Source of the DNA: Candidatus Staskawiczbacteria bacterium
GTDB lineage: Bacteria; Patescibacteriota; Minisyncoccia; Minisyncoccales; Staskawiczbacteraceae
Direction of reading: 5' to 3'
DNA length: 64,000 nucleotides
NCBI GenBank assembly: GCA_041661545.1
Contig: JBAZUH010000001.1
Coordinates: 83,877-147,876, forward strand
The notes beneath the pieces were generated by a model. That model made no database searches. It saw only the letters and a list, made by a program, of their open reading frames with translations, and had not been told where the DNA came from. Both the position numbers and the translations under genes were made by a program. Positions within the stretch are counted from its first letter, which is position 1; each line of letters opens with the position of its first letter. Shown here one piece after another: positions 1 to 64,000 of the stretch.

Positions 1-84
1 CTCATTTTTTGGATTCTATAATTTATTCTTAATCCTTTCTCGAACCCAGAAGCCGAGCGAGACAGGCAAAATTAAATTTAAAAA

Positions 85-117
85 GCGGTGGGACGTTCGA
101 CGTCCCACCGCTTTTTT
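85..117 (+). terminator. Rho-independent terminator of an off-window upstream gene
   Basis: Hairpin gcggtgggacg/cgtcccaccgc followed by a T-run. Confidence 0.7.
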
Positions 118-145
118 GGTTGTTTGGCCGGTTACTTCAAAAGGA

Positions 146-174
146 TTGACAATAGGCTTATATTATGCTATAAT
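146..174 (+). promoter_or_regulatory. Consensus sigma70-type promoter of GC-rich cassette A
   Basis: TTGACA 146-151, 17-nt spacer, extended -10 TGcTATAAT 166-174. Confidence 0.75.
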
Positions 175-180
175 AAATAT

Positions 181-382
181 ATAGGATAAATTGACAGCAA
201 CTTGAAAACATAGCTAGTGAGTACAGTTTCTTGCGCCTCGCCTTGCGGGGCATAGAAAACTGTATTCACTACGAATTCAGTAAGCCATCTGTAGGCTTTG
301 ATTAGCTTAACGTCGACTCGCCGAAAGGCAATAAAGTTTTTATCGACGTTGGTTAAACAGAAAGACCAAACCATTAAATATC
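181..382 (+). ncRNA. Structured 5' leader RNA, copy A (unclassified family, homologous to 9427-9629)
   Basis: About 200 nt homologous to the second copy. Helices 217-230/255-269, 282-286/294-298 and 307-316/343-356 plus a GAAA-loop hairpin 320-329. Two helices covary between copies. Confidence 0.6.
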
Positions 383-634
383 GTGAAAACAGCAAAATTG
401 GAAACCGTGATCGCCGCCGGACCAGTTCCGGTAAAACAGAATCGCCGGCGTGCCTACGGCTGGCAATTTACGGTGACGGGACGTATTGTCACCGACTTCG
501 CGACGATCCGGGAAGGTGATGTTGTCCGTGCCCAATACTTGGGTGGAAACGGAATCCTGCAGGTGGAGCACCGGAAAGCTCTGGGCATCACAGCCGAGGA
601 CGGATACGACGTTTCGGTTCAGATTGTCGCCTGA
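383..634 (+). CDS. Orphan 83-aa protein (GTG start), GC-rich cargo ORF 1 of cassette A
   Basis: Open frame directly after the leader with coding-like codon pattern. No recognisable motif. Overlapping ORFs in other frames are expected from the high GC. Confidence 0.45.
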   Translation: MKTAKLETVIAAGPVPVKQNRRRAYGWQFTVTGRIVTDFATIREGDVVRAQYLGGNGILQVEHRKALGITAEDGYDVSVQIVA

Positions 635-786
635 ATTCAAATTTTCCGGCTTTTTGAAAATCCGGCTGGCTAAGCAGTAAACTTAGAAAGAGGGTTTCTT
701 GCAACCAGAATGCAAGATGACTTGGAGGCTTCAAAGTAACCTCCGACCAATTGAGCTCTTAAATTTATTTGAGGGTTCATAGGTTG
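635..786 (+). promoter_or_regulatory. 3' hairpin series ending in cassette-end module, copy 1
   Basis: Hairpins 646-665, 671-687, 698-718 and 724-745, then CCAAT-TTGAGCTCTTAAATTTATTTGAGGGTTCATAGGTTG (747-786). Confidence 0.55.
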
Positions 787-815
787 TAGCACATTTCAAA
801 AATTTAGAATAAAAT

Positions 816-964
816 CTTGTGGTGTATTTTGGAAATAAAAATTGTTTCTAAAATACACCGCAAGACAACTTGTTTTAATTTCGAAAGGGTTCCAAAATGG
901 AGCTCTTGGCACAAACGCGCCATAGAAATATCAAGATAAGTATTCCCTTGCGGTGTATTTCACC
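816..964 (+). promoter_or_regulatory. Putative translational switch upstream of cargo ORF 2
   Basis: CTTGYGGTGTATTT occurs at 816-830 and 947-960, with its complement at 850-864. The third copy ends 5 nt before the ATG. Confidence 0.4.
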
Positions 965-1354
965 ATGTTCACAAAAGAAAAAATGATGCAACTGATCGGC
1001 CACCTTAAGGCCGCCGGGGTGGCTCTGATGAGTCTACCAATTAATAATCCACTCCGCTGGAGTGGGCTGGCGGTCAACCCGTGGAACGTAACCTCGGGCT
1101 GCCCCGAGAACAACCCATTGATGGCGCTTTGCTCCGCAGCGGGATGGGACGAACAAAACTCTTCTCAAATGAAGTGGGACGATATTCGGGTTTCCCTCGA
1201 GCCTATCGATGTGAAAATCTGGGGTCCGGGGGGCGTTCGTTGCGCCACCGTGCAGGTAGTGCCACGTCGTGGTCGACTTGTCGCTCAATTCTTCGTCACC
1301 GAAGAAGAAGGAGAGGAACTTGTTGTTGGGTTCACCGCACAAGTTGGGGATTAG
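965..1354 (+). CDS. Orphan 129-aa protein, GC-rich cargo ORF 2 of cassette A
   Basis: ATG at 965 inside track ORF 953..1354. Acidic C-terminus, no recognisable motif. Confidence 0.45.
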   Translation: MFTKEKMMQLIGHLKAAGVALMSLPINNPLRWSGLAVNPWNVTSGCPENNPLMALCSAAGWDEQNSSQMKWDDIRVSLEPIDVKIWGPGGVRCATVQVVPRRGRLVAQFFVTEEEGEELVVGFTAQVGD

Positions 1355-1527
1355 CCTTGGAAATCCTCATGGGTTAAATAAACACCCATCGAAAAAAGTT
1401 CTAAACCAGGCGGTTTCTAATTTCCGCGGAAAAAAATTGGCGCGTGTCTCTTGAAGACATCCCTTGCCAGGAGCGTTATTACCTGGTCGTTGACCCTTCC
1501 TTTAAATAGGTCGTGGTCCTTTCATGA

Positions 1528-1603
1528 GGAGCGAGTAGAGTTCCATCTCTGCCGCTCCTCCAATCACTTGAGCTCTTAAATTTATTTGAGGGTTCATAGG
1601 TTG
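1528..1603 (+). repeat. Cassette-end module, copy 2
   Basis: Hairpin GGAGCG/CGCTCC 1528-1558, CCAAT, then a 36-nt block (1568-1603) identical to 751-786. Confidence 0.7.
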
Positions 1604-1610
1604 AAAGATT

Positions 1611-1636
1611 AAAAAACCCCCGAAAGGGGATTTTTT
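1611..1636. terminator. Bidirectional terminator (cassette A / recR)
   Basis: A-run, hairpin cccccgaaagggg, T-run. Confidence 0.75.
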
Positions 1637-1652
1637 GTTGTGCGACAGTTGT

Positions 1653-2276
1653 TTATTTTCGGCCTTCTAGGGCGGATTGTAGGGTTTCTTCGTCGGCGTA
1701 TTCTAACTCTCCGCCAACGGGAATTCCACGCGCTAAATGGGTGATTTTAAAGGTGGGCGAGGGGACGATTTCTTTAATAGCTTGTTCAACCAATACCGAT
1801 GTTGTTCTGCCTTCTGGAGTTGGGTTTAAGGCAATAATAATTTCTAAAAAATTATTTTGTGATAATTTTTTCTTGAGTTCGTTAATTCTTAATTGACTAG
1901 TTTCTTCTGGTCGCATGGTTGAAACTGTCCCACCTAAAATAAAATATAATCCATTATATTTTTTTGTATTTTCAAGCGACAATAAATCTGTTTCTTTTTC
2001 TACAATGCATAATAGGTTTTTGTTTCTTCGCGAATCTAAACAAATTGCACACAGTCCTGTGGTCCGGTCTACAGGACTATTTTCGAAGGGTTGAAAACAT
2101 TGCTGGCATAATTTAATTTTATTTTTTAATTCTAAAATTGCGTTAATAATTTCATCGGTTCTTTCTTTTGGTAATTTCATTAAATAGTAAACAAAACGGC
2201 CGGCTGTTCGTGATCCAACCGTTGGAAATCGTCGAAAGATTTCTATTAATTTTTCTACTGATGGAATTTGAGGCAT
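1653..2276 (-). CDS. recR: Recombination protein RecR
   Basis: N-terminal HhH-like GSRTAGR region, C4 zinc motif (CQQC...CAIC), Toprim-like C-terminus. Confidence 0.85.
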   Translation of the reverse strand: MPQIPSVEKLIEIFRRFPTVGSRTAGRFVYYLMKLPKERTDEIINAILELKNKIKLCQQCFQPFENSPVDRTTGLCAICLDSRRNKNLLCIVEKETDLLSLENTKKYNGLYFILGGTVSTMRPEETSQLRINELKKKLSQNNFLEIIIALNPTPEGRTTSVLVEQAIKEIVPSPTFKITHLARGIPVGGELEYADEETLQSALEGRK

Positions 2277-2295
2277 GTGTCTTTTTAAAAATATT

Positions 2296-2362
2296 TACCC
2301 AGTCAAATAAATTTCTTTGAAATTTAATTTTTATTTTTAATAAAAATTATTTGATAGGGTGA
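2296..2362. repeat. Palindromic intergenic element (family CACCCRGTNAAATA...TATTTNANNGGGT)
   Basis: Arms tacccagtcaaataa / ttatttgatagggtga. Homologous to 55976-56039, with arms like 36583-36638. Confidence 0.6.
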
Positions 2363-2398
2363 ATTAGTTTATCTACAGAATCCATAAAAATTGTAAAT

Positions 2399-3760
2399 TT
2401 ATCCGGCTTCGCCGGTTTCTGGCGTGTATTGATTTTTATCTAAATTTCTAAAGCTTACTCTGTGGTCATCAAAATATAAATCAACGTGGCCTACTGGTCC
2501 ATTTCTGTGTTTTTCTATCATAACTTTGGCTAAATTAGGATTTAGGCTGTTTTCATTATATTTATCTTCTCTATAAATCATAAGAACAACATCAGCGTCT
2601 TGTTCAATGGCTCCTGATTCTCTTAAGTCGGACAATTTTGGTATAGATGGGGTGCGTTGCTCAACTGCACGAGACAACTGTGAAAGAACTAAAACAGGAA
2701 TATTTAATTCTTTAGCCAACATTTTTAAAGCCCTAGAATTTTCTGTTACTTGTTGAACAGGTGAGGCAAATCTATTCATTGGTTCCATTAACTGCAAATA
2801 GTCTATAACTATTAAAGACAATCCTTTGGTTGCTTGCAACCTTCTGGCCATAGCCCTTATTTGTAAAATATTTACAGAGCCGGCGTCATCTATATATAAA
2901 GGTGAGTCTGATAAACTACCCATGGCGTGCTGTAATCTAGAATAATCATCTGAGGTTAGCCGGCCGTTTCTTAAATTCCACAAATTAATATTAGCTAAGC
3001 TAGCTAAAAGTCTATCTGCTAATTGATCTTTAGACATTTCAAGGCTAAAAAGTCCAACTGGTTTATTTTCTAAAACAGCTACGTTTCTAGCAATATCAAG
3101 AGCTAGCGATGTTTTTCCCATACTTGGTCTAGCGGCTAAAATTACTAAGTCAGATTTTTGCAAACCACCCAAAAATTTATCTAAATCAACAAATCCAGTT
3201 GGAACTCCGCGCATAGACCCGGCATTTTTTGATAATTCATCTAGTCTTTCAAAGGTGTCAGAAAGTATATCTTTAATTGGTAAAAATGTTTGAGTTAAAG
3301 ATCGTTGCCCAATATTAAAAACTGTTTTTTCAGCTTTATCTAGCAAAATATCAACTTCTTCTGATTCATCAAAGGCAGAAAGCCCAATTTCTTCGGAAGC
3401 TGAAATCAAATCACGTAAAATCTTTTTTTGTCTTACAATTTTTGCATAGTTATATACGTGGGTAGCAGTTGGAACAGTATTTATTAAAGATGTTAAATAT
3501 GAAGAACCTCCAATATCTTCTAATTTGTTTCTTTCTTTTAATCTAGATGAAACAGATAATATATCAATTGGCTCGGTTTTTTCATATAAATCAGCCATTG
3601 CTTGATAAATATCTTGGTGAATGCTCCTATAAAAATCTTCTGCTCTAATAAAATCAACCACTTTTACAATGGCATCTTTGTCTAACATCAAACAGCCCAA
3701 CAGCGATTGTTCTGCGTCATTATTTTGTGGGGGCAATTTATTTGTAGGCTCTTTAGACAT
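2399..3760 (-). CDS. dnaB: Replicative DNA helicase DnaB
   Basis: PPQNNDAEQSLLG N-terminus and Walker A GARPSMGKT. Confidence 0.95.
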   Translation of the reverse strand: MSKEPTNKLPPQNNDAEQSLLGCLMLDKDAIVKVVDFIRAEDFYRSIHQDIYQAMADLYEKTEPIDILSVSSRLKERNKLEDIGGSSYLTSLINTVPTATHVYNYAKIVRQKKILRDLISASEEIGLSAFDESEEVDILLDKAEKTVFNIGQRSLTQTFLPIKDILSDTFERLDELSKNAGSMRGVPTGFVDLDKFLGGLQKSDLVILAARPSMGKTSLALDIARNVAVLENKPVGLFSLEMSKDQLADRLLASLANINLWNLRNGRLTSDDYSRLQHAMGSLSDSPLYIDDAGSVNILQIRAMARRLQATKGLSLIVIDYLQLMEPMNRFASPVQQVTENSRALKMLAKELNIPVLVLSQLSRAVEQRTPSIPKLSDLRESGAIEQDADVVLMIYREDKYNENSLNPNLAKVMIEKHRNGPVGHVDLYFDDHRVSFRNLDKNQYTPETGEAG

Positions 3761-3810
3761 AATAATATATCTTATACATGCTCAAAATTAAAAGCAAGAG
3801 GATAATCTGT

Positions 3811-5220
3811 TTATAAACTTTTTATTATGGGACCGGCTTCTGAGTCTTGCACTACAAAGCCCTTTTTCTCAATTTGAAGCCTTACCTCATCAGCCTTTTG
3901 CCAGTCTTTGTTTTTTCTATGAAGGTCTCTTAATTTGGCTAGCTTTTTTACTTCTGGGGGAATAGCTTTATTTACTTTTTCAAAATTAATAAATCCAAAA
4001 ATTTTATTAATTTCTTGAAATAACTTATAAATATCAGAAGATTCTTTTTTAGAGATAGCGCCTTTTTCTAATAATATGTTTGTTTTGCTAACAAAATCAA
4101 ACATTACTGCAAAGGCTTTTGGTGTATTAAAATCATCTTCTAATTCTTTATAAAAATCTTCTTTAAATTTTTTAATTAATTTTATATTTTGCGTCGAACT
4201 TTTAACTTGCAACTTGCTACTTTTAACTTTTCGTAACATTTCTTCAACTTTATCAACTGCAGATTTTACCTCTATCATTGTAGATTCTGAATAATCAACT
4301 GGTGAACTCCATAAATTTTTAACAATAAAAAATCTTAAATAATTAACAGGGCATCTTTTTAACAGGTCATTAATTGTAATAAAGTTTCCTAAAGATTTGC
4401 CCATTTTTTGATTATTAACTGTTAAAAAGCCTGTATGCATCCAATATTTAACTAATGGAGATTTGCCAGAAACTGCTTCCATTTGAGCTATTTCTGCTTC
4501 GTGGTGAGGAAAAATTATATCTCTTGCTCCGCCGTGAATATCATATTGTGCTCCAAAAAACTTTTCTGTAATAGCAGTGTCTTCTATGTGCCAACCTGGT
4601 CGGCCGGCACCAAATGGAGCAGGCCAAACTGGTTCTGCATTATCAACAGTATGTGTTCCAGAAAATTTCCACAAGCAAAAGTCACCTCTATTTTTTTTAT
4701 CTTTACTATAATCAATTCTAGAAACAGAATCTTCGGCCTGCAAAGCAGTTCTTCCTGCCAATTTGCCATAATTTTTAAACTTGCTTATATCAAAATAAAT
4801 TCCATCGCCCGCAATTTCATAAGCATAATCTTTAACTTGCAACCTTTGCACCTGGCTAATTATTTCTTTTATATGGTTTGTGGCTCTGGCATATTTTGAA
4901 ACACTATTAACACTCAGAGCTTTCATATCTTTTAAATATTCTTTTTCAAAAGCCTCGGCTAAATCTTTTGGTGTAACACCTTTTTCTCTGGCACGGGCAA
5001 TTATTTTGTCATCTGTGTCGGTTATGTTTTGTAAATAAAAAACTGTAAAACCCTGAGCTCTTAAATATTTTACAAAAGCATCAAAAATAACGTATGTTCT
5101 TGCGTGCCCTATGTGCGAATAGTCATAAACAGTTGGCCCACAAACAAATAGATTAATTTTTTTACTTTTAATAGGTTTTACTATTTCTTTTTTGCCACTT
5201 AATGTATTATATATTTTCAT
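3811..5220 (-). CDS. cysS: Cysteinyl-tRNA synthetase
   Basis: HIGH-type motif (HIGHARTY) and KMSKS-type motif (KMGKS). Confidence 0.95.
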   Translation of the reverse strand: MKIYNTLSGKKEIVKPIKSKKINLFVCGPTVYDYSHIGHARTYVIFDAFVKYLRAQGFTVFYLQNITDTDDKIIARAREKGVTPKDLAEAFEKEYLKDMKALSVNSVSKYARATNHIKEIISQVQRLQVKDYAYEIAGDGIYFDISKFKNYGKLAGRTALQAEDSVSRIDYSKDKKNRGDFCLWKFSGTHTVDNAEPVWPAPFGAGRPGWHIEDTAITEKFFGAQYDIHGGARDIIFPHHEAEIAQMEAVSGKSPLVKYWMHTGFLTVNNQKMGKSLGNFITINDLLKRCPVNYLRFFIVKNLWSSPVDYSESTMIEVKSAVDKVEEMLRKVKSSKLQVKSSTQNIKLIKKFKEDFYKELEDDFNTPKAFAVMFDFVSKTNILLEKGAISKKESSDIYKLFQEINKIFGFINFEKVNKAIPPEVKKLAKLRDLHRKNKDWQKADEVRLQIEKKGFVVQDSEAGPIIKSL

Positions 5221-5851
5221 ATTTATTTTTTATAAATCCTTTAGTATTTAATTCTAATATTCTAACAAAAACACTTAAAACAGCAAAAAGTAGGGAAGTC
5301 CAAACAATGTTAACAAAAAATATATGGGGCTCATTGGGCCAAGCTATTAAAATGGCAACAAACACAAGTGACAATAAAAACATTTTAGTTTTCCCAAAAA
5401 TATTTGCCTTAACATCTGATTCTTTTGATTTATGAAATATAGATACTAAAGCTCCTAAAAGTTCTGCTAAAAGAAGTGATAAAAGCAGCCACTTGTGGTG
5501 TTCTATTAAGCTATAAATTGCAATTGGAAGAATTAAAATTCTGTCAGCAACTGGGTCTAGCATAGCTCCAAATTCTGTTACTTTGTTTAAGCCTCTGGCC
5601 ACAGAGCCATCAAACAAGTCGCTTATAGCTCCTATACAAAATAGAGAAACTATTAATAATTTATTTTCTATATTAAAAAAGAAAAGCAATATAAACAATG
5701 CCAAGCCGATGATTATTCTCATATATGATAGCTGGTTAGGGGAGATCTTTTTGGGCCACAAAGGTTTTATAAGAATAAAAAGCACTTGGTCGCGATATTG
5801 GTCTAATTTTTCTAAAAAAGTTCCAAATTTTGCTAAAAATTTTTGTACCAT
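5207..5851 (-). CDS. CDP-alcohol phosphatidyltransferase family protein
   Basis: Motif DLFDGSVAR...GAMLDPVADR. Multi-pass membrane protein. Confidence 0.8.
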   Translation of the reverse strand: MVQKFLAKFGTFLEKLDQYRDQVLFILIKPLWPKKISPNQLSYMRIIIGLALFILLFFFNIENKLLIVSLFCIGAISDLFDGSVARGLNKVTEFGAMLDPVADRILILPIAIYSLIEHHKWLLLSLLLAELLGALVSIFHKSKESDVKANIFGKTKMFLLSLVFVAILIAWPNEPHIFFVNIVWTSLLFAVLSVFVRILELNTKGFIKNKYENI

Positions 5852-5935
5852 AATATATATAATATGTATTCTGTATCATAGCAAATTATTTATGACTTGT
5901 TAAGAGGGTTCAGGTTATGATAAACTAAAAATAAC

Positions 5936-6478
5936 ATGACAGATTTATTACAGGTTTTTTTATTATCGATGACGCCGTTTGGCGAACTAAGATTATCTAT
6001 TCCCATAGGAATAGCGCTTTTCAATTTAAATGTTTTTTCAGTATTTTTGGTATCGGTTATAGGAAATTTAATACCAGCAACATTTTTATTGTTATTTTTG
6101 GAAAGAATTTCTAATTATTTGTCTCAAAAATCTGCTACTATTCATAAAATATTAACTTGGTGGTCTGAAAAAACAAAAAGTAAGCATTATGAAAAAGTTC
6201 AAAAATATGGAGTAGTTGGTTTAGCTCTTTTTGTTGGCATACCCGTGCCTTTTACTGGTGCATGGACAGGGGCTTTGTTGGCAACTATAATGAATTTGCC
6301 TTTAAAAAAGTCTTTGTTGGCTATATTAGCAGGAGTAATTGGTGCAGGCTTAATAGTTACAACAGCTGTTGTAACAGGCATAAGAATTGAAAAATACCTA
6401 GGCTGGCAAGCCCTTGTAGGATTATTATTAGTATTAATTTTTATTTTCATCTTCCGCAAATTCTTAACCAAAAAATAA
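5936..6478 (+). CDS. Small multi-pass membrane protein (small multidrug export-like family)
   Basis: FGELRLSIPIG motif and about 5 hydrophobic helices. Confidence 0.5.
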   Translation: MTDLLQVFLLSMTPFGELRLSIPIGIALFNLNVFSVFLVSVIGNLIPATFLLLFLERISNYLSQKSATIHKILTWWSEKTKSKHYEKVQKYGVVGLALFVGIPVPFTGAWTGALLATIMNLPLKKSLLAILAGVIGAGLIVTTAVVTGIRIEKYLGWQALVGLLLVLIFIFIFRKFLTKK

Positions 6479-6492
6479 TTTTATAAAAAATT

Positions 6493-8181
6493 ATGGAACA
6501 AGAAACACGTCAGTGCCAAACATGTAAAAAAGATTTTGAAACAAGGCCTGCGGATTTAACTTTTTATGAGCAGATAAAAGTTCCTTCACCAAAGCTCTGT
6601 CCACCTTGTCGCATGGAAAGACGTTTGGCTTTTAGAAATGAAAGAACCCTTTACCGTAGAACTTGTGATTTGTGTAAAAAAGAGGGCGTTTCTTTGTACC
6701 CAAACGGAACCCCTTTTCCAGTTTATTGCCATAAATGCTGGTGGAGTGATGGATGGGATCCTGTTTCTTTTGCTATGGATTGGGATAAATCCAGGCCATT
6801 TTTTGATCAGTTTTTAGAATTGAAAAATAAAGTACCGCGAATTGCTTTACTTGTTATAGACAGCATTAATAGCGATTACACAAATAACAGCGCTGAAAAT
6901 AAAAATTGTTATTTGCTTTTTGCGTCAGAAAATGATGAAGATTGCATCTATGGCAGGCTTATTCAGCGTTGCAAAACATCAGTTGATTGCACTTTTCTAT
7001 ATGACTCTGAACTTTGTTATGGGTGTACTGACTGCAAAAAATGTTTTAGGTGTATGTTCTCTGAGAGACTGCAAGATAGCATAGAGGTCCTTTTCTCTTT
7101 TGATATGCACAATTGCCAAAATTGTATTCTTTGCACCAATGGTCGCAATTTGAATTATTGTATTGAAAATAAACAATGCACTAAAGAAGAATTTGAAGCA
7201 AAAAAAGCAGAAATTTTTGTTAGTCACGATTCTATTGAAAAAGCCAAGGAAAGATATAGCGAATTACGGGCAAAAGCTGTTGTAAAATATGCTTCATCGA
7301 TAAAATGTAACGATGTTACTGGAGACTACATGTGGAACTGTCATGAAGGTGTGAACGTATTTGATTTTGGTAACTCAAAAAATTCATCTTATATTGCTGA
7401 TGGGGAAGATGCAATTGATTGTCACGACTGTAATAATCTTTATTTTAAGCCAGAGCGACTATATAACGTTATGGCAGCTTTGCAGAGTTCTAATTGCATT
7501 GTTGGAATTTATGATATGTATTGTAGTGAATCACAATATTTTGATAGTTGTTATAATTGCCAGAGTTGTTTTGGTTGTTGCGGATTAAATAAAAAAAAAT
7601 ATTATATTTTAAATAAAGAATATTCTAAAGAAAGATATCTTGAAATTAAAGAAGAAGTTGTAGCTCAAATGAAAAACGATGGCATATACGGAGAATTTTT
7701 TCCTGCGAAGCATTCACCATTTGGCCATAATGAAACATTAGCGCAAGAATATTTCCCAATTACTGAAAAAGAAGCTAAAGAAAAAGGTTTTAATTGGCAG
7801 AATCAAACCACAGGCACATATGGTAAGGAAACCATCAAAGAAGAAGACATGCCACAAACTATAGCAGAAGTTACAGGAGATATTGTAAATCAGGTTTTGG
7901 TTTGTAAAGATTGTAAAAAGAATTTTAGAATCACAAAAGCTGAATTTGATTTTTATAAAAGAATGAATCTTCCATTGCCACATAAAGATTTTGAGTGTCG
8001 GCACCAAGATAGAATGAAAAAGCGTAATCCGCGTAAGTTATGGCATAGATCATGTATGTGTGAACTAAAAAATCATGCCCACGGCGAAGAAAAATGCTCA
8101 AGTGAATTTGAAACATCTTATGCTCCAGGTAGACCAGAGATAGTTTATTGTGAGCAGTGCTATCAGCAAGAAGTATCTTAA
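6493..8181 (+). CDS. Poly-cysteine double zinc-ribbon protein, paralog 1
   Basis: N- and C-terminal CxxC..FY..CPxCR modules, CxxC-rich duplicated core, C-terminal YAPGRPEIVYCEQCYQQEV. Paralogous to 27454-32582. Confidence 0.8.
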   Translation: MEQETRQCQTCKKDFETRPADLTFYEQIKVPSPKLCPPCRMERRLAFRNERTLYRRTCDLCKKEGVSLYPNGTPFPVYCHKCWWSDGWDPVSFAMDWDKSRPFFDQFLELKNKVPRIALLVIDSINSDYTNNSAENKNCYLLFASENDEDCIYGRLIQRCKTSVDCTFLYDSELCYGCTDCKKCFRCMFSERLQDSIEVLFSFDMHNCQNCILCTNGRNLNYCIENKQCTKEEFEAKKAEIFVSHDSIEKAKERYSELRAKAVVKYASSIKCNDVTGDYMWNCHEGVNVFDFGNSKNSSYIADGEDAIDCHDCNNLYFKPERLYNVMAALQSSNCIVGIYDMYCSESQYFDSCYNCQSCFGCCGLNKKKYYILNKEYSKERYLEIKEEVVAQMKNDGIYGEFFPAKHSPFGHNETLAQEYFPITEKEAKEKGFNWQNQTTGTYGKETIKEEDMPQTIAEVTGDIVNQVLVCKDCKKNFRITKAEFDFYKRMNLPLPHKDFECRHQDRMKKRNPRKLWHRSCMCELKNHAHGEEKCSSEFETSYAPGRPEIVYCEQCYQQEVS

Positions 8182-8201
8182 AATAGTTTAAAATAAAAAA
8201 T

Positions 8202-9311
8202 ATGGCAAATAATTTAGTACTTTATCGTAAATACCGGCCGCAGAGGTTTGAAGAAGTGATTGGGCAAGAGCACGTTGTTCAAACTTTAACCAATTCTATA
8301 AAAGGAAATAACATTTCTCATGCTTATTTACTTTCGGGGCCAAGAGGAAGCGGAAAAACAACTATTGCAAGATTATTTGCCAAAGCAATTAACTGTGAAA
8401 ACAGAAAAGACGGTCAATTTGAGCCATGTGACAAATGCGCCTCATGTTTAGAAATTATGGCCTCAAGGTCTATGGATTTAGTTGAAATTGATGCTGCTTC
8501 GCATACTGGTGTTGATGATGTAAGGCAGTTGATAGAAGGCATTAAATTTGCACCAGTAAAATCTAAATATAAAATATTTATAATTGATGAATGTCATCAA
8601 TTATCAAAATCAGCTGCCAACGCTTTATTAAAAACATTAGAAGAGCCACCAGCTCATGCAGTATTTATTTTAGCTACAACCGAATCTCATAAAATGATTC
8701 CCACAATTTTATCAAGATGCCAAAAGTTTGATTTTAAAAGATTGCATGTTTTAGAAATTATAAAAAAATTAGAATTTATTTCTAAAAAAGAAAATGTAAA
8801 GTTTGAAGATTCGGCGTTATCTTTAATTGCTTTAAATTCTAGGGGGTCATTTCGCGATGCAGAATCTTTATTAGACGAGTGTTTAAGTTTTGCGGGTGAC
8901 AAGGGTAATATAAAAACAGACGATATAAAAGAATTATTAGGCATTGTTGAAGTTGCAGAAATTTCTAAATTTGTTGATTTTATTATTTCTAAAAATACAA
9001 AAGGAGCAATAGAATTTTTAAATTTGATAATTGAAAATGGCGTTGATTTACAAGAATTTGCTAAAACTTTAGTTTTTTATTTAAGGCAAGAATTGCTTTT
9101 AAAAATAGATCCTAATTTTTTAAATTTACAAAACTCTGGGCTTTCTAATCAAGAATTAGAAAAAATGAAAACACAAATTGCAAACTTAACTCAAAAAGAT
9201 TTACAAGAAATGCTAGAGTTTTTTATAGATGCCGAAAACAAACTTAAATATTCAGCAATTCCGCAACTTCCTTTAGAGCTTGCAATTATAAATGCAATAA
9301 ATAAAAATTAA
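8202..9311 (+). CDS. dnaX: DNA polymerase III gamma/tau subunit (short form)
   Basis: YRPQRF, Walker A GPRGSGKTT, zinc module CxxC, DEC(H) box. Confidence 0.9.
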   Translation: MANNLVLYRKYRPQRFEEVIGQEHVVQTLTNSIKGNNISHAYLLSGPRGSGKTTIARLFAKAINCENRKDGQFEPCDKCASCLEIMASRSMDLVEIDAASHTGVDDVRQLIEGIKFAPVKSKYKIFIIDECHQLSKSAANALLKTLEEPPAHAVFILATTESHKMIPTILSRCQKFDFKRLHVLEIIKKLEFISKKENVKFEDSALSLIALNSRGSFRDAESLLDECLSFAGDKGNIKTDDIKELLGIVEVAEISKFVDFIISKNTKGAIEFLNLIIENGVDLQEFAKTLVFYLRQELLLKIDPNFLNLQNSGLSNQELEKMKTQIANLTQKDLQEMLEFFIDAENKLKYSAIPQLPLELAIINAINKN

Positions 9312-9314
9312 ACC

Positions 9315-9341
9315 AAAAAACCGCTGTTGAGGCGGTTTTTT
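9315..9341 (+). terminator. dnaX terminator, left copy of a duplicated terminator
   Basis: aaaaaaccgctgttgaggcggtttttt, nearly identical to 10363-10389. Confidence 0.75.
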
Positions 9342-9391
9342 GTTGCACAAAACAAACAATGGGCCCTTAGGCTGAAACGGGCGGCTATGAC

Positions 9392-9420
9392 TTGACAAGC
9401 CTACTTAAATATGCTATAAT
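9392..9420 (+). promoter_or_regulatory. Consensus sigma70-type promoter of GC-rich cassette B
   Basis: TTGACA 9392-9397, 17-nt spacer, TGcTATAAT 9412-9420. Confidence 0.75.
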
Positions 9421-9426
9421 GAATAT

Positions 9427-9629
9427 ATAGGATAAATTGACAGCAATTTGAAAATATACTAAGTGAATGCAGGTTTTTGCGTATTGCCCAGTGCAGTGCA
9501 TAGCAACCTGTATTCACTACGAATTCAGGGAGCTACCGTAAGCTCTGATTAATTTAACGTCGAATAGCCGAAAGGCATTGGAAAACTTTTCCGACGTTGG
9601 TTAAAGCGGAAATACAGAACAACCGAATC
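9427..9629 (+). ncRNA. Structured 5' leader RNA, copy B
   Basis: Homologous to 181-382. Helices 9463-9474/9506-9517, 9530-9534/9541-9545 and 9554-9562/9592-9604. Confidence 0.6.
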
Positions 9630-10190
9630 ATGAAAATATCGTTTAAATACGAGCAAACCCGTAGCAATATCGTTCGTTTTGCGCTTCGCAATGGGGCGGA
9701 TTCGAGCACGATGTTGAAAATCAGTGGCCTCGTTATCCCGCAGATTGCGGAGGCGGACTTCGCCTCCCTCGAAATCTGCGAGGGGGACGAAACCACGGTG
9801 TGGGACGCCCGTGCGGGATTGGTAGACCTGCTCGCCAGCAGGTGGGGTCTCTGCCAGAGTCAATGGGGCCGGCGAGTGGAGATTTCCACGAGCTGTGGGA
9901 AGCTCGTCGGGTCGACTTCGTCAGCCGAGGATATTTCCATTGATGCCATTGGTGACGTGGTTATCCGCGGATTTCGGCCGGAAACCTACGAGGGGGCGTA
10001 CAACGCCTACCTCGAAGGAACTGGCTGGTCCCTCGAGAAGACCGAAGGGCATTGGGAAATCGAGAAGGTGAAGTCCACTCTCGGCGAATTCTCATCGTTG
10101 GAGGACTACGAGCAAGCCCGTGTCAACGACGGCATGGGTTGCCGGTATCTGGAGCTTGAGGCTCCTGAGCCCGAGAAGATGCCCGCCTGA
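9630..10190 (+). CDS. Orphan acidic 186-aa protein, GC-rich cargo ORF of cassette B
   Basis: ATG at 9630. G-rich first and GC-rich third codon positions (GAG, GCC, GGC, CTC codons). No recognisable motif. Confidence 0.6.
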   Translation: MKISFKYEQTRSNIVRFALRNGADSSTMLKISGLVIPQIAEADFASLEICEGDETTVWDARAGLVDLLASRWGLCQSQWGRRVEISTSCGKLVGSTSSAEDISIDAIGDVVIRGFRPETYEGAYNAYLEGTGWSLEKTEGHWEIEKVKSTLGEFSSLEDYEQARVNDGMGCRYLELEAPEPEKMPA

Positions 10191-10325
10191 GTTCGTCTTT
10201 TTCCGGCTTTATGAAAAGCCGGCATGGGTATTGAGATCGTATCTCGAATACCTCGGGTCCTAACCCCGCGTGTGGCAATACGCCATTAATGGAGAACACG
10301 ATAAAGTTCTCCCCATTATTGAGCT
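10191..10325 (+). promoter_or_regulatory. 3' hairpin series ending in cassette-end module, copy 3
   Basis: Hairpins 10203-10222, 10229-10252 and 10291-10312, then CCATTATTGAGCT (10313-10325). Collinear with 635-760. Confidence 0.55.
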
Positions 10326-10361
10326 AATAACAATTTGTTTTTATTTCATATTGGGTAAATT

Positions 10362-10389
10362 AAAAAAACCGCCGTTGAGGCGGTTTTTT
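10362..10389 (+). terminator. Cassette B terminator, right copy of the duplicated terminator
   Basis: aaaaaaaccgccgttgaggcggtttttt. Confidence 0.75.
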
Positions 10390-10511
10390 GGTTGGCTCAC
10401 TTGGCTAAATAATTTTAAGTAAAAAGTTTATTTAACAGAAAAAAGTTATCCACATACTTGTGTGTTCTAAAAAGGTTATAATAATATAATAATATTTACC
10501 TTTTTAAATTT

Positions 10512-12158
10512 ATGTTAGAACAACAATTAATAGATTATATAACAAAAGCAAAAGCAGCTGGTCAATCAGATGAGCAAACACGTAGTTTATTATATAAAAA
10601 TGGCTGGACTGAGACAGAAGTAGGAGAAGCATTTTCTGCAATATCTCAACCTCAACCAGTAAGCAAAATTCAGCCTGAGCCAGAAATAAAAAGCCAGCCT
10701 GAACCAGCTACTCAAACACAACAGCCTACCAGCCCGCTAGATACAAAACCTCAACCAGAGCCCAAAACAGAGCCACAAATCCAACAGCCTCAAATTAGGC
10801 GGATTCAAACACAACCACAACCAGTAACAACTGCAATGCCAGAATCCATGCCTCATATGAAACATCAATCTAATGCACTTTTAAAAACATTAATTGTTTT
10901 AGTTATTTTGGTTGTTTTGGGTGGAGCAGGTTATTTTGTGGCTGGACAATATATCAGTCTTCCATGGAATCCTTTTGGACCAAGTTCAGAAATGGTTATG
11001 AGCAAAATGATAGAAAATATGGGAAATGCAAAATTTTATAGTTCAGCGTCAATTATAGAAGCTGATGTTATAGATAATGCTAGCAAAACCCCTCAAGGAA
11101 AATTTTTATTAAATGTAAATAGTGAAATAGATTCAACTGATAGCAATAACATAAAAGCAACTGGAGATGTTAAAGCGAATTTTACAGCTCAAGGATCTGA
11201 TTCCCCGGTTATTTCATTTGACGTTAATACGGTTGCTATTGGTAGTAGCTCTTATCTAAAAATAAATAATATTATAATTCCAAATGAATTATCTCTTCGC
11301 GGATTAGATATGACTCAAATCAATGGAAAGTGGTTTTTAACAGACAAAGATTCTATAAAAACTTTGTCTCAAATTTCATCATCCAATGCAGTTGCAGATG
11401 AAAATTCACAGATTGATAATTTAGATTTAGCCAAGCAAATGAAAGATTTTTTGACTTCAGAAGGCATGCTTTCTAGCGTTAAGAAATTGAAAAATGAAAA
11501 TATTGGTGATAATAAGGTGTATCATTATTCAGCTAAAATAAATAATGAGAAATTAAAAGGCTTAATAAATAAAATAAGCTCATCTGTTTCAGAAGAAACA
11601 ATTCAACCCATTATAAATAATTTTATTTTAAATTTGGGAGATATAAATATAGATATGTGGATTGGAGTAGATGATTATATGCTATATCAGTACAAAATTA
11701 GTAAAACTTTTGACTTAAACCCAATGATTGGAATGCCAACTAGCCTAAATTTAAAAATAGAGAGTAAAAATTCTAATTTTAATAAATCAATAACAGTTCA
11801 GGCGCCAGAAGGTGCGCAAAAAATAGAAGAAGTTGTTGGGCCAGTATTGAAAATTCAAAAAATAGAATTGGGCATGAGGCAAATAGGTGCGCTGGCATTA
11901 TTATCATACAATGATAGCAGTACATATTCTTCTTTGTGTGCCAAGAGGTTGTTAAATGGGTATCTTGCTAATTACGGAGAAGATTTAGTAAAAATTCATA
12001 CCAACATAGTGGCTCAGGGTGCACAAAAACCAGCATGTTTTGCAAATGATCAAAATTACTGCGTATCAACCCAACTAGCAAATGGCAATTATATTTGTGT
12101 GGGTGTTAATGGCATTGGAGCAACAAAATGTATTTCAGCCTCTACAGTTTGTAAATAA
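10512..12158 (+). CDS. Membrane-anchored protein with P/Q-rich linker and Cys-containing C-terminus
   Basis: N-terminal helical domain, PQPEP-type low-complexity tract, one TM helix (LIVLVILVVLGGAGYFVAG), large extracytoplasmic part. Confidence 0.6.
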   Translation: MLEQQLIDYITKAKAAGQSDEQTRSLLYKNGWTETEVGEAFSAISQPQPVSKIQPEPEIKSQPEPATQTQQPTSPLDTKPQPEPKTEPQIQQPQIRRIQTQPQPVTTAMPESMPHMKHQSNALLKTLIVLVILVVLGGAGYFVAGQYISLPWNPFGPSSEMVMSKMIENMGNAKFYSSASIIEADVIDNASKTPQGKFLLNVNSEIDSTDSNNIKATGDVKANFTAQGSDSPVISFDVNTVAIGSSSYLKINNIIIPNELSLRGLDMTQINGKWFLTDKDSIKTLSQISSSNAVADENSQIDNLDLAKQMKDFLTSEGMLSSVKKLKNENIGDNKVYHYSAKINNEKLKGLINKISSSVSEETIQPIINNFILNLGDINIDMWIGVDDYMLYQYKISKTFDLNPMIGMPTSLNLKIESKNSNFNKSITVQAPEGAQKIEEVVGPVLKIQKIELGMRQIGALALLSYNDSSTYSSLCAKRLLNGYLANYGEDLVKIHTNIVAQGAQKPACFANDQNYCVSTQLANGNYICVGVNGIGATKCISASTVCK

Positions 12159-12206
12159 TTTTAAAAACAAAAAACTCGACTAAAAGCCGAGTTTTTTGTT
12201 GTAATG

Positions 12207-12277
12207 CTGCGGGACTAGGACTCGAACCTAGATACCAGCCTTCAAAGGGCCGTGTCCTACCATTAGACGATCCCGCA
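12207..12277 (-). tRNA. tRNA-Gln (anticodon UUG)
   Basis: Manual cloverleaf with acceptor UGCGGGA/UCCCGCA, anticodon loop CUUUGAA and T-loop UUCGAGU. Confidence 0.85.
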
Positions 12278-12467
12278 ATACGATATTAAAATAATAACAT
12301 TGTTTTTTATTTTTTTCAATCTTTATAGTTAAAAATTAGTATTAATATTTTTTTGTTTATAATTGACTTATTTGTTTTTTTTAGTTAATGTAATTTTGGT
12401 GTTTGCTGTGTTAGCAAATATGATCTTTGACAACCAACCACAAGATGCAGAAGATGAATTTGAATGA

Positions 12468-13967
<1,500 letters not shown>

Positions 13968-14076
13968 TTTAGTAGGTTCGTATAGCGTTTTTTCCAGCTT
14001 GGAAACTGCGCTCTTTTTTTGCAACAATGTAGGCAAGGTGGTAAAATAGAAAAATATAATATAAAAATATTTAGTT

Positions 14077-14979
14077 ATGGCCTCTTGGTTAATAGTTACT
14101 ATTCTATCATATTTTTTGTTTGCTTTATCTTCAATAGGCGACAAATTATTTTTAAAGGGAAAGCCTACGCCAGCTTCCTATGTTTTTTATGTTTCGGTTT
14201 TTGGTTTATTGGTAATTGTTTTAATCCCCTTCGCTAATTTTAGTATTCCGGGATTAGTTTTATTGGGATGGATTATATTAACAGCTCTAACGCGATTTAT
14301 GGCAGTATATTTTGCCTATGTTGCAATAGAGAAATTTGAAGTATCAAGAGTTGTTCCGTCCATCGGAGCTATTCAGCCAATTTTAATGTTTTTCTTGGCT
14401 TGGGCGTTTTTTGGAGAGTATATAATATCATCTAAAAATATTTTAGCTTTTTTACTTCTTCTTTTGGGAGGAGTTTTAATTTCTTTAGAGAAAAAAATAA
14501 AATTTAATCTAAAATATATAGGGCTTACTTTTTTAGTAGCGCTTTTAATATCTTTAGATTTTACTTTTGCTAAAATAATTTATTCTAGTACATCATTCTT
14601 AAACGGCTTTATCTGGATTTTCATATTTATTTTCTTTTTTGCAATGTCATTGCTTCTGTTTAAAGGGCCAAGAAAAGAAATTTTCTCTAAATCAGTTGTT
14701 TCAAACAAAAGTGAGCAAATTTTATTTTTGGGTACGCAATCTTGTGGGGGATTAGCTAGTATTCTTTATAATCTGGCAATCTCGTTGGCTCCAGCGGCAT
14801 TTTTTGCGATTATTAGCTCGCTTAAGGGGGTGCAGTATGCTTTTTTATTTTTGATAGCATTGGTTCTATCAATTTTTTGGCCTAAAATATTTAAAGAGAA
14901 TTTATCAAAGAATATAGTTATTAAAAAATTATTTGCAATAATAATTATTATTGCTGGGCTAATTATTTTAGCAATATAA
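14077..14979 (+). CDS. EamA/DMT-type 10-TM transporter
   Basis: Two-fold repeated 5-TM hydrophobic pattern. Confidence 0.55.
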   Translation: MASWLIVTILSYFLFALSSIGDKLFLKGKPTPASYVFYVSVFGLLVIVLIPFANFSIPGLVLLGWIILTALTRFMAVYFAYVAIEKFEVSRVVPSIGAIQPILMFFLAWAFFGEYIISSKNILAFLLLLLGGVLISLEKKIKFNLKYIGLTFLVALLISLDFTFAKIIYSSTSFLNGFIWIFIFIFFFAMSLLLFKGPRKEIFSKSVVSNKSEQILFLGTQSCGGLASILYNLAISLAPAAFFAIISSLKGVQYAFLFLIALVLSIFWPKIFKENLSKNIVIKKLFAIIIIIAGLIILAI

Positions 14980-15032
14980 ATTATAAGTAGCAAAAAATCC
15001 GCCGATAAGGCGGATTTTTTGTTTTCTATCTA

Positions 15033-15287
15033 TTAAGATAAATGTTTTGAAACTAATTTTGTCATTTCAAACATATTTACTTCTGCTTTTCCAAAAACTG
15101 GTTTTAGTTTATCGTCAGCAAAAATATTTCTTTTGTTCTTTGGGTTTTGTAGGTCGTTCTTTTTTATGTAAGCCCAAAGTTTTTTTACAACTTCACTTCT
15201 TGGCATAGGACCTTTTCCTACAACTGCCTCTAAGTCGGCAGATAACTTTAACGGCTTCATGAAAGCCGAATTTGCTTTTCCTGGCAT
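15033..15287 (-). CDS. SWIB/MDM2 domain protein
   Basis: SxxLAxVVG...PRSEVVKKLWAYIKKNDLQNP..KRNIxxDDKL pattern typical of SWIB. Confidence 0.8.
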   Translation of the reverse strand: MPGKANSAFMKPLKLSADLEAVVGKGPMPRSEVVKKLWAYIKKNDLQNPKNKRNIFADDKLKPVFGKAEVNMFEMTKLVSKHLS

Positions 15288-15630
15288 TATATTTATGAAA
15301 CACTAAACTTGAAATTTGAAACTAATGTGTCAGATTTTAAGGTGGGTGCTTCAATTAATTATCTTGATAGTTCAAGATAAATGTTTATTTATTAAATGAT
15401 TCTAACCTACTTATACTATAATGATTGCACATCTTCCCTTGTAAAGCAAGAGAGACGTCAATATTGTGTCAACCCCGTCACTAATTTCAGCCAAGTTTAT
15501 TTGCACAGTGCAGTAATAAAAAAGACGAAGCAACTCCGCTCCGCTCCGTTTGTCATCGTGGTAGTAGAAAAATTATTGGTAAAATTAGTGAGGGGTTTCG
15601 CGCGGGTAAGGTAATTATAATTCCGCGCTC

Positions 15631-15666
15631 AAAAAAAGAGCCCCAGTAGTAGAGATTACTATGGGG
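15631..15666 (-). terminator. Terminator of GC-rich cassette C
   Basis: Minus-strand hairpin ccccatagtaat...tactactgggg followed by a U-run. Confidence 0.6.
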
Positions 15667-15686
15667 TAAACGCAAAAGCGCATAAA

Positions 15687-16058
15687 TCAGTGGACGCCGT
15701 TGCCCCAGGGAGTCTGCAGGCAGGCTTTGCGCCTGGCTTTCATTTTTGCCACTTGCCTTTTGATGGCGGTGACTGCGGGCCTTTCGCGCTGGAGAAGAAA
15801 GGTGTGTGGATGGATTTGTCCCTTGCCTTCTTGGCTCCAAATGCAGACGTCAATTTTCAAAGTGTGCCGGCTGTTCCAGAAATTCTGCGCTTCTTTGAAT
15901 GAGCACTCCCACAGGTAGTGGCGTTTGCCATCGGAGCATCTCTGCCAGAAGCCATCGATGACATTGGGGAGATTCTTTGCAATAACTTCGTTGGCGTGCG
16001 CTACATCTTTGCCGGTTGGTTCGATAAACCATCTATGAAACCTTGTTGTGTTGGCCAT
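15687..16058 (-). CDS. Orphan 123-aa protein, GC-rich cassette C
   Basis: ATG at 16058 downstream of minus-strand promoter TTGACA (16131-16126)-N17-TATTGT. Coding-like codon pattern, no motif recognised. Confidence 0.5.
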   Translation of the reverse strand: MANTTRFHRWFIEPTGKDVAHANEVIAKNLPNVIDGFWQRCSDGKRHYLWECSFKEAQNFWNSRHTLKIDVCIWSQEGKGQIHPHTFLLQRERPAVTAIKRQVAKMKARRKACLQTPWGNGVH

Positions 16059-16206
16059 AATTGTCGGGGTTGGTTGTGAATGTTCAAGGGGGAGCAAGGT
16101 TAACAATATATCATTTTTAGGTAATTGTCAACCTGTTTTAATGCTATATTTCACTATTGATTCGCTTGCAAATTAGGAGTATAATTAATTAATATAATAT
16201 AGATAT

Positions 16207-17352
16207 ATGAGCAAGAATATCGTAATAAATGACCCTAATGAGGGTGTTTTAATTAAAGAATTAGAAGTCCGAACAGATATTAAGGCCGAAAGAATTAAAA
16301 GATTATTAAAGCTTCCTGATTTAACAAAAAAGGAAAACTCTCCGGTTAAAATTTTAGTTGACAGAATTTTAGAATTACCAAGATTTTCAGATTTTGATTT
16401 AATAAAAATACCTAAAATAACTACAGTTGAAAATGAATTTAATATTTTGAATTCTCCAAAGGATCATCCAACGCGCAGGGAAACAGATACCTTCTTTATA
16501 GACAATACAAATCATTTACGCACGCAAATGACCGTAATGTGGCCATATTATTTAAAAAATTCTGAGGTTCTAGAAAAATTGGAAAAAGAAGGAGAAGTGC
16601 GGGCATTATCTACTGGAATTGTTTTTAGAAAAGATGAAATTGACAGAAAGCATTTTCCTGCTTTTCACCAAATCGACGGTCTTTTAATTTGCAGAAAGGA
16701 CAAAAAAATAATTACTCTAGATGATTTAAAAGAAGTCGAGATAGACATGACAGAAAGTATTTTTGGTAAAGACATTGAATATAGATTTTTGGTTGATTCT
16801 TTCCCATTCACGGACCCTTCTGTGCAAATTGAAATTATGCATAATGGCGATTGGTTAGAAGTTGTTGGTTCTGGTTTAGTTCATCCGCAAGTTTTAAAAA
16901 ATTTAGATATTGATCCAGAAATTTATAATGGTTGGGCATTTGGATTTGGAATTGAAAGACTGGCAATGGTAAAATTTGGAATACCCGATATTCGCGTTTT
17001 TTGGTCAGAAGACTCACGAATTACTAGCCAATTTAAAGATATAAATAGTAAATATAACCCAGTTAGCAAATACCCCTCGACCTCGCGAGATATTTCTTTT
17101 ATAATTGATAAAAGTGTTAATTTAAATAACTATTATGAAATTGTAAGAGATTTTGCTGAAAATTTAATTGAAGAAGTAAAATTGGTTGATGAGTTTGAAG
17201 ATGATGCAAAATTTGGGGCAGATAAAAAAAGCTATACATTTAGAATTGTTTATTGTTCGCCAGAAAGAACTTTAACCAACGAAGAAGTAAATAAAATTCA
17301 AGAAGAAATAAGGTTGGAGACCGTAAGAGAGTTAAAGGCCGTACTTAGATAA
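16207..17352 (+). CDS. pheS: Phenylalanyl-tRNA synthetase, single-chain type (alpha catalytic core fused to FDX-ACB anticodon-binding domain)
   Basis: Class II motifs (FRKDEIDRKHFPAFHQIDG, GWAFGFGIERLAM). C-terminal ~95 aa (SKYPSTSRDISFII...KKSYTFRIVY..ERTLTNEEV) resembles the beta-subunit B8/FDX-ACB domain. No pheT adjacent. Confidence 0.85.
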   Translation: MSKNIVINDPNEGVLIKELEVRTDIKAERIKRLLKLPDLTKKENSPVKILVDRILELPRFSDFDLIKIPKITTVENEFNILNSPKDHPTRRETDTFFIDNTNHLRTQMTVMWPYYLKNSEVLEKLEKEGEVRALSTGIVFRKDEIDRKHFPAFHQIDGLLICRKDKKIITLDDLKEVEIDMTESIFGKDIEYRFLVDSFPFTDPSVQIEIMHNGDWLEVVGSGLVHPQVLKNLDIDPEIYNGWAFGFGIERLAMVKFGIPDIRVFWSEDSRITSQFKDINSKYNPVSKYPSTSRDISFIIDKSVNLNNYYEIVRDFAENLIEEVKLVDEFEDDAKFGADKKSYTFRIVYCSPERTLTNEEVNKIQEEIRLETVRELKAVLR

Positions 17353-17437
17353 TTAAAAAGTCCCGATGAGCGAAGCTAGCGGGATCCCGATGCCAGAATG
17401 GCCATCGGGAAATTAAACGCTCAATTAAGATAAAAAT

Positions 17438-18154
17438 ATGAAAGAGCCCGGAGAGCCAAAATTTGACGATTTAACACCAGATGAGATAAAGAGAAAAGAA
17501 AGAATGGAAACTAAATTATATTTGGCTCGCGATATTGATGGTGAACCAAATAGCGAAGAGTTGCAGGCTATAAGACAGCTTGAACAAGAATTATCGAGCA
17601 GGGAAGATTTTATCGGTATAGCTCCATATGGTTCAGTTGTAGCAGGATATAACACAGATAATTCTGACTTAGATTTAATAATTTTATATGATAATTCGCA
17701 AGAATCTAGAGGAAAGATTCCTAAAATTGAGTATGGATTAAAGCAAATATGCGAGATGATAGGCAAGGCGAATAATATTGAAATATCACCCGATCTTGTT
17801 GGCATTGATTTAGAAGCAGTTTTGTCTGACATAAAGCGCAGTTTTTCTGGAGATAAAATGAATATATTCCCAAGGAGAGCATTGATCTCATTGTCGAGAT
17901 TAGCAATAGGAAACAAAGTTGATGACTATCGAAGGATAATTGCAGAAGAATTACATAAGTTAACAAAAGACCAACAAGAAGAAGTTATTGCAGATTTAGT
18001 TTATGCTTTACACTTCATAGATTCGGCAAGTGGGCTTAAACGTTCGTCAAAAATGAGGAGAATGTGGATACATGAACATGACGAAATTATAGAAAAAAGA
18101 AAAGAATTGTGGGAAAGAAGAGTCAGAAAAATTTGGGGAATTGAAAAAGAATAA
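17438..18154 (+). CDS. Nucleotidyltransferase-fold protein
   Basis: GIAPYGSVVAGYNTDNSDLDLIILYD (GS...DxD minimal NTase motif). Confidence 0.5.
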   Translation: MKEPGEPKFDDLTPDEIKRKERMETKLYLARDIDGEPNSEELQAIRQLEQELSSREDFIGIAPYGSVVAGYNTDNSDLDLIILYDNSQESRGKIPKIEYGLKQICEMIGKANNIEISPDLVGIDLEAVLSDIKRSFSGDKMNIFPRRALISLSRLAIGNKVDDYRRIIAEELHKLTKDQQEEVIADLVYALHFIDSASGLKRSSKMRRMWIHEHDEIIEKRKELWERRVRKIWGIEKE

Positions 18155-18182
18155 TTTTAAAAAGTAATTTATATTAAAAATA

Positions 18183-20336
18183 ATGAAACTAAATATAAAA
18201 TCTCACGAAGAAGAGGTCGAAAAGAAAACAATAGCAAAGAAGGATAAAAAACCGGTTGCAAAGCCTGTCAAAAAGGAGAAGAAGCCCGAGAAGGTTTTGG
18301 ATAAAAAAGATGATAGGAAAACGGAAGTTGTTAAGCCCGCCACCGCTAAAGTTATGGGCGAGGCGAAGGATGAAAAGGTTTCATCAGTTTTGTCTAAGGA
18401 GGAGCCTAAAATAGAAGCTAAAAAAACTAGGAAAGACGGGGAATATACTGCAAAAGACATTTATGTTTTAAAAGGTTTAGAGCCCGTTAGATTAAGACCA
18501 GGAATGTATATTGGTTCTACTGGCGTTGATGGTTTGCACCACTTAATTTGGGAGGTGGTAGATAATTGTTTAGATGAAGCAATGGCCGGTTATGCCAAAA
18601 ATATTGAAGTAATACTGTTGCCCGAAAACAAGGTAAGAATTTCTGATGACGGTAGAGGAATTCCAGTTGAAAAACATCCAGACACCGGAAAATCAACACT
18701 AGAAACCGTTTTAACAACCTTGCACGCCGGAGGAAAATTTGGCGGAGAAGCTTATAAAGTTTCTGGAGGTTTGCACGGAGTTGGTATTTCGGTTGTTTGT
18801 GCGCTTTCTAATTATATGCAAGCAGAAGTTCACAGAGATGGGGGAGTTTATCAGCAAGAATATTATAGGGGCGTGCCAAAGGGTGCAGTTAAAAAAGTTG
18901 GCGAGTCTAAAAAAACAGGAACAACTCAAACCTTTGAGGCTGATGATACAATTTTTTCTAAAATAGAATATAATCCAAAAGTAATTTTAAATCATTTAAG
19001 ACAGCAAGCCTATTTAACCAAAGGAGTTAGAATTTCATTTCGTGACGAAAGAAAAAAGGGCGAAGAATCTAGTTATGCTTTTTATTTTGAAGGAGGAGTG
19101 GCTTCTTATGTAAAATATTTATTACAAGGAAATACTGCCCGTCATTCTAATATTTTTTCTGTAGCAGGAGAGAAAGATGGAATTTCGGTTGAAGTTGCTT
19201 TTCAATATACTCAAGAAATGGAATGCACAGAAGAATCTTTTGCTAATAACATTTATACAGTAGAGGGGGGAACTCATATTTCTGGTTTTAGAACAGCTTT
19301 AACAAGATCTTTAAACGATTATGCAAGAAGAGAAGGATTTTTAAAAGAAAAAGACGAAAATTTTTCTGGTGATGATGTAAGAGAGGGTTTAACAGCAGTT
19401 GTTTCGGTAAAAATTAGAACACCTCAGTTTGAGGGGCAAACAAAAGCAAAATTAGGCAACCCCGAAGCAAAGCCTGCGGTTGAGGCAGCAACAAGCGAAG
19501 GATTATCTGATTATTTAGAAAGAAATCCATCAGATGCTAAGGCAATTATAGAAAATTGTTTATTAGCAACAAAAGCAAGATTAGCTGCAAAAGCTGCCAG
19601 ACAAACTGTTTTAAGAAAAGGAGCTTTGGAGGGTTTAGCTTTGCCTGGCAAACTAGCAGATTGTTTGTCGCGCAAACCCGAAGAATCGGAAATTTATATT
19701 GTTGAGGGAGATTCTGCTGGTGGTTCTTCTAAACAAGCTAGAGATAGAAGGTTCCAAGCCATTTTGCCTTTGCGCGGTAAAATTTTAAATGTAGAAAGAG
19801 CCAGGTTAGATAAAATGTTGGCCTCTAAAGAAATTAAGGCTTTAATTATTGCCATGGGAACTGGCATTGGCGAAGATTTTGATATTGAAAAACTAAGATA
19901 TCACAGAATTGTAATTATGACCGATGCCGATGTTGACGGAGCTCATATTAGAACATTGCTTTTAACATTTTTTTACAGGCATTTTAAACCAGTTGTTGAG
20001 GCTGGGCACGTTTATATTGCTCAACCACCACTATATAAAGTTTCTTTTGGAAAAACCTCACATTATGCATATTCAGACGAGCAAAGAGATAAGATTTTAA
20101 AAGATATGGGCAAAACAACGGCCACTATTCAGAGATATAAGGGTTTAGGAGAAATGAATCCAGAACAGCTTTGGGAAACAACAATGAACCCGGAAAATAG
20201 AACTTTGCTACAGGTTGCTGTTGAAACTCCGCGTGAAGCCGACAGAACTTTAGATATTTTGATGGGTGAAGAAGTAGAACCAAGAAAGAAATTTATTCAA
20301 ACTCACGCTAAGGCCGCCAAGAATATCGATATCTAA
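18183..20336 (+). CDS. gyrB: DNA gyrase subunit B with ~85-aa Lys/Glu/Pro-rich N-terminal extension
   Basis: GLEPVRLRPGMYIG, GHKL ATPase motifs, Toprim EGDSAGG, PLRGKILNV. Confidence 0.95.
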   Translation: MKLNIKSHEEEVEKKTIAKKDKKPVAKPVKKEKKPEKVLDKKDDRKTEVVKPATAKVMGEAKDEKVSSVLSKEEPKIEAKKTRKDGEYTAKDIYVLKGLEPVRLRPGMYIGSTGVDGLHHLIWEVVDNCLDEAMAGYAKNIEVILLPENKVRISDDGRGIPVEKHPDTGKSTLETVLTTLHAGGKFGGEAYKVSGGLHGVGISVVCALSNYMQAEVHRDGGVYQQEYYRGVPKGAVKKVGESKKTGTTQTFEADDTIFSKIEYNPKVILNHLRQQAYLTKGVRISFRDERKKGEESSYAFYFEGGVASYVKYLLQGNTARHSNIFSVAGEKDGISVEVAFQYTQEMECTEESFANNIYTVEGGTHISGFRTALTRSLNDYARREGFLKEKDENFSGDDVREGLTAVVSVKIRTPQFEGQTKAKLGNPEAKPAVEAATSEGLSDYLERNPSDAKAIIENCLLATKARLAAKAARQTVLRKGALEGLALPGKLADCLSRKPEESEIYIVEGDSAGGSSKQARDRRFQAILPLRGKILNVERARLDKMLASKEIKALIIAMGTGIGEDFDIEKLRYHRIVIMTDADVDGAHIRTLLLTFFYRHFKPVVEAGHVYIAQPPLYKVSFGKTSHYAYSDEQRDKILKDMGKTTATIQRYKGLGEMNPEQLWETTMNPENRTLLQVAVETPREADRTLDILMGEEVEPRKKFIQTHAKAAKNIDI

Positions 20337-20354
20337 AAGAGATCGATATTCACA

Positions 20355-20433
20355 AAGGGGGTCGGGGAAATTGGGTATTTCCCCGTGTAGGAAATTATTC
20401 AAAACCGTGGGTTTTGAAGGAGCGAGCCAGAAC
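20355..20433 (+). repeat. Two-hairpin repeat element, copy 1 (after gyrB)
   Basis: 52 nt identical to 23265-23316. Hairpins cggggaaat/atttccccg and ttcaaaacc/ggttttgaa, ending in GAGCGAGCCAGAA. Confidence 0.8.
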
Positions 20434-20460
20434 CGAAGAGCTAGCCCAAATGAAATGAGG

Positions 20461-20493
20461 GCGATAAGGCGAGCGACAATATAGACATCTAAA
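20461..20493 (+). pseudogene. Diverged duplicate of the gyrB 3' end (..DKASDNIDI*)
   Basis: aataTAgaCatctaa versus the true end aataTCgaTatctaa. Encodes the same NIDI-stop. Confidence 0.55.
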
Positions 20494-20496
20494 ATT

Positions 20497-20976
20497 ATGA
20501 CAGAAAGAGTTTTTACTCAAACATTTGGAGTGGTTGGAGCTATTATTGAAAAAGATGGTAAATTTTTACTTGTAAAAGAGGGCGACCACAATAAAGCAGC
20601 TTATGGAAAGTGGAATCAGCCGGCTGGTTGGATTGATTTAGAAGAGGATATTATTTCTGCCGTTAAAAGAGAAGTTTCAGAAGAAACTGGATATGATTTT
20701 GTCCCCAAAAATATTTTAGGTATTTATATATTAGTAAAAAAAGAAGGCGAAAATATCCATCATGCTGTAAAAATAATTTTTATAGGTGATATTTCTGAAA
20801 ACAAAGTAAGGAAGCTAGAAGATGATATATCAGAAGCCAGATGGTTCACGCCGGAAGAGATTGAAAATATGGGATTAGATATTTTGAGGGATTTAGATAT
20901 AAAAACGGAAATTGCAGATTATCTTTCTGGTAAAAAATATTCGTTAGAATTATTAACTCATACAATACAAAAATAA
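20497..20976 (+). CDS. Nudix hydrolase
   Basis: Nudix box GWIDLEEDIISAVKREVSEETG. Confidence 0.85.
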   Translation: MTERVFTQTFGVVGAIIEKDGKFLLVKEGDHNKAAYGKWNQPAGWIDLEEDIISAVKREVSEETGYDFVPKNILGIYILVKKEGENIHHAVKIIFIGDISENKVRKLEDDISEARWFTPEEIENMGLDILRDLDIKTEIADYLSGKKYSLELLTHTIQK

Positions 20977-21028
20977 ATTTATGGTATTTGATCAATTTTA
21001 CCCTGTTAAATAATTTTAAATTTAATAT

Positions 21029-21295
21029 ATGGTTTATTATGTATATGTATTACAATCTAAAAAGGATAATAAATTTTATACAGGATACACTAAAAATTTA
21101 AAATTAAGACTTGAGCAACACCAAAAAAAGAAAGTTGTCTCAACAAAACATAGAGGTGGGCTAAAGTTAGTATATTTTGAATGTTGTCTTAATCAACATG
21201 ACGCCACTCATAGAGAAAAGTATTTAAAGACTTTTCACGGAAAATTATTTTTAAGAAACAGGCTCAAGTCTTATTTAACAGGGTTAAAAATATAA
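21029..21295 (+). CDS. GIY-YIG domain protein (UPF0213-like)
   Basis: YVYVLQS...FYTGYTKNLKLRLEQH. Confidence 0.8.
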   Translation: MVYYVYVLQSKKDNKFYTGYTKNLKLRLEQHQKKKVVSTKHRGGLKLVYFECCLNQHDATHREKYLKTFHGKLFLRNRLKSYLTGLKI

Positions 21296-21296
21296 T

Positions 21297-21551
21297 ATGT
21301 TAGAACAAATAAAAAAAATGGCGGAGTTAAAAAAACTCCAAGACAGTTTTAAAAAAGAGAAAGAAATTGTAGAAAGAGACGGAATTTCTGTTGAAATAAA
21401 TGGAAATTTTGAAGTAGAGAACATTAAACTAAACCCAGAATTAAGCATAGATAGGCAACAAGAAGTATTAAAAAGATGTTTAAACGAGGTTAGAGAAACA
21501 ATTCAAAAGCGTTTGGCCAAGGTTATGATGAACTCTGGAATTAGTTTTTAG
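21297..21551 (+). CDS. YbaB/EbfC-like nucleoid-associated protein
   Basis: Size and pattern (KKMAELKKLQ...ISVEINGNFEVENIKLNPEL). Confidence 0.6.
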   Translation: MLEQIKKMAELKKLQDSFKKEKEIVERDGISVEINGNFEVENIKLNPELSIDRQQEVLKRCLNEVRETIQKRLAKVMMNSGISF

Positions 21552-21770
21552 TATGGCTCGGCAACAAATTTTTCTACGCTCGGAATTTCTGCACGAGAAG
21601 CACAGCGTCGTCTAAAATTGTATTTTAAATCTATACAATTTTATCCGCGCTTCTCACTCGGTGCCCACAACGGGGCACCTGCGTGAAGTCATTCTCTTAG
21701 CAGAAATCCCTCGCTTAGTTTATTGCCTCGCTAAAATTTATTTGGCTCGCTACGAATTCATTATCTCGCT
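21552..21770 (+). repeat. CTCGCT-box structured repeat, copy R1
   Basis: CGCTCGG + arm ggaatttctgc ... gcagaaatcc + CCTCGCT, then tandem TTYATTNNCTCGCT boxes at ~19-nt spacing. Confidence 0.65.
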
Positions 21771-21807
21771 TTGAAAATTAACAAATTTATTGAAAATTCC
21801 AAAAAGC

Positions 21808-21836
21808 TTGACTTTTTGGTTTGTGTCGGCTATTAT
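21808..21836 (+). promoter_or_regulatory. secE-nusG promoter
   Basis: TTGACT-N17-TATTAT. Confidence 0.55.
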
Positions 21837-21911
21837 ATTAGTATAAGTATAAATAGCCCCGCTGAGCGGGGTTTTAAAAACCCTGCCTGCGCAGGCAGGC
21901 ATGACAAAACT

Positions 21912-22106
21912 ATGAATATAAAGCAAAAAATAAACTCATTTTTTAAAGAAGTATGGGTAGAGATGAAAAGAGTAAGCTGGCTTTCCCAGAAAGATGTTTT
22001 AAGATATACGGGCGTTGTATTGGGGGTAGTTGTAATTTCTGCTATATTTTTAGGTGGTCTAGATTACATATTTATGTTATTAATTAAAATGTTTATTTTA
22101 AAGTAA
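21912..22106 (+). CDS. secE: Preprotein translocase subunit SecE
   Basis: 64 aa, FFKEVWVEMKRVSW motif plus one TM, directly upstream of nusG. The longer track ORF start lies in promoter and hairpin sequence. Confidence 0.8.
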   Translation: MNIKQKINSFFKEVWVEMKRVSWLSQKDVLRYTGVVLGVVVISAIFLGGLDYIFMLLIKMFILK

Positions 22107-22115
22107 AAAAACAAC

Positions 22116-22664
22116 ATGCCAAAACAAGTTATTGAACAAGAAAAGAATTGGTACGTTATTCATACTTATTCAGGTTATGAAGACGCAGTTGCAAAAAACC
22201 TTAAACAAAGGATAGAGAGTTTGGGCATGGAAGATACAATTTTTAATGTTATAGTTCCTAAAGAAAAAAAGATAAAAATAAAAAACGGAAAAAGAAAAAC
22301 AATTGAAGAAAAAATTTATCCAGGATATGTTTTAGTTCAAATGATGGTTACCGATGAATCTTGGTATGTTGTTAGAAACACACCAAGAGTAACAGGATTT
22401 TTGGGAGCTGGAACTACACCAATACCAGTTTCTAAAATAGAAATGGATGATTTAATGAAAAGAATGGAAATGGGTGAGCCAGAATTTACAATTGATTTTG
22501 AAGTGGGCGGTATGGTTAAAATAGTAGACGGACCCTTTAAAGGTTTTGAGGCAAAAGTTTCAGAAATTGATAGAGAAAGAGGAAAAATTAAAGTGTTAGT
22601 TAATATGTTTGGAAGAGATACATCGGTAGAATTAGATTCATTACAAATAAAAAAATCAGAGTAG
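22116..22664 (+). CDS. nusG: Transcription antitermination factor NusG
   Basis: WYVIHTYSGYE NGN domain and KOW motif. Confidence 0.95.
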   Translation: MPKQVIEQEKNWYVIHTYSGYEDAVAKNLKQRIESLGMEDTIFNVIVPKEKKIKIKNGKRKTIEEKIYPGYVLVQMMVTDESWYVVRNTPRVTGFLGAGTTPIPVSKIEMDDLMKRMEMGEPEFTIDFEVGGMVKIVDGPFKGFEAKVSEIDRERGKIKVLVNMFGRDTSVELDSLQIKKSE

Positions 22665-22797
22665 AGAATACTACGAAGACCCCGCCCTCTATGCAGGAAG
22701 TGGGAAAATAAATAAATTAAATAAATGATAATGTAGCGTATTCGTCCGAGTAAGTTCGAAGAGCTTAGAGGGCGGGGTGCTCATTACATTCGCAAAT

Positions 22798-23223
22798 ATG
22801 GCAAAAGAAATTAAGGCGGTAGTAAAAGTACAAATACCCGCCGGAAAAGCAACCCCAGCACCTCCAATTGGGCCAGCATTGGCTCCTCATGGATTAAATA
22901 TTGCAGAGTTCTGTCAAAAATTTAATGCAGCTACTCAAGCAATGTCAGGATATACAATTCCAGCTGAAGTAACAATTTTTAAAGATAGAAGTTTTTCTTT
23001 TATTTTAAAAACGCCTTTGGCCGCAGAATTAATTAGAAAAGCAATTGGAATTGAAAAAGGCTCTGGCACTCCTAATAAAACAAAAGTTGGAAAAATTACC
23101 AAAGCCCAATTAAAAGAAATAGCATTGAAAAAAATGCCAGACCTAAATACCACAGATATAGAGCAGGCAATCAAAATAATTGCCGGTACCGCCAAAAACA
23201 TGGGCGTAGATGTAATAAACTAG
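22798..23223 (+). CDS. rplK: Ribosomal protein L11
   Basis: [32 protein letters not shown]. Confidence 0.95.
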
Positions 23224-23264
23224 CGAAAGCTAGTTTTTTACTTACATACGCCTATGTTTTTGCA

Positions 23265-23343
23265 AAAGGGGGTCGGGGAAATTGGGTATTTCCCCGTGTA
23301 GGAAATTATTCAAAACAGAGGGTTTTGAAAGAGCGAGCCAGAA
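23265..23343 (+). repeat. Two-hairpin repeat element, copy 2 (after rplK)
   Basis: Same element as 20355-20433. Confidence 0.8.
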
Positions 23344-23348
23344 TAGGC

Positions 23349-23385
23349 GCGCGATAAAAAGATGGGAGTAGACGTAACAAACTAA
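23349..23385 (+). pseudogene. Diverged duplicate of the rplK 3' end (..KKMGVDVTN*)
   Basis: aagatgggagtagacgtaacaaactaa versus the true end aacatgggcgtagatgtaataaactag. Followed by a terminator at 23402-23432. Confidence 0.55.
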
Positions 23386-23488
23386 ATTACAAATTTAGAA
23401 ACAACCCTTTAATCGGGGTTGATTTTTGTTTTGGCGAAATGGTAGAATAATTTTAACCACTAACTGAACATTGAAAAGGAGAGAGAAC

Positions 23489-23974
23489 ATGAAAATTCCA
23501 ATCAAAATTTTGAGAGATGGAGCGCAAGTTCCCGAACGAGCTTCTGCTGGAGCAATAGGCTACGATGTTTGGGCTTCTGCTGTTTTATCTAAGGAAACAA
23601 AGAAAGTTTTGCAAGAATTGCCGTTTACGTTGGAGCCCGGCAAAAGTGTGCTTATAGGTATAGGCGTAGCCTTCGCCGTTCCTTGGCCGTGGATGTGTGA
23701 TGTAAGGCCAAGATCTGGTCTTGCCAACAAGCACGACATTGAGCTTTCCAATTCTCCCGGAACAATTGACCCAGACTTTCGTGGTGAAGCGGGCGTTTTA
23801 CTCAGGAATAGGGGTGACAAAAGCTTCACAATTGAACGGGGAATGAGAATAGCCCAACTCGTGTTTATAAAAGCTCAAATTCCGGAAATGGAATTGGCTG
23901 ATGAACTACCCGGAACCAAGCGTGGCGCGGGTGGGTTTGGTTCAACTGGACTATTTGAAATAGAAAAAGGTTGA
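23489..23974 (+). CDS. dut: dUTP diphosphatase
   Basis: GGAG-type RBS, motifs AGAIGYD, RSGLA, GTIDPDFRGE, RGxGGFGSTG. Confidence 0.9.
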   Translation: MKIPIKILRDGAQVPERASAGAIGYDVWASAVLSKETKKVLQELPFTLEPGKSVLIGIGVAFAVPWPWMCDVRPRSGLANKHDIELSNSPGTIDPDFRGEAGVLLRNRGDKSFTIERGMRIAQLVFIKAQIPEMELADELPGTKRGAGGFGSTGLFEIEKG

Positions 23975-24085
23975 TTATTTCAACCTTACAGGGCACATCA
24001 TAGCCCTTCTTTTTTTATTGCTTGATTTTTGTTTTACATAAATGATAGAATTATAAAACATTAAATAATTAATCTATAAAAGTTT

Positions 24086-24670
24086 ATGGAAGAAGTAAAT
24101 CAAACGCCACAAGATATAAAAAATACCGATATTAAAGACCTGCCTGCGCAAGCAGGAGAAAAGCATGTTCGCCCATCTTGGGATGAGTATTTTTTAGATA
24201 TAGCCGAGCAAGTGGCAAAAAGATCTAAAGACCCATCAACGAAAACTGGTTGTGTCATTGTCGACAAGAAAAAAAGGCCAATATCTTTTGGCTACAATGG
24301 TTTTATTGGTGGCTGTGATGAATCAAAGATGACGCAGGAAAGGCCAATGAAATATCTTTTAGTTATTCATTCTGAAATGAATGCTATTTTGTTTGCCAAT
24401 GCTGATTTAGAAAGTTGTGTTCTATATAATCTTTATGCGCCGTGTGAATATTGTTTGAAATATATAATTCAAGCTGGAATTAGAAAAATCATTTATAAAT
24501 ATCCTGTTGTAGAAAGCAAGGTGAATAATATTGAAAAATCAATGACTAATTCACTTACTAATGAAGCCGTAACTAGAATTTTGTTATCTATGCCCGATGT
24601 AGAATGTCATAATATAAATGGCAAGAGTTATTTAGAAGAAATATGGGGTAAAGATATTCCAAAATTTTAA
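24086..24670 (+). CDS. dCMP deaminase (ComEB-type)
   Basis: HSEMNA...PCEYC zinc motif. The N-terminal extension contains a GC palindrome. Confidence 0.85.
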   Translation: MEEVNQTPQDIKNTDIKDLPAQAGEKHVRPSWDEYFLDIAEQVAKRSKDPSTKTGCVIVDKKKRPISFGYNGFIGGCDESKMTQERPMKYLLVIHSEMNAILFANADLESCVLYNLYAPCEYCLKYIIQAGIRKIIYKYPVVESKVNNIEKSMTNSLTNEAVTRILLSMPDVECHNINGKSYLEEIWGKDIPKF

Positions 24671-24695
24671 TAATAAATTAATACAAAGGAGTGTT

Positions 24696-25307
24696 ATGCC
24701 AAGCAATAAAAACGACGAGCAAATTTTAGTGGTAAAAGCAGATATACTTTTTGCGCAGGGCAAATGGCAAGGGTTGAAAACTGATAATTTAGATTATTAT
24801 GTTGATTTGATAAAGAAAAATGCTGAATTTAAGAGAAGGGGAGATATGGAAAACGACCCTTCGTGGCAACAAATTATTCCATATATTATTTTCTCCGCTG
24901 AAGGCAAATTTTTCCTTTATAACTATTTAAAACAAGCTGGGGAGCAAAGACTTAGAAACGATTATATTATCGGAGTTGGCGGTCATATTAACAAAGATGA
25001 TGTTAAGGACAGTGTTGATGTTTTAGAAGCGGGGCGTGATAGAGAGTGGGCCGAAGAAGTAAATTATAGCGGAAATTTAGATAAAAAATTAATTGGCATT
25101 TTAAATGATGACAGGCGGCCAGTGGAAGCAGTGCATTTGGGGTTAGTATATTTATTTAAAGGTGATAGCCCAGATATTTCTGTAAAAGAAATAGATAAAA
25201 TGAAAGGAGAAATGTTTACCTTAAAAGAATTGGGTGAAAAAGTGGTAGGAACAGAAGGCTGGGCCCCAATAATTTACGAAGAATACTTAAACAAAAATGA
25301 AATTTAA
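24696..25307 (+). CDS. YmaB/COG4112-like Nudix-fold phosphoesterase
   Basis: Pattern EFKRRGDMENDPSWQQIIPY...GEQRL...GVGGHI...ILNDD..VEAVHLGLVY recalled from Bacillus YmaB (nrd operon). Confidence 0.45.
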   Translation: MPSNKNDEQILVVKADILFAQGKWQGLKTDNLDYYVDLIKKNAEFKRRGDMENDPSWQQIIPYIIFSAEGKFFLYNYLKQAGEQRLRNDYIIGVGGHINKDDVKDSVDVLEAGRDREWAEEVNYSGNLDKKLIGILNDDRRPVEAVHLGLVYLFKGDSPDISVKEIDKMKGEMFTLKELGEKVVGTEGWAPIIYEEYLNKNEI

Positions 25308-25920
25308 GAATATAATTTTTGATTGGTCTGGCCCCATAAAAGATGTTTCTTATAGCCAATATTGGATAGTTAAGAAAATGTTTGAAGAATTAGGAGATAG
25401 CAAAACTACAATAGAAGAAATAAAAAAGCTTTATGAAGAGCCTTATATGAAATTTTGGGCAAAGGCTTTTCCTAGCTTAAGCATAGAAAGCGAGCAAGAG
25501 TTATATAGAAAAACTATTCATAGGCCAGATTGCCCGGAGCCAATTGCTTATGATGATATAGTTGGTCTTATCAAAAAATTAAAAAGCCAAGATATAAAAC
25601 TTGTTGTGTTAAGCTCGGATTTTAAAGAAACTGTTTTGCCCGAAATGAAGAAGTTTAACTTAGAAGAAATTTTTGATGAAGTTATTACTTTTGTTCACGA
25701 TAAATCCGGGGTAATTCACGATATAATAAAAAGAAATAATTTTAAGCAGGAAGAAACGGCTTTTATAGGAGATTCAAACAATGAGATGAAGGCCGGAAAA
25801 GAGGCAGGCATAATAACAATTGCAGTAACTTGGGGTATTTTTAATGAAGAAAAATTAAAATTAGCTAATCCTGATTATTTAGTCCATAATATTAAAGAAT
25901 TAGAAGAAATTTTATTATGA
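25297..25920 (+). CDS. HAD-superfamily phosphatase
   Basis: IIFDWSGPI (motif I variant), LSS (motif II), GDSNNEMKAGKEAG (motif III/IV). Confidence 0.65.
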   Translation: MKFKNIIFDWSGPIKDVSYSQYWIVKKMFEELGDSKTTIEEIKKLYEEPYMKFWAKAFPSLSIESEQELYRKTIHRPDCPEPIAYDDIVGLIKKLKSQDIKLVVLSSDFKETVLPEMKKFNLEEIFDEVITFVHDKSGVIHDIIKRNNFKQEETAFIGDSNNEMKAGKEAGIITIAVTWGIFNEEKLKLANPDYLVHNIKELEEILL

Positions 25921-26621
25921 AAAAAGGAAAATTTTTTGTATTTGAAGGCATAGATGGTTGTGGAAAATCAACGCAAACAAAATTGCTTGCAGATTTTTTT
26001 ATAAAAAAGGGGTATAAAGTAGAAAAAATTGATTTTCCTCAGCATGGAGAAAAAGCTTCTGGTTTAGTTGACGAATATTTAACCGGAAAATATGGAGAAG
26101 CCAAAGATGTTGGCCCATATATAGCTTCAATTTTTTATGCCTGTGACAGATACGACGCCAGTTTTAAAATAAGAAAATGGTTAGATGAGGGTAAAATTGT
26201 AATATCAGACAGATATTTAGTTTCTAATATTGGTCACCAGGGTGGAAAAATTAATAATAAAAAAGCTTGGAAAAAATATATTAATTGGTTGTATGAGTTA
26301 GAATATAAATTATTTAAAATTCCAAAACCAGATTATACCTTTATTTTAAAAACCTCGCCGGAATTTTCTTTAAAAATGGCCAATAAAATAACAGATAAAA
26401 CAAAGCAAGCCAGGAGGAAGTCATATTTAGGTAGCTCTAAAAAACAAGACATCCACGAAAAAGATAGAAATCATTTAAGAAATGCTTTAAACTCATATTT
26501 AATGGCTGCAAAAGAATTTCCAAGAGATTTTAAAGTAATAGAATGTTTAGATAAAAATGAATTGTTACCGCCAGAAATAATAAATCAAAAAATAATTAAA
26601 GAGGTTTCTAAAAAAATATAA
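25917..26621 (+). CDS. tmk: Thymidylate kinase
   Basis: FVFEGIDGCGKSTQ P-loop and DRY motif. Confidence 0.9.
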   Translation: MKKGKFFVFEGIDGCGKSTQTKLLADFFIKKGYKVEKIDFPQHGEKASGLVDEYLTGKYGEAKDVGPYIASIFYACDRYDASFKIRKWLDEGKIVISDRYLVSNIGHQGGKINNKKAWKKYINWLYELEYKLFKIPKPDYTFILKTSPEFSLKMANKITDKTKQARRKSYLGSSKKQDIHEKDRNHLRNALNSYLMAAKEFPRDFKVIECLDKNELLPPEIINQKIIKEVSKKI

Positions 26622-26625
26622 AAAA

Positions 26626-27450
26626 ATGAAGCAATATTTAGACTTACTTAAGAAAATAATGGACGAGGGCATAGACAGGCCAGATAGAACCGGTGTTGGT
26701 TCGCGGGCAATTTTTGGCCAACAATTAAGGTTTAATATGGCAGACGGGTTTCCGGCAATGACAACAAAAAAGTTAGCTTTTGAAACAATGAAGGCAGAAT
26801 TATTATGGTTTTTATCGGGAAGTTCAGATAATAAAATTTTACAAGAAATGGGTTGTCATATTTGGGACGGAAATGCCAATGCTGATTATTGGAAACCAAA
26901 AGCAAAATTTGAAGGTGATTTGGGTAGAGTTTATGGGGTGCAGTGGAGAAGCTGGAAATCACTATATACAGATGTGCCCATTGATCAAATAACAAATGCT
27001 ATAGAGCAACTAAAGAAAAATCCACAAGACAGAAGAATTATTGTAACAGCTTGGAACCCAGCAGAATTAGATATGATGGCTTTGCCTCCATGCCATATGT
27101 TTTTTCACTTTTTTTCAGTAGAAGGTAAATTATCCTTATTAATGTATCAGCGCAGTTGCGATACATTTTTAGGTGTGCCATTTAATATTGCTTCATATTC
27201 TTTGCTGTTGCATATGGTGGCTCAGGTAACAAATTTAGAGCCATGGGAGTTTGTGCACATTTTAGGAGACACGCATATTTATTTAAATCATTTTGAGCAA
27301 GTAAAAGAACAAATTGCCCGCGAGCCATATGCTTTGCCAAAGATTTGGTTAAACCCAGAAATAAAAAATATATTTGATTTTAAAATGGAAGACATAAAAT
27401 TGGTTGATTATAAATATCATCAAACAATTAAAGCCCCCATGGCCGTATAA
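26626..27450 (+). CDS. thyA: Thymidylate synthase (ThyA type)
   Basis: DRTGVG, RRIIVTAWNP, LPPCH. Confidence 0.95.
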   Translation: MKQYLDLLKKIMDEGIDRPDRTGVGSRAIFGQQLRFNMADGFPAMTTKKLAFETMKAELLWFLSGSSDNKILQEMGCHIWDGNANADYWKPKAKFEGDLGRVYGVQWRSWKSLYTDVPIDQITNAIEQLKKNPQDRRIIVTAWNPAELDMMALPPCHMFFHFFSVEGKLSLLMYQRSCDTFLGVPFNIASYSLLLHMVAQVTNLEPWEFVHILGDTHIYLNHFEQVKEQIAREPYALPKIWLNPEIKNIFDFKMEDIKLVDYKYHQTIKAPMAV

Positions 27451-27453
27451 TTT

Positions 27454-29217
27454 ATGGAATATCAGTCGGAAACAAAAAATTGTCAAAATTGTAAGCAAGA
27501 CTTTGTCATAGAGCCTGATGATTTTGCGTTTTATGAAAAAATGAAAGTACCTGCACCAACCTGGTGCCCAGAGTGTAGATTCAGGCGCAGAATTATATGG
27601 AGAAATGAACGTAAATTATTCCGTGGCAAGAGCGCCTTAAGTGGAAAAAATCTTTTCACGCTTTTTTCTCCGGAATCAGGATATACAATTTACCATAATG
27701 AGGAATGGTGGGGAGGATATGATCCGCTTGTTTATGGACAAGAGGTAGATTTTACGCGACCATTTCTAACTCAACTTTTTGAATTAAACAAAAAAGTTCC
27801 CAAACCATCTGGAAGTAGAATAAGAATGGCTAACAGTGAGTATTCTGATAACGCTTCTGACCTTAAAAATTGTTACTTACTTTTTAATTCTAACTTTACC
27901 GAGGACAGCGCATATGGAAACGGCATAGACCATTGCCAACTCTGTTTTGACAATTCCCATATTCAAAACTGTGAACGATGTTACCATTCTTTTTGGTTAA
28001 CAAATTGTTATCAAGCTCATTTTTCTTCTAGATGTGAGGACTGTACAAATATTTGGTTTTCAAAAGATTGTCGAAGTTGCAATAATTGTATTGGTTGTGT
28101 AAATTTACGTACAAAAAATTATTGCATTTTTAATGAGCAATATTCAAAAGAAGAGTACCTTACCAAACTTAAAGAATTTAATTTTTATTCCTGGAAAAAC
28201 GTTGTTCAAATGAATAAAAATGCTAAAGAATTTTGGCTCAAGTTTCCTAATAAGTTTATGCAAGGAATAAAAAACCAGAATGTGTCGGGCGAATTTATTA
28301 CGCACTCTAAAAATGTTTTAGATAGCTATCTTATAAGAGAAAGCGAAAATTTACGTTATGTGCAATATTCTCAAGTGCCCAGTTCAAAAGATTGCTATGA
28401 TTTATCACTTGGCGGGTGCAACGCCGAACAAATTTATGAATCCTCTGTTTGCGGTTGGGGAGCTTCTAATATTAAATTTTGTTGGGAATGCTGGCATGAA
28501 GCTTTTAACATGGAGTATTGCATGTATTGCCATGGTTCGTCTAATCTTTTTGGATGTTCAGGAGTACAAAAAAAGCAATATTGCATTTTGAATAAACAAT
28601 ACACAAAAGAAGAATATGAGGCAATGGTTTTAAAAATAAAAAAGCACATGGACAATATGCCTTACATGGACAAATTGGGAAGGGTTTATAAATATGGCGA
28701 ATTTTTTCCTGTAGAAGCTTCGCCTCACGCTTATACAAGTAGTATCTCTCCAGATCATTTTCCTTTAACAAAAGAAGAAGCGCTTTTGCAAGGGTTCCAT
28801 TGGGAAGATCCAAATCCTACAGAATATCAAACTACTAAAGATGCTAAAGAGCTCCCAGACAATGTTGAAGGCGTTGGCTTTGAAGTATTAAAAGAAATTT
28901 TAAAATGTGAAAAATGTGGTAAAGCTTATCGAATTATAGAACCAGAACTACAGTTTTTAAAACAAATAGGAATTTCTGTCCCGCATTGGTGTGTTGATTG
29001 CAGGCATAATGACCGTATAAGTCAAAGGAATAGGGCGGTATTTTATGACCGCATATGTCAGTGTAAAGGGAAGGAATCGGAAAATAAAATATATAAAAAT
29101 TTTGTAGCTCACTCGCATGATAAAAGCCCGTGCACAAATAAATTTAAAACATCGTATGCGCCAGATAGGCCCGAGATAGTTTATTGCGAGCGATGTTACC
29201 AACAAGAAGTAATATAA
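27454..29217 (+). CDS. Poly-cysteine double zinc-ribbon protein, paralog 2
   Basis: Same architecture as 6493-8181. Starts 3 nt after the thyA stop. Confidence 0.8.
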   Translation: MEYQSETKNCQNCKQDFVIEPDDFAFYEKMKVPAPTWCPECRFRRRIIWRNERKLFRGKSALSGKNLFTLFSPESGYTIYHNEEWWGGYDPLVYGQEVDFTRPFLTQLFELNKKVPKPSGSRIRMANSEYSDNASDLKNCYLLFNSNFTEDSAYGNGIDHCQLCFDNSHIQNCERCYHSFWLTNCYQAHFSSRCEDCTNIWFSKDCRSCNNCIGCVNLRTKNYCIFNEQYSKEEYLTKLKEFNFYSWKNVVQMNKNAKEFWLKFPNKFMQGIKNQNVSGEFITHSKNVLDSYLIRESENLRYVQYSQVPSSKDCYDLSLGGCNAEQIYESSVCGWGASNIKFCWECWHEAFNMEYCMYCHGSSNLFGCSGVQKKQYCILNKQYTKEEYEAMVLKIKKHMDNMPYMDKLGRVYKYGEFFPVEASPHAYTSSISPDHFPLTKEEALLQGFHWEDPNPTEYQTTKDAKELPDNVEGVGFEVLKEILKCEKCGKAYRIIEPELQFLKQIGISVPHWCVDCRHNDRISQRNRAVFYDRICQCKGKESENKIYKNFVAHSHDKSPCTNKFKTSYAPDRPEIVYCERCYQQEVI

Positions 29218-29221
29218 ATAT

Positions 29222-30901
29222 ATGGACCACCAATCAGAGACTAAAAATTGTCAGAATTGTAAACAAGACTTTGTAATAGAGCTTGATGATTTTGCATTTT
29301 ACGAAAAAATGAAAGTACCCGCACCAACTTGGTGTCCTGAGTGTAGACAATATCGGCGTTTTGTGTGGAGAAATGAGCGGAATTTATATCGTAGAGACTG
29401 TGATCTTTGTAAGAAAAGCATGATAACTATATATTCGTCTGATAAACCATATAAAGTTTACTGTCCAACGTGTTGGTGGAGTGATAAATGGTCTGCACTA
29501 GATTATGGTCAAGATTTTGATTTTTCTAAACCGTTTTTCCCGCAATTACAAGAGTTGCAACTCCAAGTTCCCAGAATTGCCCTTTTAACTAAAAATAGTA
29601 TTAATTCTGAATATACTAATCACGCAAATAACAATAAAAATTGTTATCTTTCTTTTGCTGTATTTGATTGTGAAGATATTCTTTATTCTAGCGAGATATT
29701 TGATCAAGCTAAGAGCCTATGCGATTGTTATAGGATAGAGCACGGAGGTAGCTTGCTTTATGAGTGTATCCATTCTGATAAATGTTACCAATGCCAATAC
29801 GGTATTTTTCTTAAAGATTGTATGGGCTGTATGTATTGTTATGATTGTCGCGGATGTCAAAATTGTTTTCTTTCTTCAAATTTACGCAATAAGCAATATT
29901 ATTTTTTAAATAAAAAATATACAAAAGAAGAATATGAAGAAAAAATCAAAAATTTTGATTTTAGCTCTTATGTTGTTCGAGCCAAATTATATAATGATTA
30001 TATAAATCTTATTAAAAATAAGTCTATTCATCGTTTTGCAATTATTGATAGATCTAATGATGTTACGGGTAACCTTATTATTAATTCTAAAAGAGCATAT
30101 CAATCTTTTGAAGTGAGCAACATGGAAGATACTAAATATTCAAGAGTTGCTACAGACGTAAAAGATTCGATGGATGGCTATAAAATGGGATTTCGTAGTG
30201 AGCTTATTTACGAATGTCATGCTTTAATTCATGATTATAACGTAATGTTTAGCCATTTAAGTTATGATAATTCTCATTTACAGTATTGTGATACTTGTCA
30301 TAACAGCGAAAATCTTTTTGGATGTGTATGTATGAAACAGGGGAGATACGCAATTTTAAATAAACAGTATTCTGAAAAAGAGTATTCTGTGTTGCGCGAA
30401 AAAATTATTGAACATATGAGAAACACAGGCGAATACGGAGAATTTTTTCCACCTAAGTTATCGCCATTTGGTTATGACGAAACACAGGGGCAAGTTCATG
30501 CACCTCTTACAAAAGAGAAAACATTGGAGTGGGGGTTTAAATGGTCGGGTAATCTGCCCGGAACGTTTGGTAAAGAAACATTAAAACCAGAAGAGATTAA
30601 AGATAGTATTAAAGACGTGGATGAAGGCATTCTTAAAGAAGCATTACGTTGTATAAAGTGTAAAAAGAATTATAATATTGTAAGGGCTGAGTTAGATTTT
30701 TATAAACACGAGAACATTCCTGTTCCACGAAAATGTCCAGATTGTCGTTATTTAGATCGTGTTGCTCTTCGTTTGCCGTGTAAGCTTTGGCACAGAAGAT
30801 GTATGAAACAAGGTTGCCAGAATGAATTTGAAACTCCTTACTCGCCAGATAGGCCCGAGATAGTTTATTGCGAGCAATGTTACCAACAAGAAGTAATATA
30901 A
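29222..30901 (+). CDS. Poly-cysteine double zinc-ribbon protein, paralog 3
   Basis: Same architecture, with a 4-nt gap to the previous gene. Confidence 0.8.
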   Translation: MDHQSETKNCQNCKQDFVIELDDFAFYEKMKVPAPTWCPECRQYRRFVWRNERNLYRRDCDLCKKSMITIYSSDKPYKVYCPTCWWSDKWSALDYGQDFDFSKPFFPQLQELQLQVPRIALLTKNSINSEYTNHANNNKNCYLSFAVFDCEDILYSSEIFDQAKSLCDCYRIEHGGSLLYECIHSDKCYQCQYGIFLKDCMGCMYCYDCRGCQNCFLSSNLRNKQYYFLNKKYTKEEYEEKIKNFDFSSYVVRAKLYNDYINLIKNKSIHRFAIIDRSNDVTGNLIINSKRAYQSFEVSNMEDTKYSRVATDVKDSMDGYKMGFRSELIYECHALIHDYNVMFSHLSYDNSHLQYCDTCHNSENLFGCVCMKQGRYAILNKQYSEKEYSVLREKIIEHMRNTGEYGEFFPPKLSPFGYDETQGQVHAPLTKEKTLEWGFKWSGNLPGTFGKETLKPEEIKDSIKDVDEGILKEALRCIKCKKNYNIVRAELDFYKHENIPVPRKCPDCRYLDRVALRLPCKLWHRRCMKQGCQNEFETPYSPDRPEIVYCEQCYQQEVI

Positions 30902-30905
30902 ATAT

Positions 30906-32582
30906 ATGGAGCATCAATTAGAAAATAAAAAATGTCAAAACTGCGAAAAAGATTTTACCATAGAGCTTGATGATTTTGCGTTTTATGAAAAAATGAAAGT
31001 ACCTGCACCCGTTAATTGCCCGAGATGTCGTTTTCAGTGGAGAACACTTTGGCGCAATGAAATGAATCTTTATAGCAGAAAGTGTGAGCTTTGTGGCAAA
31101 TCAATTGTGGCAATGTATAATCAAAACTCTCCTTACACCGTATATTGCCAAGATTGTTGGTTGTCTGATAGATGGAACCCCGCTGATTATGCAATGGACT
31201 ATGACGAGAGCAGGCCATTTTTTGATCAGGTAGGGGCGTTGTTGAAAAAAGTTCCCAAAGCCGGAACTTTTATTTCCAGCGATGTCGGAATAAATATAAA
31301 TACTGAATATGCAAATTTTGCCGGTGGTTTGAAGGATTGCTATCTAGTTTTTAACTCGAGCCCGGACGTAGAAAATTGTTGCTATTCAAGGGGTTTAACC
31401 CATTGCAAAGACGTCTTCGATGGTTACTCTCAAGATAAAGTTGAGAATGGGTATGAAGCCCTTAATGCGCATAATTCTGCTGGCATCATTCACGCTCAAA
31501 ATGTGAATGATTGTATTAATTGTTGGTATGTGCATAGTTGTTCCGGATGTCAGAATTGTTTTGGTTGCGTGAATTTGCGTCATAAATCATATTACTTTTT
31601 AAACCAGCCTCTCTCTAAGGAAGATTACGAGAAAAAAATAAAAGAAATAAAAGGAAGCTATGTAAAAATGGAGGCCTTTAAGAAAGATTTTAATGATCTG
31701 CTCTTGGTGTCACCGCACCGCGAGAACAATAATTTGAAAAGTCCAAAATCTTTTGGAGAATATATTTTTGAATCAAAAAATTGTCGGGATTCTTTCGAAG
31801 TCTCTTTTAGCGAAGATTCGCGTTATCTTTTTTCTAACAAATATGTTAAAGATTGCTATGACCTGCTTGGTCATGGGCGCCAGAGCGAACTGTTACTTGA
31901 TAACGTTGCAGTGGGCACCTCTCAAAGAGTCATTGGGTCTTGGTGGACAATAACTTCTCATGATATATTTTATAGTTTTGGTTTGCGCTCTTGTGAAGAT
32001 TGTTTTGGGTGTGATAGCTTAAGGAATGCTCGTTATTGTATTTTGAATAAGCAATATAGTGAGGAAGATTACAAAAAAATCAAAGAAAATATAATTGCAG
32101 AATTAAAAGAAAAAAATCTTTTTGGTTTATATTTTCCACCTTCAATCAGCCTATTTGCCTATAATGAAACTATTGGTCAAGATAATTATCCTCTCACCAA
32201 AGAAGAGGCTTTAAAATTAGGTTTTAGATGGGAGGATAACATGCAGATTACCAAAGGAAAAGAAACTATAAAAACATCAGATATTCCAGACCACATTAAA
32301 GATGTTGAAGAATCTATTTTAAAAGAGATTTTTGCCTGTAAAGATTGTGAGAGAAATTATAAAATAATACAAGCAGAATTCCAGTTCTATAAAAAAATTA
32401 ATTTGCCACTGCCTAGAAAATGTTTTTTTTGCAGGCATAATGATAGAATAAAAAGGCGAGGCCCAATGGAAATTTATGACAGAAAGTGCACTAAATGTGG
32501 CAAAGATATTAAAACAAATTATGCGCCAGATAGGCCCGAGATAGTTTATTGCGAGCGATGTTACCAACAAGAAGTAATATAA
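30906..32582 (+). CDS. Poly-cysteine double zinc-ribbon protein, paralog 4
   Basis: Same architecture, with a 4-nt gap to the previous gene. Confidence 0.8.
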   Translation: MEHQLENKKCQNCEKDFTIELDDFAFYEKMKVPAPVNCPRCRFQWRTLWRNEMNLYSRKCELCGKSIVAMYNQNSPYTVYCQDCWLSDRWNPADYAMDYDESRPFFDQVGALLKKVPKAGTFISSDVGININTEYANFAGGLKDCYLVFNSSPDVENCCYSRGLTHCKDVFDGYSQDKVENGYEALNAHNSAGIIHAQNVNDCINCWYVHSCSGCQNCFGCVNLRHKSYYFLNQPLSKEDYEKKIKEIKGSYVKMEAFKKDFNDLLLVSPHRENNNLKSPKSFGEYIFESKNCRDSFEVSFSEDSRYLFSNKYVKDCYDLLGHGRQSELLLDNVAVGTSQRVIGSWWTITSHDIFYSFGLRSCEDCFGCDSLRNARYCILNKQYSEEDYKKIKENIIAELKEKNLFGLYFPPSISLFAYNETIGQDNYPLTKEEALKLGFRWEDNMQITKGKETIKTSDIPDHIKDVEESILKEIFACKDCERNYKIIQAEFQFYKKINLPLPRKCFFCRHNDRIKRRGPMEIYDRKCTKCGKDIKTNYAPDRPEIVYCERCYQQEVI

Positions 32583-32598
32583 AAAATAAAATTTTAAA

Positions 32599-33093
32599 AT
32601 GATGATTTCAATGATAGCCGCGTTAGCGGAAAATAGAGTAATAGGAAATAAAAATACAATTCCATGGCATTTGCCTGCAGATTTTAAGTATTTTAAAGAA
32701 ACAACACTTGGTAAAACAATTGTAATGGGTTTAAATACTTTTAATTCTATTGGTGGCAAACCATTGCCTAATAGAAAACATATTATTTTGTGTAACGATT
32801 TAAGCTATGTGGCACCAAAAGATTGCGTTGTGGCTCACTCTATTGAAGAAACATTAGAAATGATAGAGAAAGAGGAGGGAGAGGTTTTTATTTGTGGAGG
32901 GGCTTCTGTTTATAAGCAATTTTTACCAATGGCTAATAAGTTGTATTTAACTTATGTTAAAGCCAGCCCCGAGGGCGACACTTTTTTTCCTGAAATAAAT
33001 ATGTCAGAATGGAAGGAGACGAGCAGAGAAGATCATAAGGCCGATGAAAAGAACATTTTTGATTATTCATTTGTAATATTAGAAAAAAAATAA
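32599..33093 (+). CDS. folA: Dihydrofolate reductase
   Basis: ISMIAALAENRVIGNKNTIPWHLPADFKYFKETT. Confidence 0.95.
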   Translation: MMISMIAALAENRVIGNKNTIPWHLPADFKYFKETTLGKTIVMGLNTFNSIGGKPLPNRKHIILCNDLSYVAPKDCVVAHSIEETLEMIEKEEGEVFICGGASVYKQFLPMANKLYLTYVKASPEGDTFFPEINMSEWKETSREDHKADEKNIFDYSFVILEKK

Positions 33094-33327
33094 ATGTGGT
33101 CATTAGACATTATAGCCAATATAGGGGTTGCTATTTTAGGAATTACAGCTATTATTTTAGTTGCTAAAAAAAATAAGTGGGGTTGGGTGATAGGGTTGTC
33201 ATCACAGCCATTTTGGCTTATTACGTCGTATATAAATGAACAGTGGGGAGTTTTTATACTCACGATAGTTTATATTTTTACTTGGAGTTTTGGAATTTAT
33301 GAATGGTTCTCTAAAGATAAAAAATGA
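33094..33327 (+). CDS. 77-aa three-TM membrane protein (possible SemiSWEET/PnuC-like half transporter)
   Basis: Three hydrophobic helices with conserved Trp residues. Start abuts the folA stop. Confidence 0.4.
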   Translation: MWSLDIIANIGVAILGITAIILVAKKNKWGWVIGLSSQPFWLITSYINEQWGVFILTIVYIFTWSFGIYEWFSKDKK

Positions 33328-33776
33328 AAATAATAAATAGAAAAATTGTTAGCGCGCTAATTTTTTCAAAAGACGGGAAAATTTTTCAAGGCAAAAAACA
33401 TCCAGATAAAGGAGGTGTTTATGCTGATTATTGGCATATACCAGGTGGAGGAGTAGATGATAACGAGACAAACGAGGAAGCCTTAATAAGAGAAATAAAA
33501 GAAGAAACGGACATAGATATTTCTAATTACAAAATTGAATTAATTGATGACAAAGGCAGTGGTGAATCTGAAAAAATTATTGATGGAGAAAAGGTTTTAT
33601 GTAAAATGCAATTTAATGTTTTTAAAGTTATAATTAGTGATAAAAATGCAGAAGATATTAAAATTGATTTAAATGACGATTTGGTAGAATATGCTTGGCA
33701 CGATATGGGTGAACTTAAAAATTATAAATTAACGCCACCTTCAGTGGAATTATTTGAAAGATTAGGTTATATATAA
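33324..33776 (+). CDS. Nudix hydrolase
   Basis: Nudix box GGGVDDNETNEEALIREIKEETD. Confidence 0.8.
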   Translation: MKIINRKIVSALIFSKDGKIFQGKKHPDKGGVYADYWHIPGGGVDDNETNEEALIREIKEETDIDISNYKIELIDDKGSGESEKIIDGEKVLCKMQFNVFKVIISDKNAEDIKIDLNDDLVEYAWHDMGELKNYKLTPPSVELFERLGYI

Positions 33777-33780
33777 ATAT

Positions 33781-35232
33781 ATGAAATACAAGCCAACAAT
33801 TGGGTTAGAAATACATGCCGAGCTAAAAACAAATAGCAAGATGTTTTGCGGGTGTAAAAATGACCCCAATGAAAAAAGACCAAACTATAATATTTGTCCT
33901 GTTTGTACTGCTCAGCCAGGAACTTTACCAGTTGCAAACGAAGAAGCTATTAAAAAAGTTATAAAAACTGGTTTAGCTTTAAATTGTAAAATTGCAGAAA
34001 ATTCTAAATTTGATAGAAAAAATTATTTTTACCCAGACTTGCCAAAAGGTTATCAAATTTCTCAATACGATCAGCCATTATGCGAGGGTGGTTATTTAGA
34101 TATTGGTGGCAAGAAGATTCGAATAACCAGAATACATTTAGAAGAAGATACAGGAAGCCTGGTGCACCCCGAAGGTGCAGATTATTCTTTAGTTAACTTA
34201 AATAGGGCAGGAGTACCTTTAATGGAACTTGTAACAGAGCCCGATATAACTTCGGGCAAGCAAGCAAGAGAGTTTGCCGAAGAGTTACAGAGAATTTTTA
34301 GATATTTAGGAGTTTCTGATGCTGACATGGAAAAAGGGCAAATGCGCGTGGAGCTTAATATAAGTATTTCAAAAAATAATAAATTTGGTACAAAAGTTGA
34401 AATTAAAAATTTAAACTCTTTTAAAGTTGTTGAAAAAGCCGCTGATTTTGAAATTGAAAGGCAAGAAGAGGTTTTAGAGGCGGGCGAAAAAGTTGTGCAA
34501 GAAACAAGGGGTTGGCACGATAAAAAAGAAATTACTTTTTCACAAAGAGAAAAAGAAGAGGCACATGACTACAGGTATTTTCCTGAGCCAGATTTGCCTT
34601 TAATGCATTTTGACGAAAATTATATTATTAATATAAAAAAAACTATGCCAGAATTACCAGAGCAAAAAAGAGAAAGGTTCAAAGAAGAGTACGGCCTAGA
34701 TGCCGACTCTATTGAATTTTTTGTTATAAATAAAAACTTAAGTGAATATTATGAAAAAGTTGTTTCTGAATTTGAAGAATGGACTAAAGAAGAAGAAAAA
34801 GGAGAGGCTCATAAAAATATTTCAAGGTTAATTGCAAATTATTTAATATCAGATTTGCAAGGATTATTATCTGGTAAAGAATTTGTTGAAAAAGATTTTA
34901 AAATTACACCAGAAAATTTTGCCGAGTTTGTTAAAATGATTCATGACGGCGAAATTTCTAGTAAAGTTGCTAAAATGGTTCTTGCAGAAATGTTTAATAC
35001 AGGAGAAGATCCATCTAATATTGTTGAGGCAAATAATTGGAAGCAAATGTCAGATGACCAAGAAATTAAAAAAATTGTAAAAGAAGTTATTGTCAAAAAT
35101 CCAAAAGCAGTAGAAGATTATAAAGCTGGCAAACAAAATGCCTTGCAATTTATGGCTGGCCAAGTAATGAAAGAAACCAGAGGAACCGCCAAGCCAGATA
35201 TGGTGCAAGAGTTGCTAAAAAAATTGATGTAG
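33781..35232 (+). CDS. gatB: Asp/Glu-tRNA amidotransferase subunit B
   Basis: IGLEIHAELKT..KMFC, GatB/YqeY C-terminus. Confidence 0.95.
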   Translation: MKYKPTIGLEIHAELKTNSKMFCGCKNDPNEKRPNYNICPVCTAQPGTLPVANEEAIKKVIKTGLALNCKIAENSKFDRKNYFYPDLPKGYQISQYDQPLCEGGYLDIGGKKIRITRIHLEEDTGSLVHPEGADYSLVNLNRAGVPLMELVTEPDITSGKQAREFAEELQRIFRYLGVSDADMEKGQMRVELNISISKNNKFGTKVEIKNLNSFKVVEKAADFEIERQEEVLEAGEKVVQETRGWHDKKEITFSQREKEEAHDYRYFPEPDLPLMHFDENYIINIKKTMPELPEQKRERFKEEYGLDADSIEFFVINKNLSEYYEKVVSEFEEWTKEEEKGEAHKNISRLIANYLISDLQGLLSGKEFVEKDFKITPENFAEFVKMIHDGEISSKVAKMVLAEMFNTGEDPSNIVEANNWKQMSDDQEIKKIVKEVIVKNPKAVEDYKAGKQNALQFMAGQVMKETRGTAKPDMVQELLKKLM

Positions 35233-35361
35233 AACTTCGCTCGGCAGTCAATTTTCTGCTACCGCCATTGATACGCTTCGCGTCTAAATGGCTTAGTCAG
35301 GCACTTCGTGTCCTGAAATACGCTGAAAATTTACTGCCTCGCTCTACTTTATTGTTTCGCT
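35233..35361 (+). repeat. CTCGCT-box structured repeat, copy R2
   Basis: 35238-35343 differs from 58599-58704 at 3 positions over 106 nt. Confidence 0.8.
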
Positions 35362-35395
35362 ATAATATAAAAATCCCGCGCAGCGGGATTTTTTG

Positions 35396-36286
35396 TTAGA
35401 TAAATTTTTTGATTAACTGTTCGGCTTCTTTGTAGTCTTTTATCCAATTTATTTTTTTACTTCTTTTAAACCAAGTTATTTGTCGTTTTGCATAGTGCTC
35501 CGATTCTATTTGTATATTATTTATCATCTCTTGATAATTAATTTTGTTTTGAAGATATTGTGCTACAAAACGATATTCTAATCCAAATTCTTCTAATCTT
35601 TTCCAAGAAACACCATTTTTGTGAAGTTTTTTTACTTCATTAATCATGGCGTTATTTTTGAGTCGTTTTATGAGGCGTTTGCGAATTAAAGTTTTTAATT
35701 TCTCCGACGATTTTGTAATGCCAAGCTGTAAGGTGTTAAAGCTTGGTTTTTTTGAATTAAGGGTTGGTACGGGTTTGCCAAGCTTAAGGACCACCTCTAG
35801 AGCTCTTACAACGCGCCGAGGATTGTTTTGGTCTATATTACTGGCTCTTACAGGATCTAGCTTTTGGAGCCGTTTAAATAGCTCAGAAAGGGCTATTTTC
35901 TCTAATTTTTTACGAAGAGCCCAGTCTGGCTTTATTTCAGGAATAATAATTCCATCAACAATAGATTGAATATAAAAACCAGTACCACCAACCAAAATAG
36001 GAATTTTATTCTTTTTTTGAATACTTTTTATTGCTTTTAGCGCTAACTTTTGATATTGCACAACAGAAAATCTATTTTTAGGGTTAGCTATGCTAAGTAA
36101 ATGATGGGGAATGCCTGCCGTTTCTTTTTTAGTTACTTTGCCAGAGCCAATATTCATGCCCTTATAAACCTGTCGTGAGTCAGCCGAAACAATTTCGCCG
36201 TCAAATTTTTTTGCCAATTTAATAGACAAATCAGTTTTTCCTGAAGCTGTAGGTCCTAAAATTACGATAAGTTTATTATGTGTCAC
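35396..36286 (-). CDS. miaA: tRNA dimethylallyltransferase
   Basis: GPTASGKT P-loop, DSRQVYKGMNIGS. Confidence 0.95.
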   Translation of the reverse strand: MTHNKLIVILGPTASGKTDLSIKLAKKFDGEIVSADSRQVYKGMNIGSGKVTKKETAGIPHHLLSIANPKNRFSVVQYQKLALKAIKSIQKKNKIPILVGGTGFYIQSIVDGIIIPEIKPDWALRKKLEKIALSELFKRLQKLDPVRASNIDQNNPRRVVRALEVVLKLGKPVPTLNSKKPSFNTLQLGITKSSEKLKTLIRKRLIKRLKNNAMINEVKKLHKNGVSWKRLEEFGLEYRFVAQYLQNKINYQEMINNIQIESEHYAKRQITWFKRSKKINWIKDYKEAEQLIKKFI

Positions 36287-36478
36287 TAGTTTTGATTATT
36301 TTTTCTTCGCTCAATAATGATTCTTTGCTAGCGTTCGCTCGCCAGCGCGGGCTCACTCAGGCTTCGGTAATTTTCCCGCTTCGCGGGACCAAGCAAAATT
36401 ACCTGCAGGGTACGCTTCGAATTCATTATCTCGCTTCGAAAAACTTTATTTGGCTCGCTTAAAAGTTCATTGCTTCGC
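36287..36478 (+). repeat. CTCGCT-box structured repeat, copy R3 (between miaB and miaA)
   Basis: Arms ggtaatttt/aaaattacc around cccgcttcgcggg, then boxes ttcattatctcgct, tttatttggctcgct and ttcattgcttcgct. Confidence 0.65.
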
Positions 36479-37852
36479 TTATTCTATTGCTTCGGCGCTT
36501 AGGGTAAAGGGGGTAACTGCGGTTATTTTTGCCGTTATAAATTGCCCAATTTTTATTTTATTTTTTGTGTTCTTTGGGTTCACCCGATTAAATAATTTCG
36601 GGTTTCCCGAAATTACCGCTTCGCGGTATTTAATCGGGTAAACTTTTATTGTTCTATAATGTTCATCTTTGCCAAGCCAAAAATCATTTTTTGATTCATT
36701 TATTAAAACAATTGTTGTAGTGCCTATTAATGTTTTATTTTTTTCTAGTGCAGTTTGCTTTAAAACATCTGTTAAAACTTTTTCTCGCCTCTTTTTTTCT
36801 TCTACAGAAACATTATCCTTTAATTTTGCCGCAGTAGTTCCTGCCCTTGAAGAGTATTTGCTTATATACCCTAAATCGTATTTTATTTCACGAAAAAGTT
36901 TAACAGTATTATCAAATTGTGTTTTTGTTTCTCCTGGGAATCCCACAATTATATCTGTAGAAAGGGCAATGTCGGGAATTTTTTCTTTTAATTTTTTAAT
37001 TTTATTTTTATAACTTTCAACAGTGTAATATCTTTTCATTAATTTTAAAATTTTATCATCGCCAGACTGTATAGGTAAATTAAGATATGGTTTTATTTTT
37101 TTGCACGTTGCCATGGCATTAATTAATTCATCAGAAAAATCTTTGGGGTGGCTAGAAGTAAATCTTATCCAAAAATTGCCCGGAATATCGTTTATTAATT
37201 TTAATAATTCTGGGAAGGTAGTTTGACCATCTTTGTAGCTGTTAACATTTTGCCCCAAAAGCCAAATTTCCCTCGCCCCGCGAAGCCTTGGCGAAGTGGG
37301 GTTTGTTAACGCTGTTATTTCTTGTATGATACTCTTTGCTGGCCTAGAAATTTCCCTTTCTCTAACATAGGGCACTACGCAATAAGAGCAAAAATTATTG
37401 CACCCCGTCATTATGGGCACATTGGCCGAAAAGTTACTTTCATATTTTGGGGTAATATCTAAATAGTCTGTTTTATTTCGTATTTTATTTTTGACTCCTA
37501 AAAGCTCGGGAATTCTTTTTATGTCTTTTATATCTAAAACATAATCAAAACCTTCTATAAATATTTTTTTGTCTTTTTTTAAAATGCATCCAGTTAAAAT
37601 AGCTTTTACCTGCCTGCCGGTAGGCAGGGTTTTAGTTCTTTCAGCTTTTAGCTTATCTATTTTTTCAACAAGACTATGTATTCTGTCTACAGCCGATTGC
37701 CTTATAGAACACATTGTAACTAAAATTAAATCTGCCTCGTTTATATTAAGGGTTTTTTTATAATTTAGTTGCTCTAAAACAGCAGCAGCTCTTTCAGAGT
37801 CGCTTATATTCATTTGGCACCCATATACAGCTAAGTAGTATTTCATGACCAT
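36479..37852 (-). CDS. miaB: tRNA-i6A37 methylthiotransferase MiaB (with in-frame palindromic inserts)
   Basis: Radical-SAM CNNFCSYC, UPF0004 N-domain (YGCQMN), TRAM-like C-terminus. Confidence 0.9.
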   Translation of the reverse strand: MVMKYYLAVYGCQMNISDSERAAAVLEQLNYKKTLNINEADLILVTMCSIRQSAVDRIHSLVEKIDKLKAERTKTLPTGRQVKAILTGCILKKDKKIFIEGFDYVLDIKDIKRIPELLGVKNKIRNKTDYLDITPKYESNFSANVPIMTGCNNFCSYCVVPYVREREISRPAKSIIQEITALTNPTSPRLRGAREIWLLGQNVNSYKDGQTTFPELLKLINDIPGNFWIRFTSSHPKDFSDELINAMATCKKIKPYLNLPIQSGDDKILKLMKRYYTVESYKNKIKKLKEKIPDIALSTDIIVGFPGETKTQFDNTVKLFREIKYDLGYISKYSSRAGTTAAKLKDNVSVEEKKRREKVLTDVLKQTALEKNKTLIGTTTIVLINESKNDFWLGKDEHYRTIKVYPIKYREAVISGNPKLFNRVNPKNTKNKIKIGQFITAKITAVTPFTLSAEAIE

Positions 37853-37944
37853 TATTTTACAACATTTTCAAAGCTTTGAAAAGCATTGCTTATTTATCGT
37901 AGTGGGTTTAAAATAGCTTTATATACTTAATTATATTTAATCTT

Positions 37945-39801
37945 ATGTGTGGAATAATTGCTTATTTTGGTAAAAAAGATGTAGCACCCATTTTAATAGA
38001 TGGGCTAAAAAAATTAGAATACAGAGGGTATGACTCTGCTGGAGTTTGTTTGCTTAGCGATGGCAACCTTTACTCAGCAAAAGTTAAAGGCAGGGTTGCA
38101 GATTTGGAAAAAATTGCTTTGAGTTTAAAGTCTTCAAATATTGGAATTGCTCACACAAGGTGGGCAACTCATGGTGAGCCAAGTGAAATTAATGCTCACC
38201 CTCATTTTGATTGTAAAAATGAAATAGCAGTTGTACATAATGGAATTATTGAAAATTATACAACTTTAAAAGAAATTTTAGAAAAAGAGGGCCATAAGTT
38301 TGTTTCAAAAACTGATACAGAAGTTTTAAGCCACTTAATAGAAAAATTTTATTCACCCACCAAAATTTTGTCTGAACAAAATTTAGGCGGGCAAGGCAAC
38401 CTAGAAGAAGCGGTAGTTAAGGCGCTAAAACTTGTGGTGGGAACTTATGGCATAGCTGTTTTGCACAAAAAAGAAAATAAAATTGTAGTAGCTAGATGTG
38501 GCTCGCCAATTGTTTTAGGGGTTGGTGAAGGAGAAAATATTATTGCTTCAGATACTGTGGCAGTTTTGCCATTTACCAAAAAGGTCATTTATTTAAATGA
38601 TAATGAAATGGCTATATTAACTGAAAATAAATACGAAATTAAAAATTTTGACGGACAAGTTGTTGAAAAAGAAATTGACGAAATAAAATGGACTGCTGCT
38701 GAAATTGAGAAAAAGGGGTTTAAGCATTTCATGTTAAAAGAAATTTTTGAACAGCCCGTTTCAATTGAAAACACTTTGCGAGGAAGAATAGACGAACAAT
38801 TAAATGTAAGGCTTACCGTTGATATAGATTTAAATTCAATAAAAAGAGTGCTTATTGTGGCCTGTGGAACATCTTGGCATTCGGCATTAATAGGAGAACA
38901 TTTTATTGAGAAAATTGCTAAAATTCCAGTTAAGGTTGATTATGCTTCTGAATTTAGATATAGAAACCCTATTATTGAAGAGGGAGATTTGGTTATTGCT
39001 ATTTCTCAATCGGGAGAAACAGCCGATACTTTGGCTGCTTTAAGAGAAGCCAAAAATAAAGGTGCTAAAACTTTAGGTATTATAAATGTTGTTGGCTCTA
39101 CCATTGGCAGAGAGGTGGATTCGGGAATTTATTTACATGCAGGCCCAGAAATTGGGGTGGCCAGTACAAAAGCTTTTTCATCTCAGGTAATGGCGTTGCT
39201 TTTGTTTGCTGTATTTATGGCTCAACATAAAAAATTGCCAATTTCTGCTGGCACAGATGGGGAAAAAGAACTTTTTGAAAGTATAAAACTATTGCCCAGC
39301 AAGATTGATGAGGCCTTACATCAAGCAGATAATATATTATCTTTAGCTGAAAAATTTAAGAATAGTAAGAGTTTTATATATTTAGGTAGAGGTTTAAATT
39401 TTCCAGTTGCGTTAGAAGGTGCGTTGAAATTAAAAGAAATTTCTTATATTTATGCAGAAGGTTATCCTGCAGCAGAAATGAAACATGGGCCAATTGCTTT
39501 GGTTGATGAAGAAATGCCAGTTGTATTTTTAGCAACAAAAGATGCCACTTATAGCAAAATTTTAAGCAACATGGAAGAAGTTAAGGCTAGAGGTGGTCAA
39601 ATAATAGCCGTAGTAAATGAAGCTGATAATGATATTTTAAATTTGACTAAAAATATAATAATTGTTCCAAAATGCAAAGAAGAACTAATGCCAATAATAA
39701 ATACAGTTGTTTTGCAACTTTTGGCTTATCATATAGCTAATTTAAAGGGCATAGATGTTGATAAACCAAAAAATCTTGCCAAGTCGGTAACAGTAGAATA
39801 A
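37945..39801 (+). CDS. glmS: Glutamine-fructose-6-phosphate aminotransferase
   Basis: MCGI N-terminus, two SIS domains, C-terminal KSVTVE. Confidence 0.95.
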   Translation: MCGIIAYFGKKDVAPILIDGLKKLEYRGYDSAGVCLLSDGNLYSAKVKGRVADLEKIALSLKSSNIGIAHTRWATHGEPSEINAHPHFDCKNEIAVVHNGIIENYTTLKEILEKEGHKFVSKTDTEVLSHLIEKFYSPTKILSEQNLGGQGNLEEAVVKALKLVVGTYGIAVLHKKENKIVVARCGSPIVLGVGEGENIIASDTVAVLPFTKKVIYLNDNEMAILTENKYEIKNFDGQVVEKEIDEIKWTAAEIEKKGFKHFMLKEIFEQPVSIENTLRGRIDEQLNVRLTVDIDLNSIKRVLIVACGTSWHSALIGEHFIEKIAKIPVKVDYASEFRYRNPIIEEGDLVIAISQSGETADTLAALREAKNKGAKTLGIINVVGSTIGREVDSGIYLHAGPEIGVASTKAFSSQVMALLLFAVFMAQHKKLPISAGTDGEKELFESIKLLPSKIDEALHQADNILSLAEKFKNSKSFIYLGRGLNFPVALEGALKLKEISYIYAEGYPAAEMKHGPIALVDEEMPVVFLATKDATYSKILSNMEEVKARGGQIIAVVNEADNDILNLTKNIIIVPKCKEELMPIINTVVLQLLAYHIANLKGIDVDKPKNLAKSVTVE

Positions 39802-39841
39802 AAGTAATTTAAAAGCCCGCCGATGAGGCGGGCTTTTTGTT

Positions 39842-41479
39842 TTATCTAATTTCGTCTTTTCTTTCTTTAATAAAATATCTCCATTTTTCTATAAATTCTA
39901 CAAGAACAGAAAACGGCATATCGATTAAGGCATTGAAAAAAGAAGTAATAAAATTGTATCTTTTCCATTTGTTAGAAAGCCATCGTCCTAAACCTTGAAC
40001 CGGTAGAAAGAAAATATCTGATAAAAAGCTGAAAAAACCTTCTTTTTCTGGTTCCATAGTAAGTTCTTGAGCTCTTTTGGCAATAGCGGTCCCAGCAAAT
40101 AAAATTAAAGCTATAAATATAATATCTATAATTATGGAGGTGATAGGGAAGTCAAAACGATATAAAACCCAAGATATTGCTCCAAAAGTTATAAAAGCAG
40201 ACAAAACATATGCTAGAGATAAAATAATTTTCATAGCATAGGTCTTTTTTCTGCTGGCTTTTATTTCATAAGTATCAAGAATATCTTTTTTATATGCAAT
40301 TTTCATAACTTCCATAGTAACAATATTTAAGTTCTTTTTTGATGGACGTTTTATGCTAATTACAATTAAAAACATTAAAACAGTTGGTATAATCACATCA
40401 GCAGCTAAAACCGCTGCATTAATTTTATCTCCGAGAGCCTTTTCTATTAATATTTCTATTAAAACTAAAGATAATACTTTAGTCACAAATATTGAAATAG
40501 TAGAATAAATAGCGGCCCTAGAAATTCTAGATTTTAGTGTGCGTAATCTTTTTAAATAAGAATCTCTTATTTTGCTTTCTAAAGTTGAAGGATCTGTAAT
40601 TTCTTTTCCAATACTAACTGCATCGCTAGATCCATCTTGTCCAGATAAAATATCTCCCATTAATAAATATGGTGTATCATATCTTTCACATACAGCATAA
40701 AATTTATTTGCTAATGGATTTATTAAATTGCGTTCTATGTTTCTCCATATTTTAAAAGCATTTTTAGATATAGTTAAAACTATTTGCTCATCAGCTTTTT
40801 CCCAACCAGGATATTTATATCTTAATAAATTATAAACTATCATGGGTTTATCTAATTTAAATAGTGATAAACACGTGGCAATATAAATTTGAACATCAGC
40901 CTCGTCTTTTCTTAAAAGGTTTGATTCAAAAATTTTGTCAGAAACGTTAATTTTGTCTTTCATTGAGAAGAACATATAATCAATTAGTGCCATTTCTTTA
41001 ATAGATGGAGACAGCGTTTCTTCTATTTCGCAAGCAGAAACTTCTATTAACCAATTGTAAAACTGAATACCAGCTTTGCCGGCTTTATTCTCTGGGTTGT
41101 TTTTTAGTATAAAGATATACTTATCAATTACTTTTTGAACCTCTTGGATTTTTGATTCTTCAATTTGGTCGTTTGGAAAAAGTCCGCCTCTTATTAGTTC
41201 TAAAACCAAAGATTCTGCTACGTTTTGTGTTTCGGTAAAATCGTTTAACTCAAAATCAAAAAACTTTCTTTTAAGTTTTCTGATTATAGATGCTCTACGC
41301 ATTAAGTGTTCTTCTTTCCAGTCTACGATGGTTCTTATATGTTCGTAAAATTCAGCAACCTTTTTAGCAACCTCGTCAACGTGTATGGTAGTAACACCAT
41401 CTTTGTGAAGATTTTTTTGTTGCGAAATTCTGTATTGGTTTATTAGTTTTTTTGTTGCCTCAGAAAGTTCATTGGCCAT
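39842..41479 (-). CDS. 545-aa membrane protein of unknown function
   Basis: Soluble N-terminal half and 5-6 TM helices in the C-terminal half. Confidence 0.6.
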   Translation of the reverse strand: MANELSEATKKLINQYRISQQKNLHKDGVTTIHVDEVAKKVAEFYEHIRTIVDWKEEHLMRRASIIRKLKRKFFDFELNDFTETQNVAESLVLELIRGGLFPNDQIEESKIQEVQKVIDKYIFILKNNPENKAGKAGIQFYNWLIEVSACEIEETLSPSIKEMALIDYMFFSMKDKINVSDKIFESNLLRKDEADVQIYIATCLSLFKLDKPMIVYNLLRYKYPGWEKADEQIVLTISKNAFKIWRNIERNLINPLANKFYAVCERYDTPYLLMGDILSGQDGSSDAVSIGKEITDPSTLESKIRDSYLKRLRTLKSRISRAAIYSTISIFVTKVLSLVLIEILIEKALGDKINAAVLAADVIIPTVLMFLIVISIKRPSKKNLNIVTMEVMKIAYKKDILDTYEIKASRKKTYAMKIILSLAYVLSAFITFGAISWVLYRFDFPITSIIIDIIFIALILFAGTAIAKRAQELTMEPEKEGFFSFLSDIFFLPVQGLGRWLSNKWKRYNFITSFFNALIDMPFSVLVEFIEKWRYFIKERKDEIR

Positions 41480-41484
41480 AAAAA

Positions 41485-43230
41485 TTACTTTTTGTTAATA
41501 ATTTTTTCTTTTATTTCTTCAATAAATTTATTTATAGGAAGTTGTCCCTTGTCGCCTTCGCCACGAACGCGAACACTAATTGCATTTGCTTCAATTTCTT
41601 TGTCGCCAATAATTAACAAATAGGGAATTTTTTGCATTTCTGCTGTTCTTATTTTTTTACCCAAGGTTTCATTTTCATCTTTTAACTCTACCCTAATGCC
41701 TTCATTTTGCAATTGTTTTTGTATATTCTTTGAATAATCTAAATGTTTTTCTGAAATAGAAATAACAGCAACTTGAACTGGCGAGAGCCACAATGGAAAT
41801 GCCCCGGCGTAATGTTCTATTAAAAATCCAATAGTTCTTTCATGTGTGCCAAGAGGGGCTCTGTGTATGCAAATGGGGGTTTTTTGTTTACCATCATTGT
41901 CTGCATAGCCCAAGCCAAATCTTTCTGGAACTGCAAAATCAACTTGGTTTGTTGCTAAAGTAAATTCACGCCCAATAGCAGACCAAACTTGAACATCAAT
42001 TTTAGGTCCGTAAAAAGCAGCTTCATTTTTTACTTCAACAAACGGAATTTTTTCTTTTAACATAACATTGCGCACCATAGTTTCTGTTTTTTTCCAAAGT
42101 TTTTCATTGTCAATATATTTTTCGCCTAGGCCAGCCTTAGAATGAGTGCTAAAACGCATTACGTATTTTTCTATGCCAAATATTTTAAAATATTCTAAAT
42201 ATAATTTTATAACAGCTAAAAATTCTTCTGCAAATTGTTCTTCTGTGCAGTAAATATGAGCATCATTCATCTGCATAGATCTTACTCTCATTAATCCAAA
42301 TAATTCTCCGGATTTTTCATAGCGATAGCAGGTGCCGTACTCTGCCAATCTTAAAGGTAAGTCTTTATAGCTTCGTTGTTCGCATCCAAAAATCTCATGA
42401 TGATGAGGACAATTCATTGCTTTTAAATAATATTTAGTTTTTTGCCCATCTTCACTTAAAATCATTGGAGGGAACATTGAATCTGCATAATAGGGCAAAT
42501 GACCAGATGTTTTATACATTATTTCTTTAGCAATATGTGGGGTTTTAACCATAAAGTATCCACCCTTTCTCTCCATGTCTTTGGCTAATTTTTCTAATTC
42601 GTCAATTATTATAGCCCCATTTGGTAGCCATAAGGGGAGCCCTGGGCCAGTCATTTCTGAAAAAGTAAATAGCTTTAAATCTTTTCCCAGTTTTCTGTGG
42701 TCTCTTTTTTCAGCTTCCTCCATCATTTTTAAATAATCAGAAAGTTCTTTTTCAGTTTCAAAGGCCAAACCGTAAATACGAGTTAGCATTTTATTTTTTT
42801 CAGAACCTTTCCAATATGCTCCAGCAATTTTATTTAATTTAAAAGATCCAGGTACAATTTCTTTTGTATTTTTTATGTGAGGCCCCTTGCACAAATCAAC
42901 AAACTCACCACTTGTATAAATGGAAACATTATCTCCGGGCAAGTCTTTTATAAGTTCTAATTTATAAGGCTGAATAGCAAATAATTTTTTAGCTTGACGC
43001 TTAGCAATATTTTTTTTCTCAAATTTAATTTTTTGAGAAATTAATTCTTTCATTTTTTTCTCAATTTTTTCTAAATCTGTTTCTTCTAGTGGTTTTGGTA
43101 ACTGAAAGTCATAGTAAAAACCGTTTTCAATTGCTGGCCCCATGCCTAGTTTTGTTTTTGGCCAAAGCTCTAAAACAGCCGAAGCCATAATGTGTGCTAA
43201 CGAATGTCTAATTTTATCTATATTTTCCAT
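41485..43230 (-). CDS. thrS: Threonyl-tRNA synthetase (no TGS domain)
   Basis: HSLAHIMA second additional domain, class II core, anticodon-binding C-terminus. Confidence 0.95.
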   Translation of the reverse strand: MENIDKIRHSLAHIMASAVLELWPKTKLGMGPAIENGFYYDFQLPKPLEETDLEKIEKKMKELISQKIKFEKKNIAKRQAKKLFAIQPYKLELIKDLPGDNVSIYTSGEFVDLCKGPHIKNTKEIVPGSFKLNKIAGAYWKGSEKNKMLTRIYGLAFETEKELSDYLKMMEEAEKRDHRKLGKDLKLFTFSEMTGPGLPLWLPNGAIIIDELEKLAKDMERKGGYFMVKTPHIAKEIMYKTSGHLPYYADSMFPPMILSEDGQKTKYYLKAMNCPHHHEIFGCEQRSYKDLPLRLAEYGTCYRYEKSGELFGLMRVRSMQMNDAHIYCTEEQFAEEFLAVIKLYLEYFKIFGIEKYVMRFSTHSKAGLGEKYIDNEKLWKKTETMVRNVMLKEKIPFVEVKNEAAFYGPKIDVQVWSAIGREFTLATNQVDFAVPERFGLGYADNDGKQKTPICIHRAPLGTHERTIGFLIEHYAGAFPLWLSPVQVAVISISEKHLDYSKNIQKQLQNEGIRVELKDENETLGKKIRTAEMQKIPYLLIIGDKEIEANAISVRVRGEGDKGQLPINKFIEEIKEKIINKK

Positions 43231-43426
43231 AGTATTAATGTATGTAAATTTATAAACTTATTTAGATAATTCTACCACCTTTATTAATGTAGGTAAAGGA
43301 AAAATTTTAATTGACATATTTTATATAATATTATAAATTTATATTAGTAAACACGGATAAATTTCGTGTTTTTGACAATTCAAGTCCATTTTTGCCGATT
43401 AAGCTATATAAAGGTAGAAAAATATA

Positions 43427-43794
43427 TGAGCAAGAGAAACAGGAGTAGGCCGTCAAAGAATAATCCCAGGACTGGGATAATCAATAAAGGAGCTCGCTAC
43501 TCAGGAGCGAAAATTCACGATATTAAAGCAACAATTCCGAATGAGATTCTTAGTGCTTTAATCCCGACTATCATTACATATGGGGCGGATGTCATTTGTA
43601 CTACTGCTAATTGGAGTGGTTGGACGGAGATTAAGGTGGTTGCACGACCAAAAATCGAAGGATTTACTCATAGTGGAATTGACCGTCGTCATGCCAATCA
43701 GATATTGGTCGCAATGCGCGGGTGGAAGAAGGTTTATGGTAAAGAAGCGCCATTCTCAACGCCATGGCCAATTGTTACAGTCACATATCGGTAA
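43427..43794 (+). CDS. Orphan 122-aa protein with basic N-terminus (cassette D gene 1)
   Basis: ATG at 43427 within track ORF 43366..43794. No motif recognised. Confidence 0.5.
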
Positions 43795-43803
43795 AAAGCG
43801 TCC

Positions 43804-43968
43804 ATGAGAGAAGACAACAGACCCGAAGATATTGATAGCCGAGCTGCTTCAATGTTCGACATAGTTTTAATTTCAGCTGTTCTGGTGGCCATATTTGTAG
43901 TTCTTGGTTCTATTTTATTTCATGAAACATCACCAGAAGGTGACAAGGTTGAATACCGCGCAGAATAG
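43804..43968 (+). CDS. Orphan 54-aa single-TM protein (cassette D gene 2, below the ORF-track cutoff)
   Basis: Manual translation MREDNRPEDIDSRAASMFDIVLISAVLVAIFVVLGSILFHETSPEGDKVEYRAE. Confidence 0.4.
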   Translation: MREDNRPEDIDSRAASMFDIVLISAVLVAIFVVLGSILFHETSPEGDKVEYRAE

Positions 43969-43973
43969 AGAAT

Positions 43974-44189
43974 ATGAGCGATAATAGATGCCCTGGGGAT
44001 GATGACGATGGGATGTCGGGCTTAGATTACCTTATTCGTGCAGTAGAAATTATCATCGGTATCATATGCGTATTCATTATCGGTGGAGTTTTGTATGCTA
44101 CATGGAATTATGCTAATCAGCAGTGCAAAAATAAAAGCTGTTCTCCTGGACAGCAAAATTATTTGCGGATAGTTTTTTGGTGGGATTGA
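43974..44189 (+). CDS. Orphan 71-aa single-TM protein (cassette D gene 3)
   Basis: Acidic N-terminus, TM IIIGIICVFIIGGVLYA, Cys-containing tail. Confidence 0.45.
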   Translation: MSDNRCPGDDDDGMSGLDYLIRAVEIIIGIICVFIIGGVLYATWNYANQQCKNKSCSPGQQNYLRIVFWWD

Positions 44190-44212
44190 TATCCTGCCTC
44201 TTTTTTTACTTA

Positions 44213-44235
44213 AAAAACCGCCAATTGGCGGTTTG
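44213..44235. terminator. Bidirectional terminator (cassette D / dnaE)
   Basis: aaaaaaccgccaattggcggttt. Confidence 0.7.
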
Positions 44236-44242
44236 AGAAATT

Positions 44243-47200
44243 TTATGATTCGCGGTTTACTAATATTTCTTGAACATCGTCAGCTACTATTTTTATTTCT
44301 CCATTTCTGTCATCAACTCTTCCAGCAACAAAAACAATTTTATTTTCCTGCAAAGCTGTGGGGTTTCTTTCTAGCAGGTTGGGGAATATTACAACTTCTG
44401 TTTTGCCAGTTAAATCTTCTACTTTCATAAACAGCATTGGTTGACCTTTTTTTGTTATAATTTTCTTAATATTAGAAATTAGCCCACCAATAATTATTTT
44501 CTTTTCTACAAAAGTCTCGTCTATTTTTGAAATAGCTGTTGTGCGGGCATCAAAAAGTTTTTTAAATCCATTTAAAGGATGGCTACTTACATATAGCCCC
44601 AAAAGCTCTTTTTCCCAGCTTAGTTTTTCAAAATTAGTGGCTGGGGTTGCAGAATCAAGCTTTATATCATTATTGCTTATTTTTACGCTAGCGAAAAGCC
44701 CCATCTGATTAGTATTTTTATTTTTAGTCTTTTCTCTGGCAATTTCAAGCATTCTTTCTAGGTTGCCTAAAAGCTGGTTTCTTTCTGCAAACTCATCAAA
44801 AGCTCCAGACTTAATTAGAGCTTCCATAGATTTCTTATTTAAATCTTTTGATTTTACCCTATGTATAAAGTCACCAATAGACTTAAATGGTCCGGCATTT
44901 TTTCTTTCTTCAACAACGGCATCAATAATATTTACTCCAACATTTTTAATAGCAAGCATGCCAAAGCGAATTTGGTTTTTGCCATCAACAACTGTAAAGT
45001 TTTTTAAACTTTCATTTATGTTTGGTGGCAAAACTTCTACGTTCATTTTTTTGCATTCATCAATTAAGAAAGAAATTCTTTCAACATCATTTCTTTCTGA
45101 TGTTAATACAGAAGCCATAAATTCAACTGGGTAGTGAGCTTTTAAATAAGCAGTTTGATAGGCAATTGTGGCATAAGCTGCTGAATGAGATTTATTAAAA
45201 CCATAAGAAGCAAAAGGTAAAACCCATTGCCATAATTGTTTGGCAATTTTATTTGAAACGCCATTTTTTACTGCTCCATTAATAAATTTTGCTTCTTGAG
45301 CATCAAGCAAGTCTTTAATTTTTTTACCAACAGCTTTACGCAAAACATCAGCTTCGCCCAAAGTAAACCCAGAAATTTCTTGAGCAATTTTCATTAATTG
45401 TTCTTGGTAAATACAAATTCCATAAGTATCTTTTAATATGGGTTCTAGTTTGGGGTGTAAATATTCAATTTTCTGTTTTCCAAATTTTCTTTCAATATAA
45501 TCTGGAATAAATTGCATAGGACCAGGGCGGTATAAAGCCACCATAGCAGTAATGTCTTCAAATTTGTTTGGCTTTAATTCTTTTAAATATCTTTTCATTC
45601 CATCGGATTCTAGTTGAAAAACAGATGTTGTTAAAGCGTCTCTTAAAAGTTGAAAAGTTTTATCGTCGTCATATGGAATTTTATCTAAATTAATTGATAA
45701 TTTATCATGCAAAACATAAATACGTGCTAAGGTGTCTTCTATTATAGTAAGGTTTTTTAAGCCCAAAAAATCCATTTTCAAAAGACCCAAATCTTCAATA
45801 CCATGCATTTCGTATTGAGTAATAATTCCTTCGTCGCCTTCTTTTGGTGGCCTTTGCAAGGGAACAGTATCTGTGAGTGGCTCAGCCGAAATAACAACTC
45901 CGCAAGCATGAGTTGAAGCATGGCGAGCTACGCCTTCAAGTTTTTTGCCCAAATCAATAAGTCTTGTAGCCAGTGGGTCGGTTTCATATTTTTCTTTAAA
46001 CTCGTCAACTTTTTCTAAAGTTTCTGTTAAGTCCATGCCAACTGGAACCATTTTAGCCATTTGGTCGCAATAAGAATAAGTGTATTGCAAAGCTCTACCA
46101 ACATCGCGAAGCACGGCGCGGGCAGCCATTGTTCCAAAAGTTATAATTTGAGCAACATGGTCATGTCCATATTTATCTCCAACATATTTTATAACCTCGT
46201 CTCTTCTTCTGTCAGCAAAATCTAAATCAATGTCGGGCATAGATATTCTTTCTGGATTTAAAAATCTTTCAAAAAGTAAATCATGTTTTAAAGGGTCAAC
46301 ATTTGTAATGCCAGTTAAATAGGCAACAATAGAACCACCAGCAGAACCTCTGCCTGGGCCAACAATAATTCTGTTTTGTTTTGCCCAATTAACAAAATCT
46401 TGAACAATTAAAAAATATCCTGAAAATCCAGTTTTTTCTATAACCGAAATTTCATATTTTAATCTTTCTAATACTTTTTCGTCTGGCTTTTCTCCGTAGC
46501 GTGATTTTACTCCTTGCCAACACAGTTCTTCTAAAAATTGTTCGGCAGTTTTTCCTTCGGGCAGTGGGAAAGTAGGCAGTTTTGTTTTTCCTAGTTCTAT
46601 TTGTAAATTACATTTGTCGGCTATTTTTTGAGTATTTTCAATAGCTTCGGGAGTATCTTTAAAAAACTCTTGCATATCTTCTGGAGAAATCATAGAAAAA
46701 TTATCTTGAGTCATAGATAATCTTTCGGGGTCGTTTATATCAGCTCCTGTATTTATTAACATTAAAACATCTTGAGCTTCTGCGTCTTCTTTTCTTAAAT
46801 AGTGAATATCATTTGTGGCAACCAATGGTATGCCTGTTTTTTTTGAAAGTTCTATTAATTTTTTGTTTGCAGTTATTTGTTCTGGTATATTTGCGTGATG
46901 TTGCAATTCTAAATAAAAATTTCCTTTACCAAAAAACTTCTCATATTTTAAAGCAGTTTCTTCGGCTTCTTCTAATTTGTTTGATAATAGTAATCTAGGA
47001 ATTTTTCCTTGAATGCAAGCAGAAAGCCCAATAAGGCCCTCTGCGTATTTTTCTAAAATTTCTTCATCTATTCTTGGTTTATAATAAAACCCATCAAGGT
47101 GAGCTATTGTTACAAGTTTTATTAAATTTTTATAACCTTGTTCATTTTTTGCCAATAAAATTAAGTGATTTCTTTTTGAGTCTATATTAGAGCGTTTGTC

Positions 47201-47428
47201 GGTAAGTTTTTCAAAAGCTACATAAACTTCGCATCCAATTATTGGTTTTATTTTTTTAGCTTTTGCTTTTTTAAAAAATTCAACAGCCCCATACATAACG
47301 CCATGATCTGTTAAGGCCACCGAGTCCATGCCAAGCTCTTTTACATAATCTAAAAGCTCGTCGATTTTTGGCAAACCGTCTAAAAGACTATAGTGGCTGT
47401 GTACGTGTAGGTGAGTAAATTTGTTCAT
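44243..47428 (-). CDS. dnaE: DNA polymerase III alpha subunit
   Basis: PHP domain FTHLHVHSHYSLLDG, polymerase core, OB fold. Confidence 0.95.
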   Translation of the reverse strand: MNKFTHLHVHSHYSLLDGLPKIDELLDYVKELGMDSVALTDHGVMYGAVEFFKKAKAKKIKPIIGCEVYVAFEKLTDKRSNIDSKRNHLILLAKNEQGYKNLIKLVTIAHLDGFYYKPRIDEEILEKYAEGLIGLSACIQGKIPRLLLSNKLEEAEETALKYEKFFGKGNFYLELQHHANIPEQITANKKLIELSKKTGIPLVATNDIHYLRKEDAEAQDVLMLINTGADINDPERLSMTQDNFSMISPEDMQEFFKDTPEAIENTQKIADKCNLQIELGKTKLPTFPLPEGKTAEQFLEELCWQGVKSRYGEKPDEKVLERLKYEISVIEKTGFSGYFLIVQDFVNWAKQNRIIVGPGRGSAGGSIVAYLTGITNVDPLKHDLLFERFLNPERISMPDIDLDFADRRRDEVIKYVGDKYGHDHVAQIITFGTMAARAVLRDVGRALQYTYSYCDQMAKMVPVGMDLTETLEKVDEFKEKYETDPLATRLIDLGKKLEGVARHASTHACGVVISAEPLTDTVPLQRPPKEGDEGIITQYEMHGIEDLGLLKMDFLGLKNLTIIEDTLARIYVLHDKLSINLDKIPYDDDKTFQLLRDALTTSVFQLESDGMKRYLKELKPNKFEDITAMVALYRPGPMQFIPDYIERKFGKQKIEYLHPKLEPILKDTYGICIYQEQLMKIAQEISGFTLGEADVLRKAVGKKIKDLLDAQEAKFINGAVKNGVSNKIAKQLWQWVLPFASYGFNKSHSAAYATIAYQTAYLKAHYPVEFMASVLTSERNDVERISFLIDECKKMNVEVLPPNINESLKNFTVVDGKNQIRFGMLAIKNVGVNIIDAVVEERKNAGPFKSIGDFIHRVKSKDLNKKSMEALIKSGAFDEFAERNQLLGNLERMLEIAREKTKNKNTNQMGLFASVKISNNDIKLDSATPATNFEKLSWEKELLGLYVSSHPLNGFKKLFDARTTAISKIDETFVEKKIIIGGLISNIKKIITKKGQPMLFMKVEDLTGKTEVVIFPNLLERNPTALQENKIVFVAGRVDDRNGEIKIVADDVQEILVNRES

Positions 47429-47527
47429 TGATTTTATTCTTCATTTTACTTATTTAGGCGTCGATATGCAAGCATTGACATGATATTTTTATTATATTGT
47501 ATTCACTTATGTTTGTTGTATCCATAG

Positions 47528-47564
47528 CATCATAATTTACGCTATCGCTGAAAATGTGATGTTG
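47528..47564 (+). repeat. 37-bp direct repeat / palindromic operator-like site, copy 1
   Basis: catcataatttacgctatcgctgaaaatgtgatgttg is identical to 48179-48215. Its 3' end overlaps a putative -35. Confidence 0.8.
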
Positions 47565-47621
47565 ATATTTTTTTAATGCTTGTGATATAATTAAACAATA
47601 CTAAAATTATAATTTATTTGT

Positions 47622-48161
47622 ATGAATAAAATTAGAGAAAATATATTGTTACTTCTAATGGGCGGTTTGGCCCTTGGGTGTAGTTATACGCCCCAAATGC
47701 AAGGTAGGGTGTTAAAAATGGCCTATAAAGAATGGAGAAAAATAAATCGTAAAGATCTTAAGAGAGGCATCGATTATTTATATAGATTGAAATATATTGA
47801 TAAAAAAGGCGGTGGAAATGATATAGGCGATTTAACACTAACACAAAAGGGCAGATTAAAATCTTTAGACTTTCGACTTAATAATTTAAAAAATCAAAAA
47901 GAGAAATGGGATGGGAAATGGAGAATGGTTGCTTTTGATATTCCAGAAAAATATAAACAAGGAAGAGATGCCTTGCGCAATAAATTGAAAAGTATTGGGT
48001 TCCGTGAATTGCAGAAGAGCGTTTTTATTGTACCTTACAACTGCAAAGAGGAAATAGTGCTTTTGGTTGAATTGTTCAAATTGGGAAAATATGTTCGTTT
48101 TGGAGTTTTGGAATTTATTGATAACGAAAATTATTTGAAAAGTTTATATAAAATTAGTTAA
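47622..48161 (+). CDS. PaaX-like / winged-helix regulator family protein
   Basis: WDGKWRMVAFDIPEKYKQGRDALRNKLKSIGFRELQKSVFIVP motif. Confidence 0.5.
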   Translation: MNKIRENILLLLMGGLALGCSYTPQMQGRVLKMAYKEWRKINRKDLKRGIDYLYRLKYIDKKGGGNDIGDLTLTQKGRLKSLDFRLNNLKNQKEKWDGKWRMVAFDIPEKYKQGRDALRNKLKSIGFRELQKSVFIVPYNCKEEIVLLVELFKLGKYVRFGVLEFIDNENYLKSLYKIS

Positions 48162-48178
48162 AAGAGCTAAAAGATTTA

Positions 48179-48215
48179 CATCATAATTTACGCTATCGCT
48201 GAAAATGTGATGTTG
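48179..48215 (+). repeat. 37-bp direct repeat, copy 2
   Basis: Identical to 47528-47564. Confidence 0.8.
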
Positions 48216-48257
48216 GGGAGGACATGAAATACCTAAATTTAAATTGTAAAATAAACA

Positions 48258-48962
48258 ATGAAAATTCCTAATCTTAATGAAGAGAAAAAGTTATGGAAGA
48301 AAGGTTTTAAATATGTGGTTGGCCTAGATGAAGTGGGCAGGGGTCCGTTAGCTGGGCCAGTTGTAGCCGTAGCAGTAATGTTACGGAATTTTCAATTTTC
48401 AATTTCTAATTTTCAATCAATTTCTAAAAATCCAATTTTCAAGAAAATTAACGACTCAAAAAAAATGACGGAGAAAGACAGAGAAGAAGTTTATAATGCA
48501 CTAATAAAAAACACCGACATAAAGTGGGGAATTGGCGTTGTTTCAGAAAAAGTTATTGATAAAATTAATATTTTAGAAGCAACAAAATTGGCAATGAAGA
48601 AAGCTGTTTTTGCACTTTCCCCAAAAATTGACGACCGTCAATTTTTGGGGAAGAATGTTTTTTTACTTTTAGATGGAAATTTTGGTGTAGATTTTAATGA
48701 AGTCGCCTCCGCCAAAGGCTTCGGCGGACCGAAGCAAAAACCAATAATAAAAGGGGACGAGAAAGTTATATCAATTGCAATGGCCAGCATAATTGCAAAG
48801 GTGACACGAGATAGAATGATGCAAAAATTTCATAAAAAATATCCTAAATATGGTTTTGATAAAAACAAAGGTTATGGCACAGCTTTTCATATAGAGATGA
48901 TAGAAAAACATGGCCCTTGTAAAATTCATAGAAAATCATTTTACCCTGTTTCTAAATTTTAA
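48258..48962 (+). CDS. rnhB: Ribonuclease HII (with in-frame repeat inserts)
   Basis: GLDEVGRGPLAGPVV, NDSKK, GDEKV..ASIIAK. Confidence 0.9.
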   Translation: MKIPNLNEEKKLWKKGFKYVVGLDEVGRGPLAGPVVAVAVMLRNFQFSISNFQSISKNPIFKKINDSKKMTEKDREEVYNALIKNTDIKWGIGVVSEKVIDKINILEATKLAMKKAVFALSPKIDDRQFLGKNVFLLLDGNFGVDFNEVASAKGFGGPKQKPIIKGDEKVISIAMASIIAKVTRDRMMQKFHKKYPKYGFDKNKGYGTAFHIEMIEKHGPCKIHRKSFYPVSKF

Positions 48963-49046
48963 CCGGGTGAATAGTTATTCACACTTGACCTATTGCTTTA
49001 AAAATTTGATAAGTTTAAAATAATATAATATCAATATTTTTATTTA

Positions 49047-51587
49047 ATGAAAAATATAAAATTTAATTTAATTTTATTTGTAGCTATTATTTTAGTCGCT
49101 GTTTTTGGTTTACAATTTGCATCGGCGGCTTTAGTTGTTTGGTCTAACGAGTCACCAGACATATCGACATTCAATTTGGAAGTAAAAGAGACCAATGGCA
49201 ATGAGCTAACAGGAGAATTTACTATTACTAATAGAGAAGATTATTATCTAAGTGATTTAAACTACGAAATCAAATTATTTAAAGGTAACTCGTATTCTGA
49301 TTTTAAGTTGATGGATGTGTTGGTTAATAAAGAAATATTTTTTGTAGCTCCTAGAGACACAATTACAAAAACTTTTAAATATACATATCCTAAAAATATT
49401 ACTGCAGGAGATTATATTTTAAGGGCACAAGTTATGACTTCTAGGGGCAGAGAATTGCCATGGGACGATTTAATAATTCAACTATCTGGTGAAAATAAAT
49501 TTTTAGATATTCTTTCAGAATATTCTAAGGTTATAGTTGATGTTCCTATAAAGCCACAGAAATTTGAAAATAATGCAAGCACAACCAATCAATCAGCGCC
49601 CGCGCCAATTAATGAATCAGAACAAGAAAGTAATAATTCTAGAACAAGTAGCAGTAGTAGTGAGGCAGCTCCCAGCGTTGGTGAACCAGATATTGATTTG
49701 CCCGAGAATGTTTTAACACCTCCGCTGGTAACGAAGCCATCAACTCAAAAAGTAACACCGTCTTCTGACGTGGTGATTTTGCAACCAATAAAAGGGCGCA
49801 CTGAATATAAGCCCAACCCTGAAGGGTTGATTATTGAAGGAGATGCTCCTTTAGTTGTAGGCGAAGGAGGTGGTCGCCAGGTGGCTACACCTTTAGAAGG
49901 AATTTTAGTATCTGCCGGAGATGATATCTATGCGTATTTAAAAGTTAATAATCCGGGAGAGGCAATTACGGTTAAACCACACATAAAGATTTTTAATAGA
50001 CAGACTAATATGTCTATAGCAAAAGAATATGACGATGCAGAAATAACTTTTGCTAAAGGAGAGACCAAAGAAATTAGTTTGACTCTTCCAAAATTAGAAA
50101 AACCAGAATCATATTTAGCCGAAGTAAAATTTTATAAAAATAACGAACAAGTTTCTGGGATTCAATATTTTAGATGGGTGGTTAGGGGGTTAGGTGGAAA
50201 AATTTTATATGTTAAGGCTGACAAAGATTATTATAATGCGGGCGATAGCATCAATTTAAAAATTCAAATAGCCGGTCCTGCTGACACTTCAAACCCAGGC
50301 ATGGGCCAATTAGAAGTATCTGTTAATAGAAAAATTGGAGGAAATATTGCTAAAGTTTCGCAAGAAGTGCCGTTGGGGCAAGGAGTGTTTTCAGCAGATA
50401 TATCAATTCCGGTTAAGTTGGATGTTGTTGCGCCAGTTATTAACGTTAAATTAATGAAAGACGGCCAAATTTTGGATGAACAGAATATAAATTTGCCAGT
50501 TTTTTCAAAAGAAGCTAAAAAAATAAAACAAACACAAATTATCGTTATTGTTGCCGTGGTCGCAGTTATACTTTTATTAATAATTATAACTATTTGGATA
50601 TTTTATAAAAGAAAATATAAGGGCTCTATTCAAACCAAAAAGTTTTTATTAATTTTAGTAATTTCTTTATCCTTTTTTGTGCCTATTTTATCAAATGCTG
50701 CTTTTACTGAATTTGAAATTTGGTCAAATCAGGTTCAAGAAAATTTTAGGCAACATTTAAAGGACGTTGCGGATGCTTTTTGGGGGTCTATGAATCTTTT
50801 TGAGGTTTGTGTTTCCCCTGACAATTACGTGACTCAAGTTCAGCCCAATGGAGTTTTGCCAATTAATGGAGATATGGTTTCTGATTTATGTGTTAACTCA
50901 GTTAATCCAGTAGATATGCAACATACTTTAACTCCAAAAGCAGGCCCTGAGTGTGTAACATTTAATAATTCTATTTCAGGTGGTTCGCATGATTCAAACG
51001 ATATATATTCTTGGCCGATTGTGGAGGTGGATGTTAAGGGTAACACGACACTTGAGTTTCATCATCAATTACAAATGCCCGTTAACATACCGTGTGGAGT
51101 ATATAATTTAAATACACACTGGGAAATGCCAGTTTATGAAAAAGGTTCTAGCACTCCAATCCAAACAGATGTAGGAGATAAAGATATAACCGTTATTGTT
51201 GGAAGGGCGGGCGTTTGTGGTTCTGCCAATGGAGTGATTAGCACCACCGCACCAACTTCTAATTTATGCGCTGACGGCAGGGCATCTAATGTTGCGAGCA
51301 TAGAAAATAACTGGAGATGGACTTGCGATACAAGCGATCAATGTGCAGGGCCGGATGCTGAGTGTTCGGCTCCTAAAGTGGCTGTTACAGTTGAATGCGG
51401 AGCAAATGCCAAAACATATCTAGCTACCGATACAAGTTTTAAGGGAGATTTTTGTACTAATGGTGTAATCTCAAACCCATCTAATCCTCCTTTTCCAACA
51501 TCTGTTAATCCAACAACAACTTGGATTTGCCCAGGCTCTCCAAGTGTAGAATGTAGGGCGGTTATTTCTGGTGGTAGTTGTTTATAA
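49047..51587 (+). CDS. Large surface protein 1 (two modules joined by an internal TM and a second signal-like segment; C-terminal Cys-domain repeats)
   Basis: N-terminal signal/TM, internal TM near aa 505-530, second signal-like segment near aa 540-562, two C-terminal CG...C..G...W.C...C domains. Confidence 0.75.
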   Translation: MKNIKFNLILFVAIILVAVFGLQFASAALVVWSNESPDISTFNLEVKETNGNELTGEFTITNREDYYLSDLNYEIKLFKGNSYSDFKLMDVLVNKEIFFVAPRDTITKTFKYTYPKNITAGDYILRAQVMTSRGRELPWDDLIIQLSGENKFLDILSEYSKVIVDVPIKPQKFENNASTTNQSAPAPINESEQESNNSRTSSSSSEAAPSVGEPDIDLPENVLTPPLVTKPSTQKVTPSSDVVILQPIKGRTEYKPNPEGLIIEGDAPLVVGEGGGRQVATPLEGILVSAGDDIYAYLKVNNPGEAITVKPHIKIFNRQTNMSIAKEYDDAEITFAKGETKEISLTLPKLEKPESYLAEVKFYKNNEQVSGIQYFRWVVRGLGGKILYVKADKDYYNAGDSINLKIQIAGPADTSNPGMGQLEVSVNRKIGGNIAKVSQEVPLGQGVFSADISIPVKLDVVAPVINVKLMKDGQILDEQNINLPVFSKEAKKIKQTQIIVIVAVVAVILLLIIITIWIFYKRKYKGSIQTKKFLLILVISLSFFVPILSNAAFTEFEIWSNQVQENFRQHLKDVADAFWGSMNLFEVCVSPDNYVTQVQPNGVLPINGDMVSDLCVNSVNPVDMQHTLTPKAGPECVTFNNSISGGSHDSNDIYSWPIVEVDVKGNTTLEFHHQLQMPVNIPCGVYNLNTHWEMPVYEKGSSTPIQTDVGDKDITVIVGRAGVCGSANGVISTTAPTSNLCADGRASNVASIENNWRWTCDTSDQCAGPDAECSAPKVAVTVECGANAKTYLATDTSFKGDFCTNGVISNPSNPPFPTSVNPTTTWICPGSPSVECRAVISGGSCL

Positions 51588-51623
51588 TTTAAAAAAGTTA
51601 AATATCTCTAACGGTTAAATTTA

Positions 51624-53267
51624 ATGAAACAAAAGAATATTTTATTAATATTGTTACCCCTATTGTTTTTAGGTTTGTTTTTATGTATTGATAAAATTTC
51701 GGCATCATATGTTAATCAGGGAGATTATTATGATAATGATCCAAACAATGATATTGATGCATATGCTTATCCCACTTCGCACAATTATGAATACTCTAGT
51801 TGGAGTTTTGATAGTTTGCCAGACGGAATGTATCCTCATATGTATGGAAGTTGTTCTAATAGTGCTTGCAAAGATTGGTACGAAGCCTTTAATGGTAGTG
51901 CCATAGATGAATGGCTGACTAGTGGGGGGAGTATTCCTTGGGATGAGAAACTTTGGAAAAATTATAATATTACTGTCCGCGGTTCTACTAACTATAATTA
52001 TTATGGCCCAGGTTATTATATGTTTAGAATAGAATATCCAGAAGAAACTTATGATAGTGCACTAGGCGCTTATAATAATTATGGGAATGTGTATTTTTAT
52101 GATTATAGGCATTGGGATAGTTTTAATAGCTCTTATTATGGTTATGTTAAAAATGCCAATGTGCCAGTTTTGTTAACAGGCACAGGATATTCAGATCAAA
52201 CGGTTTCCTTAAGAATGACTTGGAGTTTTGGTTGGAATGTTCAGAGCTATGACGGGTTCTACCCAAATAGTTATATTCCTTTTAATGTTTATTATACTCC
52301 TATAGCTCATAATGGAGTATGCGGAGATTTAAATGGAACTTTTACTGAATCTACTAGGCCTAATCAGGGCATAGCTTGTTTGAGTTGGCCTTATGTGACA
52401 ACTGTTGAGTTTGCTACAGTGGATAATCCAACAACTACTTGGACTTGTGAAGGAACTTTAGGTGGAGCAGATCAAGGCTGTGCTATGAAAATAAAAGTTG
52501 ATGGTGTTTGTAACTCGTCAACTAATGGCCATCAATTAAGCATACAGCCCAGCGGTGACGAACTTTGCAGTAAAGGTGCTCCAACAATGGTTGCGGGCGA
52601 CGGGTCTTTGCAAAGACCATGGCAGTGGGGATGTCTTGGCATTAATGGGGGAACTAGCACCAGCATCACAGCTTGTTCGGCAACTATTAAAAAAGATGGA
52701 AAATGCGGAACATTTACTAATGGCGGATCTTTTCTCTCAGCTCCAAGTGGCAACAACAATCTTTGTGATTATGGAACAGCTACAGCTGTAACAGGAACTG
52801 GAGCGGTTGGAAACCCTTGGACATGGAAATGCAACAGCCCTGATGGGGGAGCTCAATCTCTAACATGCACAGCAAATGCTTCTGGAACTTCAGTAGATGG
52901 TGTTTGTGGTCCAGCAGCTACAACTTATAATCCTGGGGTGACTTCTTTTTCTGGTAATCTTTGTACAATAGGAATCGCTAGCCCTACGCCGTCTTTTCCA
53001 ACTGCTAGTGATCCTATAAAAACCTGGACGTGTTCAAATGGAAGTGGAAATAATAGCCCCACTTGTACTGCAGTTTTAACTGTAGATGGAGTTTGTGGCC
53101 CTGCCGCAAAAGCTTATCCCCTTGATGATTTATCATTCCCAGACGGAGATTATTGTAGCTCTGGAACAATGTTGACAGATAGTCAAACATATTATTACAG
53201 AGTTAGCGCTATTAACTCTGTTAACCCCGGACCTGCTTCTGCGGTAAAATCAATATCCACGCCATAA
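51624..53267 (+). CDS. Large surface protein 2 (4.5 Cys-domain repeats plus an orphan FN3 C-terminal fragment)
   Basis: Signal peptide, repeats starting GVCG, last 30 aa TDSQTYYYRVSAINSVNPGPAS. Confidence 0.75.
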   Translation: MKQKNILLILLPLLFLGLFLCIDKISASYVNQGDYYDNDPNNDIDAYAYPTSHNYEYSSWSFDSLPDGMYPHMYGSCSNSACKDWYEAFNGSAIDEWLTSGGSIPWDEKLWKNYNITVRGSTNYNYYGPGYYMFRIEYPEETYDSALGAYNNYGNVYFYDYRHWDSFNSSYYGYVKNANVPVLLTGTGYSDQTVSLRMTWSFGWNVQSYDGFYPNSYIPFNVYYTPIAHNGVCGDLNGTFTESTRPNQGIACLSWPYVTTVEFATVDNPTTTWTCEGTLGGADQGCAMKIKVDGVCNSSTNGHQLSIQPSGDELCSKGAPTMVAGDGSLQRPWQWGCLGINGGTSTSITACSATIKKDGKCGTFTNGGSFLSAPSGNNNLCDYGTATAVTGTGAVGNPWTWKCNSPDGGAQSLTCTANASGTSVDGVCGPAATTYNPGVTSFSGNLCTIGIASPTPSFPTASDPIKTWTCSNGSGNNSPTCTAVLTVDGVCGPAAKAYPLDDLSFPDGDYCSSGTMLTDSQTYYYRVSAINSVNPGPASAVKSISTP

Positions 53268-53272
53268 TTATT

Positions 53273-55543
53273 ATGATTAATATTAAAAAAACAATTATAA
53301 CCGCCGAAGTAATAATTTTTACGATAGTTTTTAGTTTTTTTATTTTTGGAGATGTTTATGCTGATGAATCTGTTACATGGGGTGGTACTAGCACTGGTAA
53401 TGCGGCTTGTGCTGCTATAGGTAGAAATTGTACCACGGCCTATACATTAACTAACACAGTAATTCCTTGTGATCGCAATTGGTACACGGGTGGTCATGCA
53501 ACGTGTGCAAGTTCTGTAGTTGGTGTGGGTACTACTTGGATTCTTGATTCTTTTGGTAATAGTCGTACTAATACTGGTAACGCAGCTTGTGCCGCCATAG
53601 GCAGAAATTGTATTAAAGCATACAACTATAGTGGAGTATTACAAACTAATTGTACTTCTAGTACTATTGGTGGCACTGCCTTGTGTGAAAGTTCTGTAGT
53701 TGGTGTGGGTACTACTTGGACCAACACTTCTACTGGTAATGCAGCTTGTACTGCTATAGGCAAAACTTGTAATACAGCATACAACTATAATGGAGTATTA
53801 AAAACCTGTAGCACTAGTAGTAGTGGAGGAACTGTTTTGTGCAATGTCCCAATTACGGTGACATGCTCGGCAGATAAAACATCAGCGTTGTTAAACACGC
53901 CAGTTGTTTGGACAGCAGTAGCTTCTGGAGGCTCTGGCTCATATACATATTCTTGGTCTGGAACAGATAGTCTTTCTGGATCAACGGTGTCTGTTAGTAA
54001 ATCTTATCAAAGCGTTGGCACAAAAACAGCTAGCGTTATAGCAACTTCTGGTGGCAATAGTAGTCCTGCTACTTCTTGTTCTAATAATGTGAACGTTTAT
54101 TCTCTTGGAGCGCCGGGTGCACCAACTGGGTTGGACGGAAGTTTTTTTAATTCTGCAATGAATATATTTTGGACAGCGCCTTCAAGCGACGGAGGGAGCG
54201 CAATTACAGGTTATAAAATTGAAAGGAGCACAGATGGAATTAATTGGACTGAATTAGTTGCTAATACTGGAAACACTAATACAACATATTCAGATAATAT
54301 AACTTCAGGGTTAACTCTTGATAATGTAGACGGCGCAACTGCAACTTGGAGGTGCGCAGGACTTTGTGGGGTAACTCCAATTTGCACTGCTACAAGAAAT
54401 ATAGGTTGTGGAACGTTAGGCGCAACAGGTGATGGCAGATTTTATGAAGATGGTACTACCGCATGGCCAGTAGGTACTTTTTGTTCAGTGGGATCGTATC
54501 CTGTTATCGATGATGGCTATACAACTGAAATACCCGGAGGTCCGGGTTTCCCAATTGTCACTAGTACTTCTACAACTTGGAAATGTTATACCGCCAGCAC
54601 GCAAAGTTATTCTGACAGATGTATTGCCAATCTTAAAATTAATGGTCTTTGCGGGCCAGCCGGCGAATTAGAAGTAGATGGTGGTACTGCCTATTCAGAA
54701 ACAGATGTATTTCCAAAGGGTGCATATTGTGAAACCTCCAGTAATTATATAAATCCAAGCCCAAATCCTCTTTTATTAACTGGTTCAAGAGCTACATGGG
54801 TTTGTCCAGGGGCAAACACGGGCGAAGATAGTGGCACTTGTTTAGCAAAAAAAGCAACCGGGCCTTCTGTTAGTAATCCAAGCGCAAGATTAGACAATTG
54901 TTATTCTGATCCTACTAATCCGCCCGCTGGAACTGGTGGAATATATTTTAGTTGGACTTATAATGACAACGATGCAGGAAATACTATTCCTCAAGAATCA
55001 TCTATATTAGAGATATATAACAATAGTAATCTCGTGCCAAGTAATTTAGTTTATCAAAGCCCCCCTAGTTTTAATGCTACTGCTAAGACAATATATGTTG
55101 GAGGTGCAGGAGACATACCATTTAAATCAAGTGGTTCATATTATTGGCGAGTGATGGTTTCTAATAGCAGGGATGATTCTGATTGGTCCGCTACTCAATC
55201 TTTTACAACTTCAGCTCATGCTTGGCCATATGCAGTTATTGATGTTAGCCCCGAACCTCATATAGTTAAAAAACAAATCTGCATTAGTGCCGTAAAGTCA
55301 GCTTGTTACGATGGTGCAGATTGTGATTACACGTGGACATTAGATTATAATCTTAAAAATCTTACGCCTAGCAAAGTAAAAGAACCAAGAATATGCTACG
55401 CCTATCAAACTATTGGGCAGCGCACAGAAGAATTAATGGTATGCGACAGTCATACAAACCCCCATTGTTGCTCGGCCACAGCTAGCTTTAATGTGAAGAA
55501 TACTTCAAACGTGCCACAGTGGAGAGAGATATCGCCGTTTTAG
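53273..55543 (+). CDS. Large surface protein 3 (signal, 3 Cys repeats, PKD-like domain, truncated FN3, Cys-domain repeats)
   Basis: Signal peptide, three ~58-aa repeats, PKD-like SGGSGSYTYSWSG, FN3 N-part, then the Cys-domain C-part. Confidence 0.75.
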   Translation: MINIKKTIITAEVIIFTIVFSFFIFGDVYADESVTWGGTSTGNAACAAIGRNCTTAYTLTNTVIPCDRNWYTGGHATCASSVVGVGTTWILDSFGNSRTNTGNAACAAIGRNCIKAYNYSGVLQTNCTSSTIGGTALCESSVVGVGTTWTNTSTGNAACTAIGKTCNTAYNYNGVLKTCSTSSSGGTVLCNVPITVTCSADKTSALLNTPVVWTAVASGGSGSYTYSWSGTDSLSGSTVSVSKSYQSVGTKTASVIATSGGNSSPATSCSNNVNVYSLGAPGAPTGLDGSFFNSAMNIFWTAPSSDGGSAITGYKIERSTDGINWTELVANTGNTNTTYSDNITSGLTLDNVDGATATWRCAGLCGVTPICTATRNIGCGTLGATGDGRFYEDGTTAWPVGTFCSVGSYPVIDDGYTTEIPGGPGFPIVTSTSTTWKCYTASTQSYSDRCIANLKINGLCGPAGELEVDGGTAYSETDVFPKGAYCETSSNYINPSPNPLLLTGSRATWVCPGANTGEDSGTCLAKKATGPSVSNPSARLDNCYSDPTNPPAGTGGIYFSWTYNDNDAGNTIPQESSILEIYNNSNLVPSNLVYQSPPSFNATAKTIYVGGAGDIPFKSSGSYYWRVMVSNSRDDSDWSATQSFTTSAHAWPYAVIDVSPEPHIVKKQICISAVKSACYDGADCDYTWTLDYNLKNLTPSKVKEPRICYAYQTIGQRTEELMVCDSHTNPHCCSATASFNVKNTSNVPQWREISPF

Positions 55544-55674
55544 AAATTAATTTTTGGGCGGCGGTTTTCCGCGGAAAACCGCCGCTTTGATTATAGCTCT
55601 TGCAACTTTTTAATATTTGTTATACAATACAAAGTAATTTGAAAATTAAAAGTAAAAATTAAAAATTTAGAAAA

Positions 55675-55959
55675 ATGGCAGTACCAAGACATAGTCATAC
55701 AAGAGGAAAAGTGGGCAGAAGTCGAATGCACAAATATATAAAAAATGTGCAATTAAATGTTTGTCCAAAATGTAAAAAACCGATTTTATCTCATACGGCT
55801 TGTTTGAATTGCGGATATTACAAAGGTTCAGAAGTTATTAATGTTTTAGGAAAACTTACCAAAAAAGATAAAAAGACTAGAGAAAAAGAAATTAAAGCCG
55901 TAGAAAAAGAAACAAAGCAAGAAGAATCTTTGACAATGGAGGGTCTTTCAAAAAAGTAA
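55675..55959 (+). CDS. rpmF: Ribosomal protein L32 with Lys/Glu-rich C-terminal tail
   Basis: MAVPRHSHTRGKVGRSRMH...CPKC...CLNCGYYKG. Confidence 0.9.
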   Translation: MAVPRHSHTRGKVGRSRMHKYIKNVQLNVCPKCKKPILSHTACLNCGYYKGSEVINVLGKLTKKDKKTREKEIKAVEKETKQEESLTMEGLSKK

Positions 55960-55975
55960 ACATAAATTAAAATTT

Positions 55976-56039
55976 CACCCGGTTAAATAAATTTTTTTAA
56001 AATTTAATTTTGTAAAAACAAAATTATTTAACTGGGTAA
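55976..56039. repeat. Palindromic intergenic element (same family as 2296-2362)
   Basis: Arms cacccggttaaataa / ttatttaactgggtaa around an AT-rich loop. Confidence 0.6.
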
Positions 56040-56044
56040 AAATT

Positions 56045-56467
56045 ATGGCCAGCCGGCATTTATCACGTTCAATCGTTTTGCAGTCACTTTACGAGTGGGA
56101 TTTTTATGACAAAAAACTAGTTTTAAAAGATATTGTAGAAAGAAACATTAAAGATTTTGGTCCTGGCTTAGAAGAATTAAATTTTATTTGGAGTTTAATA
56201 GACGGAATTGAAAAACATATATTAGAGCTTGATAAAATCATAGAAAAAGCAGCCCCAGAATGGCCAATTGCTCAAATAGCAATGATTGATAGAAATGTTT
56301 TAAGAATTGGATTATTAGAACTTTTATATTCTGATAAAGAAGAAGTTCCACCAAAAGTTGCTATAAATGAAGCCATAGAATTGGCCAAAACATTTTCTGG
56401 TCAAACATCAGGAAAATTTGTAAATGGAGTATTAGGAACAGTGTATAAGCAAATAGAGGAGAAGTAA
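56045..56467 (+). CDS. nusB: Transcription antitermination factor NusB
   Basis: [14 protein letters not shown]..., [15 protein letters not shown]. Confidence 0.85.
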
Positions 56468-56561
56468 TTAGTAACAAGTAACGAGTAATCAGTAAAAAAC
56501 GGGAAAAATAAATTATTAATTATCCGTTACCGGTTACCCGTTACCGGTTACCCGTTCAATA

Positions 56562-57254
56562 ATGGATTTTGAAATTTTAGAAAAAAAATTAGGAGTAAAA
56601 TTTAATGATAAGAATCTTTTAAAGCATGCTTTTACGCATAGGTCTTATTTAAATGAAAATCCTGATTTAAAATTAGAGCATAATGAAAGGTTAGAATTTT
56701 TAGGAGATGCTGTTATGGAATTAATTGTAACAGAGCATCTTTATAAAGAATTTCCAGAAAAAGCAGAAGGAGATTTAACTAATTGGAGAGCAGCCTTGGT
56801 TAATGCAAAAATGTTAACTAGTGTTGCAAAAGAATTAGAATTTAATGACTTTCTTTTGCTTTCTAAGGGTGAATCTAAAGAAATGGGCAAAGCCAGAGAT
56901 TATATATTAGCCAACACCTTTGAAGCATTTTTAGGAGCATATTATTTAGATTCTGGATTTAAACCGTGTGATGAATTTATAAGAAAGAATTTATTAAAAA
57001 ATTTAGCAGAAATTATAAGAGATGGTTCTTATAAAGATGCTAAATCAAAGTTTCAGGAAGAAGCTCAAGAAAGAGTTTCTATAACACCAAATTATAAAGT
57101 TATAAAAGAGTCTGGCCCCGATCACGAAAAAAGTTTTGTAGTGGGAGTATATTTAGAAGAAGAATTGGTTGCCGAAGGCATGGGGTCTTCAAAGCGTGAA
57201 GCAGAATCTGCGGCAGCAGAGTTGGCCCTAGAAGTAAAAAAATGGGGAAAATAA
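56562..57254 (+). CDS. rnc: Ribonuclease III
   Basis: NERLEFLGDAV signature and a dsRBD C-terminus. Confidence 0.95.
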   Translation: MDFEILEKKLGVKFNDKNLLKHAFTHRSYLNENPDLKLEHNERLEFLGDAVMELIVTEHLYKEFPEKAEGDLTNWRAALVNAKMLTSVAKELEFNDFLLLSKGESKEMGKARDYILANTFEAFLGAYYLDSGFKPCDEFIRKNLLKNLAEIIRDGSYKDAKSKFQEEAQERVSITPNYKVIKESGPDHEKSFVVGVYLEEELVAEGMGSSKREAESAAAELALEVKKWGK

Positions 57255-57289
57255 TATTACCTCGCTTAAATAAATAATAAAATAAAAAT

Positions 57290-57772
57290 ATGCTTACAAT
57301 TAGATTAACAAGAAAAGGAAAAAAGAATCAGCCATTTTTTAGAGTGGTTGTAATAGATAAAAGAAGTTCAACAAGAGGTGGAAGATCTGTTGAAGATTTA
57401 GGTTATGTTGACCCTTTAAAAAAGAGAAGAAGTTTTAATGCAGAAAGAATTAAATATTGGTTATCTAAAGGAGCACAAGCATCGGCTACCATGCATAATC
57501 TTTTAGTTTCTGAAAAAATTATTGAAGGAGAAAAAATTCATGTTTCTAATTTAAGTAAAAAAGCAAAAGAAAAAATTAAAGTAGCAGCCGAAGCAAAAGT
57601 TGCAGAAGCAGAAGCTACAAAGGCTAAAGCACAAAAAGAAGCCGAAGATAAGATAGCAGCCGAAAAAGCTGAAGCCGAGAAGTCAGCAGAACCAGTAGCA
57701 GAAACACCAGTTGAGGAAGCAAAGCCCGAAGAAGTAGCATCAGAAACTGCACCAGAAACACCAGCGGAATAA
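57290..57772 (+). CDS. rpsP: Ribosomal protein S16 with Ala/Glu/Lys-rich C-terminal tail
   Basis: MLTIRLTRKGKKNQPFFRVVV. Confidence 0.9.
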   Translation: MLTIRLTRKGKKNQPFFRVVVIDKRSSTRGGRSVEDLGYVDPLKKRRSFNAERIKYWLSKGAQASATMHNLLVSEKIIEGEKIHVSNLSKKAKEKIKVAAEAKVAEAEATKAKAQKEAEDKIAAEKAEAEKSAEPVAETPVEEAKPEEVASETAPETPAE

Positions 57773-57839
57773 TAATTTTTAAAACAAAAATTCGCTGAAG
57801 GGCGGATTTTTAGGTATATGGGTAAGTAGAAGCTGTCTA

Positions 57840-57868
57840 TTGACAAGGCAGTTAAGATATGCTATAAT
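57840..57868 (+). promoter_or_regulatory. Consensus promoter of a small RNA gene
   Basis: TTGACA 57840-57845, 17-nt spacer, TGcTATAAT 57860-57868. Confidence 0.7.
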
Positions 57869-57874
57869 TAAGTA

Positions 57875-58035
57875 TATTGAGATAAGCTATAAATTAAGGG
57901 CGTTTAGGTGATTTCTCTTTATTGAGCGACCTCCCGGCTCCGGCTAGGAGACTCGAGATATAAAGTTCGGCAAATGGAAAATTTTTATAATTTTTCGCAA
58001 GTCTCGGACAAGAGAGATCTCCCAAGCGCCCTTTT
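57875..58035 (+). ncRNA. Candidate ~160-nt sRNA (6S-like rod with A/U-rich centre)
   Basis: 22-bp closing helix 57898-57919/58010-58031 (with G-U pairs) followed by UUUU. Internal hairpin 57926-57953. No ORF. Confidence 0.5.
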
Positions 58036-58202
58036 AAATTTTGACCCTTTACTTTGCGGACATGTTAAGATATTGATGAAATTGAATTTTCTCACTGACA
58101 TACGATTACTCCGCAAAGCGAAGGGTTGACATATTGTAAAAAAAGAATAGAATTAAGCTAATTAAAGGTCGCAGAATGATAATAAGTTTAAATGATAAAG
58201 CA

Positions 58203-58523
58203 ATGGCAAAAGAATTAGATTTAGAATTTCTTGAGTACATTGTCAAAGCATTAGTTGATAATCCTAAAGATGTCAAAGTTGACCGAAAGGTTGATGAAAT
58301 GGGAGTATTACTTTCATTGAAAGTAAATCCAGCAGACATGGGTCAAATAATTGGCCGAGAAGGATCAACAGCCAAGGCAATCAGAAACTTAGTCCGAATT
58401 GTAGGACTAAAGAATCACGCCAGAGTGAACCTCAAAATTGAGGAACCAGAAGGCGGACGTGCTCCAAAACCAGAACAAAAACAAGAAGTATTAACAGACG
58501 ACATCGATAATATTTCTTTGTAA
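58203..58523 (+). CDS. KH-domain RNA-binding protein (YlqC/UPF0109)
   Basis: LVDNPKDVKV...GQIIGREGSTAKAIRNLV. Conserved position after rpsP. Confidence 0.85.
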   Translation: MAKELDLEFLEYIVKALVDNPKDVKVDRKVDEMGVLLSLKVNPADMGQIIGREGSTAKAIRNLVRIVGLKNHARVNLKIEEPEGGRAPKPEQKQEVLTDDIDNISL

Positions 58524-58575
58524 TTCAATTTACAAAAGTCAAAAACTGTGTTATTCTTAACACAGTTTTTGTTTA

Positions 58576-58741
58576 GATCTTTGCTCGGGCATCTTTATCG
58601 CTCGGCAGTCAATTTTCTGCTAACGCCATTGATACGCTTCGCGTCTAAATGGCTTGGTCAGGCACTTCGTGTCCTGAAATACGCTGAAAATTAACTGCCT
58701 CGCTTAGTTTATTGCCTCGCTATAAATTTTTTATCTCGCTT
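58576..58741 (+). repeat. CTCGCT-box structured repeat, copy R4
   Basis: Near-identical to R2, followed by boxes tttattgcctcgct and ttttttatctcgct. Confidence 0.8.
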
Positions 58742-58751
58742 AAAATCTAAT

Positions 58752-59435
58752 ATGATAAAGTTCGATGTAATTACAATTTTTCCAGAAATGTTTGGCTCTT
58801 ATTTAAAAGAGAGTTTGATTTCGCGTGCACAGAAAAAAAAGTTTATAAAAGTTAATTTACATAATTTAAGAAAATGGACAACCGACAATCATAAAACAGT
58901 TGATGGTAGGCCCTTTGGCGGGGGATTGGGAATGGTATTAAAAGTAGAGCCAATATATAAGTCTGTAAAGTTTATAAAGTCAAAAGCTAAAAGTCAAAAA
59001 ACTAAAATTATACTTTTTACGCCAAGGGGAGAAAAGTTTAATCAAAAATTAGCTTATAAGTTATCAAAATTAGATCAAATAATTTTTATTTGTGGAAGAT
59101 ACGAGGGCGTAGATGAAAGAGTGGCAGAAAAAATTGCTGATATGCAAATTTCTATTGGTGACTATGATTTAATGGGTGGTGAATTGCCCGCAATGGTAGC
59201 AATAGAAACTATTTCAAGATTAGTTTCTGGAGTAATTGGCAAAGAACAGTTGCTCAAAGAAAGGGTATCAAAAACAGGTGGATTTTTAGAATATGCTCAA
59301 TATACGCGCCCAGAAGTTTATAAAGTTCGTAAAGTTAATAAAGTTGAAAGTTGGCGAGTGCCGGAGGTTTTATTGTCGGGAGATCATAAAAAAATAGACG
59401 AATGGAAAAAATTACACGGCAAGGTTATTGAATAA
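58752..59435 (+). CDS. trmD: tRNA (m1G37) methyltransferase
   Basis: FDVITIFPEMF, GRYEGVDERV, SIGDYDLMGGELPA. Confidence 0.95.
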   Translation: MIKFDVITIFPEMFGSYLKESLISRAQKKKFIKVNLHNLRKWTTDNHKTVDGRPFGGGLGMVLKVEPIYKSVKFIKSKAKSQKTKIILFTPRGEKFNQKLAYKLSKLDQIIFICGRYEGVDERVAEKIADMQISIGDYDLMGGELPAMVAIETISRLVSGVIGKEQLLKERVSKTGGFLEYAQYTRPEVYKVRKVNKVESWRVPEVLLSGDHKKIDEWKKLHGKVIE

Positions 59436-59472
59436 CAATAATTTTTGTGGTATAAATTATGATATGAGATAG

Positions 59473-59555
59473 GGGCGTGTGGCTGAGCAGCAAAGGCAAC
59501 AGACTGTAAATCTGTCGGGTTCTACCCTTCGCAGGTGCAAGTCCTGCCGCGCCCA
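59473..59555 (+). tRNA. tRNA-Tyr (anticodon GUA), long variable arm
   Basis: Manual cloverleaf with anticodon loop CUGUAAA and a type II variable arm. Confidence 0.85.
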
Positions 59556-59593
59556 CCCTTCGACTTGCTTCGCTCGCTCAGGGCGGGCAGTAA

Positions 59594-59666
59594 GCCGATG
59601 TAGCTCAGGTAGCAGAGCACATTCTTGGTAAGAATGAGGTCCGCAGTGCAAATCTGCGCATCGGCT
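59594..59666 (+). tRNA. tRNA-Thr (anticodon GGU)
   Basis: Manual cloverleaf with acceptor GCCGAUG/CAUCGGC and anticodon loop UUGGUAA. Confidence 0.85.
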
Positions 59667-59784
59667 CAGATTATTAAATTAATTTACAATTTTCAATTTC
59701 TAATTTTCATTAAATGTTTAAGGATTAATTTTCAATATAGATTTAATAGAAATTAAAAATTAGAACTTATAAATTTTCAAAATT

Positions 59785-59946
59785 ATGGCAGTTAAAAAAC
59801 CATTTTTAAAAATTCAATGTACTGTTTGTAAAACAACTAATTATTTTACAAAAAAAACAAAAGCAATGGCCGAGAAAAAACTCGAGCTTAAAAAGTTTTG
59901 TTCAAAATGCAGAAAATCTACACCGCACAAAGAATCTAAGAAATAA
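59785..59946 (+). CDS. rpmG: Ribosomal protein L33 (53 aa, below the ORF-track cutoff)
   Basis: Manual translation MAVKKPFLKIQCTVCKTTNYFTKKTKAMAEKKLELKKFCSKCRKSTPHKESKK with two CxxC pairs. Confidence 0.85.
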   Translation: MAVKKPFLKIQCTVCKTTNYFTKKTKAMAEKKLELKKFCSKCRKSTPHKESKK

Positions 59947-60073
59947 AATCTAAAAACCCCGCATTGCGGGGTTTTTAGATTGAAAAAAAATGTTTTTGAT
60001 GTTATATTTATAAAAAGTGATTTTATTGAAAATTGAAAATTAGAAATTGAAAATTCCGCCGTTTGGCGGTTAC

Positions 60074-60144
60074 AGGGGCGTGGTGAAATGGTATCATATC
60101 GGTCTCCAAAACCGTTGGTCTGGGTTCGATTCCCAGCGCCCCTG
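60074..60144 (+). tRNA. tRNA-Trp (anticodon CCA)
   Basis: Manual cloverleaf with acceptor AGGGGCG/CGCCCCU and anticodon loop CUCCAAA. Confidence 0.85.
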
Positions 60145-60166
60145 CAAGGTAGTATAATAAAAATGT

Positions 60167-60496
60167 ATGGGAAAGAAGGCACCAAAAAGTTTAGATTTTT
60201 CAAAGGTGTCAGTAAATGACTTAATTCTTTTTTGTATACATTCTGTGGTATCTAACTCAGAGCAATGTAGCTTTGAAAGGTTAATTAAAGAAGCTTTTGC
60301 TTTATTCCCTGACATGTTAAAATTTACTAGATATCCTATTTGGCCTGATTCGCGTAAACTAGACAGGCCATTAAGAGCTCTTCGTAACGAAAAAATGATT
60401 ATAGGAGACCCTAAAACATATTTTATTTTAACGGAATTGGGTGAACAAAAAGCAGCAGAAGTTGCTAAGAGTTTACGCCAAGGAAAATTACTTTAA
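60167..60496 (+). CDS. 109-aa hypothetical protein
   Basis: Host-like composition, no motif recognised. Confidence 0.5.
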   Translation: MGKKAPKSLDFSKVSVNDLILFCIHSVVSNSEQCSFERLIKEAFALFPDMLKFTRYPIWPDSRKLDRPLRALRNEKMIIGDPKTYFILTELGEQKAAEVAKSLRQGKLL

Positions 60497-60500
60497 TACA

Positions 60501-61532
60501 ATGAAAAAAAGAGATTTATCTAAAATATCTATAAAATTTTTTGAGAAAATTTCATCAACAGTTATAACTATTTTAGTGTTAATAGTTATTTTTATAATTC
60601 TTCAAATATATCTTCCTATAAATCCAACTTCGCACGAAAATATTGTTTTTACTGTAGAAAAAGGGTGGTCAGATGATCAAATTGCTAGTAAATTAGAAGA
60701 GTTAAAAATAATTAGAAGTAGTTTGTTTTTTCAATTTTATGCAATAGTGTCTTTAAAACATTCTAGTTTGCAAGCAGGAGAGTATAATATATCTCCTAAA
60801 ATGTCTACATACACAATTGTTAATAAAATGGCCAAAGGAGATGTTATAAAAGATAAAGTAGTAATTTTAGAGGGCTGGAACATAAAAGATATAGCAGAAT
60901 ATTTAGAATTAAAAGAAATTTGCAAAAAAGAATATTTTACTTCTCTAACTAAAATAGATTATTCTGCTCAATTCAATTTTTTGAAAGACGCTCCTAAAAA
61001 AGCAGGTATTGAGGGTTATATTTTTCCAGATACTTATCAAATTGCAAAAGGAGAAAGTTGTGAAGATATAATAGACATTACTTTAAAAAACTTTGATAAA
61101 AAATTAACTCCAGAATTAAGGGTAGAAATTATAAAACAAAAGAAAACTATTTTTGATATTATTATAATGGCTTCTATGATAGAAAAAGAAGTAAGAACAA
61201 CAGAAGACAAAAAAATTGTTTCTGGAATTTTGTGGAAAAGATTATCAGTTGGCATGCCTTTGCAGTTAGATGCAACGGTAAATTATATTACAGGTAAAAA
61301 TGATCCGGGGGCAAAAATAAAAGATACTAAAATAGATTCGCCATACAATACTTATAAATATGCTGGTTTGCCTAAGGGGCCAATTTCTAGTCCTGGTATT
61401 AACTCAATAATGGCCGCTATTTATCCTAAAAAAACAAGTTATTGGTATTATATGACAGATGGGGTTACAATTTTTAGCGAAACCTTTGCTCAGCATAAAG
61501 CAGCAATTGCTAACTATAAAGCTAGTAAGTAG
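60501..61532 (+). CDS. mltG: Endolytic murein transglycosylase MltG/YceG
   Basis: N-terminal TM, SPYNTYKYAGLPKGPISSPG motif. ATG at 60501 avoids overlap with the upstream ORF. Confidence 0.85.
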   Translation: MKKRDLSKISIKFFEKISSTVITILVLIVIFIILQIYLPINPTSHENIVFTVEKGWSDDQIASKLEELKIIRSSLFFQFYAIVSLKHSSLQAGEYNISPKMSTYTIVNKMAKGDVIKDKVVILEGWNIKDIAEYLELKEICKKEYFTSLTKIDYSAQFNFLKDAPKKAGIEGYIFPDTYQIAKGESCEDIIDITLKNFDKKLTPELRVEIIKQKKTIFDIIIMASMIEKEVRTTEDKKIVSGILWKRLSVGMPLQLDATVNYITGKNDPGAKIKDTKIDSPYNTYKYAGLPKGPISSPGINSIMAAIYPKKTSYWYYMTDGVTIFSETFAQHKAAIANYKASK

Positions 61533-61588
61533 TATTGAAAGAAAGGTGAAGGGTTGACATATAGCAAATTATAGATTAATATATATCT

Positions 61589-61760
61589 ACAATATAAATT
61601 TACTCCGTTTTACGGGGAGCCACAGACAGTAGGGATTCTTCATCATGAAGAAAGTAAAAATCCTACCGAGGCAACATAAATATCTTTAAGATATTTTTTG
61701 TTGAGGTCGTCCTAATTCTGTGGTAAAACACGGATTTTATTTTATAAAAATATAAAATTT
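61589..61760 (+). promoter_or_regulatory. Candidate ribosomal L10 (rplJ) autoregulatory leader
   Basis: Promoter TTGACA 61554-61559-N17-TAATAT. Closing helix ccacaga (61620-61626)/tctgtgg (61717-61723) enclosing hairpins, directly upstream of rplJ. Confidence 0.5.
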
Positions 61761-62255
61761 ATGGCACTAACAAAAGTACAAAAAACAAAACAAATAGAAA
61801 GTATTAAAGAAAGGGTTGCAGAGCAAAAATCAGTAATTTTTGTTGATTTTGCAAAAGTGGGTTCAAAGGAAATGTTTAGCTTAAGAAAGAACTTAAAAGA
61901 AGCTGGATGTAGATTAAAAATTGCTAAAAAAACATTAATAAGAATTGCTTTTGGTCAATCTGGTATTGCTTTTTGGAATAAAATTAAACCAGCTGTTCCA
62001 GGACAGTTAGCATTAATTTTTGGAATAGAAGATGAAATTGCACCAGCAAGAATTGCAAATCAATTCAAAAAAACCAACGAAAATTTTAAAATTTTAGGAG
62101 GAATTTTTGAAAAAAGATTTATTGATCAAACTAAAGTAATGGAATTAGCTACTTTGCCTTCAAGAAATGAATTATTGGGCAGATTAGTGGGTTCTATTGC
62201 TAGCCCAATGTCTAGCTTTGTAAGAGTACTAGACAAAATAAGTAAAAAAAATTAG
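61761..62255 (+). CDS. rplJ: Ribosomal protein L10
   Basis: Position and sequence pattern upstream of rplL. Confidence 0.9.
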   Translation: MALTKVQKTKQIESIKERVAEQKSVIFVDFAKVGSKEMFSLRKNLKEAGCRLKIAKKTLIRIAFGQSGIAFWNKIKPAVPGQLALIFGIEDEIAPARIANQFKKTNENFKILGGIFEKRFIDQTKVMELATLPSRNELLGRLVGSIASPMSSFVRVLDKISKKN

Positions 62256-62342
62256 AATAATTTTTTTAGAATCTCGTATTTGGAAGCTAGAAGTTAGAAT
62301 AGAATTCAAGCTACAAGATACTAAATTCTAAATTCAAATATA

Positions 62343-62744
62343 ATGTCAGACGAACAAAAAGTAGAAGTACCAGCTAAATTTGAAAAGTTGGTATCAGAAG
62401 TAGAAAAATTGTCAGTTGTAGAATTGGCAGAATTAGTAAAAGTTTTAGAAGCTAAGTTTGGAGTTTCAGCAGCAGCTCCAGTTGCAGCCGCAGCTGCAGC
62501 AGAAGGACCAGTTGAAGAAAAAACATCTTTTGATGTTGAATTAAAAGAAGTTGGAGCTCAAAAAATTGAAGTTATCAAAGTTGTTAGAGATGTTACAGCT
62601 AAAGGATTAAAAGAATCTAAAGATTTGGTTGATGCAGCAGCAGCTGGTACAGCTCAAATGGTAAAAGAGGGAGTTAAGAAAGAAGAAGCAGTTGAAATTG
62701 AAAAGAAATTTACAGCCGCTGGAGCAAAAGTTGTAATAAAATAA
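62343..62744 (+). CDS. rplL: Ribosomal protein L7/L12
   Basis: Ala-rich hinge [12 protein letters not shown] and C-terminal domain [20 protein letters not shown]. Confidence 0.95.
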
Positions 62745-62800
62745 CATATAGTTATTAGAAAAACAGGGGATTAGCCCCTGTTTTTGTTTAGTTAAAAGGC

Positions 62801-62829
62801 TTGACATAGCATTATAACTATGCTATGAT
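62801..62829 (+). promoter_or_regulatory. Near-consensus promoter of GC-rich cassette F
   Basis: TTGACA 62801-62806, 17-nt spacer, TGcTATGAT 62821-62829. Confidence 0.7.
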
Positions 62830-62925
62830 ATATTTATGGACCTTGAGATACAAATCGTTTTTGGCGCAGGTAACTGCAGGCGATTTTATTGATTGGTCAG
62901 AAATCACACACACCACCAAGTTACC

Positions 62926-63480
62926 ATGAATAACGTATCAAGATGGATATTGATCAGTTTGTCGGCCGGTTTAGTTGCCGTTATAGGCAGCGGCTGGATT
63001 CACAAAAACCTCCAAGATACGGAAGTGAGGGCCTATACTCAGGCCTCGCTCCGAGAGACCGCCAACATCCTCGTGAAGAAAGCCAAGCCGTACATGATGG
63101 ACGTGGATTACTACGTGTACTCCATTAGGCTCCGCGAGCTGGAGAACCGCCCGATATTTGATCGGGTGGATGCTGAAATTCTCCGTGTCGGTGACAGCTA
63201 TGAGGATGTCGCCGCCGACGTCGTGGCGCAACTGCGACACGCCGGGTTCAGCGACACTGAGATTGAGGAGCTCTGGAGTGCCCAGTGGAAGGTTCGGCTC
63301 ATGTCCACCTGCTGGCAGGTGGATGAGTTCAAGGGGATCGTTTTGGACGGTGACAAGCCGGCCAAGAGGTGCACCCTGGAGGAGCTTTGTCGGCTTCAGT
63401 CGGCTGAATTTCTCCCTGCTAAAGCAGAACTCGACCGACTCCTCGCGGAGGCGAAGATGCCCGTCGTGCTGGTTGAATAA
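62926..63480 (+). CDS. Orphan 184-aa membrane-anchored protein, GC-rich cassette F
   Basis: ATG at 62926, N-terminal TM WILISLSAGLVAVIGSGWI, strongly GC-rich third codon positions, no motif recognised. Confidence 0.6.
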   Translation: MNNVSRWILISLSAGLVAVIGSGWIHKNLQDTEVRAYTQASLRETANILVKKAKPYMMDVDYYVYSIRLRELENRPIFDRVDAEILRVGDSYEDVAADVVAQLRHAGFSDTEIEELWSAQWKVRLMSTCWQVDEFKGIVLDGDKPAKRCTLEELCRLQSAEFLPAKAELDRLLAEAKMPVVLVE

Positions 63481-63520
63481 GCCGGTTCATGCGCTGGGGA
63501 GAAGTCCTCCTCAGCGCCCG

Positions 63521-63556
63521 CCCCTTAGTAAAACTCTTTACTATTGGGGCTTTTTT
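63521..63556 (+). terminator. Cassette F terminator
   Basis: cccc...gggg extended hairpin plus T-run, preceded by a second hairpin at 63491-63517. Confidence 0.65.
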
Positions 63557-63607
63557 GTTGCTTATTTTTGCGGAAAAATATAAAATGAATAAATAAATAG
63601 GGCAGTT

Positions 63608-63681
63608 GGACGATTAGCTCAGCTGGTTAGAGCGTTGCATTCACATTGCAAAGGTCGCAGGTTCGAGTCCTGCATCGTCCA
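63608..63681 (+). tRNA. tRNA-Val (anticodon CAC)
   Basis: Manual cloverleaf with acceptor GGACGAU/AUCGUCC and anticodon loop UUCACAU. Confidence 0.85.
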
Positions 63682-63692
63682 CTCGAATAATT

Positions 63693-64000
63693 ATGGTGAT
63701 AAAGTCTAAAATTTTTAGAAAACTTGTTTGGACGCAACACTCTGAAATAAAAATGAAACAGTATGGGCTTTCAAAGTCAAAACTTTCAAATATACTTTTA
63801 AAACCAGAACGTAAAGAGCAGGGCATTGTGCCAGGAACAACAGCAGTAATGCGCACTAACAAGGTTTTGTTTAAACAAAAACAGATAACTTTAGAAGGGG
63901 CATGGCAAAAGCCACGCAAAGCCCCTGGAGAAATTTGGTTGATGTATAAAGATATTAACCAAAAAAACTCTTTGACAGGAGCCAAAGAATCAATTAGAAA
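63693..64000 (+). CDS. Hypothetical protein, 5' partial (runs off the window)
   Basis: ATG at 63693, open to the window end, host-like AT-rich codons. The antisense track ORF 63641..63985 is judged spurious. Confidence 0.4.
   Translation, partial: MVIKSKIFRKLVWTQHSEIKMKQYGLSKSKLSNILLKPERKEQGIVPGTTAVMRTNKVLFKQKQITLEGAWQKPRKAPGEIWLMYKDINQKNSLTGAKESIR

Follow-up and report, generated by a model that had tools for sequence, protein, structure and literature searches.

The locus under study, hereafter cassette A, belongs to a Candidatus Staskawiczbacteria genome that is small and AT-rich. It is a self-contained plus-strand transcription unit of about 1.5 kb, made up of two tandem gene units and contained in the window, as we call the whole 64,000-nt stretch of DNA that was analysed. 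Its left boundary is a bidirectional terminator hairpin with a 17-bp stem (80–116), which lies outside the cassette. Downstream of it a consensus sigma-70-type promoter was found at 146–174 on the + strand, with TTGACA at 146–151, a 17-nt spacer, a TG and TATAAT at 169–174. An earlier note on this DNA had proposed the promoter TTGACA-N17-TGcTATAAT, and 12 of 12 positions matched the consensus in addition to the TG. The exact TTGACA-N17-TG-extended TATAAT pattern was present three times in the window, and four times with one mismatch, when 0.1 were expected by chance. Promoters of the same TGCTATAAT design stand at the head of cassette B (9392–9420) and cassette C (62801–62829), and also of the homologous cassettes from L009 and L012.

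After the promoter, the order of the elements is a structured leader, the 83-aa ORF1, hairpins with an end module, a second leader, the 129-aa ORF2, a second end module and a terminator. Each unit has the same layout, that is, a structured 5' leader, a small GC-rich ORF and a 3' hairpin array closed by a 43-nt end-module hairpin, unit 1 supplying the consensus promoter and unit 2 the terminator. The latter (1611–1636), a G+C hairpin followed by a T run (family D12), is common to recR (1653–2276, − strand), which is convergent with cassette A. All the elements of the cassette listed in the earlier note were recovered, either where it had placed them or a few bases off. The untranslated share of the unit is 57%, and its strand-specific RNA structures favour the + strand, the end modules having been folded on both strands. 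No earlier description was found in the literature searched.

The 5' leader of ORF1 (181–382, + strand; about 200 nt) is strongly structured (fold z = −4.9) and contains a YUUGAAAA motif at 201–208. The first of its helices, P1 (215–271), is a long hairpin whose internal loops are conserved, and it covaries across five leaders from four organisms: 84% of the cells were paired versus 34–52% when the partner was slid, 15 pairs were changed on both sides, and the observed values were attained by 0 of 500 shuffles. A model derived from P1 matched only the leaders of cassettes A and B within the window. Helix P3 (302–356), which shows four compensatory pairs between A/B and L012, encloses a GCC-GAAA-GGC-AAU mini-hairpin at 320–332, and related cassettes carry this GCC-GAAA-GGC module again, in either their 5' or their 3' UTR. 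Directly 5' of the ORF1 start codon there is an A/C-rich unpaired stretch devoid of a Shine-Dalgarno sequence. Since such a sequence was found in only 4 of 46 host genes, cassette starts lacking it fit the host.

Comparison with Rfam 15, whose families include large ncRNAs, riboswitches, ribozymes and leaders, at the gathering score gave matches only to tRNAs in the window, and at E ≤ 10 nothing credible was obtained either in positions 1–1700 or in L009–L012. Searches with 17-, 18-, 21- and 22-mers of the exact leader in viral, genome and metagenome collections yielded chance matches only, whose flanks were checked by BLAST. As the exact leader is absent from the public collections scanned, the family is documented from just five leaders in four organisms. 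A 14-mer, CGCCGAAAGGCAAT, had at least 120 matches in IMG/VR, mostly by chance; in L069, the sole IMG/VR contig with two copies, the motif corresponds to the reverse strand of ordinary terminators. Readings of CUGAUGAG (1024–1031) and GGGUUCAUAGG as hammerhead or other ribozymes, or as tRNA-like elements, were rejected owing to the lack of closing helices and of any Rfam match.

On the 3' side of ORF1, the first hairpin (642–666, + strand), UUUUCCGGCUUUUUGAAAAUCCGGC, is common to cassette B together with the last codons and stop of the gene (GCC TGA). It is followed by three further discrete hairpins (668–743), the region 632–967 giving a fold z of −7.6, and by end module 1 (744–786), a 12-bp hairpin with three G.U pairs located inside a 5-bp outer stem. 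In end module 2 (1561–1603, + strand) the 5' outer strand is CAAUC instead of CGACC, and it still pairs with GGUUG. The two copies share 36 identical nucleotides (751–786 and 1568–1603; 0 matches expected by chance), and the repeat reaches 47 nt at 94% identity. Their folding energies were −18.1 and −16.3 kcal/mol on the + strand versus −3.7 and −2.4 kcal/mol on the − strand, and the fold z of end module 1 was −5.0 versus 0.06, respectively. Because of the G.U pairs, the end modules fold only as + strand RNA.

Between the two cistrons there is a perfect 24-bp AU-rich hairpin (815–865, + strand) and, after it, the leader 2 hairpin (885–907), whose two arms, AGGGUUC and GAGCUCUU, are those of the end module with their order exchanged. 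A 14-nt strand at 947–960 is the exact complement of 851–864; according to the folding, when the 24-bp hairpin lacks its 5' arm, this strand takes the 3' arm as its partner, in a helix ending 4 nt before the ORF2 AUG. The 3' UTR of ORF2 contains another series of hairpins (1355–1559; z = −4.45). A gene encoding RNase III is present in the window.

ORF1 (383–634, + strand; NCBI annotation WC711_00415) has a GTG start and 83 codons for a product of pI 9.6, with a GC content of 0.56, and ORF2 (965–1354, + strand; WC711_00420) specifies 129 aa from an ATG, with a pI of 5.1 and a GC content of 0.54. To judge from their sequence statistics, both look protein-coding. Codon periodicity, one of the checks proposed in the earlier note, was found in the two called frames (GC1 > GC2 < GC3), whose first codon positions are rich in G (0.39–0.46) and poor in T (0.11–0.14), and this signature was weaker in the antisense ORFs. 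Both ORFs pass as coding genes by their codon-position composition and by a length beyond chance, since among dinucleotide shuffles the length of ORF2 was reached by 0 of 1000 and that of ORF1 by 18 of 1000, the latter being only moderately significant. Their first codons are AT-rich. Antisense and off-frame ORFs of 88–102 aa also occur in cassette A. The folding of the ORF segments does not stand out from that of shuffled sequences (z of −1.8 and −1.3), against −4.9, −7.6 and −4.45 for the leader, intergenic and tail regions.

Neither ORF had resembled anything recognisable to the author of the earlier note, and the searches agreed with this: only self-matches were obtained among 5.8e9 clusters and 1.84e9 representatives. 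The sensitive HMM searches suggested there gave no match to Pfam, PHROGs, NCBIfam or PADLOC for ORF1, ORF2 or the protein of cassette B, except for a sub-threshold DUF7881_N in the last one, which its homologues do not share; those against Pfam, NCBIfam and PADLOC also took in the cassette C and D proteins. A PDB sequence search produced no significant match, and the AlphaFold2 single-sequence models of ORF1 and ORF2 were unconfident (pLDDT of 37 and 39). A viral match of ORF1 in IMG/VR (L044) was rejected as a chance match, seeded in a frame rich in GC. In consequence of this lack of homologues, the coding status of both ORFs rests on their intrinsic statistics and on the analogy with cassette B, not on conservation. 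The products would be soluble accessory proteins, one basic and one acidic, without signal peptide.

The GC content of the window is 34.7% and that of the cassette A ORFs 54–56%. GC3 is 0.58–0.60 in ORF1 and ORF2 and 0.58–0.70 in cassette ORFs generally, compared with about 0.2 in the host genes. The earlier note had described the whole segment as GC-rich, which holds for the two ORFs and part of the tails and not for the leader (about 40%) or for positions 701–1000 (only 34%). The left junction is backed by an independent assembly, a Logan contig from SRR18595301 that is 100% identical to window positions 1–780 and runs 1,370 nt further upstream, into host genes of 34% GC. This contig takes in host genes and the cassette as far as ORF1, promoter and leader included, and does not end before the repeated end module. 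For the right junction (1600–1650), queries with recR, dnaB and both versions of ORF2 found no independent contig on record.

Cassette B (9392–10393), situated 9 kb from cassette A, has its own TGCTATAAT promoter and encodes an unrelated protein. Positions 164–366 of A match 9410–9615 of B with 80% identity in the leader, and 628–666 match 10184–10223 with 82% identity at the first 3' hairpin. Between the two leaders none of the 48 predicted pairs is broken and five are compensatory. By contrast with these UTRs, the proteins are unrelated: ORF1 has no similarity to ORF B, and there is no resemblance between any two of the five cassette proteins of the window. The earlier note's reading of foreign-composition cargo held in a standardised frame was supported, A and B having promoter, leader and first 3' hairpin in common around unrelated ORFs. 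In this cassette family, which occurs in Patescibacteria, the RNA frame that recurs around unrelated cargo consists of the TGCTATAAT promoter, the YUUGAAAA motif, P1, the GCC-GAAA-GGC module, an A/C-rich zone for ribosome landing that lacks a Shine-Dalgarno sequence, and the 3' hairpins. The four cassettes A, B, C and D lie dispersed, with housekeeping genes around them; the neighbouring genes are recR, dnaB, cysS, pgsA-like and dnaX. A streamlined CPR/Patescibacteria genome devotes here more than half of a 1.5-kb unit to conserved, covarying UTR structure around orphan genes, and 64 kb of otherwise housekeeping DNA contain at least four GC-rich orphan cassettes of this kind.

Homologues of the protein of cassette B (family B), which are 53–67% identical to one another, were found only in contigs of other Patescibacteria, and no other cassette protein had homologues. 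Two of these contigs have 50–57% GC and the same kind of leader and tail. The family B homologues carry the same promoter, P1 and GNRA-module design as cassettes A and B. The dN/dS comparison, also proposed in the earlier note, gave 0.07 for the closest pair of family B, with dS at or near saturation among the B copies, and ORF1 and ORF2 had no homologues to compare. The changes by codon position were 0.54–0.67 at the third versus 0.12–0.32 at the second. Judging by these substitution patterns, ORF B is under strong purifying selection. The coding region of cassette B is itself unusually structured (z = −4.8). The gene neighbours of family B differ by genome (rarA/aroD, hicBA and gpmI-like genes), and promoter, UTRs and ORF stay together across these chromosomal neighbourhoods. 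In L009 the flanking genes have 52–56% GC, and in both L009 and L011 the flanks match the GC of the B gene itself. The homologue in L010 is GC-rich (GC3 of 0.58) and adjoins hicBA genes with a GC3 of 0.20–0.26.

Our preferred explanation, which we hold to be probable though far from certain, is that cassette A is horizontally acquired, moron-like accessory cargo in an RNA frame, and not a giant non-coding RNA or an assembly error. The cargo genes, and probably whole cassettes, would have come by horizontal transfer from gene pools of higher GC, those of other Patescibacteria or their mobile elements being the most plausible. As the family B homologues lie in Patescibacteria and two of their contigs are GC-rich with the same leader and tail, it is probable that the cargo brought its promoter and UTR frame along and did not receive them from the host genome. 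The earlier note had speculated that the donor was the host of the episymbiont; given where the only homologues lie, another Patescibacterium is more likely. The end module, which now flanks unit 2 as the 47-nt direct repeat, may be where a recombination or duplication placed this unit next to unit 1. If the family were general, it would show that accessory genes can be acquired and expressed without recognisable mobile-element machinery, would supply a candidate new cis-acting RNA motif plus a usable covariance model, and would flag strongly expressed orphan proteins as candidates for roles in host interaction or conflict.

Phage morons are independent transcription units, each with promoter, ORF and terminator, whose GC content is deviant (Hendrix and colleagues, reviewed in PMC3594210). 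Cassette A is likewise an autonomous unit with its own strong promoter and a factor-independent terminator, and its composition (ORF GC of 0.54–0.56 versus 0.30–0.35 in the host) and cargo are unlike those of its neighbours; as with morons, its spread is probably by horizontal transfer. However, it does not lie in a phage or prophage, its neighbours are housekeeping genes and it has no phage matches. In addition, the long covarying 5' and 3' UTRs shared across cargoes are a feature of the cassettes outside the moron definition, and cassette A has two tandem units parted by a repeated RNA element.

In this preferred explanation the UTR structures would function as RNA. Hairpins on the 5' and 3' sides may protect the mRNA from exonucleases, a predicted RNase III cut in the 24-bp hairpin would separate the two cistrons and, after the cut, the 3' arm could re-pair with 947–960 beside the ORF2 start, tuning its translation. 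Polycistronic mRNAs processed by RNase III and bearing stabilising hairpins are known from the early transcripts of phage T7, and from the ompA-type 5' and the REP/BIME 3' structures of E. coli. Cassette A is similar to them in its long perfect inter-cistron hairpin, in the structured ends of its cistrons and in the presence of an RNase III gene, but it has no sequence relationship with them, its processing is a prediction and a single leader is reused for unrelated foreign genes. The mRNAs of hok type are characterised by pairing of the 5' and 3' ends and by refolding triggered by processing. Unit 2 is comparable in having complementary arms at 885–907 and 1561–1603 and an alternative helix (851–864/947–960) by the start codon. 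However, the cassette does not encode small hydrophobic toxins, nor is there an evident gene for an antisense RNA.

An unlikely alternative is that the GC-rich ORFs are native and have resided in the genome for a long time, or that they came into being de novo from GC-rich structured RNA. Their GC would then be kept high by selection on the mRNA, for its stability or to avoid AU-directed RNases, and would not reflect a recent transfer. The L010 homologue of B, GC-rich amid AT-rich genes, would agree with a long residence, as would the near-saturated dS of the B copies, the structured B coding region, the complete orphan status of ORF1 and ORF2, and leaders and tails that are nearer to the host composition. 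However, the neighbourhoods of family B differ in every genome, the flanks in L009 and L011 match the gene in GC, and ORF1 and ORF2 are not unusually structured. Furthermore, acquisition is the better fit for a 64-kb stretch with five unrelated GC-rich ORFs, every one of which has its own promoter and terminator.

A more speculative proposal, and one that we also consider rather unlikely, is an undescribed modular cassette system of CPR/Patescibacteria, in which a conserved RNA scaffold, composed of P1, the GCC-GAAA-GGC module, the 3' hairpin array and the end module, would be the mobile functional core. Unrelated ORFs would be exchanged as cargo between scaffolds, and the end module would be the site of array growth. 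The role of such a scaffold would go beyond supporting expression; for instance, if this reading were true, a dedicated RNA-binding or processing factor could recognise it and control, localise or export GC-rich mRNAs in the episymbiotic lifestyle.

It is improbable that the cassettes form an integron-like array, with the end module as a recombination site for circular ORF cassettes and the recombinase encoded elsewhere. An integron gene cassette is an ORF with an attC site, which has R''/L''/L'/R' architecture and folds as single-stranded DNA; it has no promoter of its own and is captured by the integrase IntI, whose gene adjoins an attI site and the Pc promoter. Cassette A does share with integron cassettes a variable single-ORF cargo followed by an imperfect palindrome, unit 2 (787–1556) is bounded by the 47-nt direct repeats, and the cargo differs between otherwise homologous frames. 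However, the end module folds only as sense RNA, its complementary strand being unstructured, no GTTRRRY or RYYYAAC cores of attC sites exist in the sequence, and each cassette carries its own promoter. Besides, no attI was seen, the cassettes are dispersed among housekeeping genes and not arrayed, and no integrase appeared among the best 25 of 79 families for 50 large ORFs of the window, which represents 64 kb of a 738-kb contig.

To an equally improbable reading, that of a moron or of what remains of a Patescibacteria prophage or another integrated element, the promoter-ORF(s)-terminator layout and the deviant composition lend themselves by the definition of morons (PMC3594210), and orphan, fast-evolving cargo is often found among phage genes. 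Nevertheless, the cassette DNA had no BLAST match in 50,697 phage and 72,556 plasmid records, the leader motifs and the ORF1, ORF2 and B proteins were absent from IMG/VR apart from the one chance match of ORF1, no PHROG was matched, and the neighbours are recR, dnaB, cysS and dnaX.

A TIGR-Tas stem-loop guide array was also considered. These arrays are composed of tandem box C/D units beside a Nop-domain Tas gene and are known in Staskawiczbacteria (bioRxiv 10.64898/2026.09.09.750476). The candidate was rejected, as there are no tandem repeats in positions 1–1700 and ORF1, ORF2 and B are without Pfam domain; a Nop-domain Tas protein was not among the best 25 of 79 families for the window ORFs.

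The alternative raised in the earlier note itself, in which the whole 1.45 kb would be one large structured ncRNA whose high GC creates the ORFs by chance, is very improbable. Most of the unit is indeed untranslated and strongly structured, and off-frame and antisense ORFs of 88–102 aa exist in it. However, ORF1 and ORF2 carry the coding signature with a length beyond chance and no excess of folding, ORF B is conserved as a protein under strong purifying selection, and no Rfam family matches the cassette region. Finally, an assembly chimera, or contamination by a GC-rich fragment that was joined to an AT-rich contig, might be suspected from so sharp a composition contrast within a metagenome-assembled genome, but it is scarcely credible, because the GC shifts occur within a single transcription unit, at its start and stop codons, and not at arbitrary breakpoints, the AT-moderate leader has a second copy 9 kb away before another GC-rich ORF, and the independent Logan contig joins host genes to promoter, leader and ORF1 without a mismatch. 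Sharp GC islands in metagenome-assembled genomes of CPR bacteria need not mean contamination.

Cassette A, the transcription unit at 146–1638, is located in a window of 34.7% GC and is surrounded by housekeeping genes (recR, dnaB, cysS, CDP-alcohol phosphatidyltransferase, dnaX, purA, gatB, thyA, dnaE, gyrB, trmD and RNase III, among others). All the elements listed for it in the earlier note (terminators, promoter, ORFs and end modules) were found. Behind an upstream terminator with a 17-bp hairpin (80–116), the promoter (TTGACA at 146–151, a 17-nt spacer, TG and TATAAT at 169–174) matches the consensus at 12 of 12 positions. This exact extended design was identified at 146, 9392 and 57840, and with one mismatch at 62801, when 0.1 occurrences would be expected by chance. 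ORF1 (383–634, 83 aa, GTG start) and ORF2 (965–1354, 129 aa counted from ATG) are identical to two proteins annotated as hypothetical, WC711_00415 and WC711_00420, on a 737,971-bp contig of a Candidatus Staskawiczbacteria MAG (CPR/Patescibacteria). The end module, a 3' hairpin element, is present as an exact 36-nt repeat at 751–786 and 1568–1603, reaching 47 nt at 94% identity, and the final hairpin with its T run (1611–1636) is common to the cassette and the convergent recR. The GC content was 0.56 in ORF1 and 0.54 in ORF2, about 40% in the leader and 34% at 701–1000. The description of the unit as a GC-rich island holds, therefore, for the ORFs and part of the tails but not for the leader or 701–1000.

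An assembly chimera is an unlikely account of cassette A. The composition shifts fall at start and stop codons within one transcription unit, and the left junction, one of the two places where the earlier note had asked for a check on misassembly, is spanned by an independent Logan contig (run SRR18595301) 100% identical to positions 1–780. This contig runs 1,370 nt further upstream, over sequence of 34% GC that includes a gene of the Zincin_1 family and an incomplete ORF of 240 aa, and ends only within the repeated end module, as is expected of a k-mer assembler.

It is also unlikely that the whole unit is one giant structured ncRNA, the alternative raised in the earlier note. Strong structure does exist outside the ORFs (z = −4.9 for the leader, −7.6 for the 632–967 spacer and −4.45 for the 1352–1645 tail), whereas the ORF segments folded no better than shuffles (z = −1.8 for ORF1 and −1.3 for ORF2), and an Rfam search of the cassette gave no family match. 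The codon periodicity that had been called for was present in both frames (GC1 > GC2 < GC3; 0.66/0.44/0.60 in ORF1 and 0.62/0.43/0.58 in ORF2), host genes having a GC3 of 0.18–0.26. First codon positions were rich in G (0.46 and 0.39) and poor in T (0.11 and 0.14), a universal mark of coding sequence that was weaker in the long antisense ORFs (G1 0.30–0.32). In addition, when the same GC-rich blocks were shuffled with dinucleotides preserved, the length of ORF1 was reached in 18 of 1000 cases and that of ORF2 in none of 1000. These four intrinsic tests favour coding, and on such sequence criteria cassette A appears to be a protein-coding mRNA whose structured UTRs are unusually long (57% of the unit).

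As the earlier note had anticipated, neither protein could be recognised. Among 5.8 billion protein clusters ORF1 and ORF2 matched only themselves, as did ORF2 when 1.84 billion representatives were scanned in full with phmmer, and no match was obtained for either in Pfam, PHROGs, NCBIfam, PADLOC or PDB. Their single-sequence AlphaFold2 models were unconfident (pLDDT 37 and 39).

Cassette A is not alone in the window. Cassette B (9392–10393) lies between dnaX and its neighbour. It shares the promoter of A and has a leader 80% identical to 164–366 and, at both flanks, near-identical copies of a 28-nt terminator (9315–9342 and 10363–10390). Its ORF (186 aa, GC3 0.70) is unrelated to ORF1. In the alignment of both leaders all 48 predicted pairs were kept, five via compensatory double changes and five via wobble changes. 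The homology fades only near the start codon (AUC GUG AAA ACA in ORF1, AUC AUG AAA AUA in ORF B); both ORFs finish with GCC UGA, and the last codons, stop and first 3' hairpin are 82% identical (628–666 and 10184–10223), so that the variable part is essentially the ORF body. Two further GC-rich orphan ORFs with their own TTGACA promoters, similar to those of A and B, were found in cassettes C (62801–63560, + strand; 184 aa with an N-terminal hydrophobic segment) and D (about 15640–16135, − strand; 123 aa, pI 10), which share a terminator design of a different type (GCCCC, an inner TAGTA..TACTA hairpin, GGGGC and a T run). The five cargo proteins of the window cassettes show no mutual resemblance. 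In substance, a shared promoter, leader and 3' hairpin around unrelated GC-rich ORFs support the idea that foreign cargo sits within a standardised frame.

Outside this genome, three ORF B homologues (53–67% identity) were detected on short Patescibacteria or metagenome contigs. Substitutions in this family are concentrated at third codon positions, with dS saturated and, in the dN/dS check, a value of 0.07 for the closest pair, which marks ORF B as a real protein maintained by purifying selection. Upstream of every homologue lies a common design, with a YUUGAAA(A) motif and the long P1 hairpin (215–271 in cassette A). A TTGAC(A/T)-N17 promoter with TGCTATAAT was found in contigs L009 and L012, and the motif CGCCGAAAGGCAAU lies in the 5' UTR (A, B and L011/L012) or the 3' UTR (twice in L009, and in L010). 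P1 covaries across five leaders from four organisms, a small sample: 84% of its cells were paired versus 34–52% with the partners slid, and 15 pairs had changed on both sides versus 4–7 in the slid controls; none of 500 shuffles reached the observed values. The P3 stem (302–356), around a GNRA mini-hairpin, showed four compensatory pairs between A/B and L012. When the window was scanned with a P1 covariance model, only the A and B leaders matched. The neighbours of the homologues differ: rarA/aroD in L009, hicBA in L010 and a gpmI-like gene in L011. The genes flanking the L009 cassette have 52–56% GC, like the cassette gene there, and the L010 flanks are AT-rich, as in this genome. Since L009 and L010 have the UTR blocks AGUACGUUGAAAA, CGCCGAAAGGCAAUGG and GCUUCUCA in common, promoter, UTRs and ORF seem to travel together. 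What would be new is a conserved, covarying UTR scaffold common to orphan genes that are unrelated to one another, in a CPR genome that is otherwise streamlined; the literature searched contained no earlier account of such a leader or cassette family.

Within cassette A, the two copies of the end-module hairpin reached −18.1 and −16.3 kcal/mol when folded as the + strand (z about −5), against −3.7 and −2.4 kcal/mol as the − strand (z about 0), because three of its twelve pairs are G.U. The 5' outer strands of both copies differ (CGACC and CAAUC) and each pairs with GGUUG. This strand-specific folding and pairing mark the module, as modelled, as an RNA element on the sense transcript rather than a palindrome in the DNA. 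The 47-nt direct repeat bounds unit 2 (787–1556) on both sides, and cassette B has a simpler layout, with an end-module-like sequence followed directly by the terminator; cassette A therefore looks like a B-type cassette to which a second unit would have been added at the end module. Between the cistrons, a perfect 24-bp hairpin (815–865) is a predicted classic RNase III substrate, and an RNase III gene is encoded within the window. Its 3' arm (851–864) is exactly complementary to 947–960, a stretch that stops four bases short of the AUG of ORF2. When the 5' arm was included in the folding, 947–960 stayed open, and folding from 845 onward gave a 14-bp alternative helix, which suggests that processing or transcription state may tune ORF2 translation. 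The hairpin of the second leader (885–907) carries both end-module arms in swapped order, so unit 2 could in principle pair its 5' end with its 3' end. No Shine-Dalgarno sequence precedes any cassette ORF, A/C-rich unpaired stretches being present instead; such sequences are rare in the host as well (4 of 46 genes).

As for the donor, the distribution of the ORF B family, its neighbourhoods and its flank GC make a Patescibacterium of higher GC, or an element that circulates within the Patescibacteria, more likely than the symbiont's host. The high-GC host of an episymbiont, the earlier suggestion, fits poorly with homologues in Patescibacteria and with the flanks of L009. On this view the "host-style" expression signals would be part of the cassette itself and not a contribution of the recipient. 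Two nucleotide-metabolism genes may also have been acquired: adenylosuccinate synthetase (12480–13967; GC 0.45, GC3 0.38) and a dUTPase-family gene (23471–23974) in a GC-elevated stretch whose 150-nt windows peak at 0.51.

A TIGR-Tas array, known in Staskawiczbacteria (bioRxiv 10.64898/2026.09.09.750476), was discarded as the identity of cassette A: no tandem repeats were found in 1–1700, ORF1 and ORF2 have no Pfam domain, and no Nop family of the Tas type was among the best 25 of 79 families listed for the window. Integron cassettes resemble it in topology, but its repeat forms a hairpin only as RNA and lacks attC cores, the window cassettes carry their own promoters, and no integrase was among the best 25 of 79 families listed for 50 large window ORFs. 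By analogy, the closest in function would be phage morons, which are autonomous units of promoter, ORF and terminator that deviate in composition (PMC3594210). Cassette A is likewise such a unit; however, the defining phage context is absent among its housekeeping neighbours, and no relatives were found in phage and plasmid DNA collections, IMG/VR or PHROGs. Copies of the 14-mer CGCCGAAAGGCAAT, 1 kb apart (10858–10871 and 11871–11884) in the 56%-GC phage contig L069 of IMG/VR, were rejected as the cassette motif; they are the reverse strand of ordinary Rho-independent terminators and unrelated to it.

Other features were observed in and near the window. The third perfect promoter (TTGACA-N14-TGCTATAAT; the region is 57840–58175) precedes about 300 nt of structured untranslated RNA without Rfam match, with a UUGAGAUA motif near its 5' end, as in cassette C, and followed by a KH-domain ORF (58176–58523) and trmD. 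Four paralogous ORFs of about 560–590 aa (6493–8181 and, three in tandem, 27454–32582) have recurring motifs that contain Cys, and their C-terminal end is conserved; a Pfam search of the ORF at 6493–8181 gave no match. Two dispersed intergenic repeats were identified, of 79 nt (96% identical; 20354–20432 and 23265–23343) and 107 nt (97% identical; 35237–35343 and 58598–58704). Finally, CTCGCT (GCGAG on the opposite strand) recurs at intervals of 19–20 nt in intergenic arrays at 21704–21777, 36413–36459 and 58693–58753, and also at 1200–1370 of L045, just upstream of the window; these arrays resemble iterons or clusters of transcription-factor sites.

Follow-up and report, generated by a model that had tools for sequence, protein, structure and literature searches.

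Two homologous folded leaders, A (positions 181–382, + strand) and B (9427–9629, + strand), lie in a 64,000-nt window of a Candidatus Staskawiczbacteria genome, the window being the whole stretch of DNA analysed. Judged by their sequences, both are copies of one structured 5′ UTR, which is unclassified and maintained by selection. The explanation we tentatively prefer is that the leader is a cis-acting 5′-UTR module, controlling stability, translation or factor binding, within autonomous cassettes that would be exchanged horizontally. The host is a CPR MAG of 35% GC, represented here by a 738-kb contig, and the window is core housekeeping DNA, with recR, dnaB, cysS, dnaX, purA, pheS and rplL/tRNA genes as neighbours.

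Two leader copies, a third relative and their common fold

Promoter A (146–174, + strand) combines TTGACA, a 17-nt spacer and a TG-extended TATAAT box. Promoter B (9392–9420, + strand) has the same TTGACA/17 nt/TATAAT layout with a TG extension, and both match the consensus at 12 of 12 positions. A preliminary description of this DNA had proposed two consensus promoters, each heading a homologous leader, which holds: the leaders are ~85% identical from the −10 box to ~25 nt upstream of the start codons. Both cassettes begin directly 3′ of the preceding gene's terminator, and upstream of cassette A a bidirectional terminator (80–116) closes the previous unit. All of the shared blocks quoted in that description are present where it placed them. 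The 20-mer ATAGGATAAATTGACAGCAA (181–200 and 9427–9446; chance, 0.04) and the 21-mer CTGTATTCACTACGAATTCAG (260–280 and 9508–9528; chance, 0) each occur exactly twice in the 64 kb, and the copies further share GCCGAAAGGC (320–329 in A, 9567–9576 in B) and CGACGTTGGTTAA (344–356 in A, 9592–9604 in B). The start codons (GTG 383, ATG 9630) follow GGTTAAA by 25–26 nt and have no Shine–Dalgarno (SD) sequence, as had been described; this absence is usual in the window and not special to A and B, because just 9 of the 47 long window ORFs carry an SD-like motif. The sequence suggests that leaderless mRNAs, or SD-independent translation, are widespread in this host.

Both leaders fold into the same series of domains. 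In leader A (+ strand), a 5′ single-stranded block with CUUGAAA precedes P1 (216–270), P2 (277–301, core 282–298) and P3 (302–356), which encloses the P3a hairpin (320–329); a CA-rich linker (357–382) completes the leader. The equivalent elements of leader B (+ strand) are P1 at 9462–9518, P2 at 9525–9548, P3 at 9549–9604, P3a at 9567–9576 and the linker at 9605–9629. P1 is a ~24-bp duplex, P3a is a GCC-GAAA-GGC hairpin inside P3 in both copies, and the predicted folds of A and B leave the start regions free. Fold stability z-scores are −4.3 (A) and −3.9 (B), each leader beating all 200 of its dinucleotide shuffles.

RNAalifold analysis of A and B together returns 48 pairs in three domains, five of them with compensatory double changes. 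The five comprise the compensatory changes listed in the preliminary description and three more in apical P1. Six A/B pairs carry G–C/G–U or A–U/G–U changes, and the many G–U pairs of the joint fold are consistent with + strand RNA. A and B differ at 15 of 96 stem nucleotides and at 23 of 82 unpaired columns, with every pair preserved. Simulated stem changes (200,000 runs with the same transition and transversion numbers) broke a mean of 8 pairs, and none of the runs left every pair intact; the test is biased in that the structure was derived from the same two sequences, and the margin is large. The perfectly conserved unpaired blocks of A and B, in copies ~15% diverged, may partly reflect recent duplication.

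In line with the check proposed with the preliminary description, a covariance model (R1) was searched; it scores 181 bits for leader A and 173 bits for leader B, and its matches are limited to these two and one diverged homologue beyond the window. This third copy, on another Patescibacteria contig (L003/L004), lies upstream of an ORF B homologue and has TATGCTATAAT, a CCTTGAAA motif, a long P1, a 5-bp P2 (GUGAG/CUCAC) and a P3 formed by AAGAUUGA/UCAAUCUU that encloses the CGCCGAAAGGCAAU hairpin. Its −10 box and GAAA hairpin are 144 nt apart, against 146 nt in the window copies. The architecture is that of A and B with different helix sequences (stem identity ~50%). An alignment of A, B and L004 contains 46 pairs, in which 93% of cells are paired compared with 34–45% when partners are slid by 1–3 columns, and 15 pairs have changed on both sides; none of 500 shuffles reached the observed values. 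Because three distinct leader sequences are known, this covariation lies beyond proper statistical testing, and its support for the fold is suggestive, short of statistical rigour. Read from these alignments, with a structure derived from the sequences under test and three distinct sequences to compare, the leader fold is under selection. Conservation between A/B and L004 extends to the P3a hairpin with its flanks (75–88%) and the 5′ motif (~60%), and to nothing else; J1/2 and J2/3 are 38% and 18% identical (near random) in this comparison with one diverged homologue, and the unpaired TACGAATTCAG, identical in A and B, is lost in L004.

Several further structural candidates were rejected. A pseudoknot between the 5′ UUGAAA and the U-rich internal loop of P3 performed no better than shuffles in two of the three sequences. 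A hammerhead-like CUGAUNA core, sought by eye, is absent from copy B and likewise from L004. A 56-aa gene called within the L004 leader would make a leader peptide; it was dismissed because A and B have stop codons or no start there and hold no counterpart.

The earlier suggestion that the leader belongs to no known RNA family agrees with our Rfam 15 covariance scans, which gave no family match. A gathering-score scan of the whole window retrieved five tRNAs and nothing else, and E-value scans (E ≤ 10) of 1–1700 and 9300–10450 gave chance-level matches, far under gathering scores and none common to A and B. Across the window and the scanned collections the family comprises three distinct sequences (A, B and L003/L004), with A and B the only R1 matches inside the window. 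Exact leader blocks had no match in viral contigs, and a promoter–gap–hairpin pattern found 67 matches in metagenome contigs, none of which fits R1. The 14-mer CGCCGAAAGGCAAT lacks specificity at its length and gave at least 120 matches, which are attributable to chance. Protein-guided scans for ORF B in metagenome, genome and viral contigs recovered the known L001 contig alone, blastn against phages and plasmids gave no match, and a literature search returned nothing relevant. Of strain variants that might lack the cassette, the contigs available were L193 and L194, both from the same strain.

Cargo genes and the modules that surround them

Cassette A carries two orphan ORFs on the + strand. 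A1 (383–634, annotated WC711_00415) encodes 83 aa from a GTG start (GC 0.56, GC3 0.60) and has one weak relative, P0008 (54% identity over 41 aa). The central motif of A1, GDVV..YLGGNGILQVEHRKALG, shows 54% identity to a 70-aa protein, and further matches fall on ten tandem repeats of a 791-aa predicted protein, which itself resembles a translated DNA tandem repeat. A2 (965–1354, WC711_00420; 129 aa, GC3 0.58) belongs to the second unit (787–1354) of the predicted A transcript.

ORF B (9630–10190, + strand; 186 aa, ATG start, GC3 0.70) has homologues in other Patescibacteria that are 53–63% identical. Differences between ORF B and its L001 homologue are distributed 47/33/113 over the three codon positions; this third-position excess indicates coding constraint and, by this sequence criterion, ORF B is a genuine protein-coding gene. 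These homologues come from four short contigs whose gene neighbourhoods are unrelated (MgsA with dehydroquinase, HicAB, phosphoglycerate mutase), and every one has a TGCTATAAT-type promoter of its own, together with a TTGAAA motif and a long P1 hairpin. The leader would thus accompany its cassette from place to place. The predicted structure of the ORF B product was unusable (mean pLDDT 43).

No similarity was detected between the bodies of A1 and ORF B, in DNA or in the three forward reading frames, and neither has a Pfam, PHROG or PADLOC family. This cargo comparison and the fold agree with the preliminary description of the leader as non-coding, structured and in cis to unrelated genes. The composition of the cargoes is foreign, with GC3 of 0.58–0.70 in A1, A2, B and the ORF of cassette C (below) versus 0.14–0.38 in the other long ORFs of the window. 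In several window ORFs, a TATAAT box lies ~10 nt upstream of the start ATG (for example, 16207, 27454 and 47622).

Homology between the two cassettes resumes ~10 nt upstream of the stop codons (620–640 versus 10176–10196), and a post-ORF hairpin, TTTTCCGGCTTTTTGAAAATCCGGC (642–666, + strand), is common to cassette B (10199–10223) at 92% identity. The leader and this hairpin are shared and the ORF bodies are not, which suggests an exchange of bodies within one UTR frame; on the 5′ side this comparison is alignment-dependent. That A–B homology reaches a few codons into ORF B is probable, but depends on the alignment. In one alignment (357–400 versus 9605–9660), an ATT of A (373–375) stands opposite the ATG of B and is followed by a shared ATATCGT.

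The 3′ side of cassette A is built from repeats. A 47-nt element (740–786, + strand) recurs at 1557–1603, forming a TTGAGCTCTTAAATTTATTTGAGGGTTCA hairpin of 12–13 bp with G–U pairs; the two copies are 94% identical and close both the A1 and A2 units, and a weaker relative is present in the L001 3′ UTR. The second copy and a bidirectional terminator (together 1557–1640, + strand; terminator 1617–1640) would end the A transcript. A contig from an independent Logan assembly, L194, stops within the first 47-nt copy or just past it, as would fit an assembly break at a repeat. The A1–A2 spacer (787–964, + strand) is strongly structured (fold z = −7.7). Within it, a 24-bp hairpin (815–864, + strand) precedes A2, and its 3′ arm (850–864) is perfectly complementary to 945–958, adjoining the A2 ATG at 965. 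Alternative pairing of 850–864 could possibly gate A2 translation.

The 3′ UTR of cassette B (10191–10395, + strand; fold z = −4.6) contains the shared hairpin (10199–10223), more hairpins and a terminator (10363–10390, or 10371–10390 in a narrower delimitation). This terminator is 96% identical to that of dnaX (9315–9342), such that a ~42-bp imperfect direct repeat (9305–9345 and 10357–10395) flanks cassette B. Three readings of the repeat are conceivable: duplication of a target site, an att-like core, or a terminator borne by the cassette.

Two further cassettes resemble A and B in part. In cassette C (62801–63560, + strand), a TTGACA-17-TATGAT promoter and a CCTTGAGA motif are accompanied by a short P1-like hairpin, which has a UUUUUG bulge; the other parts are a CA-rich linker, the orphan ORF (62926–63480, GC3 0.69) and a terminator. 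Cassette D (15640–16131, − strand) has a promoter, a ~48-nt leader with CTTGAACA, a GC-rich orphan ORF (16058–15687, − strand) and a terminator homologous to that of C (CCCCWTAGTAA..TACTAYTGGGGCT). The leaders of C and D are CA-rich and have no SD, and neither ORF has a Pfam or PADLOC family. TGCTATRAT and YTTGARA together are common to A, B and C (three matches versus 0.07 expected by chance), and a P1 hairpin with a UUUUUG-type bulge is common to A, B, C, L001 and L004. Placement of the CGCCGAAAGGCAAU hairpin varies: A, B and L003/L004 carry it in the 5′ UTR, but L001 (with two copies) and L002 carry it in the 3′ UTR; one L001 copy lies inside a TTAACAT/ATGTTAA helix, much like P3. In the ORF B homologues of L001 (1640–1660) and L002 (660–680), the coding GGCACGCCGAAAGGCTGG (ARRKAG) nearly repeats the CGCCGAAAGGCAAT hairpin motif, which itself follows ~50–130 nt downstream in the 3′ UTRs of both; chance, duplication or selection on the motif within the ORF could account for the likeness. 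The genome may hold many such mini-genes. L194 1200–1450, which adjoins the window on the left (into 1–60), is GC-rich and contains a ~50-aa minus-strand ORF divergent from cassette A.

A stand-alone structured RNA of ~165 nt (57875–58040; 57840–58045 including its promoter, + strand) has a 12/12 promoter and the 5′ start motif AAGTATATTGAGATAAGC. It sits between rpsP (57290–57772) and a gene for a KH-domain protein, and its closing stem, GGGCGUUUAGG/CCCAAGCGCCC, leads into a U-run (fold z = −3.5). At E ≤ 10 it has no Rfam match, and it may be an unrecognised housekeeping RNA.

Candidate roles of the leader

As we picture it, each cassette would open with a consensus promoter and a folded leader, pass through an unstructured CA-rich linker into its GC-rich orphan ORF, and close with a hairpin-rich 3′ UTR and a terminator. 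Such cassettes would spread horizontally among Patescibacteria, their regulatory modules being traded by recombination. P1, P2 and P3/P3a would fold independently ahead of the unpaired CA-rich stretch that presents the start codon. The leader might then set mRNA stability or processing, a role we infer from the ~24-bp duplex of P1 and the RNase III gene encoded in the window (56715–57254). It might also keep the CA-rich, SD-less start region accessible and free of pairing with the GC-rich ORF, and the conserved CGCCGAAAGGCAAU hairpin could dock a trans-acting factor or make a tertiary contact. The leader lies on the same strand as its ORF, between promoter and ORF, is non-coding and has compensated helices, as in structured cis-acting 5′ UTRs generally; control of stability or translation would be the default assignment. 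Against this explanation, the window has no recombinase, transposase, reverse transcriptase or phage gene that could move the cassettes (no recombinase domain among ~45 long ORFs), and the structure was tested, with three distinct leader sequences, on the alignment it came from.

The preliminary description had spoken of a riboswitch or other cis-acting RNA. The cis-acting structured RNA stands; a riboswitch or sensor RNA, which would bind a small molecule or ion and switch expression of the downstream ORF, is unlikely. A conserved multi-helix leader that precedes unrelated genes, with unpaired blocks identical in A and B (for example, TACGAATTCAG) and no known RNA family to account for it, does invite that reading, but the same block is not kept in L004, where the junctions are 18–38% identical. 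Between P3 and the start codons of A and B we found no terminator-like site, no helix that would mask the start codon and no SD for a helix to sequester; SD-less starts are in any case the genome norm, and the single match to an attenuator terminator, in the P2 hairpin of copy B, has no equivalent in A or L004. No metabolic theme joins the cargoes, which are unrelated orphans, and the P3a module occurs in the 3′ UTR of other cassettes. Rather improbable, too, is processing of the leader into a trans-acting small RNA, or its doubling as one with the ORFs as incidental passengers. The same promoter type and 5′ start motif do head the stand-alone RNA at 57875–58040, and P1 is a plausible substrate for the RNase III encoded in the window; yet no terminator separates P3 from the start codons, and in L004 the leader is still joined to an ORF B homologue.

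P3 might instead be a DNA or single-stranded DNA recombination structure, its TTAAC...GTTAAA marking an integron attC-like or transposon-end cassette boundary. In A and B, P3 has boxes like RYYYAAC and GTTRRRY (GCTTAAC, GTTAAAC) with the ORF starting ~25 nt beyond, the ORF bodies seem swapped between shared flanks, the 47-nt repeat closes A1 and A2, and the ~42-bp direct repeat surrounds cassette B. L004 speaks against this, since its P3 (AAGATTGA/TCAATCTT) has no TTAAC/GTTAA boxes and keeps the pairing alone; several G–U pairs of P3 work in + strand RNA but mismatch in DNA of the other strand; and the GTTAAAG of copy B misfits GTTRRRY, which copy A fits. With no integrase or transposase in the window, and cassettes that are single or double units with their own promoters and not arrays, we consider a recombination site quite unlikely. 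That the leader is functionless, a recent segmental duplication whose structure is a by-product, would fit the ~85% identity of A and B and a family of three distinct sequences with no more copies found. The substitution pattern makes this highly improbable: 15 stem substitutions break no pair, an outcome matched by none of the 200,000 simulations, and L004 keeps the architecture despite a stem identity of ~50% and double-sided changes in 15 pairs.

A bolder proposal, to which we give little credence, would treat the leader, the CGCCGAAAGGCAAU hairpin, the 47-nt element and the terminators as an undescribed RNA 'frame' of Patescibacteria that packages horizontally acquired orphan genes and is read by a conserved trans-acting RNA-binding protein or nuclease, or else the leader as a new class of sensor RNA with the P1 internal loop and GAAA hairpin as its core. 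If true, the frame would be a dedicated mechanism for post-transcriptional control or exchange of foreign genes.

Known systems and significance

Phage morons are autonomous promoter–ORF–terminator units of atypical base composition that are inserted between resident genes. The cassettes are like morons in having their own promoter and terminator (as consensus matches) and a small ORF of atypical composition, and in being inserted among unrelated housekeeping genes, the site differing from genome to genome. They differ in residing in a bacterial chromosome with no phage genes nearby and no match in viral, phage or plasmid collections, and in possessing structured elements that do not define morons, namely a conserved leader of ~200 nt and modules in the 3′ UTR. 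Riboswitches, T-boxes and ribosomal-protein leaders share with our leader the form of a multi-helix, same-strand 5′ UTR with compensated helices directly upstream of a gene; unlike the cis-regulatory leaders of Rfam, it has no conserved junction core, expression platform or coherent gene set, and no Rfam match at E ≤ 10.

Integron attC cassettes provide another partial parallel, as here the ORF follows ~25 nt past an imperfect inverted repeat with AAC/GTT-type boxes, unrelated ORFs occupy one frame, and a repeat closes successive units. Unlike integron cassettes, the boxes are lost in the third copy, G–U pairs indicate RNA, and there are own promoters, no integrase and no arrays. 'Promoter propagation' describes homologous upstream regions, of mobile or duplicated kind, that precede non-homologous genes. 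The same promoter-proximal sequence and leader before unrelated genes in one genome fit this idea, whereas what the cassettes share here goes beyond a promoter and is mainly an RNA whose fold is under selection, along with a 3′ hairpin that also matches. Because the likeness to morons, riboswitches and attC sites is partial, we class the element as an unclassified structured cis-acting leader.

The regulatory RNA of CPR bacteria is almost unexplored, and this leader is a real, unclassified structured RNA from one of them. By itself it is a small orphan motif of putative function. Its context is of more use: a few foreign, GC-rich orphan genes are wrapped in long UTRs that are rich in hairpins and made of shared, exchangeable modules, in contrast to the other genes of this 35% GC genome, which are mostly without leaders and SD sites. 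Should the same arrangement recur throughout the genome and in Patescibacteria at large, it would offer a way into how reduced symbionts acquire and express foreign genes, and into the RNA elements that serve them in this.

Follow-up and report, generated by a model that had tools for sequence, protein, structure and literature searches.

Three short GC-rich genes of foreign composition in the AT-rich chromosome of Candidatus Staskawiczbacteria are each followed by a module of two directly abutting hairpins, two copies of which share an identical stretch of 36 nt. We tentatively favour, at a little under an even chance, the view that this module acts as sense-strand RNA. It would form a terminal double stem-loop in 3' untranslated regions (3'UTRs), most likely as a stabilizer of 3' ends and intercistronic junctions and as a processing boundary, and its second identical copy would derive from the DNA event that placed one of the three genes, A2. 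The units that carry these genes appear to be a small family of self-contained, horizontally acquired expression units in Patescibacteria, with predicted transcription from their own signals.

The window, by which we mean the whole 64-kb stretch of DNA analysed, has a GC content of about 35% and contains the core genes recR, dnaB, cysS, dnaX, purA, pheS, gyrB, secE-nusG-rplK, dnaE, rnhB, rnc and rplJ-rplL together with five tRNAs. Islands of 50-58% GC are scattered through this AT-rich background, and five of them are short open reading frames (ORFs; Table 1). GC content at third codon positions (GC3) is 0.58-0.70 in the five island ORFs (0.60 in A1, for which overall GC is 0.56; 0.58 in A2; 0.70 in B) compared to 0.18-0.25 in neighbouring host genes. 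Because of this difference, and because GC1 exceeds GC2 as is typical of coding sequence, we consider the island ORFs to be genuine genes of foreign composition and not GC-rich non-coding RNA. The products of A1, A2 and B are annotated as hypothetical proteins (WC711_00415, WC711_00420 and WC711_00460) on a 737,971-bp contig of a Candidatus Staskawiczbacteria metagenome-assembled genome (MAG), and the neighbours of the two loci, recR, dnaB, cysS and dnaX, are core chromosomal genes.

The units follow a common plan composed of a sigma-70 promoter, a structured leader of about 165-200 nt, a GC-rich orphan ORF, a multi-hairpin 3'UTR and an intrinsic terminator. Neither a promoter nor a terminator is predicted between A1 and A2, and the two ORFs are therefore assigned to one predicted transcript that ends at the terminator downstream of A2. 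Promoter and leader (about 200 nt) are 84% identical between A1 and B, and the leaders have fold z-scores of -3.9 (A1) and -3.7 (B). Comparing the 48 consensus base pairs of the two leaders, five show compensatory changes, five show changes on one side and none is broken; to judge from these alignments, the leader is a real structured RNA. The similarity enters the first codons (ATGAAAATATCG in B, ATTAAATATCG in A1), disappears in the ORF bodies, which are unalignable, and returns at the last codons and the stop (CGCCTGA). It continues into a 23-nt hairpin (HP1) in which 21 of 23 positions are identical (23/25 identity by blastn). The degenerate pattern TTCCGGCTTTWTGAAAAKCCGGC matches the window at the two HP1 hairpins and nowhere else, with 0.01 matches expected. 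A1 and B are thus paralogous copies of one backbone, which explains the presence of the module in both. An earlier, sequence-only reading of this DNA had called the units cassettes; the term suits A2, which resembles an inserted promoterless cassette, and not A1 and B, which are complete transcription units on a homologous backbone. The A2 5' region contains a 24-bp hairpin, the 3' strand of which can alternatively pair with positions 947-960 beside the A2 start codon (repeat CTTGTGGTGTATTT / CTTGCGGTGTATTT).

Table 1. Features of the GC-rich units, their modules and the bracketing repeats, in window coordinates.
Feature	Position	Strand	Details
A1-A2 promoter	146-174	+	TTGACA, 17-nt spacer, TGcTATAAT; 12/12 consensus, extended -10
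A1 5' leader	199-360	+	Long hairpin P1, small P2, P3 with GCC-GAAA-GGC tetraloop hairpin
GC-rich ORF A1	383-634	+	83 aa, GTG start; MFA6189968.1
Post-stop hairpin HP1 of A1	644-666	+	TTCCGGCTTTTTGAAAATCCGGC; common to B
A1 HP4	724-744	+	GGAGG 724-728 / CCUCC 740-744, 11-nt loop
A1 HP5	745-786	+	Outer stem 745-748/782-785; inner 12-bp stem 752-763/768-779, three G.U; contains 36-nt copy 1
24-bp hairpin, A2 5' region	815-865	+	Fold z-score -7.8
Swapped-strand hairpin	885-907	+	AAGGGUUCCA/UGGAGCUCUU; -12.2 kcal/mol, z -3.2
GC-rich ORF A2	965-1354	+	129 aa; MFA6189969.1; without own promoter
A2 HP4	1526-1560	+	GAGGAGCG/CGCTCCTC at 1526-1533/1553-1560; 8 + 6 bp (inner 6-bp stem)
A2 HP5	1561-1603	+	Outer stem 1561-1565/1599-1603; includes 36-nt copy 2 (1568-1603)
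A1-A2 intrinsic terminator	1610-1639	.	Convergent with recR
dnaX terminator, left copy of 28-nt repeat	9315-9342	+	27/28 identical to 10363-10390
B promoter	9392-9420	+	12/12 consensus plus TG
B 5' leader	9445-9608	+	Homologous to A1 leader
GC-rich ORF B	9630-10190	+	186 aa; MFA6189977.1
Post-stop hairpin HP1 of B	10201-10223	+	
B module	10291-10354	+	HP4 10291-10312 (GGAGAAC 10291-10297 / GTTCTCC 10306-10312), HP5 10313-10354, TTGAGCT 10319-10325
B terminator	10363-10390	+	Right copy of repeat bracketing unit B
Further GC-rich short ORF	15687-16055	minus	
Left 37-nt hairpin repeat	47528-47564	+	Brackets single PaaX_M-domain gene 47622-48161 (179 aa, Pfam)
Right 37-nt repeat	48179-48215	+	Directly upstream of rnhB ribosome-binding site
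Further GC-rich short ORF	62926-63480		

In a set of 5.8 billion proteins, those of A1 and A2 are singletons, and Pfam yielded no significant match for the cargo proteins. For B, a k-mer search retrieved three close homologues and a profile search ten proteins, including weakly matching Ig/PKD-rich repeat proteins; the B homologues are all encoded on Patescibacteria-like contigs, in differing gene neighbourhoods. The N-terminal 70 residues of B are weakly similar to repeats of Ig/PKD-rich giant proteins and to a phage minor tail protein, and an AlphaFold model of the B family (pLDDT 43) was too poor for a fold search. Tests of A1 and A2 for homology to the B family gave no significant result. 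We also noted a faint C-terminal similarity between the A1/A2 proteins and the B family (RKA..DV.V), which is suggestive only.

The loci of the B homologues preserve parts of the backbone. A covariance model built from the A1 and B leaders (R1) finds a leader at the locus represented by contigs L003 and L004 (39.8 bits, E 2e-8), where it precedes a 53%-identical cargo homologue from another metagenome; two further homologues are weakly matched. At all of these loci, either leader or trailer contains the GAAA-tetraloop hairpin GCCGAAAGGCAAU. The genes flanking the homologous loci also have a GC content of about 50%, so that only in the present AT-rich host does the cassette look foreign.

Folding reveals a single RNA architecture in all three modules, in which a first hairpin (HP4) is followed by a second (HP5) with zero spacing, the stem sequences differing between copies. 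HP4 is a 5-8-bp stem that starts with GGAG (GGAG..CUCC), and in HP5 a small internal loop separates an outer stem of 3-5 bp from an inner stem whose first bases are UUGAGCU. Both reading the sequence and folding it confirmed the three GGAG hairpins where the sequence-only reading had placed them, as well as its observation that their stems vary between copies while pairing is kept. Two details of that reading had to be revised. The 11-bp hairpin it described in the 36-nt repeat exists, with an inner stem of 12 bp (U752-A779) that includes three G.U pairs. CCAAT or CCATT is no motif in its own right and corresponds to the 5' strand of the outer helix, pairing with ..GGUUG or ..UUGGG; the outer stems are GACC/GGUU in A1, CAAUC/GGUUG in A2 and CCC..UGGG in B.

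At locus A the fold is specific to the transcript strand and uses 4-5 G.U pairs per module. The A1 module has a folding energy of -23.1 kcal/mol (z -3.4) on the sense strand compared to -13.7 kcal/mol (z -1.1) on the antisense strand, and the A2 module -41.0 kcal/mol (z -7.0) compared to -22.5 kcal/mol (z -1.8). The B module is AU-rich (-17.6 kcal/mol, z -3.3), and its two strands fold equally well. Folded as single-stranded DNA, the 36-mer forms a top-strand hairpin of just -2.5 kcal/mol and none on the bottom strand. The modules of A2 and B lie 8-23 nt ahead of an intrinsic terminator and that of A1 at its junction with A2, which bears out the initial proposal that they mark the right end of GC-rich units. 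They are part of 3'UTRs made of chains of 4-6 hairpins, with z-scores against shuffles of -4.8 for A2, -4.6 for B, and -5.0 and -6.7 for the homologous loci L001 and L002; the whole A1 3'UTR is barely more stable than shuffles (z -1.9).

It is this sense-strand-specific fold with G.U pairs at locus A, together with the place of the module inside a predicted promoter-to-terminator transcript, that leads us to read it as an RNA element. Among the functions offered by the sequence-only reading, an RNA element is accordingly preferred and a recombination site less so, given the weak DNA hairpin and the lack of attC cores and of a recombinase gene among the screened ORFs of the 64 kb. With just three modules, two of which share 36 identical nucleotides, HP5 has little support from covariation; in a MAFFT alignment intended for a module covariance model, B and the HP4 hairpins were not alignable. 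The 5' leader and the 3' module are not more complementary to each other than shuffled sequences are. The module was also considered as an intrinsic terminator, which needs a GC-rich stem with a U tract immediately behind it, and rejected, as it is absent from the terminator scan and the actual terminators lie downstream of it, at 1610-1639 and 10363-10390.

As RNA, and by analogy with REP and other 3' stem-loops, the stacked hairpins would present a barrier to 3'-to-5' exonucleases and fix a stable 3' end. They would do so from a position just upstream of the terminator in the case of A2 and B, and from within the intercistronic gap after A1. Were the transcript cleaved farther downstream of the A1 module, the resulting A1 mRNA would have the module as its cap. 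Its likeness to an RNase III substrate, and the presence of the gene for this enzyme at 56562-57254, make the hairpin at 815-865 a candidate cleavage site. An event that left the hairpin and its tail on both sides would have brought the promoterless A2 segment to its place behind the A1 module, with the same bracketing pattern as around unit B and the PaaX-like gene described below. 'Duplicated RNA element' and 'landing pad' may both be true descriptions of the module.

The sequence-only reading had reported 36 identical nucleotides at 751-786 and 1568-1603. We find that this 36-mer, TTGAGCTCTTAAATTTATTTGAGGGTTCATAGGTTG, indeed occurs exactly twice in the window, with no occurrence expected from shuffles. 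The repeat grows to 47 nt with 94% identity when started at 740 and 1557. Of the three differences in this longer repeat, two lie in the outer stem (G.U to A-U, C-G to U.G) and one is a bulge base of the internal loop; all are structure-neutral, three substitutions being too few for statistics. The adjacent HP4 hairpins of A1 (21 nt) and A2 (35 nt) are unrelated in sequence, and the identity of the 36-mers is sharp-edged. Selection on an RNA fold would not hold loops and tails 100% identical beside unrelated HP4 hairpins, and RNA selection alone cannot account for this identity; the exact repeat therefore requires a DNA-level explanation of its own. The repeat is not an artefact of a single assembly, since the Logan contig L014 from the same sample stops at window position 780, where a k=31 assembly graph must break if the 36-mer has two left contexts in the reads.

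We scanned the window for short-range direct repeats, setting paralogous genes aside, and found three units bracketed by near-perfect direct repeats of 28-37 nt: A2, B and a PaaX_M-domain gene that sits between a promoter and rnhB. The A2 bracket (36/36 identity, spacing 817) encloses a 781-bp segment with one promoterless ORF and its structured 5' region. Unit B is bracketed by copies of the dnaX terminator (27/28 identity, spacing 1048) and the PaaX_M-domain gene by a hairpin repeat with 37/37 identity and a spacing of 651. At L002, furthermore, a HicB-HicA pair beside the cassette terminator is bracketed by a perfect 30-mer, which ends in TTGG and folds no better than shuffles. Each of the window repeats consists of a hairpin and a short 3' tail ending in TTG. 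Their sequences are mutually unrelated, and the repeats therefore look like copies of local targets and not like one site carried by an element. Pfam searches of about 45 window ORFs, among them nearly every one of at least 110 aa, revealed no integrase, transposase, reverse transcriptase or Cas1. The only other contigs covering the region, L012 and L014, come from the same sample.

The main rival to the RNA-element reading is that the module is a cis-acting, att-like recombination site, at which a circular A2 recombined with the A1 end by means of a recombinase encoded elsewhere, leaving identical 36-bp cores to either side as an integron or integrative element would. Such a site would suit the sharp-edged exact repeat around a promoterless single-ORF segment, the different GGAG hairpin and linker that precede the shared core in A2, as in partner sites with different arms, and the other bracketed units, namely two more single genes in the window and HicAB at L002. 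The layout of outer stem, internal loop and inner stem also recalls the R-box and L-box of attC, and the locus as a whole is integron-like, with a promoter-plus-leader platform followed by one or two foreign orphan ORFs, each ending in a two-stem hairpin with an internal loop. However, the regions around the modules (700-800, 1500-1610 and 10270-10395) contain no GTTRRRY and no complementary RYYYAAC cores, the nearest sequences being GTTGAAA and GTTGTAG, with an outer stem of the form CAA(U)C/G(G)UUG. The DNA hairpin is weak and on the sense strand only, whereas attC needs a stable bottom-strand single-stranded DNA hairpin with extrahelical bases. No Phage_integrase match was obtained among the screened window ORFs, there are just two sites in tandem, the repeated core measures 36 nt rather than 7 nt, and A1 and B, unlike integron cassettes, have their own promoter and terminator. 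Moreover, the B 'core' has just 7 + 6 nt in common with the A core, and the repeats at the three bracketed sites are unrelated and resemble target copies. On balance we regard a recombination site as unlikely.

A different account of the brackets is an undescribed process of single-gene acquisition in Patescibacteria, in which insertion occurs just 3' of a hairpin that ends or starts a transcription unit and duplicates the hairpin with its TTG tail (28-37 nt). We judge this quite improbable. The process would amount to structure-guided insertion with a long, palindrome-sized target duplication by an enzyme encoded elsewhere, and the module would double as an RNA 3'-end structure and a preferred landing pad. 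It can be likened to the duplication of CRISPR repeats by Cas1-Cas2, except that whole genes would be delivered. Products of att recombination, target-site duplication, Cas1-Cas2 and casposases similarly show an insert bracketed by direct repeats of this length, with the repeat formed by a local palindrome and a short tail. The present inserts differ from these in being single genes of 0.6-1 kb without terminal inverted repeats and in having repeats of varying length, and the screened window ORFs include no integrase or Cas1 gene. Phage morons are comparable too, as A1 and B each consist of a single small gene of deviant GC with its own promoter and terminator; the units differ in being located among core genes (recR, dnaB, dnaX) and not in a prophage, and in having long conserved structured leaders and trailers.

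It is conceivable, though decidedly doubtful, that the module has no function: residual homology of paralogous 3'UTRs in A1 and B, a second 36-mer produced as a neutral by-product of duplication or insertion, and a GGAG hairpin in A2 by coincidence. The exact identity of the 36-mers, which points to recency rather than selection, counts for such a relic, and so does the commonness of the 7-mer TTGAGCT, which occurs 14 times in the window. GAGCTCTT occurs nine times, so neither is diagnostic singly. The composite of a GGAG hairpin followed within 10 nt by TTGAGCT occurs three times, each in the 3'UTR of a GC-rich ORF. The claim of three module copies stands for the GGAG hairpins and TTGAGCT sites; the third copy is a diverged homologue and not an identical one. 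It is a looser version of the 36-mer, at 10319-10354, likewise 3' of a GGAG...CUCC hairpin, and TTGAGCT, TTCATA and the fold are all that it has in common with the A copies. That the B module is AU-rich and weak also fits a relic, as does the record of the homologous loci. At L001, where the cargo is 63% identical, CUUUUGAGUUCUUUCAAGGGUUAACA follows a GC-rich hairpin at the equivalent 3'UTR position; at L002 the module is partly kept, as a hairpin followed by AGUUCUUU...AAGAGGGG; and at L003, with the most distant cargo homologue, neither hairpin nor motif is present. From its partial retention in L002 and absence in L003, we conclude that the module is an old but dispensable part of the backbone. 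Against a relic stand the same zero-spacing two-hairpin architecture at three places with different stems, the sense-strand-specific fold, the structure-preserving substitutions of the 47-mer and the reappearance of the same duplex, in swapped order, at 885-907.

This last element had been noticed in part by the sequence-only reading as a partial copy at 899-906. The 8-mer exists, its true place is 900-907, and taken alone it is at chance level. There, GAGCTCTT pairs with AAGGGTTCCA / AAGGGUUCCA at 885-894 and forms the inner-stem duplex of the module with its strands in swapped order (Table 1). The arrangement AGGGTTC..GAGCTCTT is unique to this place in the window, the rough chance expectation being 0.005. 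Recognition of an RNA duplex, or decay of tandem module copies, would account for one double-stranded RNA occurring in both strand orders more readily than a recombinase core would. It also bears on a further possibility, that the module is the 5' part of a 3'UTR-derived small RNA (sRNA) or a site at which a protein or RNase recognizes the duplex GAGCUCUU/AAGGGUUC. This duplex is found three times in the A transcript, in either strand order, and A2 and B have the typical sRNA layout of hairpin, A/U-rich spacer and terminator. B, however, is without the duplex, and both the target and the binding protein are purely hypothetical; we therefore consider this possibility very unlikely.

Least probable, to a degree that makes it marginal, is that the 36-mers form, as top-strand hairpins, the left and right ends of a non-autonomous IS200/IS605-like or REP-like single-strand element with A2 as passenger: strand-specific hairpins that flank a small segment in direct orientation, tolerance of G.T and a location outside genes at gene 3' ends agree with it, but neither A2 nor any other screened window ORF matches a Y1/HUH transposase (TnpA) or RAYT, there are merely two identical copies in 64 kb, the 36-mer identity exceeds the hairpin, and the single diverged module of unit B and the terminator repeat around B are left unexplained. 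Direct top-strand hairpins at both ends are also seen in palindrome-associated transposable elements. REP sequences are imperfect palindromes in transcribed extragenic DNA, the malE-malF REP of Escherichia coli being an example of a stabilizer, and REP/BIME elements number tens to hundreds per genome and are accompanied by a RAYT gene. The module is likewise an imperfect palindrome, about 30-40 nt long (REP/BIME, 20-40 nt), that lies at gene 3' ends or between cistrons in extragenic DNA predicted to be transcribed; it is repeated and structured on the transcript strand. The 64 kb covered here, out of a 738-kb contig, contain one diverged and two identical copies, with no Y1 transposase or RAYT among the screened window ORFs. 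The module differs from REP/BIME in being tied to a family of foreign expression units and in always being preceded by an abutting second hairpin.

Searches of sequence collections and the literature returned no counterpart of these elements. Rfam 15 covariance models detected only tRNAs at gathering score in the whole window, matches at E<=5 on both loci were noise, and none over the leader or module was credible. The leader 19-mer GTATTCACTACGAATTCAG had one chance coding-region match each in genome_contigs and metagenome_contigs and no further leader copies; neither of these collections holds the source contig, and the module itself was searched in viral contigs only. In the viral contigs, a leader 16-mer, the module and the GCCGAAAGGCAATGG motif gave unrelated matches only. 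Blastn comparison of locus A with a phage collection and of unit B with a plasmid collection gave no match, exact protein look-ups of recR, rnhB, A2 and the PaaX-like protein retrieved no record, and a full-text literature search found no description of the leader, the module or the bracketing pattern. Separately, group II intron domain V (GAGC...GGUUC), T-box, attC, dif/Xer, tRNA-like T-arm and DNA-uptake sequence were considered as identities of the module and dropped, the grounds being missing defining sequences, the lack of an Rfam match, or the presence of just two GCCGAAAGGC copies in the window.

Patescibacteria have tiny genomes with few recognizable mobile elements, and their uptake of genes is poorly understood. 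The locus described here presents fully equipped foreign genes, with promoter, structured leader and structured trailer, among core replication genes, together with a recurrent signature in which perfect copies of a local hairpin stand on both sides of a single gene. To our knowledge, almost no cis-regulatory RNAs have been described for Patescibacteria. Should the module prove to be an RNA 3'-end element, this group would gain, along with the leader, a new candidate cis-regulatory RNA, and if the bracketing repeats reflect one mechanism, they would represent a new route of gene capture.

The GC-rich orphan genes A1 and B are preceded by a structured leader of about 165 nt, and copies of it were located both in the window and in metagenome contigs L003 and L004, which carry homologues of the B cargo (Table). 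In its fold, a long hairpin with internal loops is followed by a small hairpin and then by a three-way region containing a GCC-GAAA-GGC hairpin. Five compensatory pairs were found, and a covariance model recovered the leader in another genome with an E-value of 2e-8. No Rfam family was found for it. We regard the leader as a candidate new cis-regulatory RNA.

Coordinates of structured elements, repeats and orphan genes (window positions unless a contig is named)
Feature	Positions	Remarks
Leader RNA, ~165 nt	199-360; 9445-9608; L003 8-180; L004 178-350	conserved
Hairpin in A2 5' region	815-865; alternative partner 947-960	24 bp, perfect
dnaX intrinsic terminator	9315-9342; 10363-10390	27/28 identical
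Direct repeat, 30 nt	L002 883-912; L002 1478-1507	perfect
Direct repeat, 37 nt	47528-47564; 48179-48215	perfect; CATCATAATTTACGCTATCGCTGAAAATGTGATGTTG
Structured element, 79 nt	20354-20432; 23265-23343	96% identical
Diverged gene-end copies	20462-20491; 23357-23386	downstream of 79-nt element
Repeat, 107 nt	35237-35343; 58598-58704	97% identical; after gatB, before trmD
CTCGCT arrays	21704-21777; 36413-36442; 58693-58753	short motif
GC-rich orphan units	15687-16055 (minus strand); 62926-63480
Similar terminator of these units	15630-15670 (minus strand); 63511-63555	CCCCWTAGTAA..TACTAYTGGGGCTYTTTTT
Cysteine-rich paralogous ORFs	6493-8181; 27454-29217; 29222-30901; 30906-32582	~560-590 aa

The 5' region of A2, the second GC-rich gene, contains a hairpin whose 3' strand AAAAUACACCGCAAG can alternatively pair with CUUGCGGUGUAUUU, adjoining the A2 start codon. 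The hairpin is therefore a possible translational switch or RNase III processing site.

The two dnaX terminator copies flank the entire B unit, from promoter to 3'UTR, the right-hand copy being the terminator of B itself. On L002, an unrelated metagenome contig with a B-family homologue, the 30-nt repeat starts directly 3' of the cassette terminator and flanks a HicB-HicA toxin-antitoxin pair. The 37-nt repeat, an imperfect 11-bp hairpin followed by a TTG tail, encloses a single 179-aa gene with a PaaX_M/Cas2-like domain. The insertion of this gene separates a promoter from the rnhB ribosome-binding site.

The 79-nt element, for which no Rfam match was found, sits just 3' of the gyrB and rplK stop codons and is followed, 13-30 nt on, by a diverged second copy of the last 9-10 codons and stop of the respective gene; it looks like a small insertion at gene 3' ends, either bringing a copy of the gene's end with it or duplicating that end. 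The 107-nt repeat is closed by a GGCAGU...ACUGCC stem and adjoined by the CTCGCT arrays; it may represent a further structured RNA or a protein-binding array.

Two more GC-rich orphan units, each with a promoter of its own, lack both the leader and the module (the terminal double stem-loop of the A1, A2 and B 3'UTRs). The four cysteine-rich paralogues have no Pfam match; three of them are in tandem, with 91-100% DNA identity among their 3' ends.

The motif CGCCGAAAGGCAATGG occurs within tRNA-like sequences of viral contigs L026, L027 and L029, in the context ..GGGATCGAG[G/T]CC-motif-..GGTTCGAATCC, suggesting that these phage tRNA genes carry an insertion or have a long extra arm.

Follow-up and report, generated by a model that had tools for sequence, protein, structure and literature searches.

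Two adjacent surface-protein genes of Candidatus Staskawiczbacteria carry complementary halves of two shared domains

Two neighbouring genes of an uncultured Candidatus Staskawiczbacteria bacterium, here termed ORF1 and ORF2, hold complementary halves of two shared domains: a fibronectin type III (FN3) domain, whose first part (F1) lies in ORF2 and whose second part (F2) ends ORF1, and a four-cysteine domain (Cys domain), whose first half (A1) lies in ORF1 and whose second half (A2) follows F1 in ORF2. They are a conserved adjacent gene pair, predicted to encode secreted or surface proteins, and the split layout probably allows docking between their two secreted products. Here, we describe the layout, its conservation among relatives, its likely origin and the way in which both domains could be rebuilt from two chains.

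Layout of the Gene Pair

The pair lies in a window of 64 kb, the whole stretch of DNA that was analysed, near the genes for RNase HII, L32, NusB and RNase III. The positions of the two open reading frames are those given by the initial annotation, and the features are as follows:

51624..53267, + strand: ORF1, 547 aa, with signal peptide, unique Tyr-rich N-domain, four intact Cys domains, A1, F2 and stop
52308..53072, + strand: four intact 61-residue four-cysteine domains (ORF1 aa 229-483), matching our own profile over 1-60 with 47-55 bits each
53082..53174, + strand: A1, first half of the fifth Cys domain, with cysteines 1 and 2 (ORF1 aa 487-517)
53175..53264, + strand: F2, strands F and G of FN3, the C-terminus of ORF1 (aa 518-547)
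53268..53272, + strand: spacer of 5 nt from the ORF1 stop to the ORF2 ATG
53273..55543, + strand: ORF2, 756 aa, with signal peptide, lineage-variable module, F1, A2, Cys domains and conserved C-terminal module
53372..54097, + strand: variable module of ORF2 (aa 34-275), three four-cysteine repeats of ~50 aa followed by a PKD-like domain
54113..54313, + strand: F1, FN3 strands A to E (ORF2 aa 281-347)
54314..54397, + strand: A2, which holds the remainder of the split Cys domain (ORF2 aa 348-375)
54455..54850, + strand: two divergent Cys domains (ORF2 aa 395-526; 15.2 and 24.9 bits)
54860..55540, + strand: conserved C-terminal module, Ig/FN3-like plus PKD-like, assigned by alignment (Ig_Rha78A_N, 29.8 bits)
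55514-55540, + strand: terminal motif VPQWREISPF at the end of ORF2, common to split and unsplit family members

Signal peptides were assigned by eye only. ORF1 is identical to P0121, a protein from a Candidatus Staskawiczbacteria MAG (WC711_00660), and an independent Logan contig (L001, from SRR18595301) is 100% identical to the window over 48394-53538, a stretch that includes the left junction and extends into the first part of ORF2. An exact look-up of ORF2 in the protein collection returned no entry, so that for this organism the right junction is known from the window itself and from the orthologues. An assembly chimera was considered and rejected, the left junction being present in the independent contig and both junctions recurring in orthologues. 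A scan for promoters and terminators gave no signal exceeding that of shuffled controls. Another gene of the locus, ORF0, is a single gene in the window and two genes in L003.

It had been proposed from the letters alone that deleting 53175-54313 would restore an intact Cys domain within one long gene, and that circularising the deleted piece would restore an FN3 domain in a protein of ~370 aa. Both reconstructions hold: without 53175-54313 the reading frame is kept and a single ORF of 926 aa results, and 53273-54313 joined to 53175-53267 gives an ORF of 377 aa. The cut can be slid by one codon to either side with both products unchanged, because a Thr codon is present at both junctions.

The Split FN3 Domain

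A profile of 95 positions, built by us on 434 intact FN3 repeats, places the two fragments at complementary positions, as does the Cys-domain profile described below, and this check bears out the assignment of the domain halves. For F1, ORF2 residues 281-343 correspond to positions 1-65 with 69.9 bits and, for F2, ORF1 residues 513-546 to positions 62-95 with 27.4 bits; rebuilt F1+F2 covers positions 1-95 with 107.9 bits and thus scores like an intact domain. The Pfam fn3 model (PF00041, gathering cut-off 25 bits) matches neither native ORF1 nor native ORF2, and its full-domain threshold is passed only by rebuilt F1+F2, with one stretch running over the junction in the 377-aa protein (residues 294-370, 26.8 bits). 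In BLASTP comparisons with the intact FN3 repeats of P0003, the rebuilt domain shows 57-63% identity through the junction, with a 3-residue loop insertion only. Apart from these halves, the 64-kb window gives no FN3 signal. The break falls in the E-F loop, and the seven strands of the sandwich are divided between the chains, A-E in ORF2 and F-G in ORF1.

The Split Cys Domain

The Cys domain was modelled by a profile of 61 positions made from about 100 repeats. A1 matches positions 1-34 (25.3 bits) and A2 positions 33-61, and rebuilt A1+A2 matches positions 1-61 with 47.8 bits, to be compared with 47-55 bits for the intact copies; it has the four invariant Cys, the one invariant Trp and the full profile match of the CPR four-cysteine repeat. 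This 61-residue domain has no match in Pfam or NCBIfam, and a fold search with its model found no relative in the PDB. In the AF2 model of Cys copy 4 of ORF1 (pLDDT 92.5) the break separates strand 2 from strand 3. Each of the two domains is thus split in a loop, which was counted in favour of reassembly in trans.

The Remainder of ORF2

ORF2 had been annotated as starting with a signal peptide, three Cys repeats and a PKD-like domain. The three repeats are visible directly in the sequence, and the region before F1 is weakly PKD-like: it reaches 19.9 bits with PKD_4, under the cut-off of 27, and has 50-58% identity (BLASTP) to PKD-annotated proteins. This variable module is common to the window and L002 only, other domains being present at this point in L003 and L005. 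In general, the surface genes of this family shuffle domains freely.

Relatives With and Without the Split

Four lineages with an ORF1-type gene are known in all, from one candidate group, and the gene is split in all four; the L002 sequence ends before F1. The A1-F2 tail is also present in L002 and P0125/L003, and the F1-A2 fusion is found in ORF2 of both L003 and L005. These lineages are well diverged, ORF1 identity to the window being 62% in L002, 39.6% in L003 and 25% in L005, and ORF1 has changed far more than its surroundings, since between the window and L003 identity is 87-92% for the housekeeping neighbours and only 39.6% for ORF1. Nevertheless, the junctions are placed alike. A1 covers 1-34 of the Cys profile in L002, 1-29 in L003 and 2-29 in L005, and F1 covers 6-66 of the FN3 profile in L003 and 1-64 in L005. 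In every lineage the FN3 domain breaks at 64-67 of 95 and the Cys domain at 29-37 of 61. The rebuilt FN3 domains score 107.9 (window), 73.7 and 60.2 bits; for the rebuilt Cys domains the scores are 47.8 (window), 33.0 and 37.4 bits.

ORF1 and ORF2 are adjacent wherever found and never apart, with 4-19 nt between them (5 nt in the window, 7 in L002, 19 in L003 and 4 in L005), and their relative frame is therefore not conserved. ORF2 begins with its own signal peptide (assigned by eye) in every lineage. The DNA between the junctions varies from 0.76 to 2.8 kb, and the piece from the signal peptide to F1 from ~110 aa (L005) to ~830 aa (L003) with content unrelated between lineages; the idea that the insert is a conserved gene of ~370 aa does not survive this comparison. 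The half-domains behave differently. The F2 core Y.YRV.A.N is invariant in the four lineages, and the Trp and the GY.IE of F1 are kept. Between the window and L005, identity is 39% in F2, 25% in Cys1-4 and 8% in the N-domain, and between L002 and L005 it is 55% in F2 vs 28%; in distant pairs F2 is the best-conserved segment of ORF1. The half-domains are evidently under constraint, as read from these alignments, and the conservation of F2, a short segment of 30 aa, could have another role behind it.

There are also unsplit family genes of the same architecture, lacking any FN3 fragment. Among these, P0127 (1183 aa) is found on another contig in the same slot, directly upstream of rpmF-nusB-rnc-rpsP (L32-NusB-RNase III-S16); it is a distant family member and the only unsplit gene in that slot. 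The slot has different content in L006. A census by the C-terminal motif gave 5 loci in genome collections and 16 in metagenome collections, with the split only in L005 and the L003 contig. Among 1.84 billion representative proteins no unsplit gene with the ORF1 N-domain was found, the matches to this domain being P0121, P0125 and one fragment of 145 aa only, and a third homology search, with a four-sequence ORF1 profile, added no further tails. An intact donor (signal peptide, three Cys repeats, PKD and FN3) was sought with the rebuilt 377-aa protein and none was found; the matches were FN3-repeat and PKD proteins only, none of which covered the three Cys repeats.

Origin of the Layout

The initial annotation read the locus as the integration of a circular gene and held that a split layout shared by relatives, in the lack of any intact gene, would leave only an ancient fixed rearrangement. 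Its topological part stands, the arrangement being that expected from insertion of a permuted unit, but the junctions are common to L002, L003 and L005, which speaks against a recent or active event. In fact, related genomes keep the split layout, which leaves an old, fixed rearrangement as the only possible conclusion, and unsplit genes of the same family do exist. As far as sequence comparison can tell, the layout is an old fixed rearrangement and not a recent gene insertion. Breakpoints at the same profile positions in four lineages indicate a single ancestral event behind the split, and, given the unsplit family gene in the same slot (P0127), the simplest origin is still that a permuted gene unit entered a long surface-protein gene in one old insertion. 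In this scenario, a long gene for a Cys-repeat surface protein would have received, on a single occasion and within a surface loop of one Cys domain, a circularly permuted unit-length copy (F2-stop-start-SP-X-F1) of the gene for an FN3-terminated secreted protein; the layout would then have been fixed, and the module from the signal peptide to F1 may have been reshuffled later.

A recent integration of a small circular gene between two coding sites, maybe still excisable, appears very improbable and was rejected, even though the topology equals that of circle integration and an unsplit family member occupies the same slot on another contig. The same junctions in four lineages whose ORF1 identity falls to 25%, an insert whose length varies from 0.76 to 2.8 kb, a composition (GC) equal to that of the flanks and the failure of the search for a donor gene all stand against it; furthermore, comparison of the orthologous loci showed the same junctions in relatives and no empty site for the ORF1-type gene. 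The microhomology that had been noted between the junctions is at chance level, with 14 matches in 40 nt compared with a random mean of 14.7, and an equally good match is reached by 72% of 40-nt window pairs drawn at random from these genes; flanking att/attC repeats or a target duplication are not seen there. It is less improbable, although still unlikely, that the layout was built stepwise, for example by a tandem duplication of neighbouring genes and two later deletions, or by replication template switching into a tandem array of FN3 genes and back; selection would afterwards have retained exactly complementary breakpoints alone. Gene fusion, fission and replacement are concentrated at this locus, as seen from ORF0 in L003 and from the slot in L006, and this would suit such a route; however, two or more independent breakpoints would have to complement each other exactly, by chance, in two domains, and no intermediates were found in the searches.

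Proposed Rebuilding of Both Domains in Trans

The conservation of F2, which exceeds that of the rest of ORF1 in distant comparisons, suggests that both domains may be rebuilt in trans. Each chain would be exported by means of its own signal peptide; the five-strand FN3 fragment of ORF2 would be completed by the F-G hairpin at the C-terminus of ORF1, and A1 would pair with A2 to give a complete Cys domain, possibly disulfide-locked, a covalent disulfide link between the chains being our guess. All four chain ends would meet at one point, with the FN3 E-F loop beside the Cys-domain loop, so that both domains could form simultaneously. The outcome would be a branched, two-armed surface complex, and the conserved C-terminal module of ORF2 would serve to tether ORF1, which lacks such a module. 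That one permuted insertion was followed by the rebuilding of both domains in trans, as a branched surface complex of two chains, seems to us slightly more probable than the contrary. More tentatively, and with somewhat less than an even chance, the pair may form a natural double split-domain lock, in which two exported chains meet at a four-way junction with an FN3 and a disulfide domain each rebuilt from two chains.

The split could instead be a fixed historical accident whose chains do not interact, the half-domains forming hybrid folds within one chain, with A1 packed against the F-G hairpin and F1 completed by two strands of A2, or serving as tolerated linkers and tails. F2 and A2 are both two-strand pieces, which makes such a swap inside one chain geometrically conceivable, and free domain shuffling in this family would fit an accident. 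On the other hand, F1 and F2 keep an FN3-specific core consensus in all lineages, where a hybrid fold should drift, no ORF1 segment is better conserved than F2 in distant comparisons, and the two genes never part company. In addition, the AF2 model of native F1-A2 gives a pLDDT of ~80 for F1 and <50 for A2, weak evidence that A2 lacks confident packing inside its own chain. We therefore hold an accident to be rather unlikely. Hardly credible, in our judgement, is the production of one polypeptide, whether by recoding (read-through, frameshift) or by post-translational joining (intein, sortase). The very short spacer would invite this reading, but spacers of 5, 7, 19 and 4 nt imply differing relative frames and ORF2 starts everywhere with a signal peptide; moreover, no matches to intein, Hint or sortase motifs were found, the ORF1 C-terminus reads ...ISTP, and the ends that would be joined in a split intein are here FN3 and Cys-domain halves, with no intein family among the Pfam matches.

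Comparison With Known Systems

A literature search for earlier descriptions of such reciprocal splits returned split-intein work only. Several known systems share single features with the pair described here. In the insulin and IGF-1 receptors the insert lies within FnIII-2, and the alpha and beta chains are disulfide-linked. As in the ORF1/ORF2 pair, the FnIII-2 domain of the insulin and IGF-1 receptors is a natural FN3 made from two chains, but it derives from one gene and a protease-cut precursor, is eukaryotic and involves neither permutation nor a second split domain; furin cuts the insert domain, which separates the alpha and beta parts (PMC7039211). FN3 also reassembles from two separate fragments in experiments, as related in PMC11666773 (Dutta et al., 2005), and the split monobody presented in that article was cut in the CD loop. 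These engineered complementation systems likewise yield a loop-cut FN3 from two polypeptides; however, they are laboratory constructs cut in other loops, whereas here the E-F loop is affected, the encoding by two genes is natural and a second domain is reciprocally split.

In chaperone-usher pili an incomplete Ig-like sandwich is completed by strand(s) from another chain, as proposed here. In that case there are a single N-terminal donor strand and a dedicated chaperone and usher, in diderms, whereas the FN3 fragment of ORF2 lacks two strands, the donor is a C-terminal two-strand hairpin, the second domain is reciprocal and no chaperone or usher genes were seen. With split genes whose subunits reassemble after gene fission, and with circular permutation by fission and fusion or by duplication, the pair shares the conversion of one ancestral frame into two genes and a domain order that is permuted relative to intact relatives, but known split genes concern one protein with one split; in the ORF1/ORF2 pair, the permuted position of one gene within the other has divided two unrelated domains, each at a complementary point. 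Finally, the skin element in sigK and the nifD element also interrupt a gene with foreign DNA whose precise removal restores it. Those elements bring their own site-specific recombinase, are bounded by att repeats and are known to excise, whereas the ORF1/ORF2 insert lacks repeats, is joined in frame at either end and is a fixed feature of all the lineages.

Significance

Even if the two chains do not interact, annotation pipelines may call such pairs frameshifted pseudogenes. If the chains do rebuild both domains, they would be a natural counterpart of engineered split-protein tags. In that case the pair would show that a gene inserted in permuted form into another can be rescued, and later retained, through the reunion of the broken domains, and it would offer a clean and datable instance in which one step yields both circular permutation and gene fission. 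The F-G hairpin and the five-strand FN3 fragment, together with the Cys half-domains, are a candidate small protein-docking pair. Large extracellular proteins that are rich in Cys, vary between strains and are thought to function in attachment are known from CPR bacteria (PMC4736985), and the pair bears on how these bacteria build and diversify surface proteins probably used for host attachment. The lock, if real, would provide a branched two-armed adhesin beyond the reach of a single linear gene and, kept while both arms reshuffle, would be a genetically encoded docking module in ultra-small CPR bacteria.

The Split Gene Pair and Its Neighborhood

Two adjacent surface-protein genes, ORF1 and ORF2, lie head to tail with a gap of 5 nt, preceded by the RNase HII gene and ORF0 and followed by rpmF, nusB, rnc and rpsP.

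Features of the gene pair and its neighbor in the window
49047-51587: ORF0, 846 aa, membrane or surface protein upstream of ORF1
51624-53267: ORF1, 547 aa
52308-53072: intact four-cysteine repeats of ORF1 (aa 229-483), a repeat also found in ORF0 and ORF2
53273-55543: ORF2, 756 aa

Signal-peptide-like segments can be recognized by eye at the start of both proteins; ORF2 ends in a conserved C-terminal module and ORF1 has none of its own. A protein identical to ORF1 (P0121) is encoded in a Candidatus Staskawiczbacteria MAG, on a contig of 737,971 bp. The ORF2 protein was not found, by exact look-up or homology search, in a collection of 5.8 billion proteins to which three sources contribute the ORF1 of this contig; ORF2 was possibly annotated as a pseudogene, or not called.

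ORF0 corresponds to two separate genes at the L003 locus of a JGI contig (484 and 289 aa; 44% and 31% identity) and, by length, to two genes (422 and 281 aa) on the contig of the database protein P0127; directly beside the split pair there is, hence, a gene fusion or fission. Upstream of RNase HII, a small PaaX_M-like protein (47622-48161), with a weak Cas2-like match of 21.3 bits (below the cut-off of 24.5), keeps its position in loci L002 and L004.

Complementary Halves of Two Domains

The initial annotation described ORF1 and ORF2 as sharing, in reciprocal halves, one four-cysteine (Cys) domain and one fibronectin type III (FN3) domain. Deletion of 53175-54313 keeps the reading frame and gives one ORF of 926 aa, while joining 53273-54313 to 53175-53267 gives an ORF of 377 aa; the cut site can be shifted by one codon either way with both products unchanged. 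The 377-aa protein matches Pfam fn3 in a single stretch spanning the junction (26.8 bits, gathering threshold 25), and neither native ORF1 nor native ORF2 has a Pfam fn3 match.

In an FN3 profile of 95 positions, built from 434 intact repeats among the database matches, aa 281-343 of ORF2 (F1, strands A-E) cover positions 1-65 with 69.9 bits, aa 513-546 at the end of ORF1 (F2, strands F-G) cover positions 62-95 with 27.4 bits, and the rebuilt domain covers positions 1-95 with 107.9 bits. BLASTP of the latter against the intact FN3 repeats of protein P0003 runs unbroken through the junction at 57-63% identity and places the break in the E-F loop. No further FN3 signal is present anywhere in the 64-kb window. 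With a 61-position profile of the four-cysteine repeat built for this analysis, ORF1 contains four full Cys domains (47-55 bits) and a fifth ending at position 34 (A1), aa 348-375 of ORF2 (A2) cover positions 33-61, and the rebuilt domain spans 1-61 with 47.8 bits; the break falls between strands 2 and 3 of an AF2 model (pLDDT 92.5). The ORF, profile, Pfam and BLASTP checks thus agree with that description, except for the microhomology proposed at the junctions, since it is equalled by 72% of window pairs drawn at random from these genes.

An assembly artefact is ruled out by a Logan contig from SRR18595301 (locus L001), 100% identical over 48394-53538, which reaches across the A1-F2 junction into the first part of ORF2 and ends there within the internal repeats. 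Near-identical stretches of DNA occur within the three Cys repeats that open ORF2 (53380-53840), with 35 of 36 bases shared between 53503-53538 and 53683-53718, and they are a likely assembly break point, because this independent contig stops exactly there.

The Same Split in Other Lineages

The split recurs in three further loci. In L002 (GCA_964998225.1), with the same synteny, P0122 is 62% identical to ORF1 and has the tail ...CDSGTMLVNSQTYYYRVSAINS...ISTP. In L003, where synteny is the same through L32-NusB-RNase III-S16, P0125 is 39% identical, with the tail ...CTKGAIGVSGAKYFYRVSAINS...TTP, and a gene of 1817 aa begins 19 nt downstream: after its signal peptide come unrelated Ig-like repeats spanning about 830 aa, and then strands A-E of an FN3 domain, which run into ...LALTNNATSTWLCKGTGCDATDDTCVATR and are followed by more Cys domains. 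In L005, a Staskawiczbacteria bin with another genomic neighborhood, a 547-aa ORF1 with the tail ...FCSSGVVRLKSTYYYRVRATNAGG...TTPP is followed after 4 nt by an ORF2 of 1620 aa, in which F1-A2 comes after a signal peptide and about 110 aa.

Across lineages, F1 ends at FN3 profile positions 64-66 and F2 starts at 59-67, A1 ends at Cys profile positions 29-34 and A2 starts at 33-37, and the rebuilt domains score 73.7 (FN3) and 33.0 bits (Cys) in L003 and 60.2 and 37.4 bits in L005. That the profile coordinates match in all lineages argues that the breakpoints are homologous and indicates one ancestral event. The stretch that separates the breakpoints ranges from 0.76 kb (L005) through 1.14 kb (window) to 2.8 kb (L003), with contents unrelated across lineages, so that the secreted protein of about 370 aa initially seen in 53175-54313 is not a conserved gene. 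The F1 fragments of L003 (8900-9100) and L005 (6150-6300) contain a loop that is missing from the F1 of the window; it is some 10 residues long and includes a pair of cysteines (CEPTLDDPNC and CKPTFEDALC).

Age and Origin of the Split

Between the window and L003 the housekeeping neighbors (L32, NusB, RNase III, S16) are 87-92% identical, whereas ORF1 is 39.6% identical and ORF2 can be aligned only domain by domain; the split is therefore older than roughly genus-level divergence and, judging from these identities, its locus is changing far faster than its surroundings. In L006, RNase III is 83% identical to that of the window, yet the same slot holds very different passenger domains. Of the circular integration of a permuted gene first proposed here, the topology stands; a recent or active event does not, as the split is old and fixed, with the same breakpoints in diverged lineages.

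P0126, P0127 and the genes of L004 are organized alike but unsplit: a signal peptide leads to an N-domain that varies, then to many Cys domains and the same C-terminal module, ending ...PQW(R/K)E(I/V)SPF, and none of them has an FN3 fragment. P0127 (1183 aa) fills the slot of the split pair, immediately upstream of L32-NusB-RNase III-S16. Because of these genes, the data are consistent with the simplest origin, in which a long surface-protein gene would have received, once and within a loop of a Cys domain, a unit-length permuted gene. An unsplit gene with the N-domain of ORF1 was not found among 1.84 billion representative proteins, nor was an intact donor gene in searches with the rebuilt protein. 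A multi-step origin would reach the same layout, but it needs two independent, exactly complementary breakpoints.

Identities are uneven across the surface-gene cluster (47622-53267): against L002, RNase HII (55%) and the PaaX-like protein (61%) are less conserved than ORF0 (79%) and ORF1 (62%), and against L003 RNase HII is 66% and ORF1 only 40% identical. This pattern suggests lateral exchange or recombination of the cluster between lineages.

Features of the Family

Large surface proteins of Staskawiczbacteria and of MAGs that carry the label Saccharibacteria have unrelated passenger domains but share an almost invariant C-terminal end, (N/S)(V/L)P(Q/E)W(K/R)E(I/V)SPF-COOH (55514-55540 in the window; ends of family ORFs in L003-L019), possibly a signal for sorting or anchoring. 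The four-cysteine repeat (61 residues, consensus ..NG.CG....LC..G......W.C.G.NGG....C.A) is common among the surface proteins of CPR bacteria, where one protein can hold as many as about 17 copies. It has no Pfam or NCBIfam model and, although its AF2 fold is confident (pLDDT 92.5), Foldseek gave no PDB match (best E = 4.6). Extracellular proteins that are large, rich in Cys and variable between strains are known from CPR bacteria, and a role in attachment is assumed for them (PMC4736985).

Relation to Known Systems and Possible Function

In its layout the pair resembles split-protein complementation, donor-strand complementation, gene fission and circular permutation, and it belongs to none of the mechanistic families tested: unlike integrated elements it has neither att-like repeats nor presence/absence polymorphism, unlike inteins it has no intein fragments, and both the architecture and the accessory genes of chaperone-usher systems are missing. 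Limited literature searches turned up no account of adjacent genes that split two domains reciprocally.

By their conservation, the half-domains are not decaying. F2 keeps its core Y.YRV.A.N in all four lineages and is the best-conserved ORF1 segment in distant pairs (39% between the window and L005, where the intact Cys domains reach 25% and the N-domain 8%; 55% versus 28% between L002 and L005), and in F1 the Trp of strand B and the motif GY.IE are retained. The two genes always occur together. Recoding across their boundary could in principle join the halves in one product, but the spacer varies from 4 to 19 nt across lineages in a way that is not frame-conserving, which argues against it. 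In an AF2 model of the native F1-A2 region, F1 reaches a pLDDT of about 80 and A2 stays below 50, so that no single-chain solution is confident; as A2 had no alignment depth, this is weak evidence.

An FN3 formed by two chains occurs naturally in the insulin receptor (PMC7039211, in part established knowledge), and FN3 is known to reassemble when divided into two pieces (Dutta et al., 2005, which PMC11666773 cites and reuses). Both breaks of our pair sit in loops, and there is no gap between A1 and F2, nor between F1 and A2, so that four chain ends converge at one point; two chains crossing over there could rebuild the FN3 and the Cys domain simultaneously. Given the conserved halves, the constant adjacency, the loop breaks, the converging ends and the precedent of FN3 reassembly, we lean slightly towards a docking of the two proteins, in which the C-terminal hairpin and half-domain of ORF1 would dock onto ORF2 and tether ORF1 to the conserved C-terminal module of ORF2, giving a predicted two-armed surface complex.
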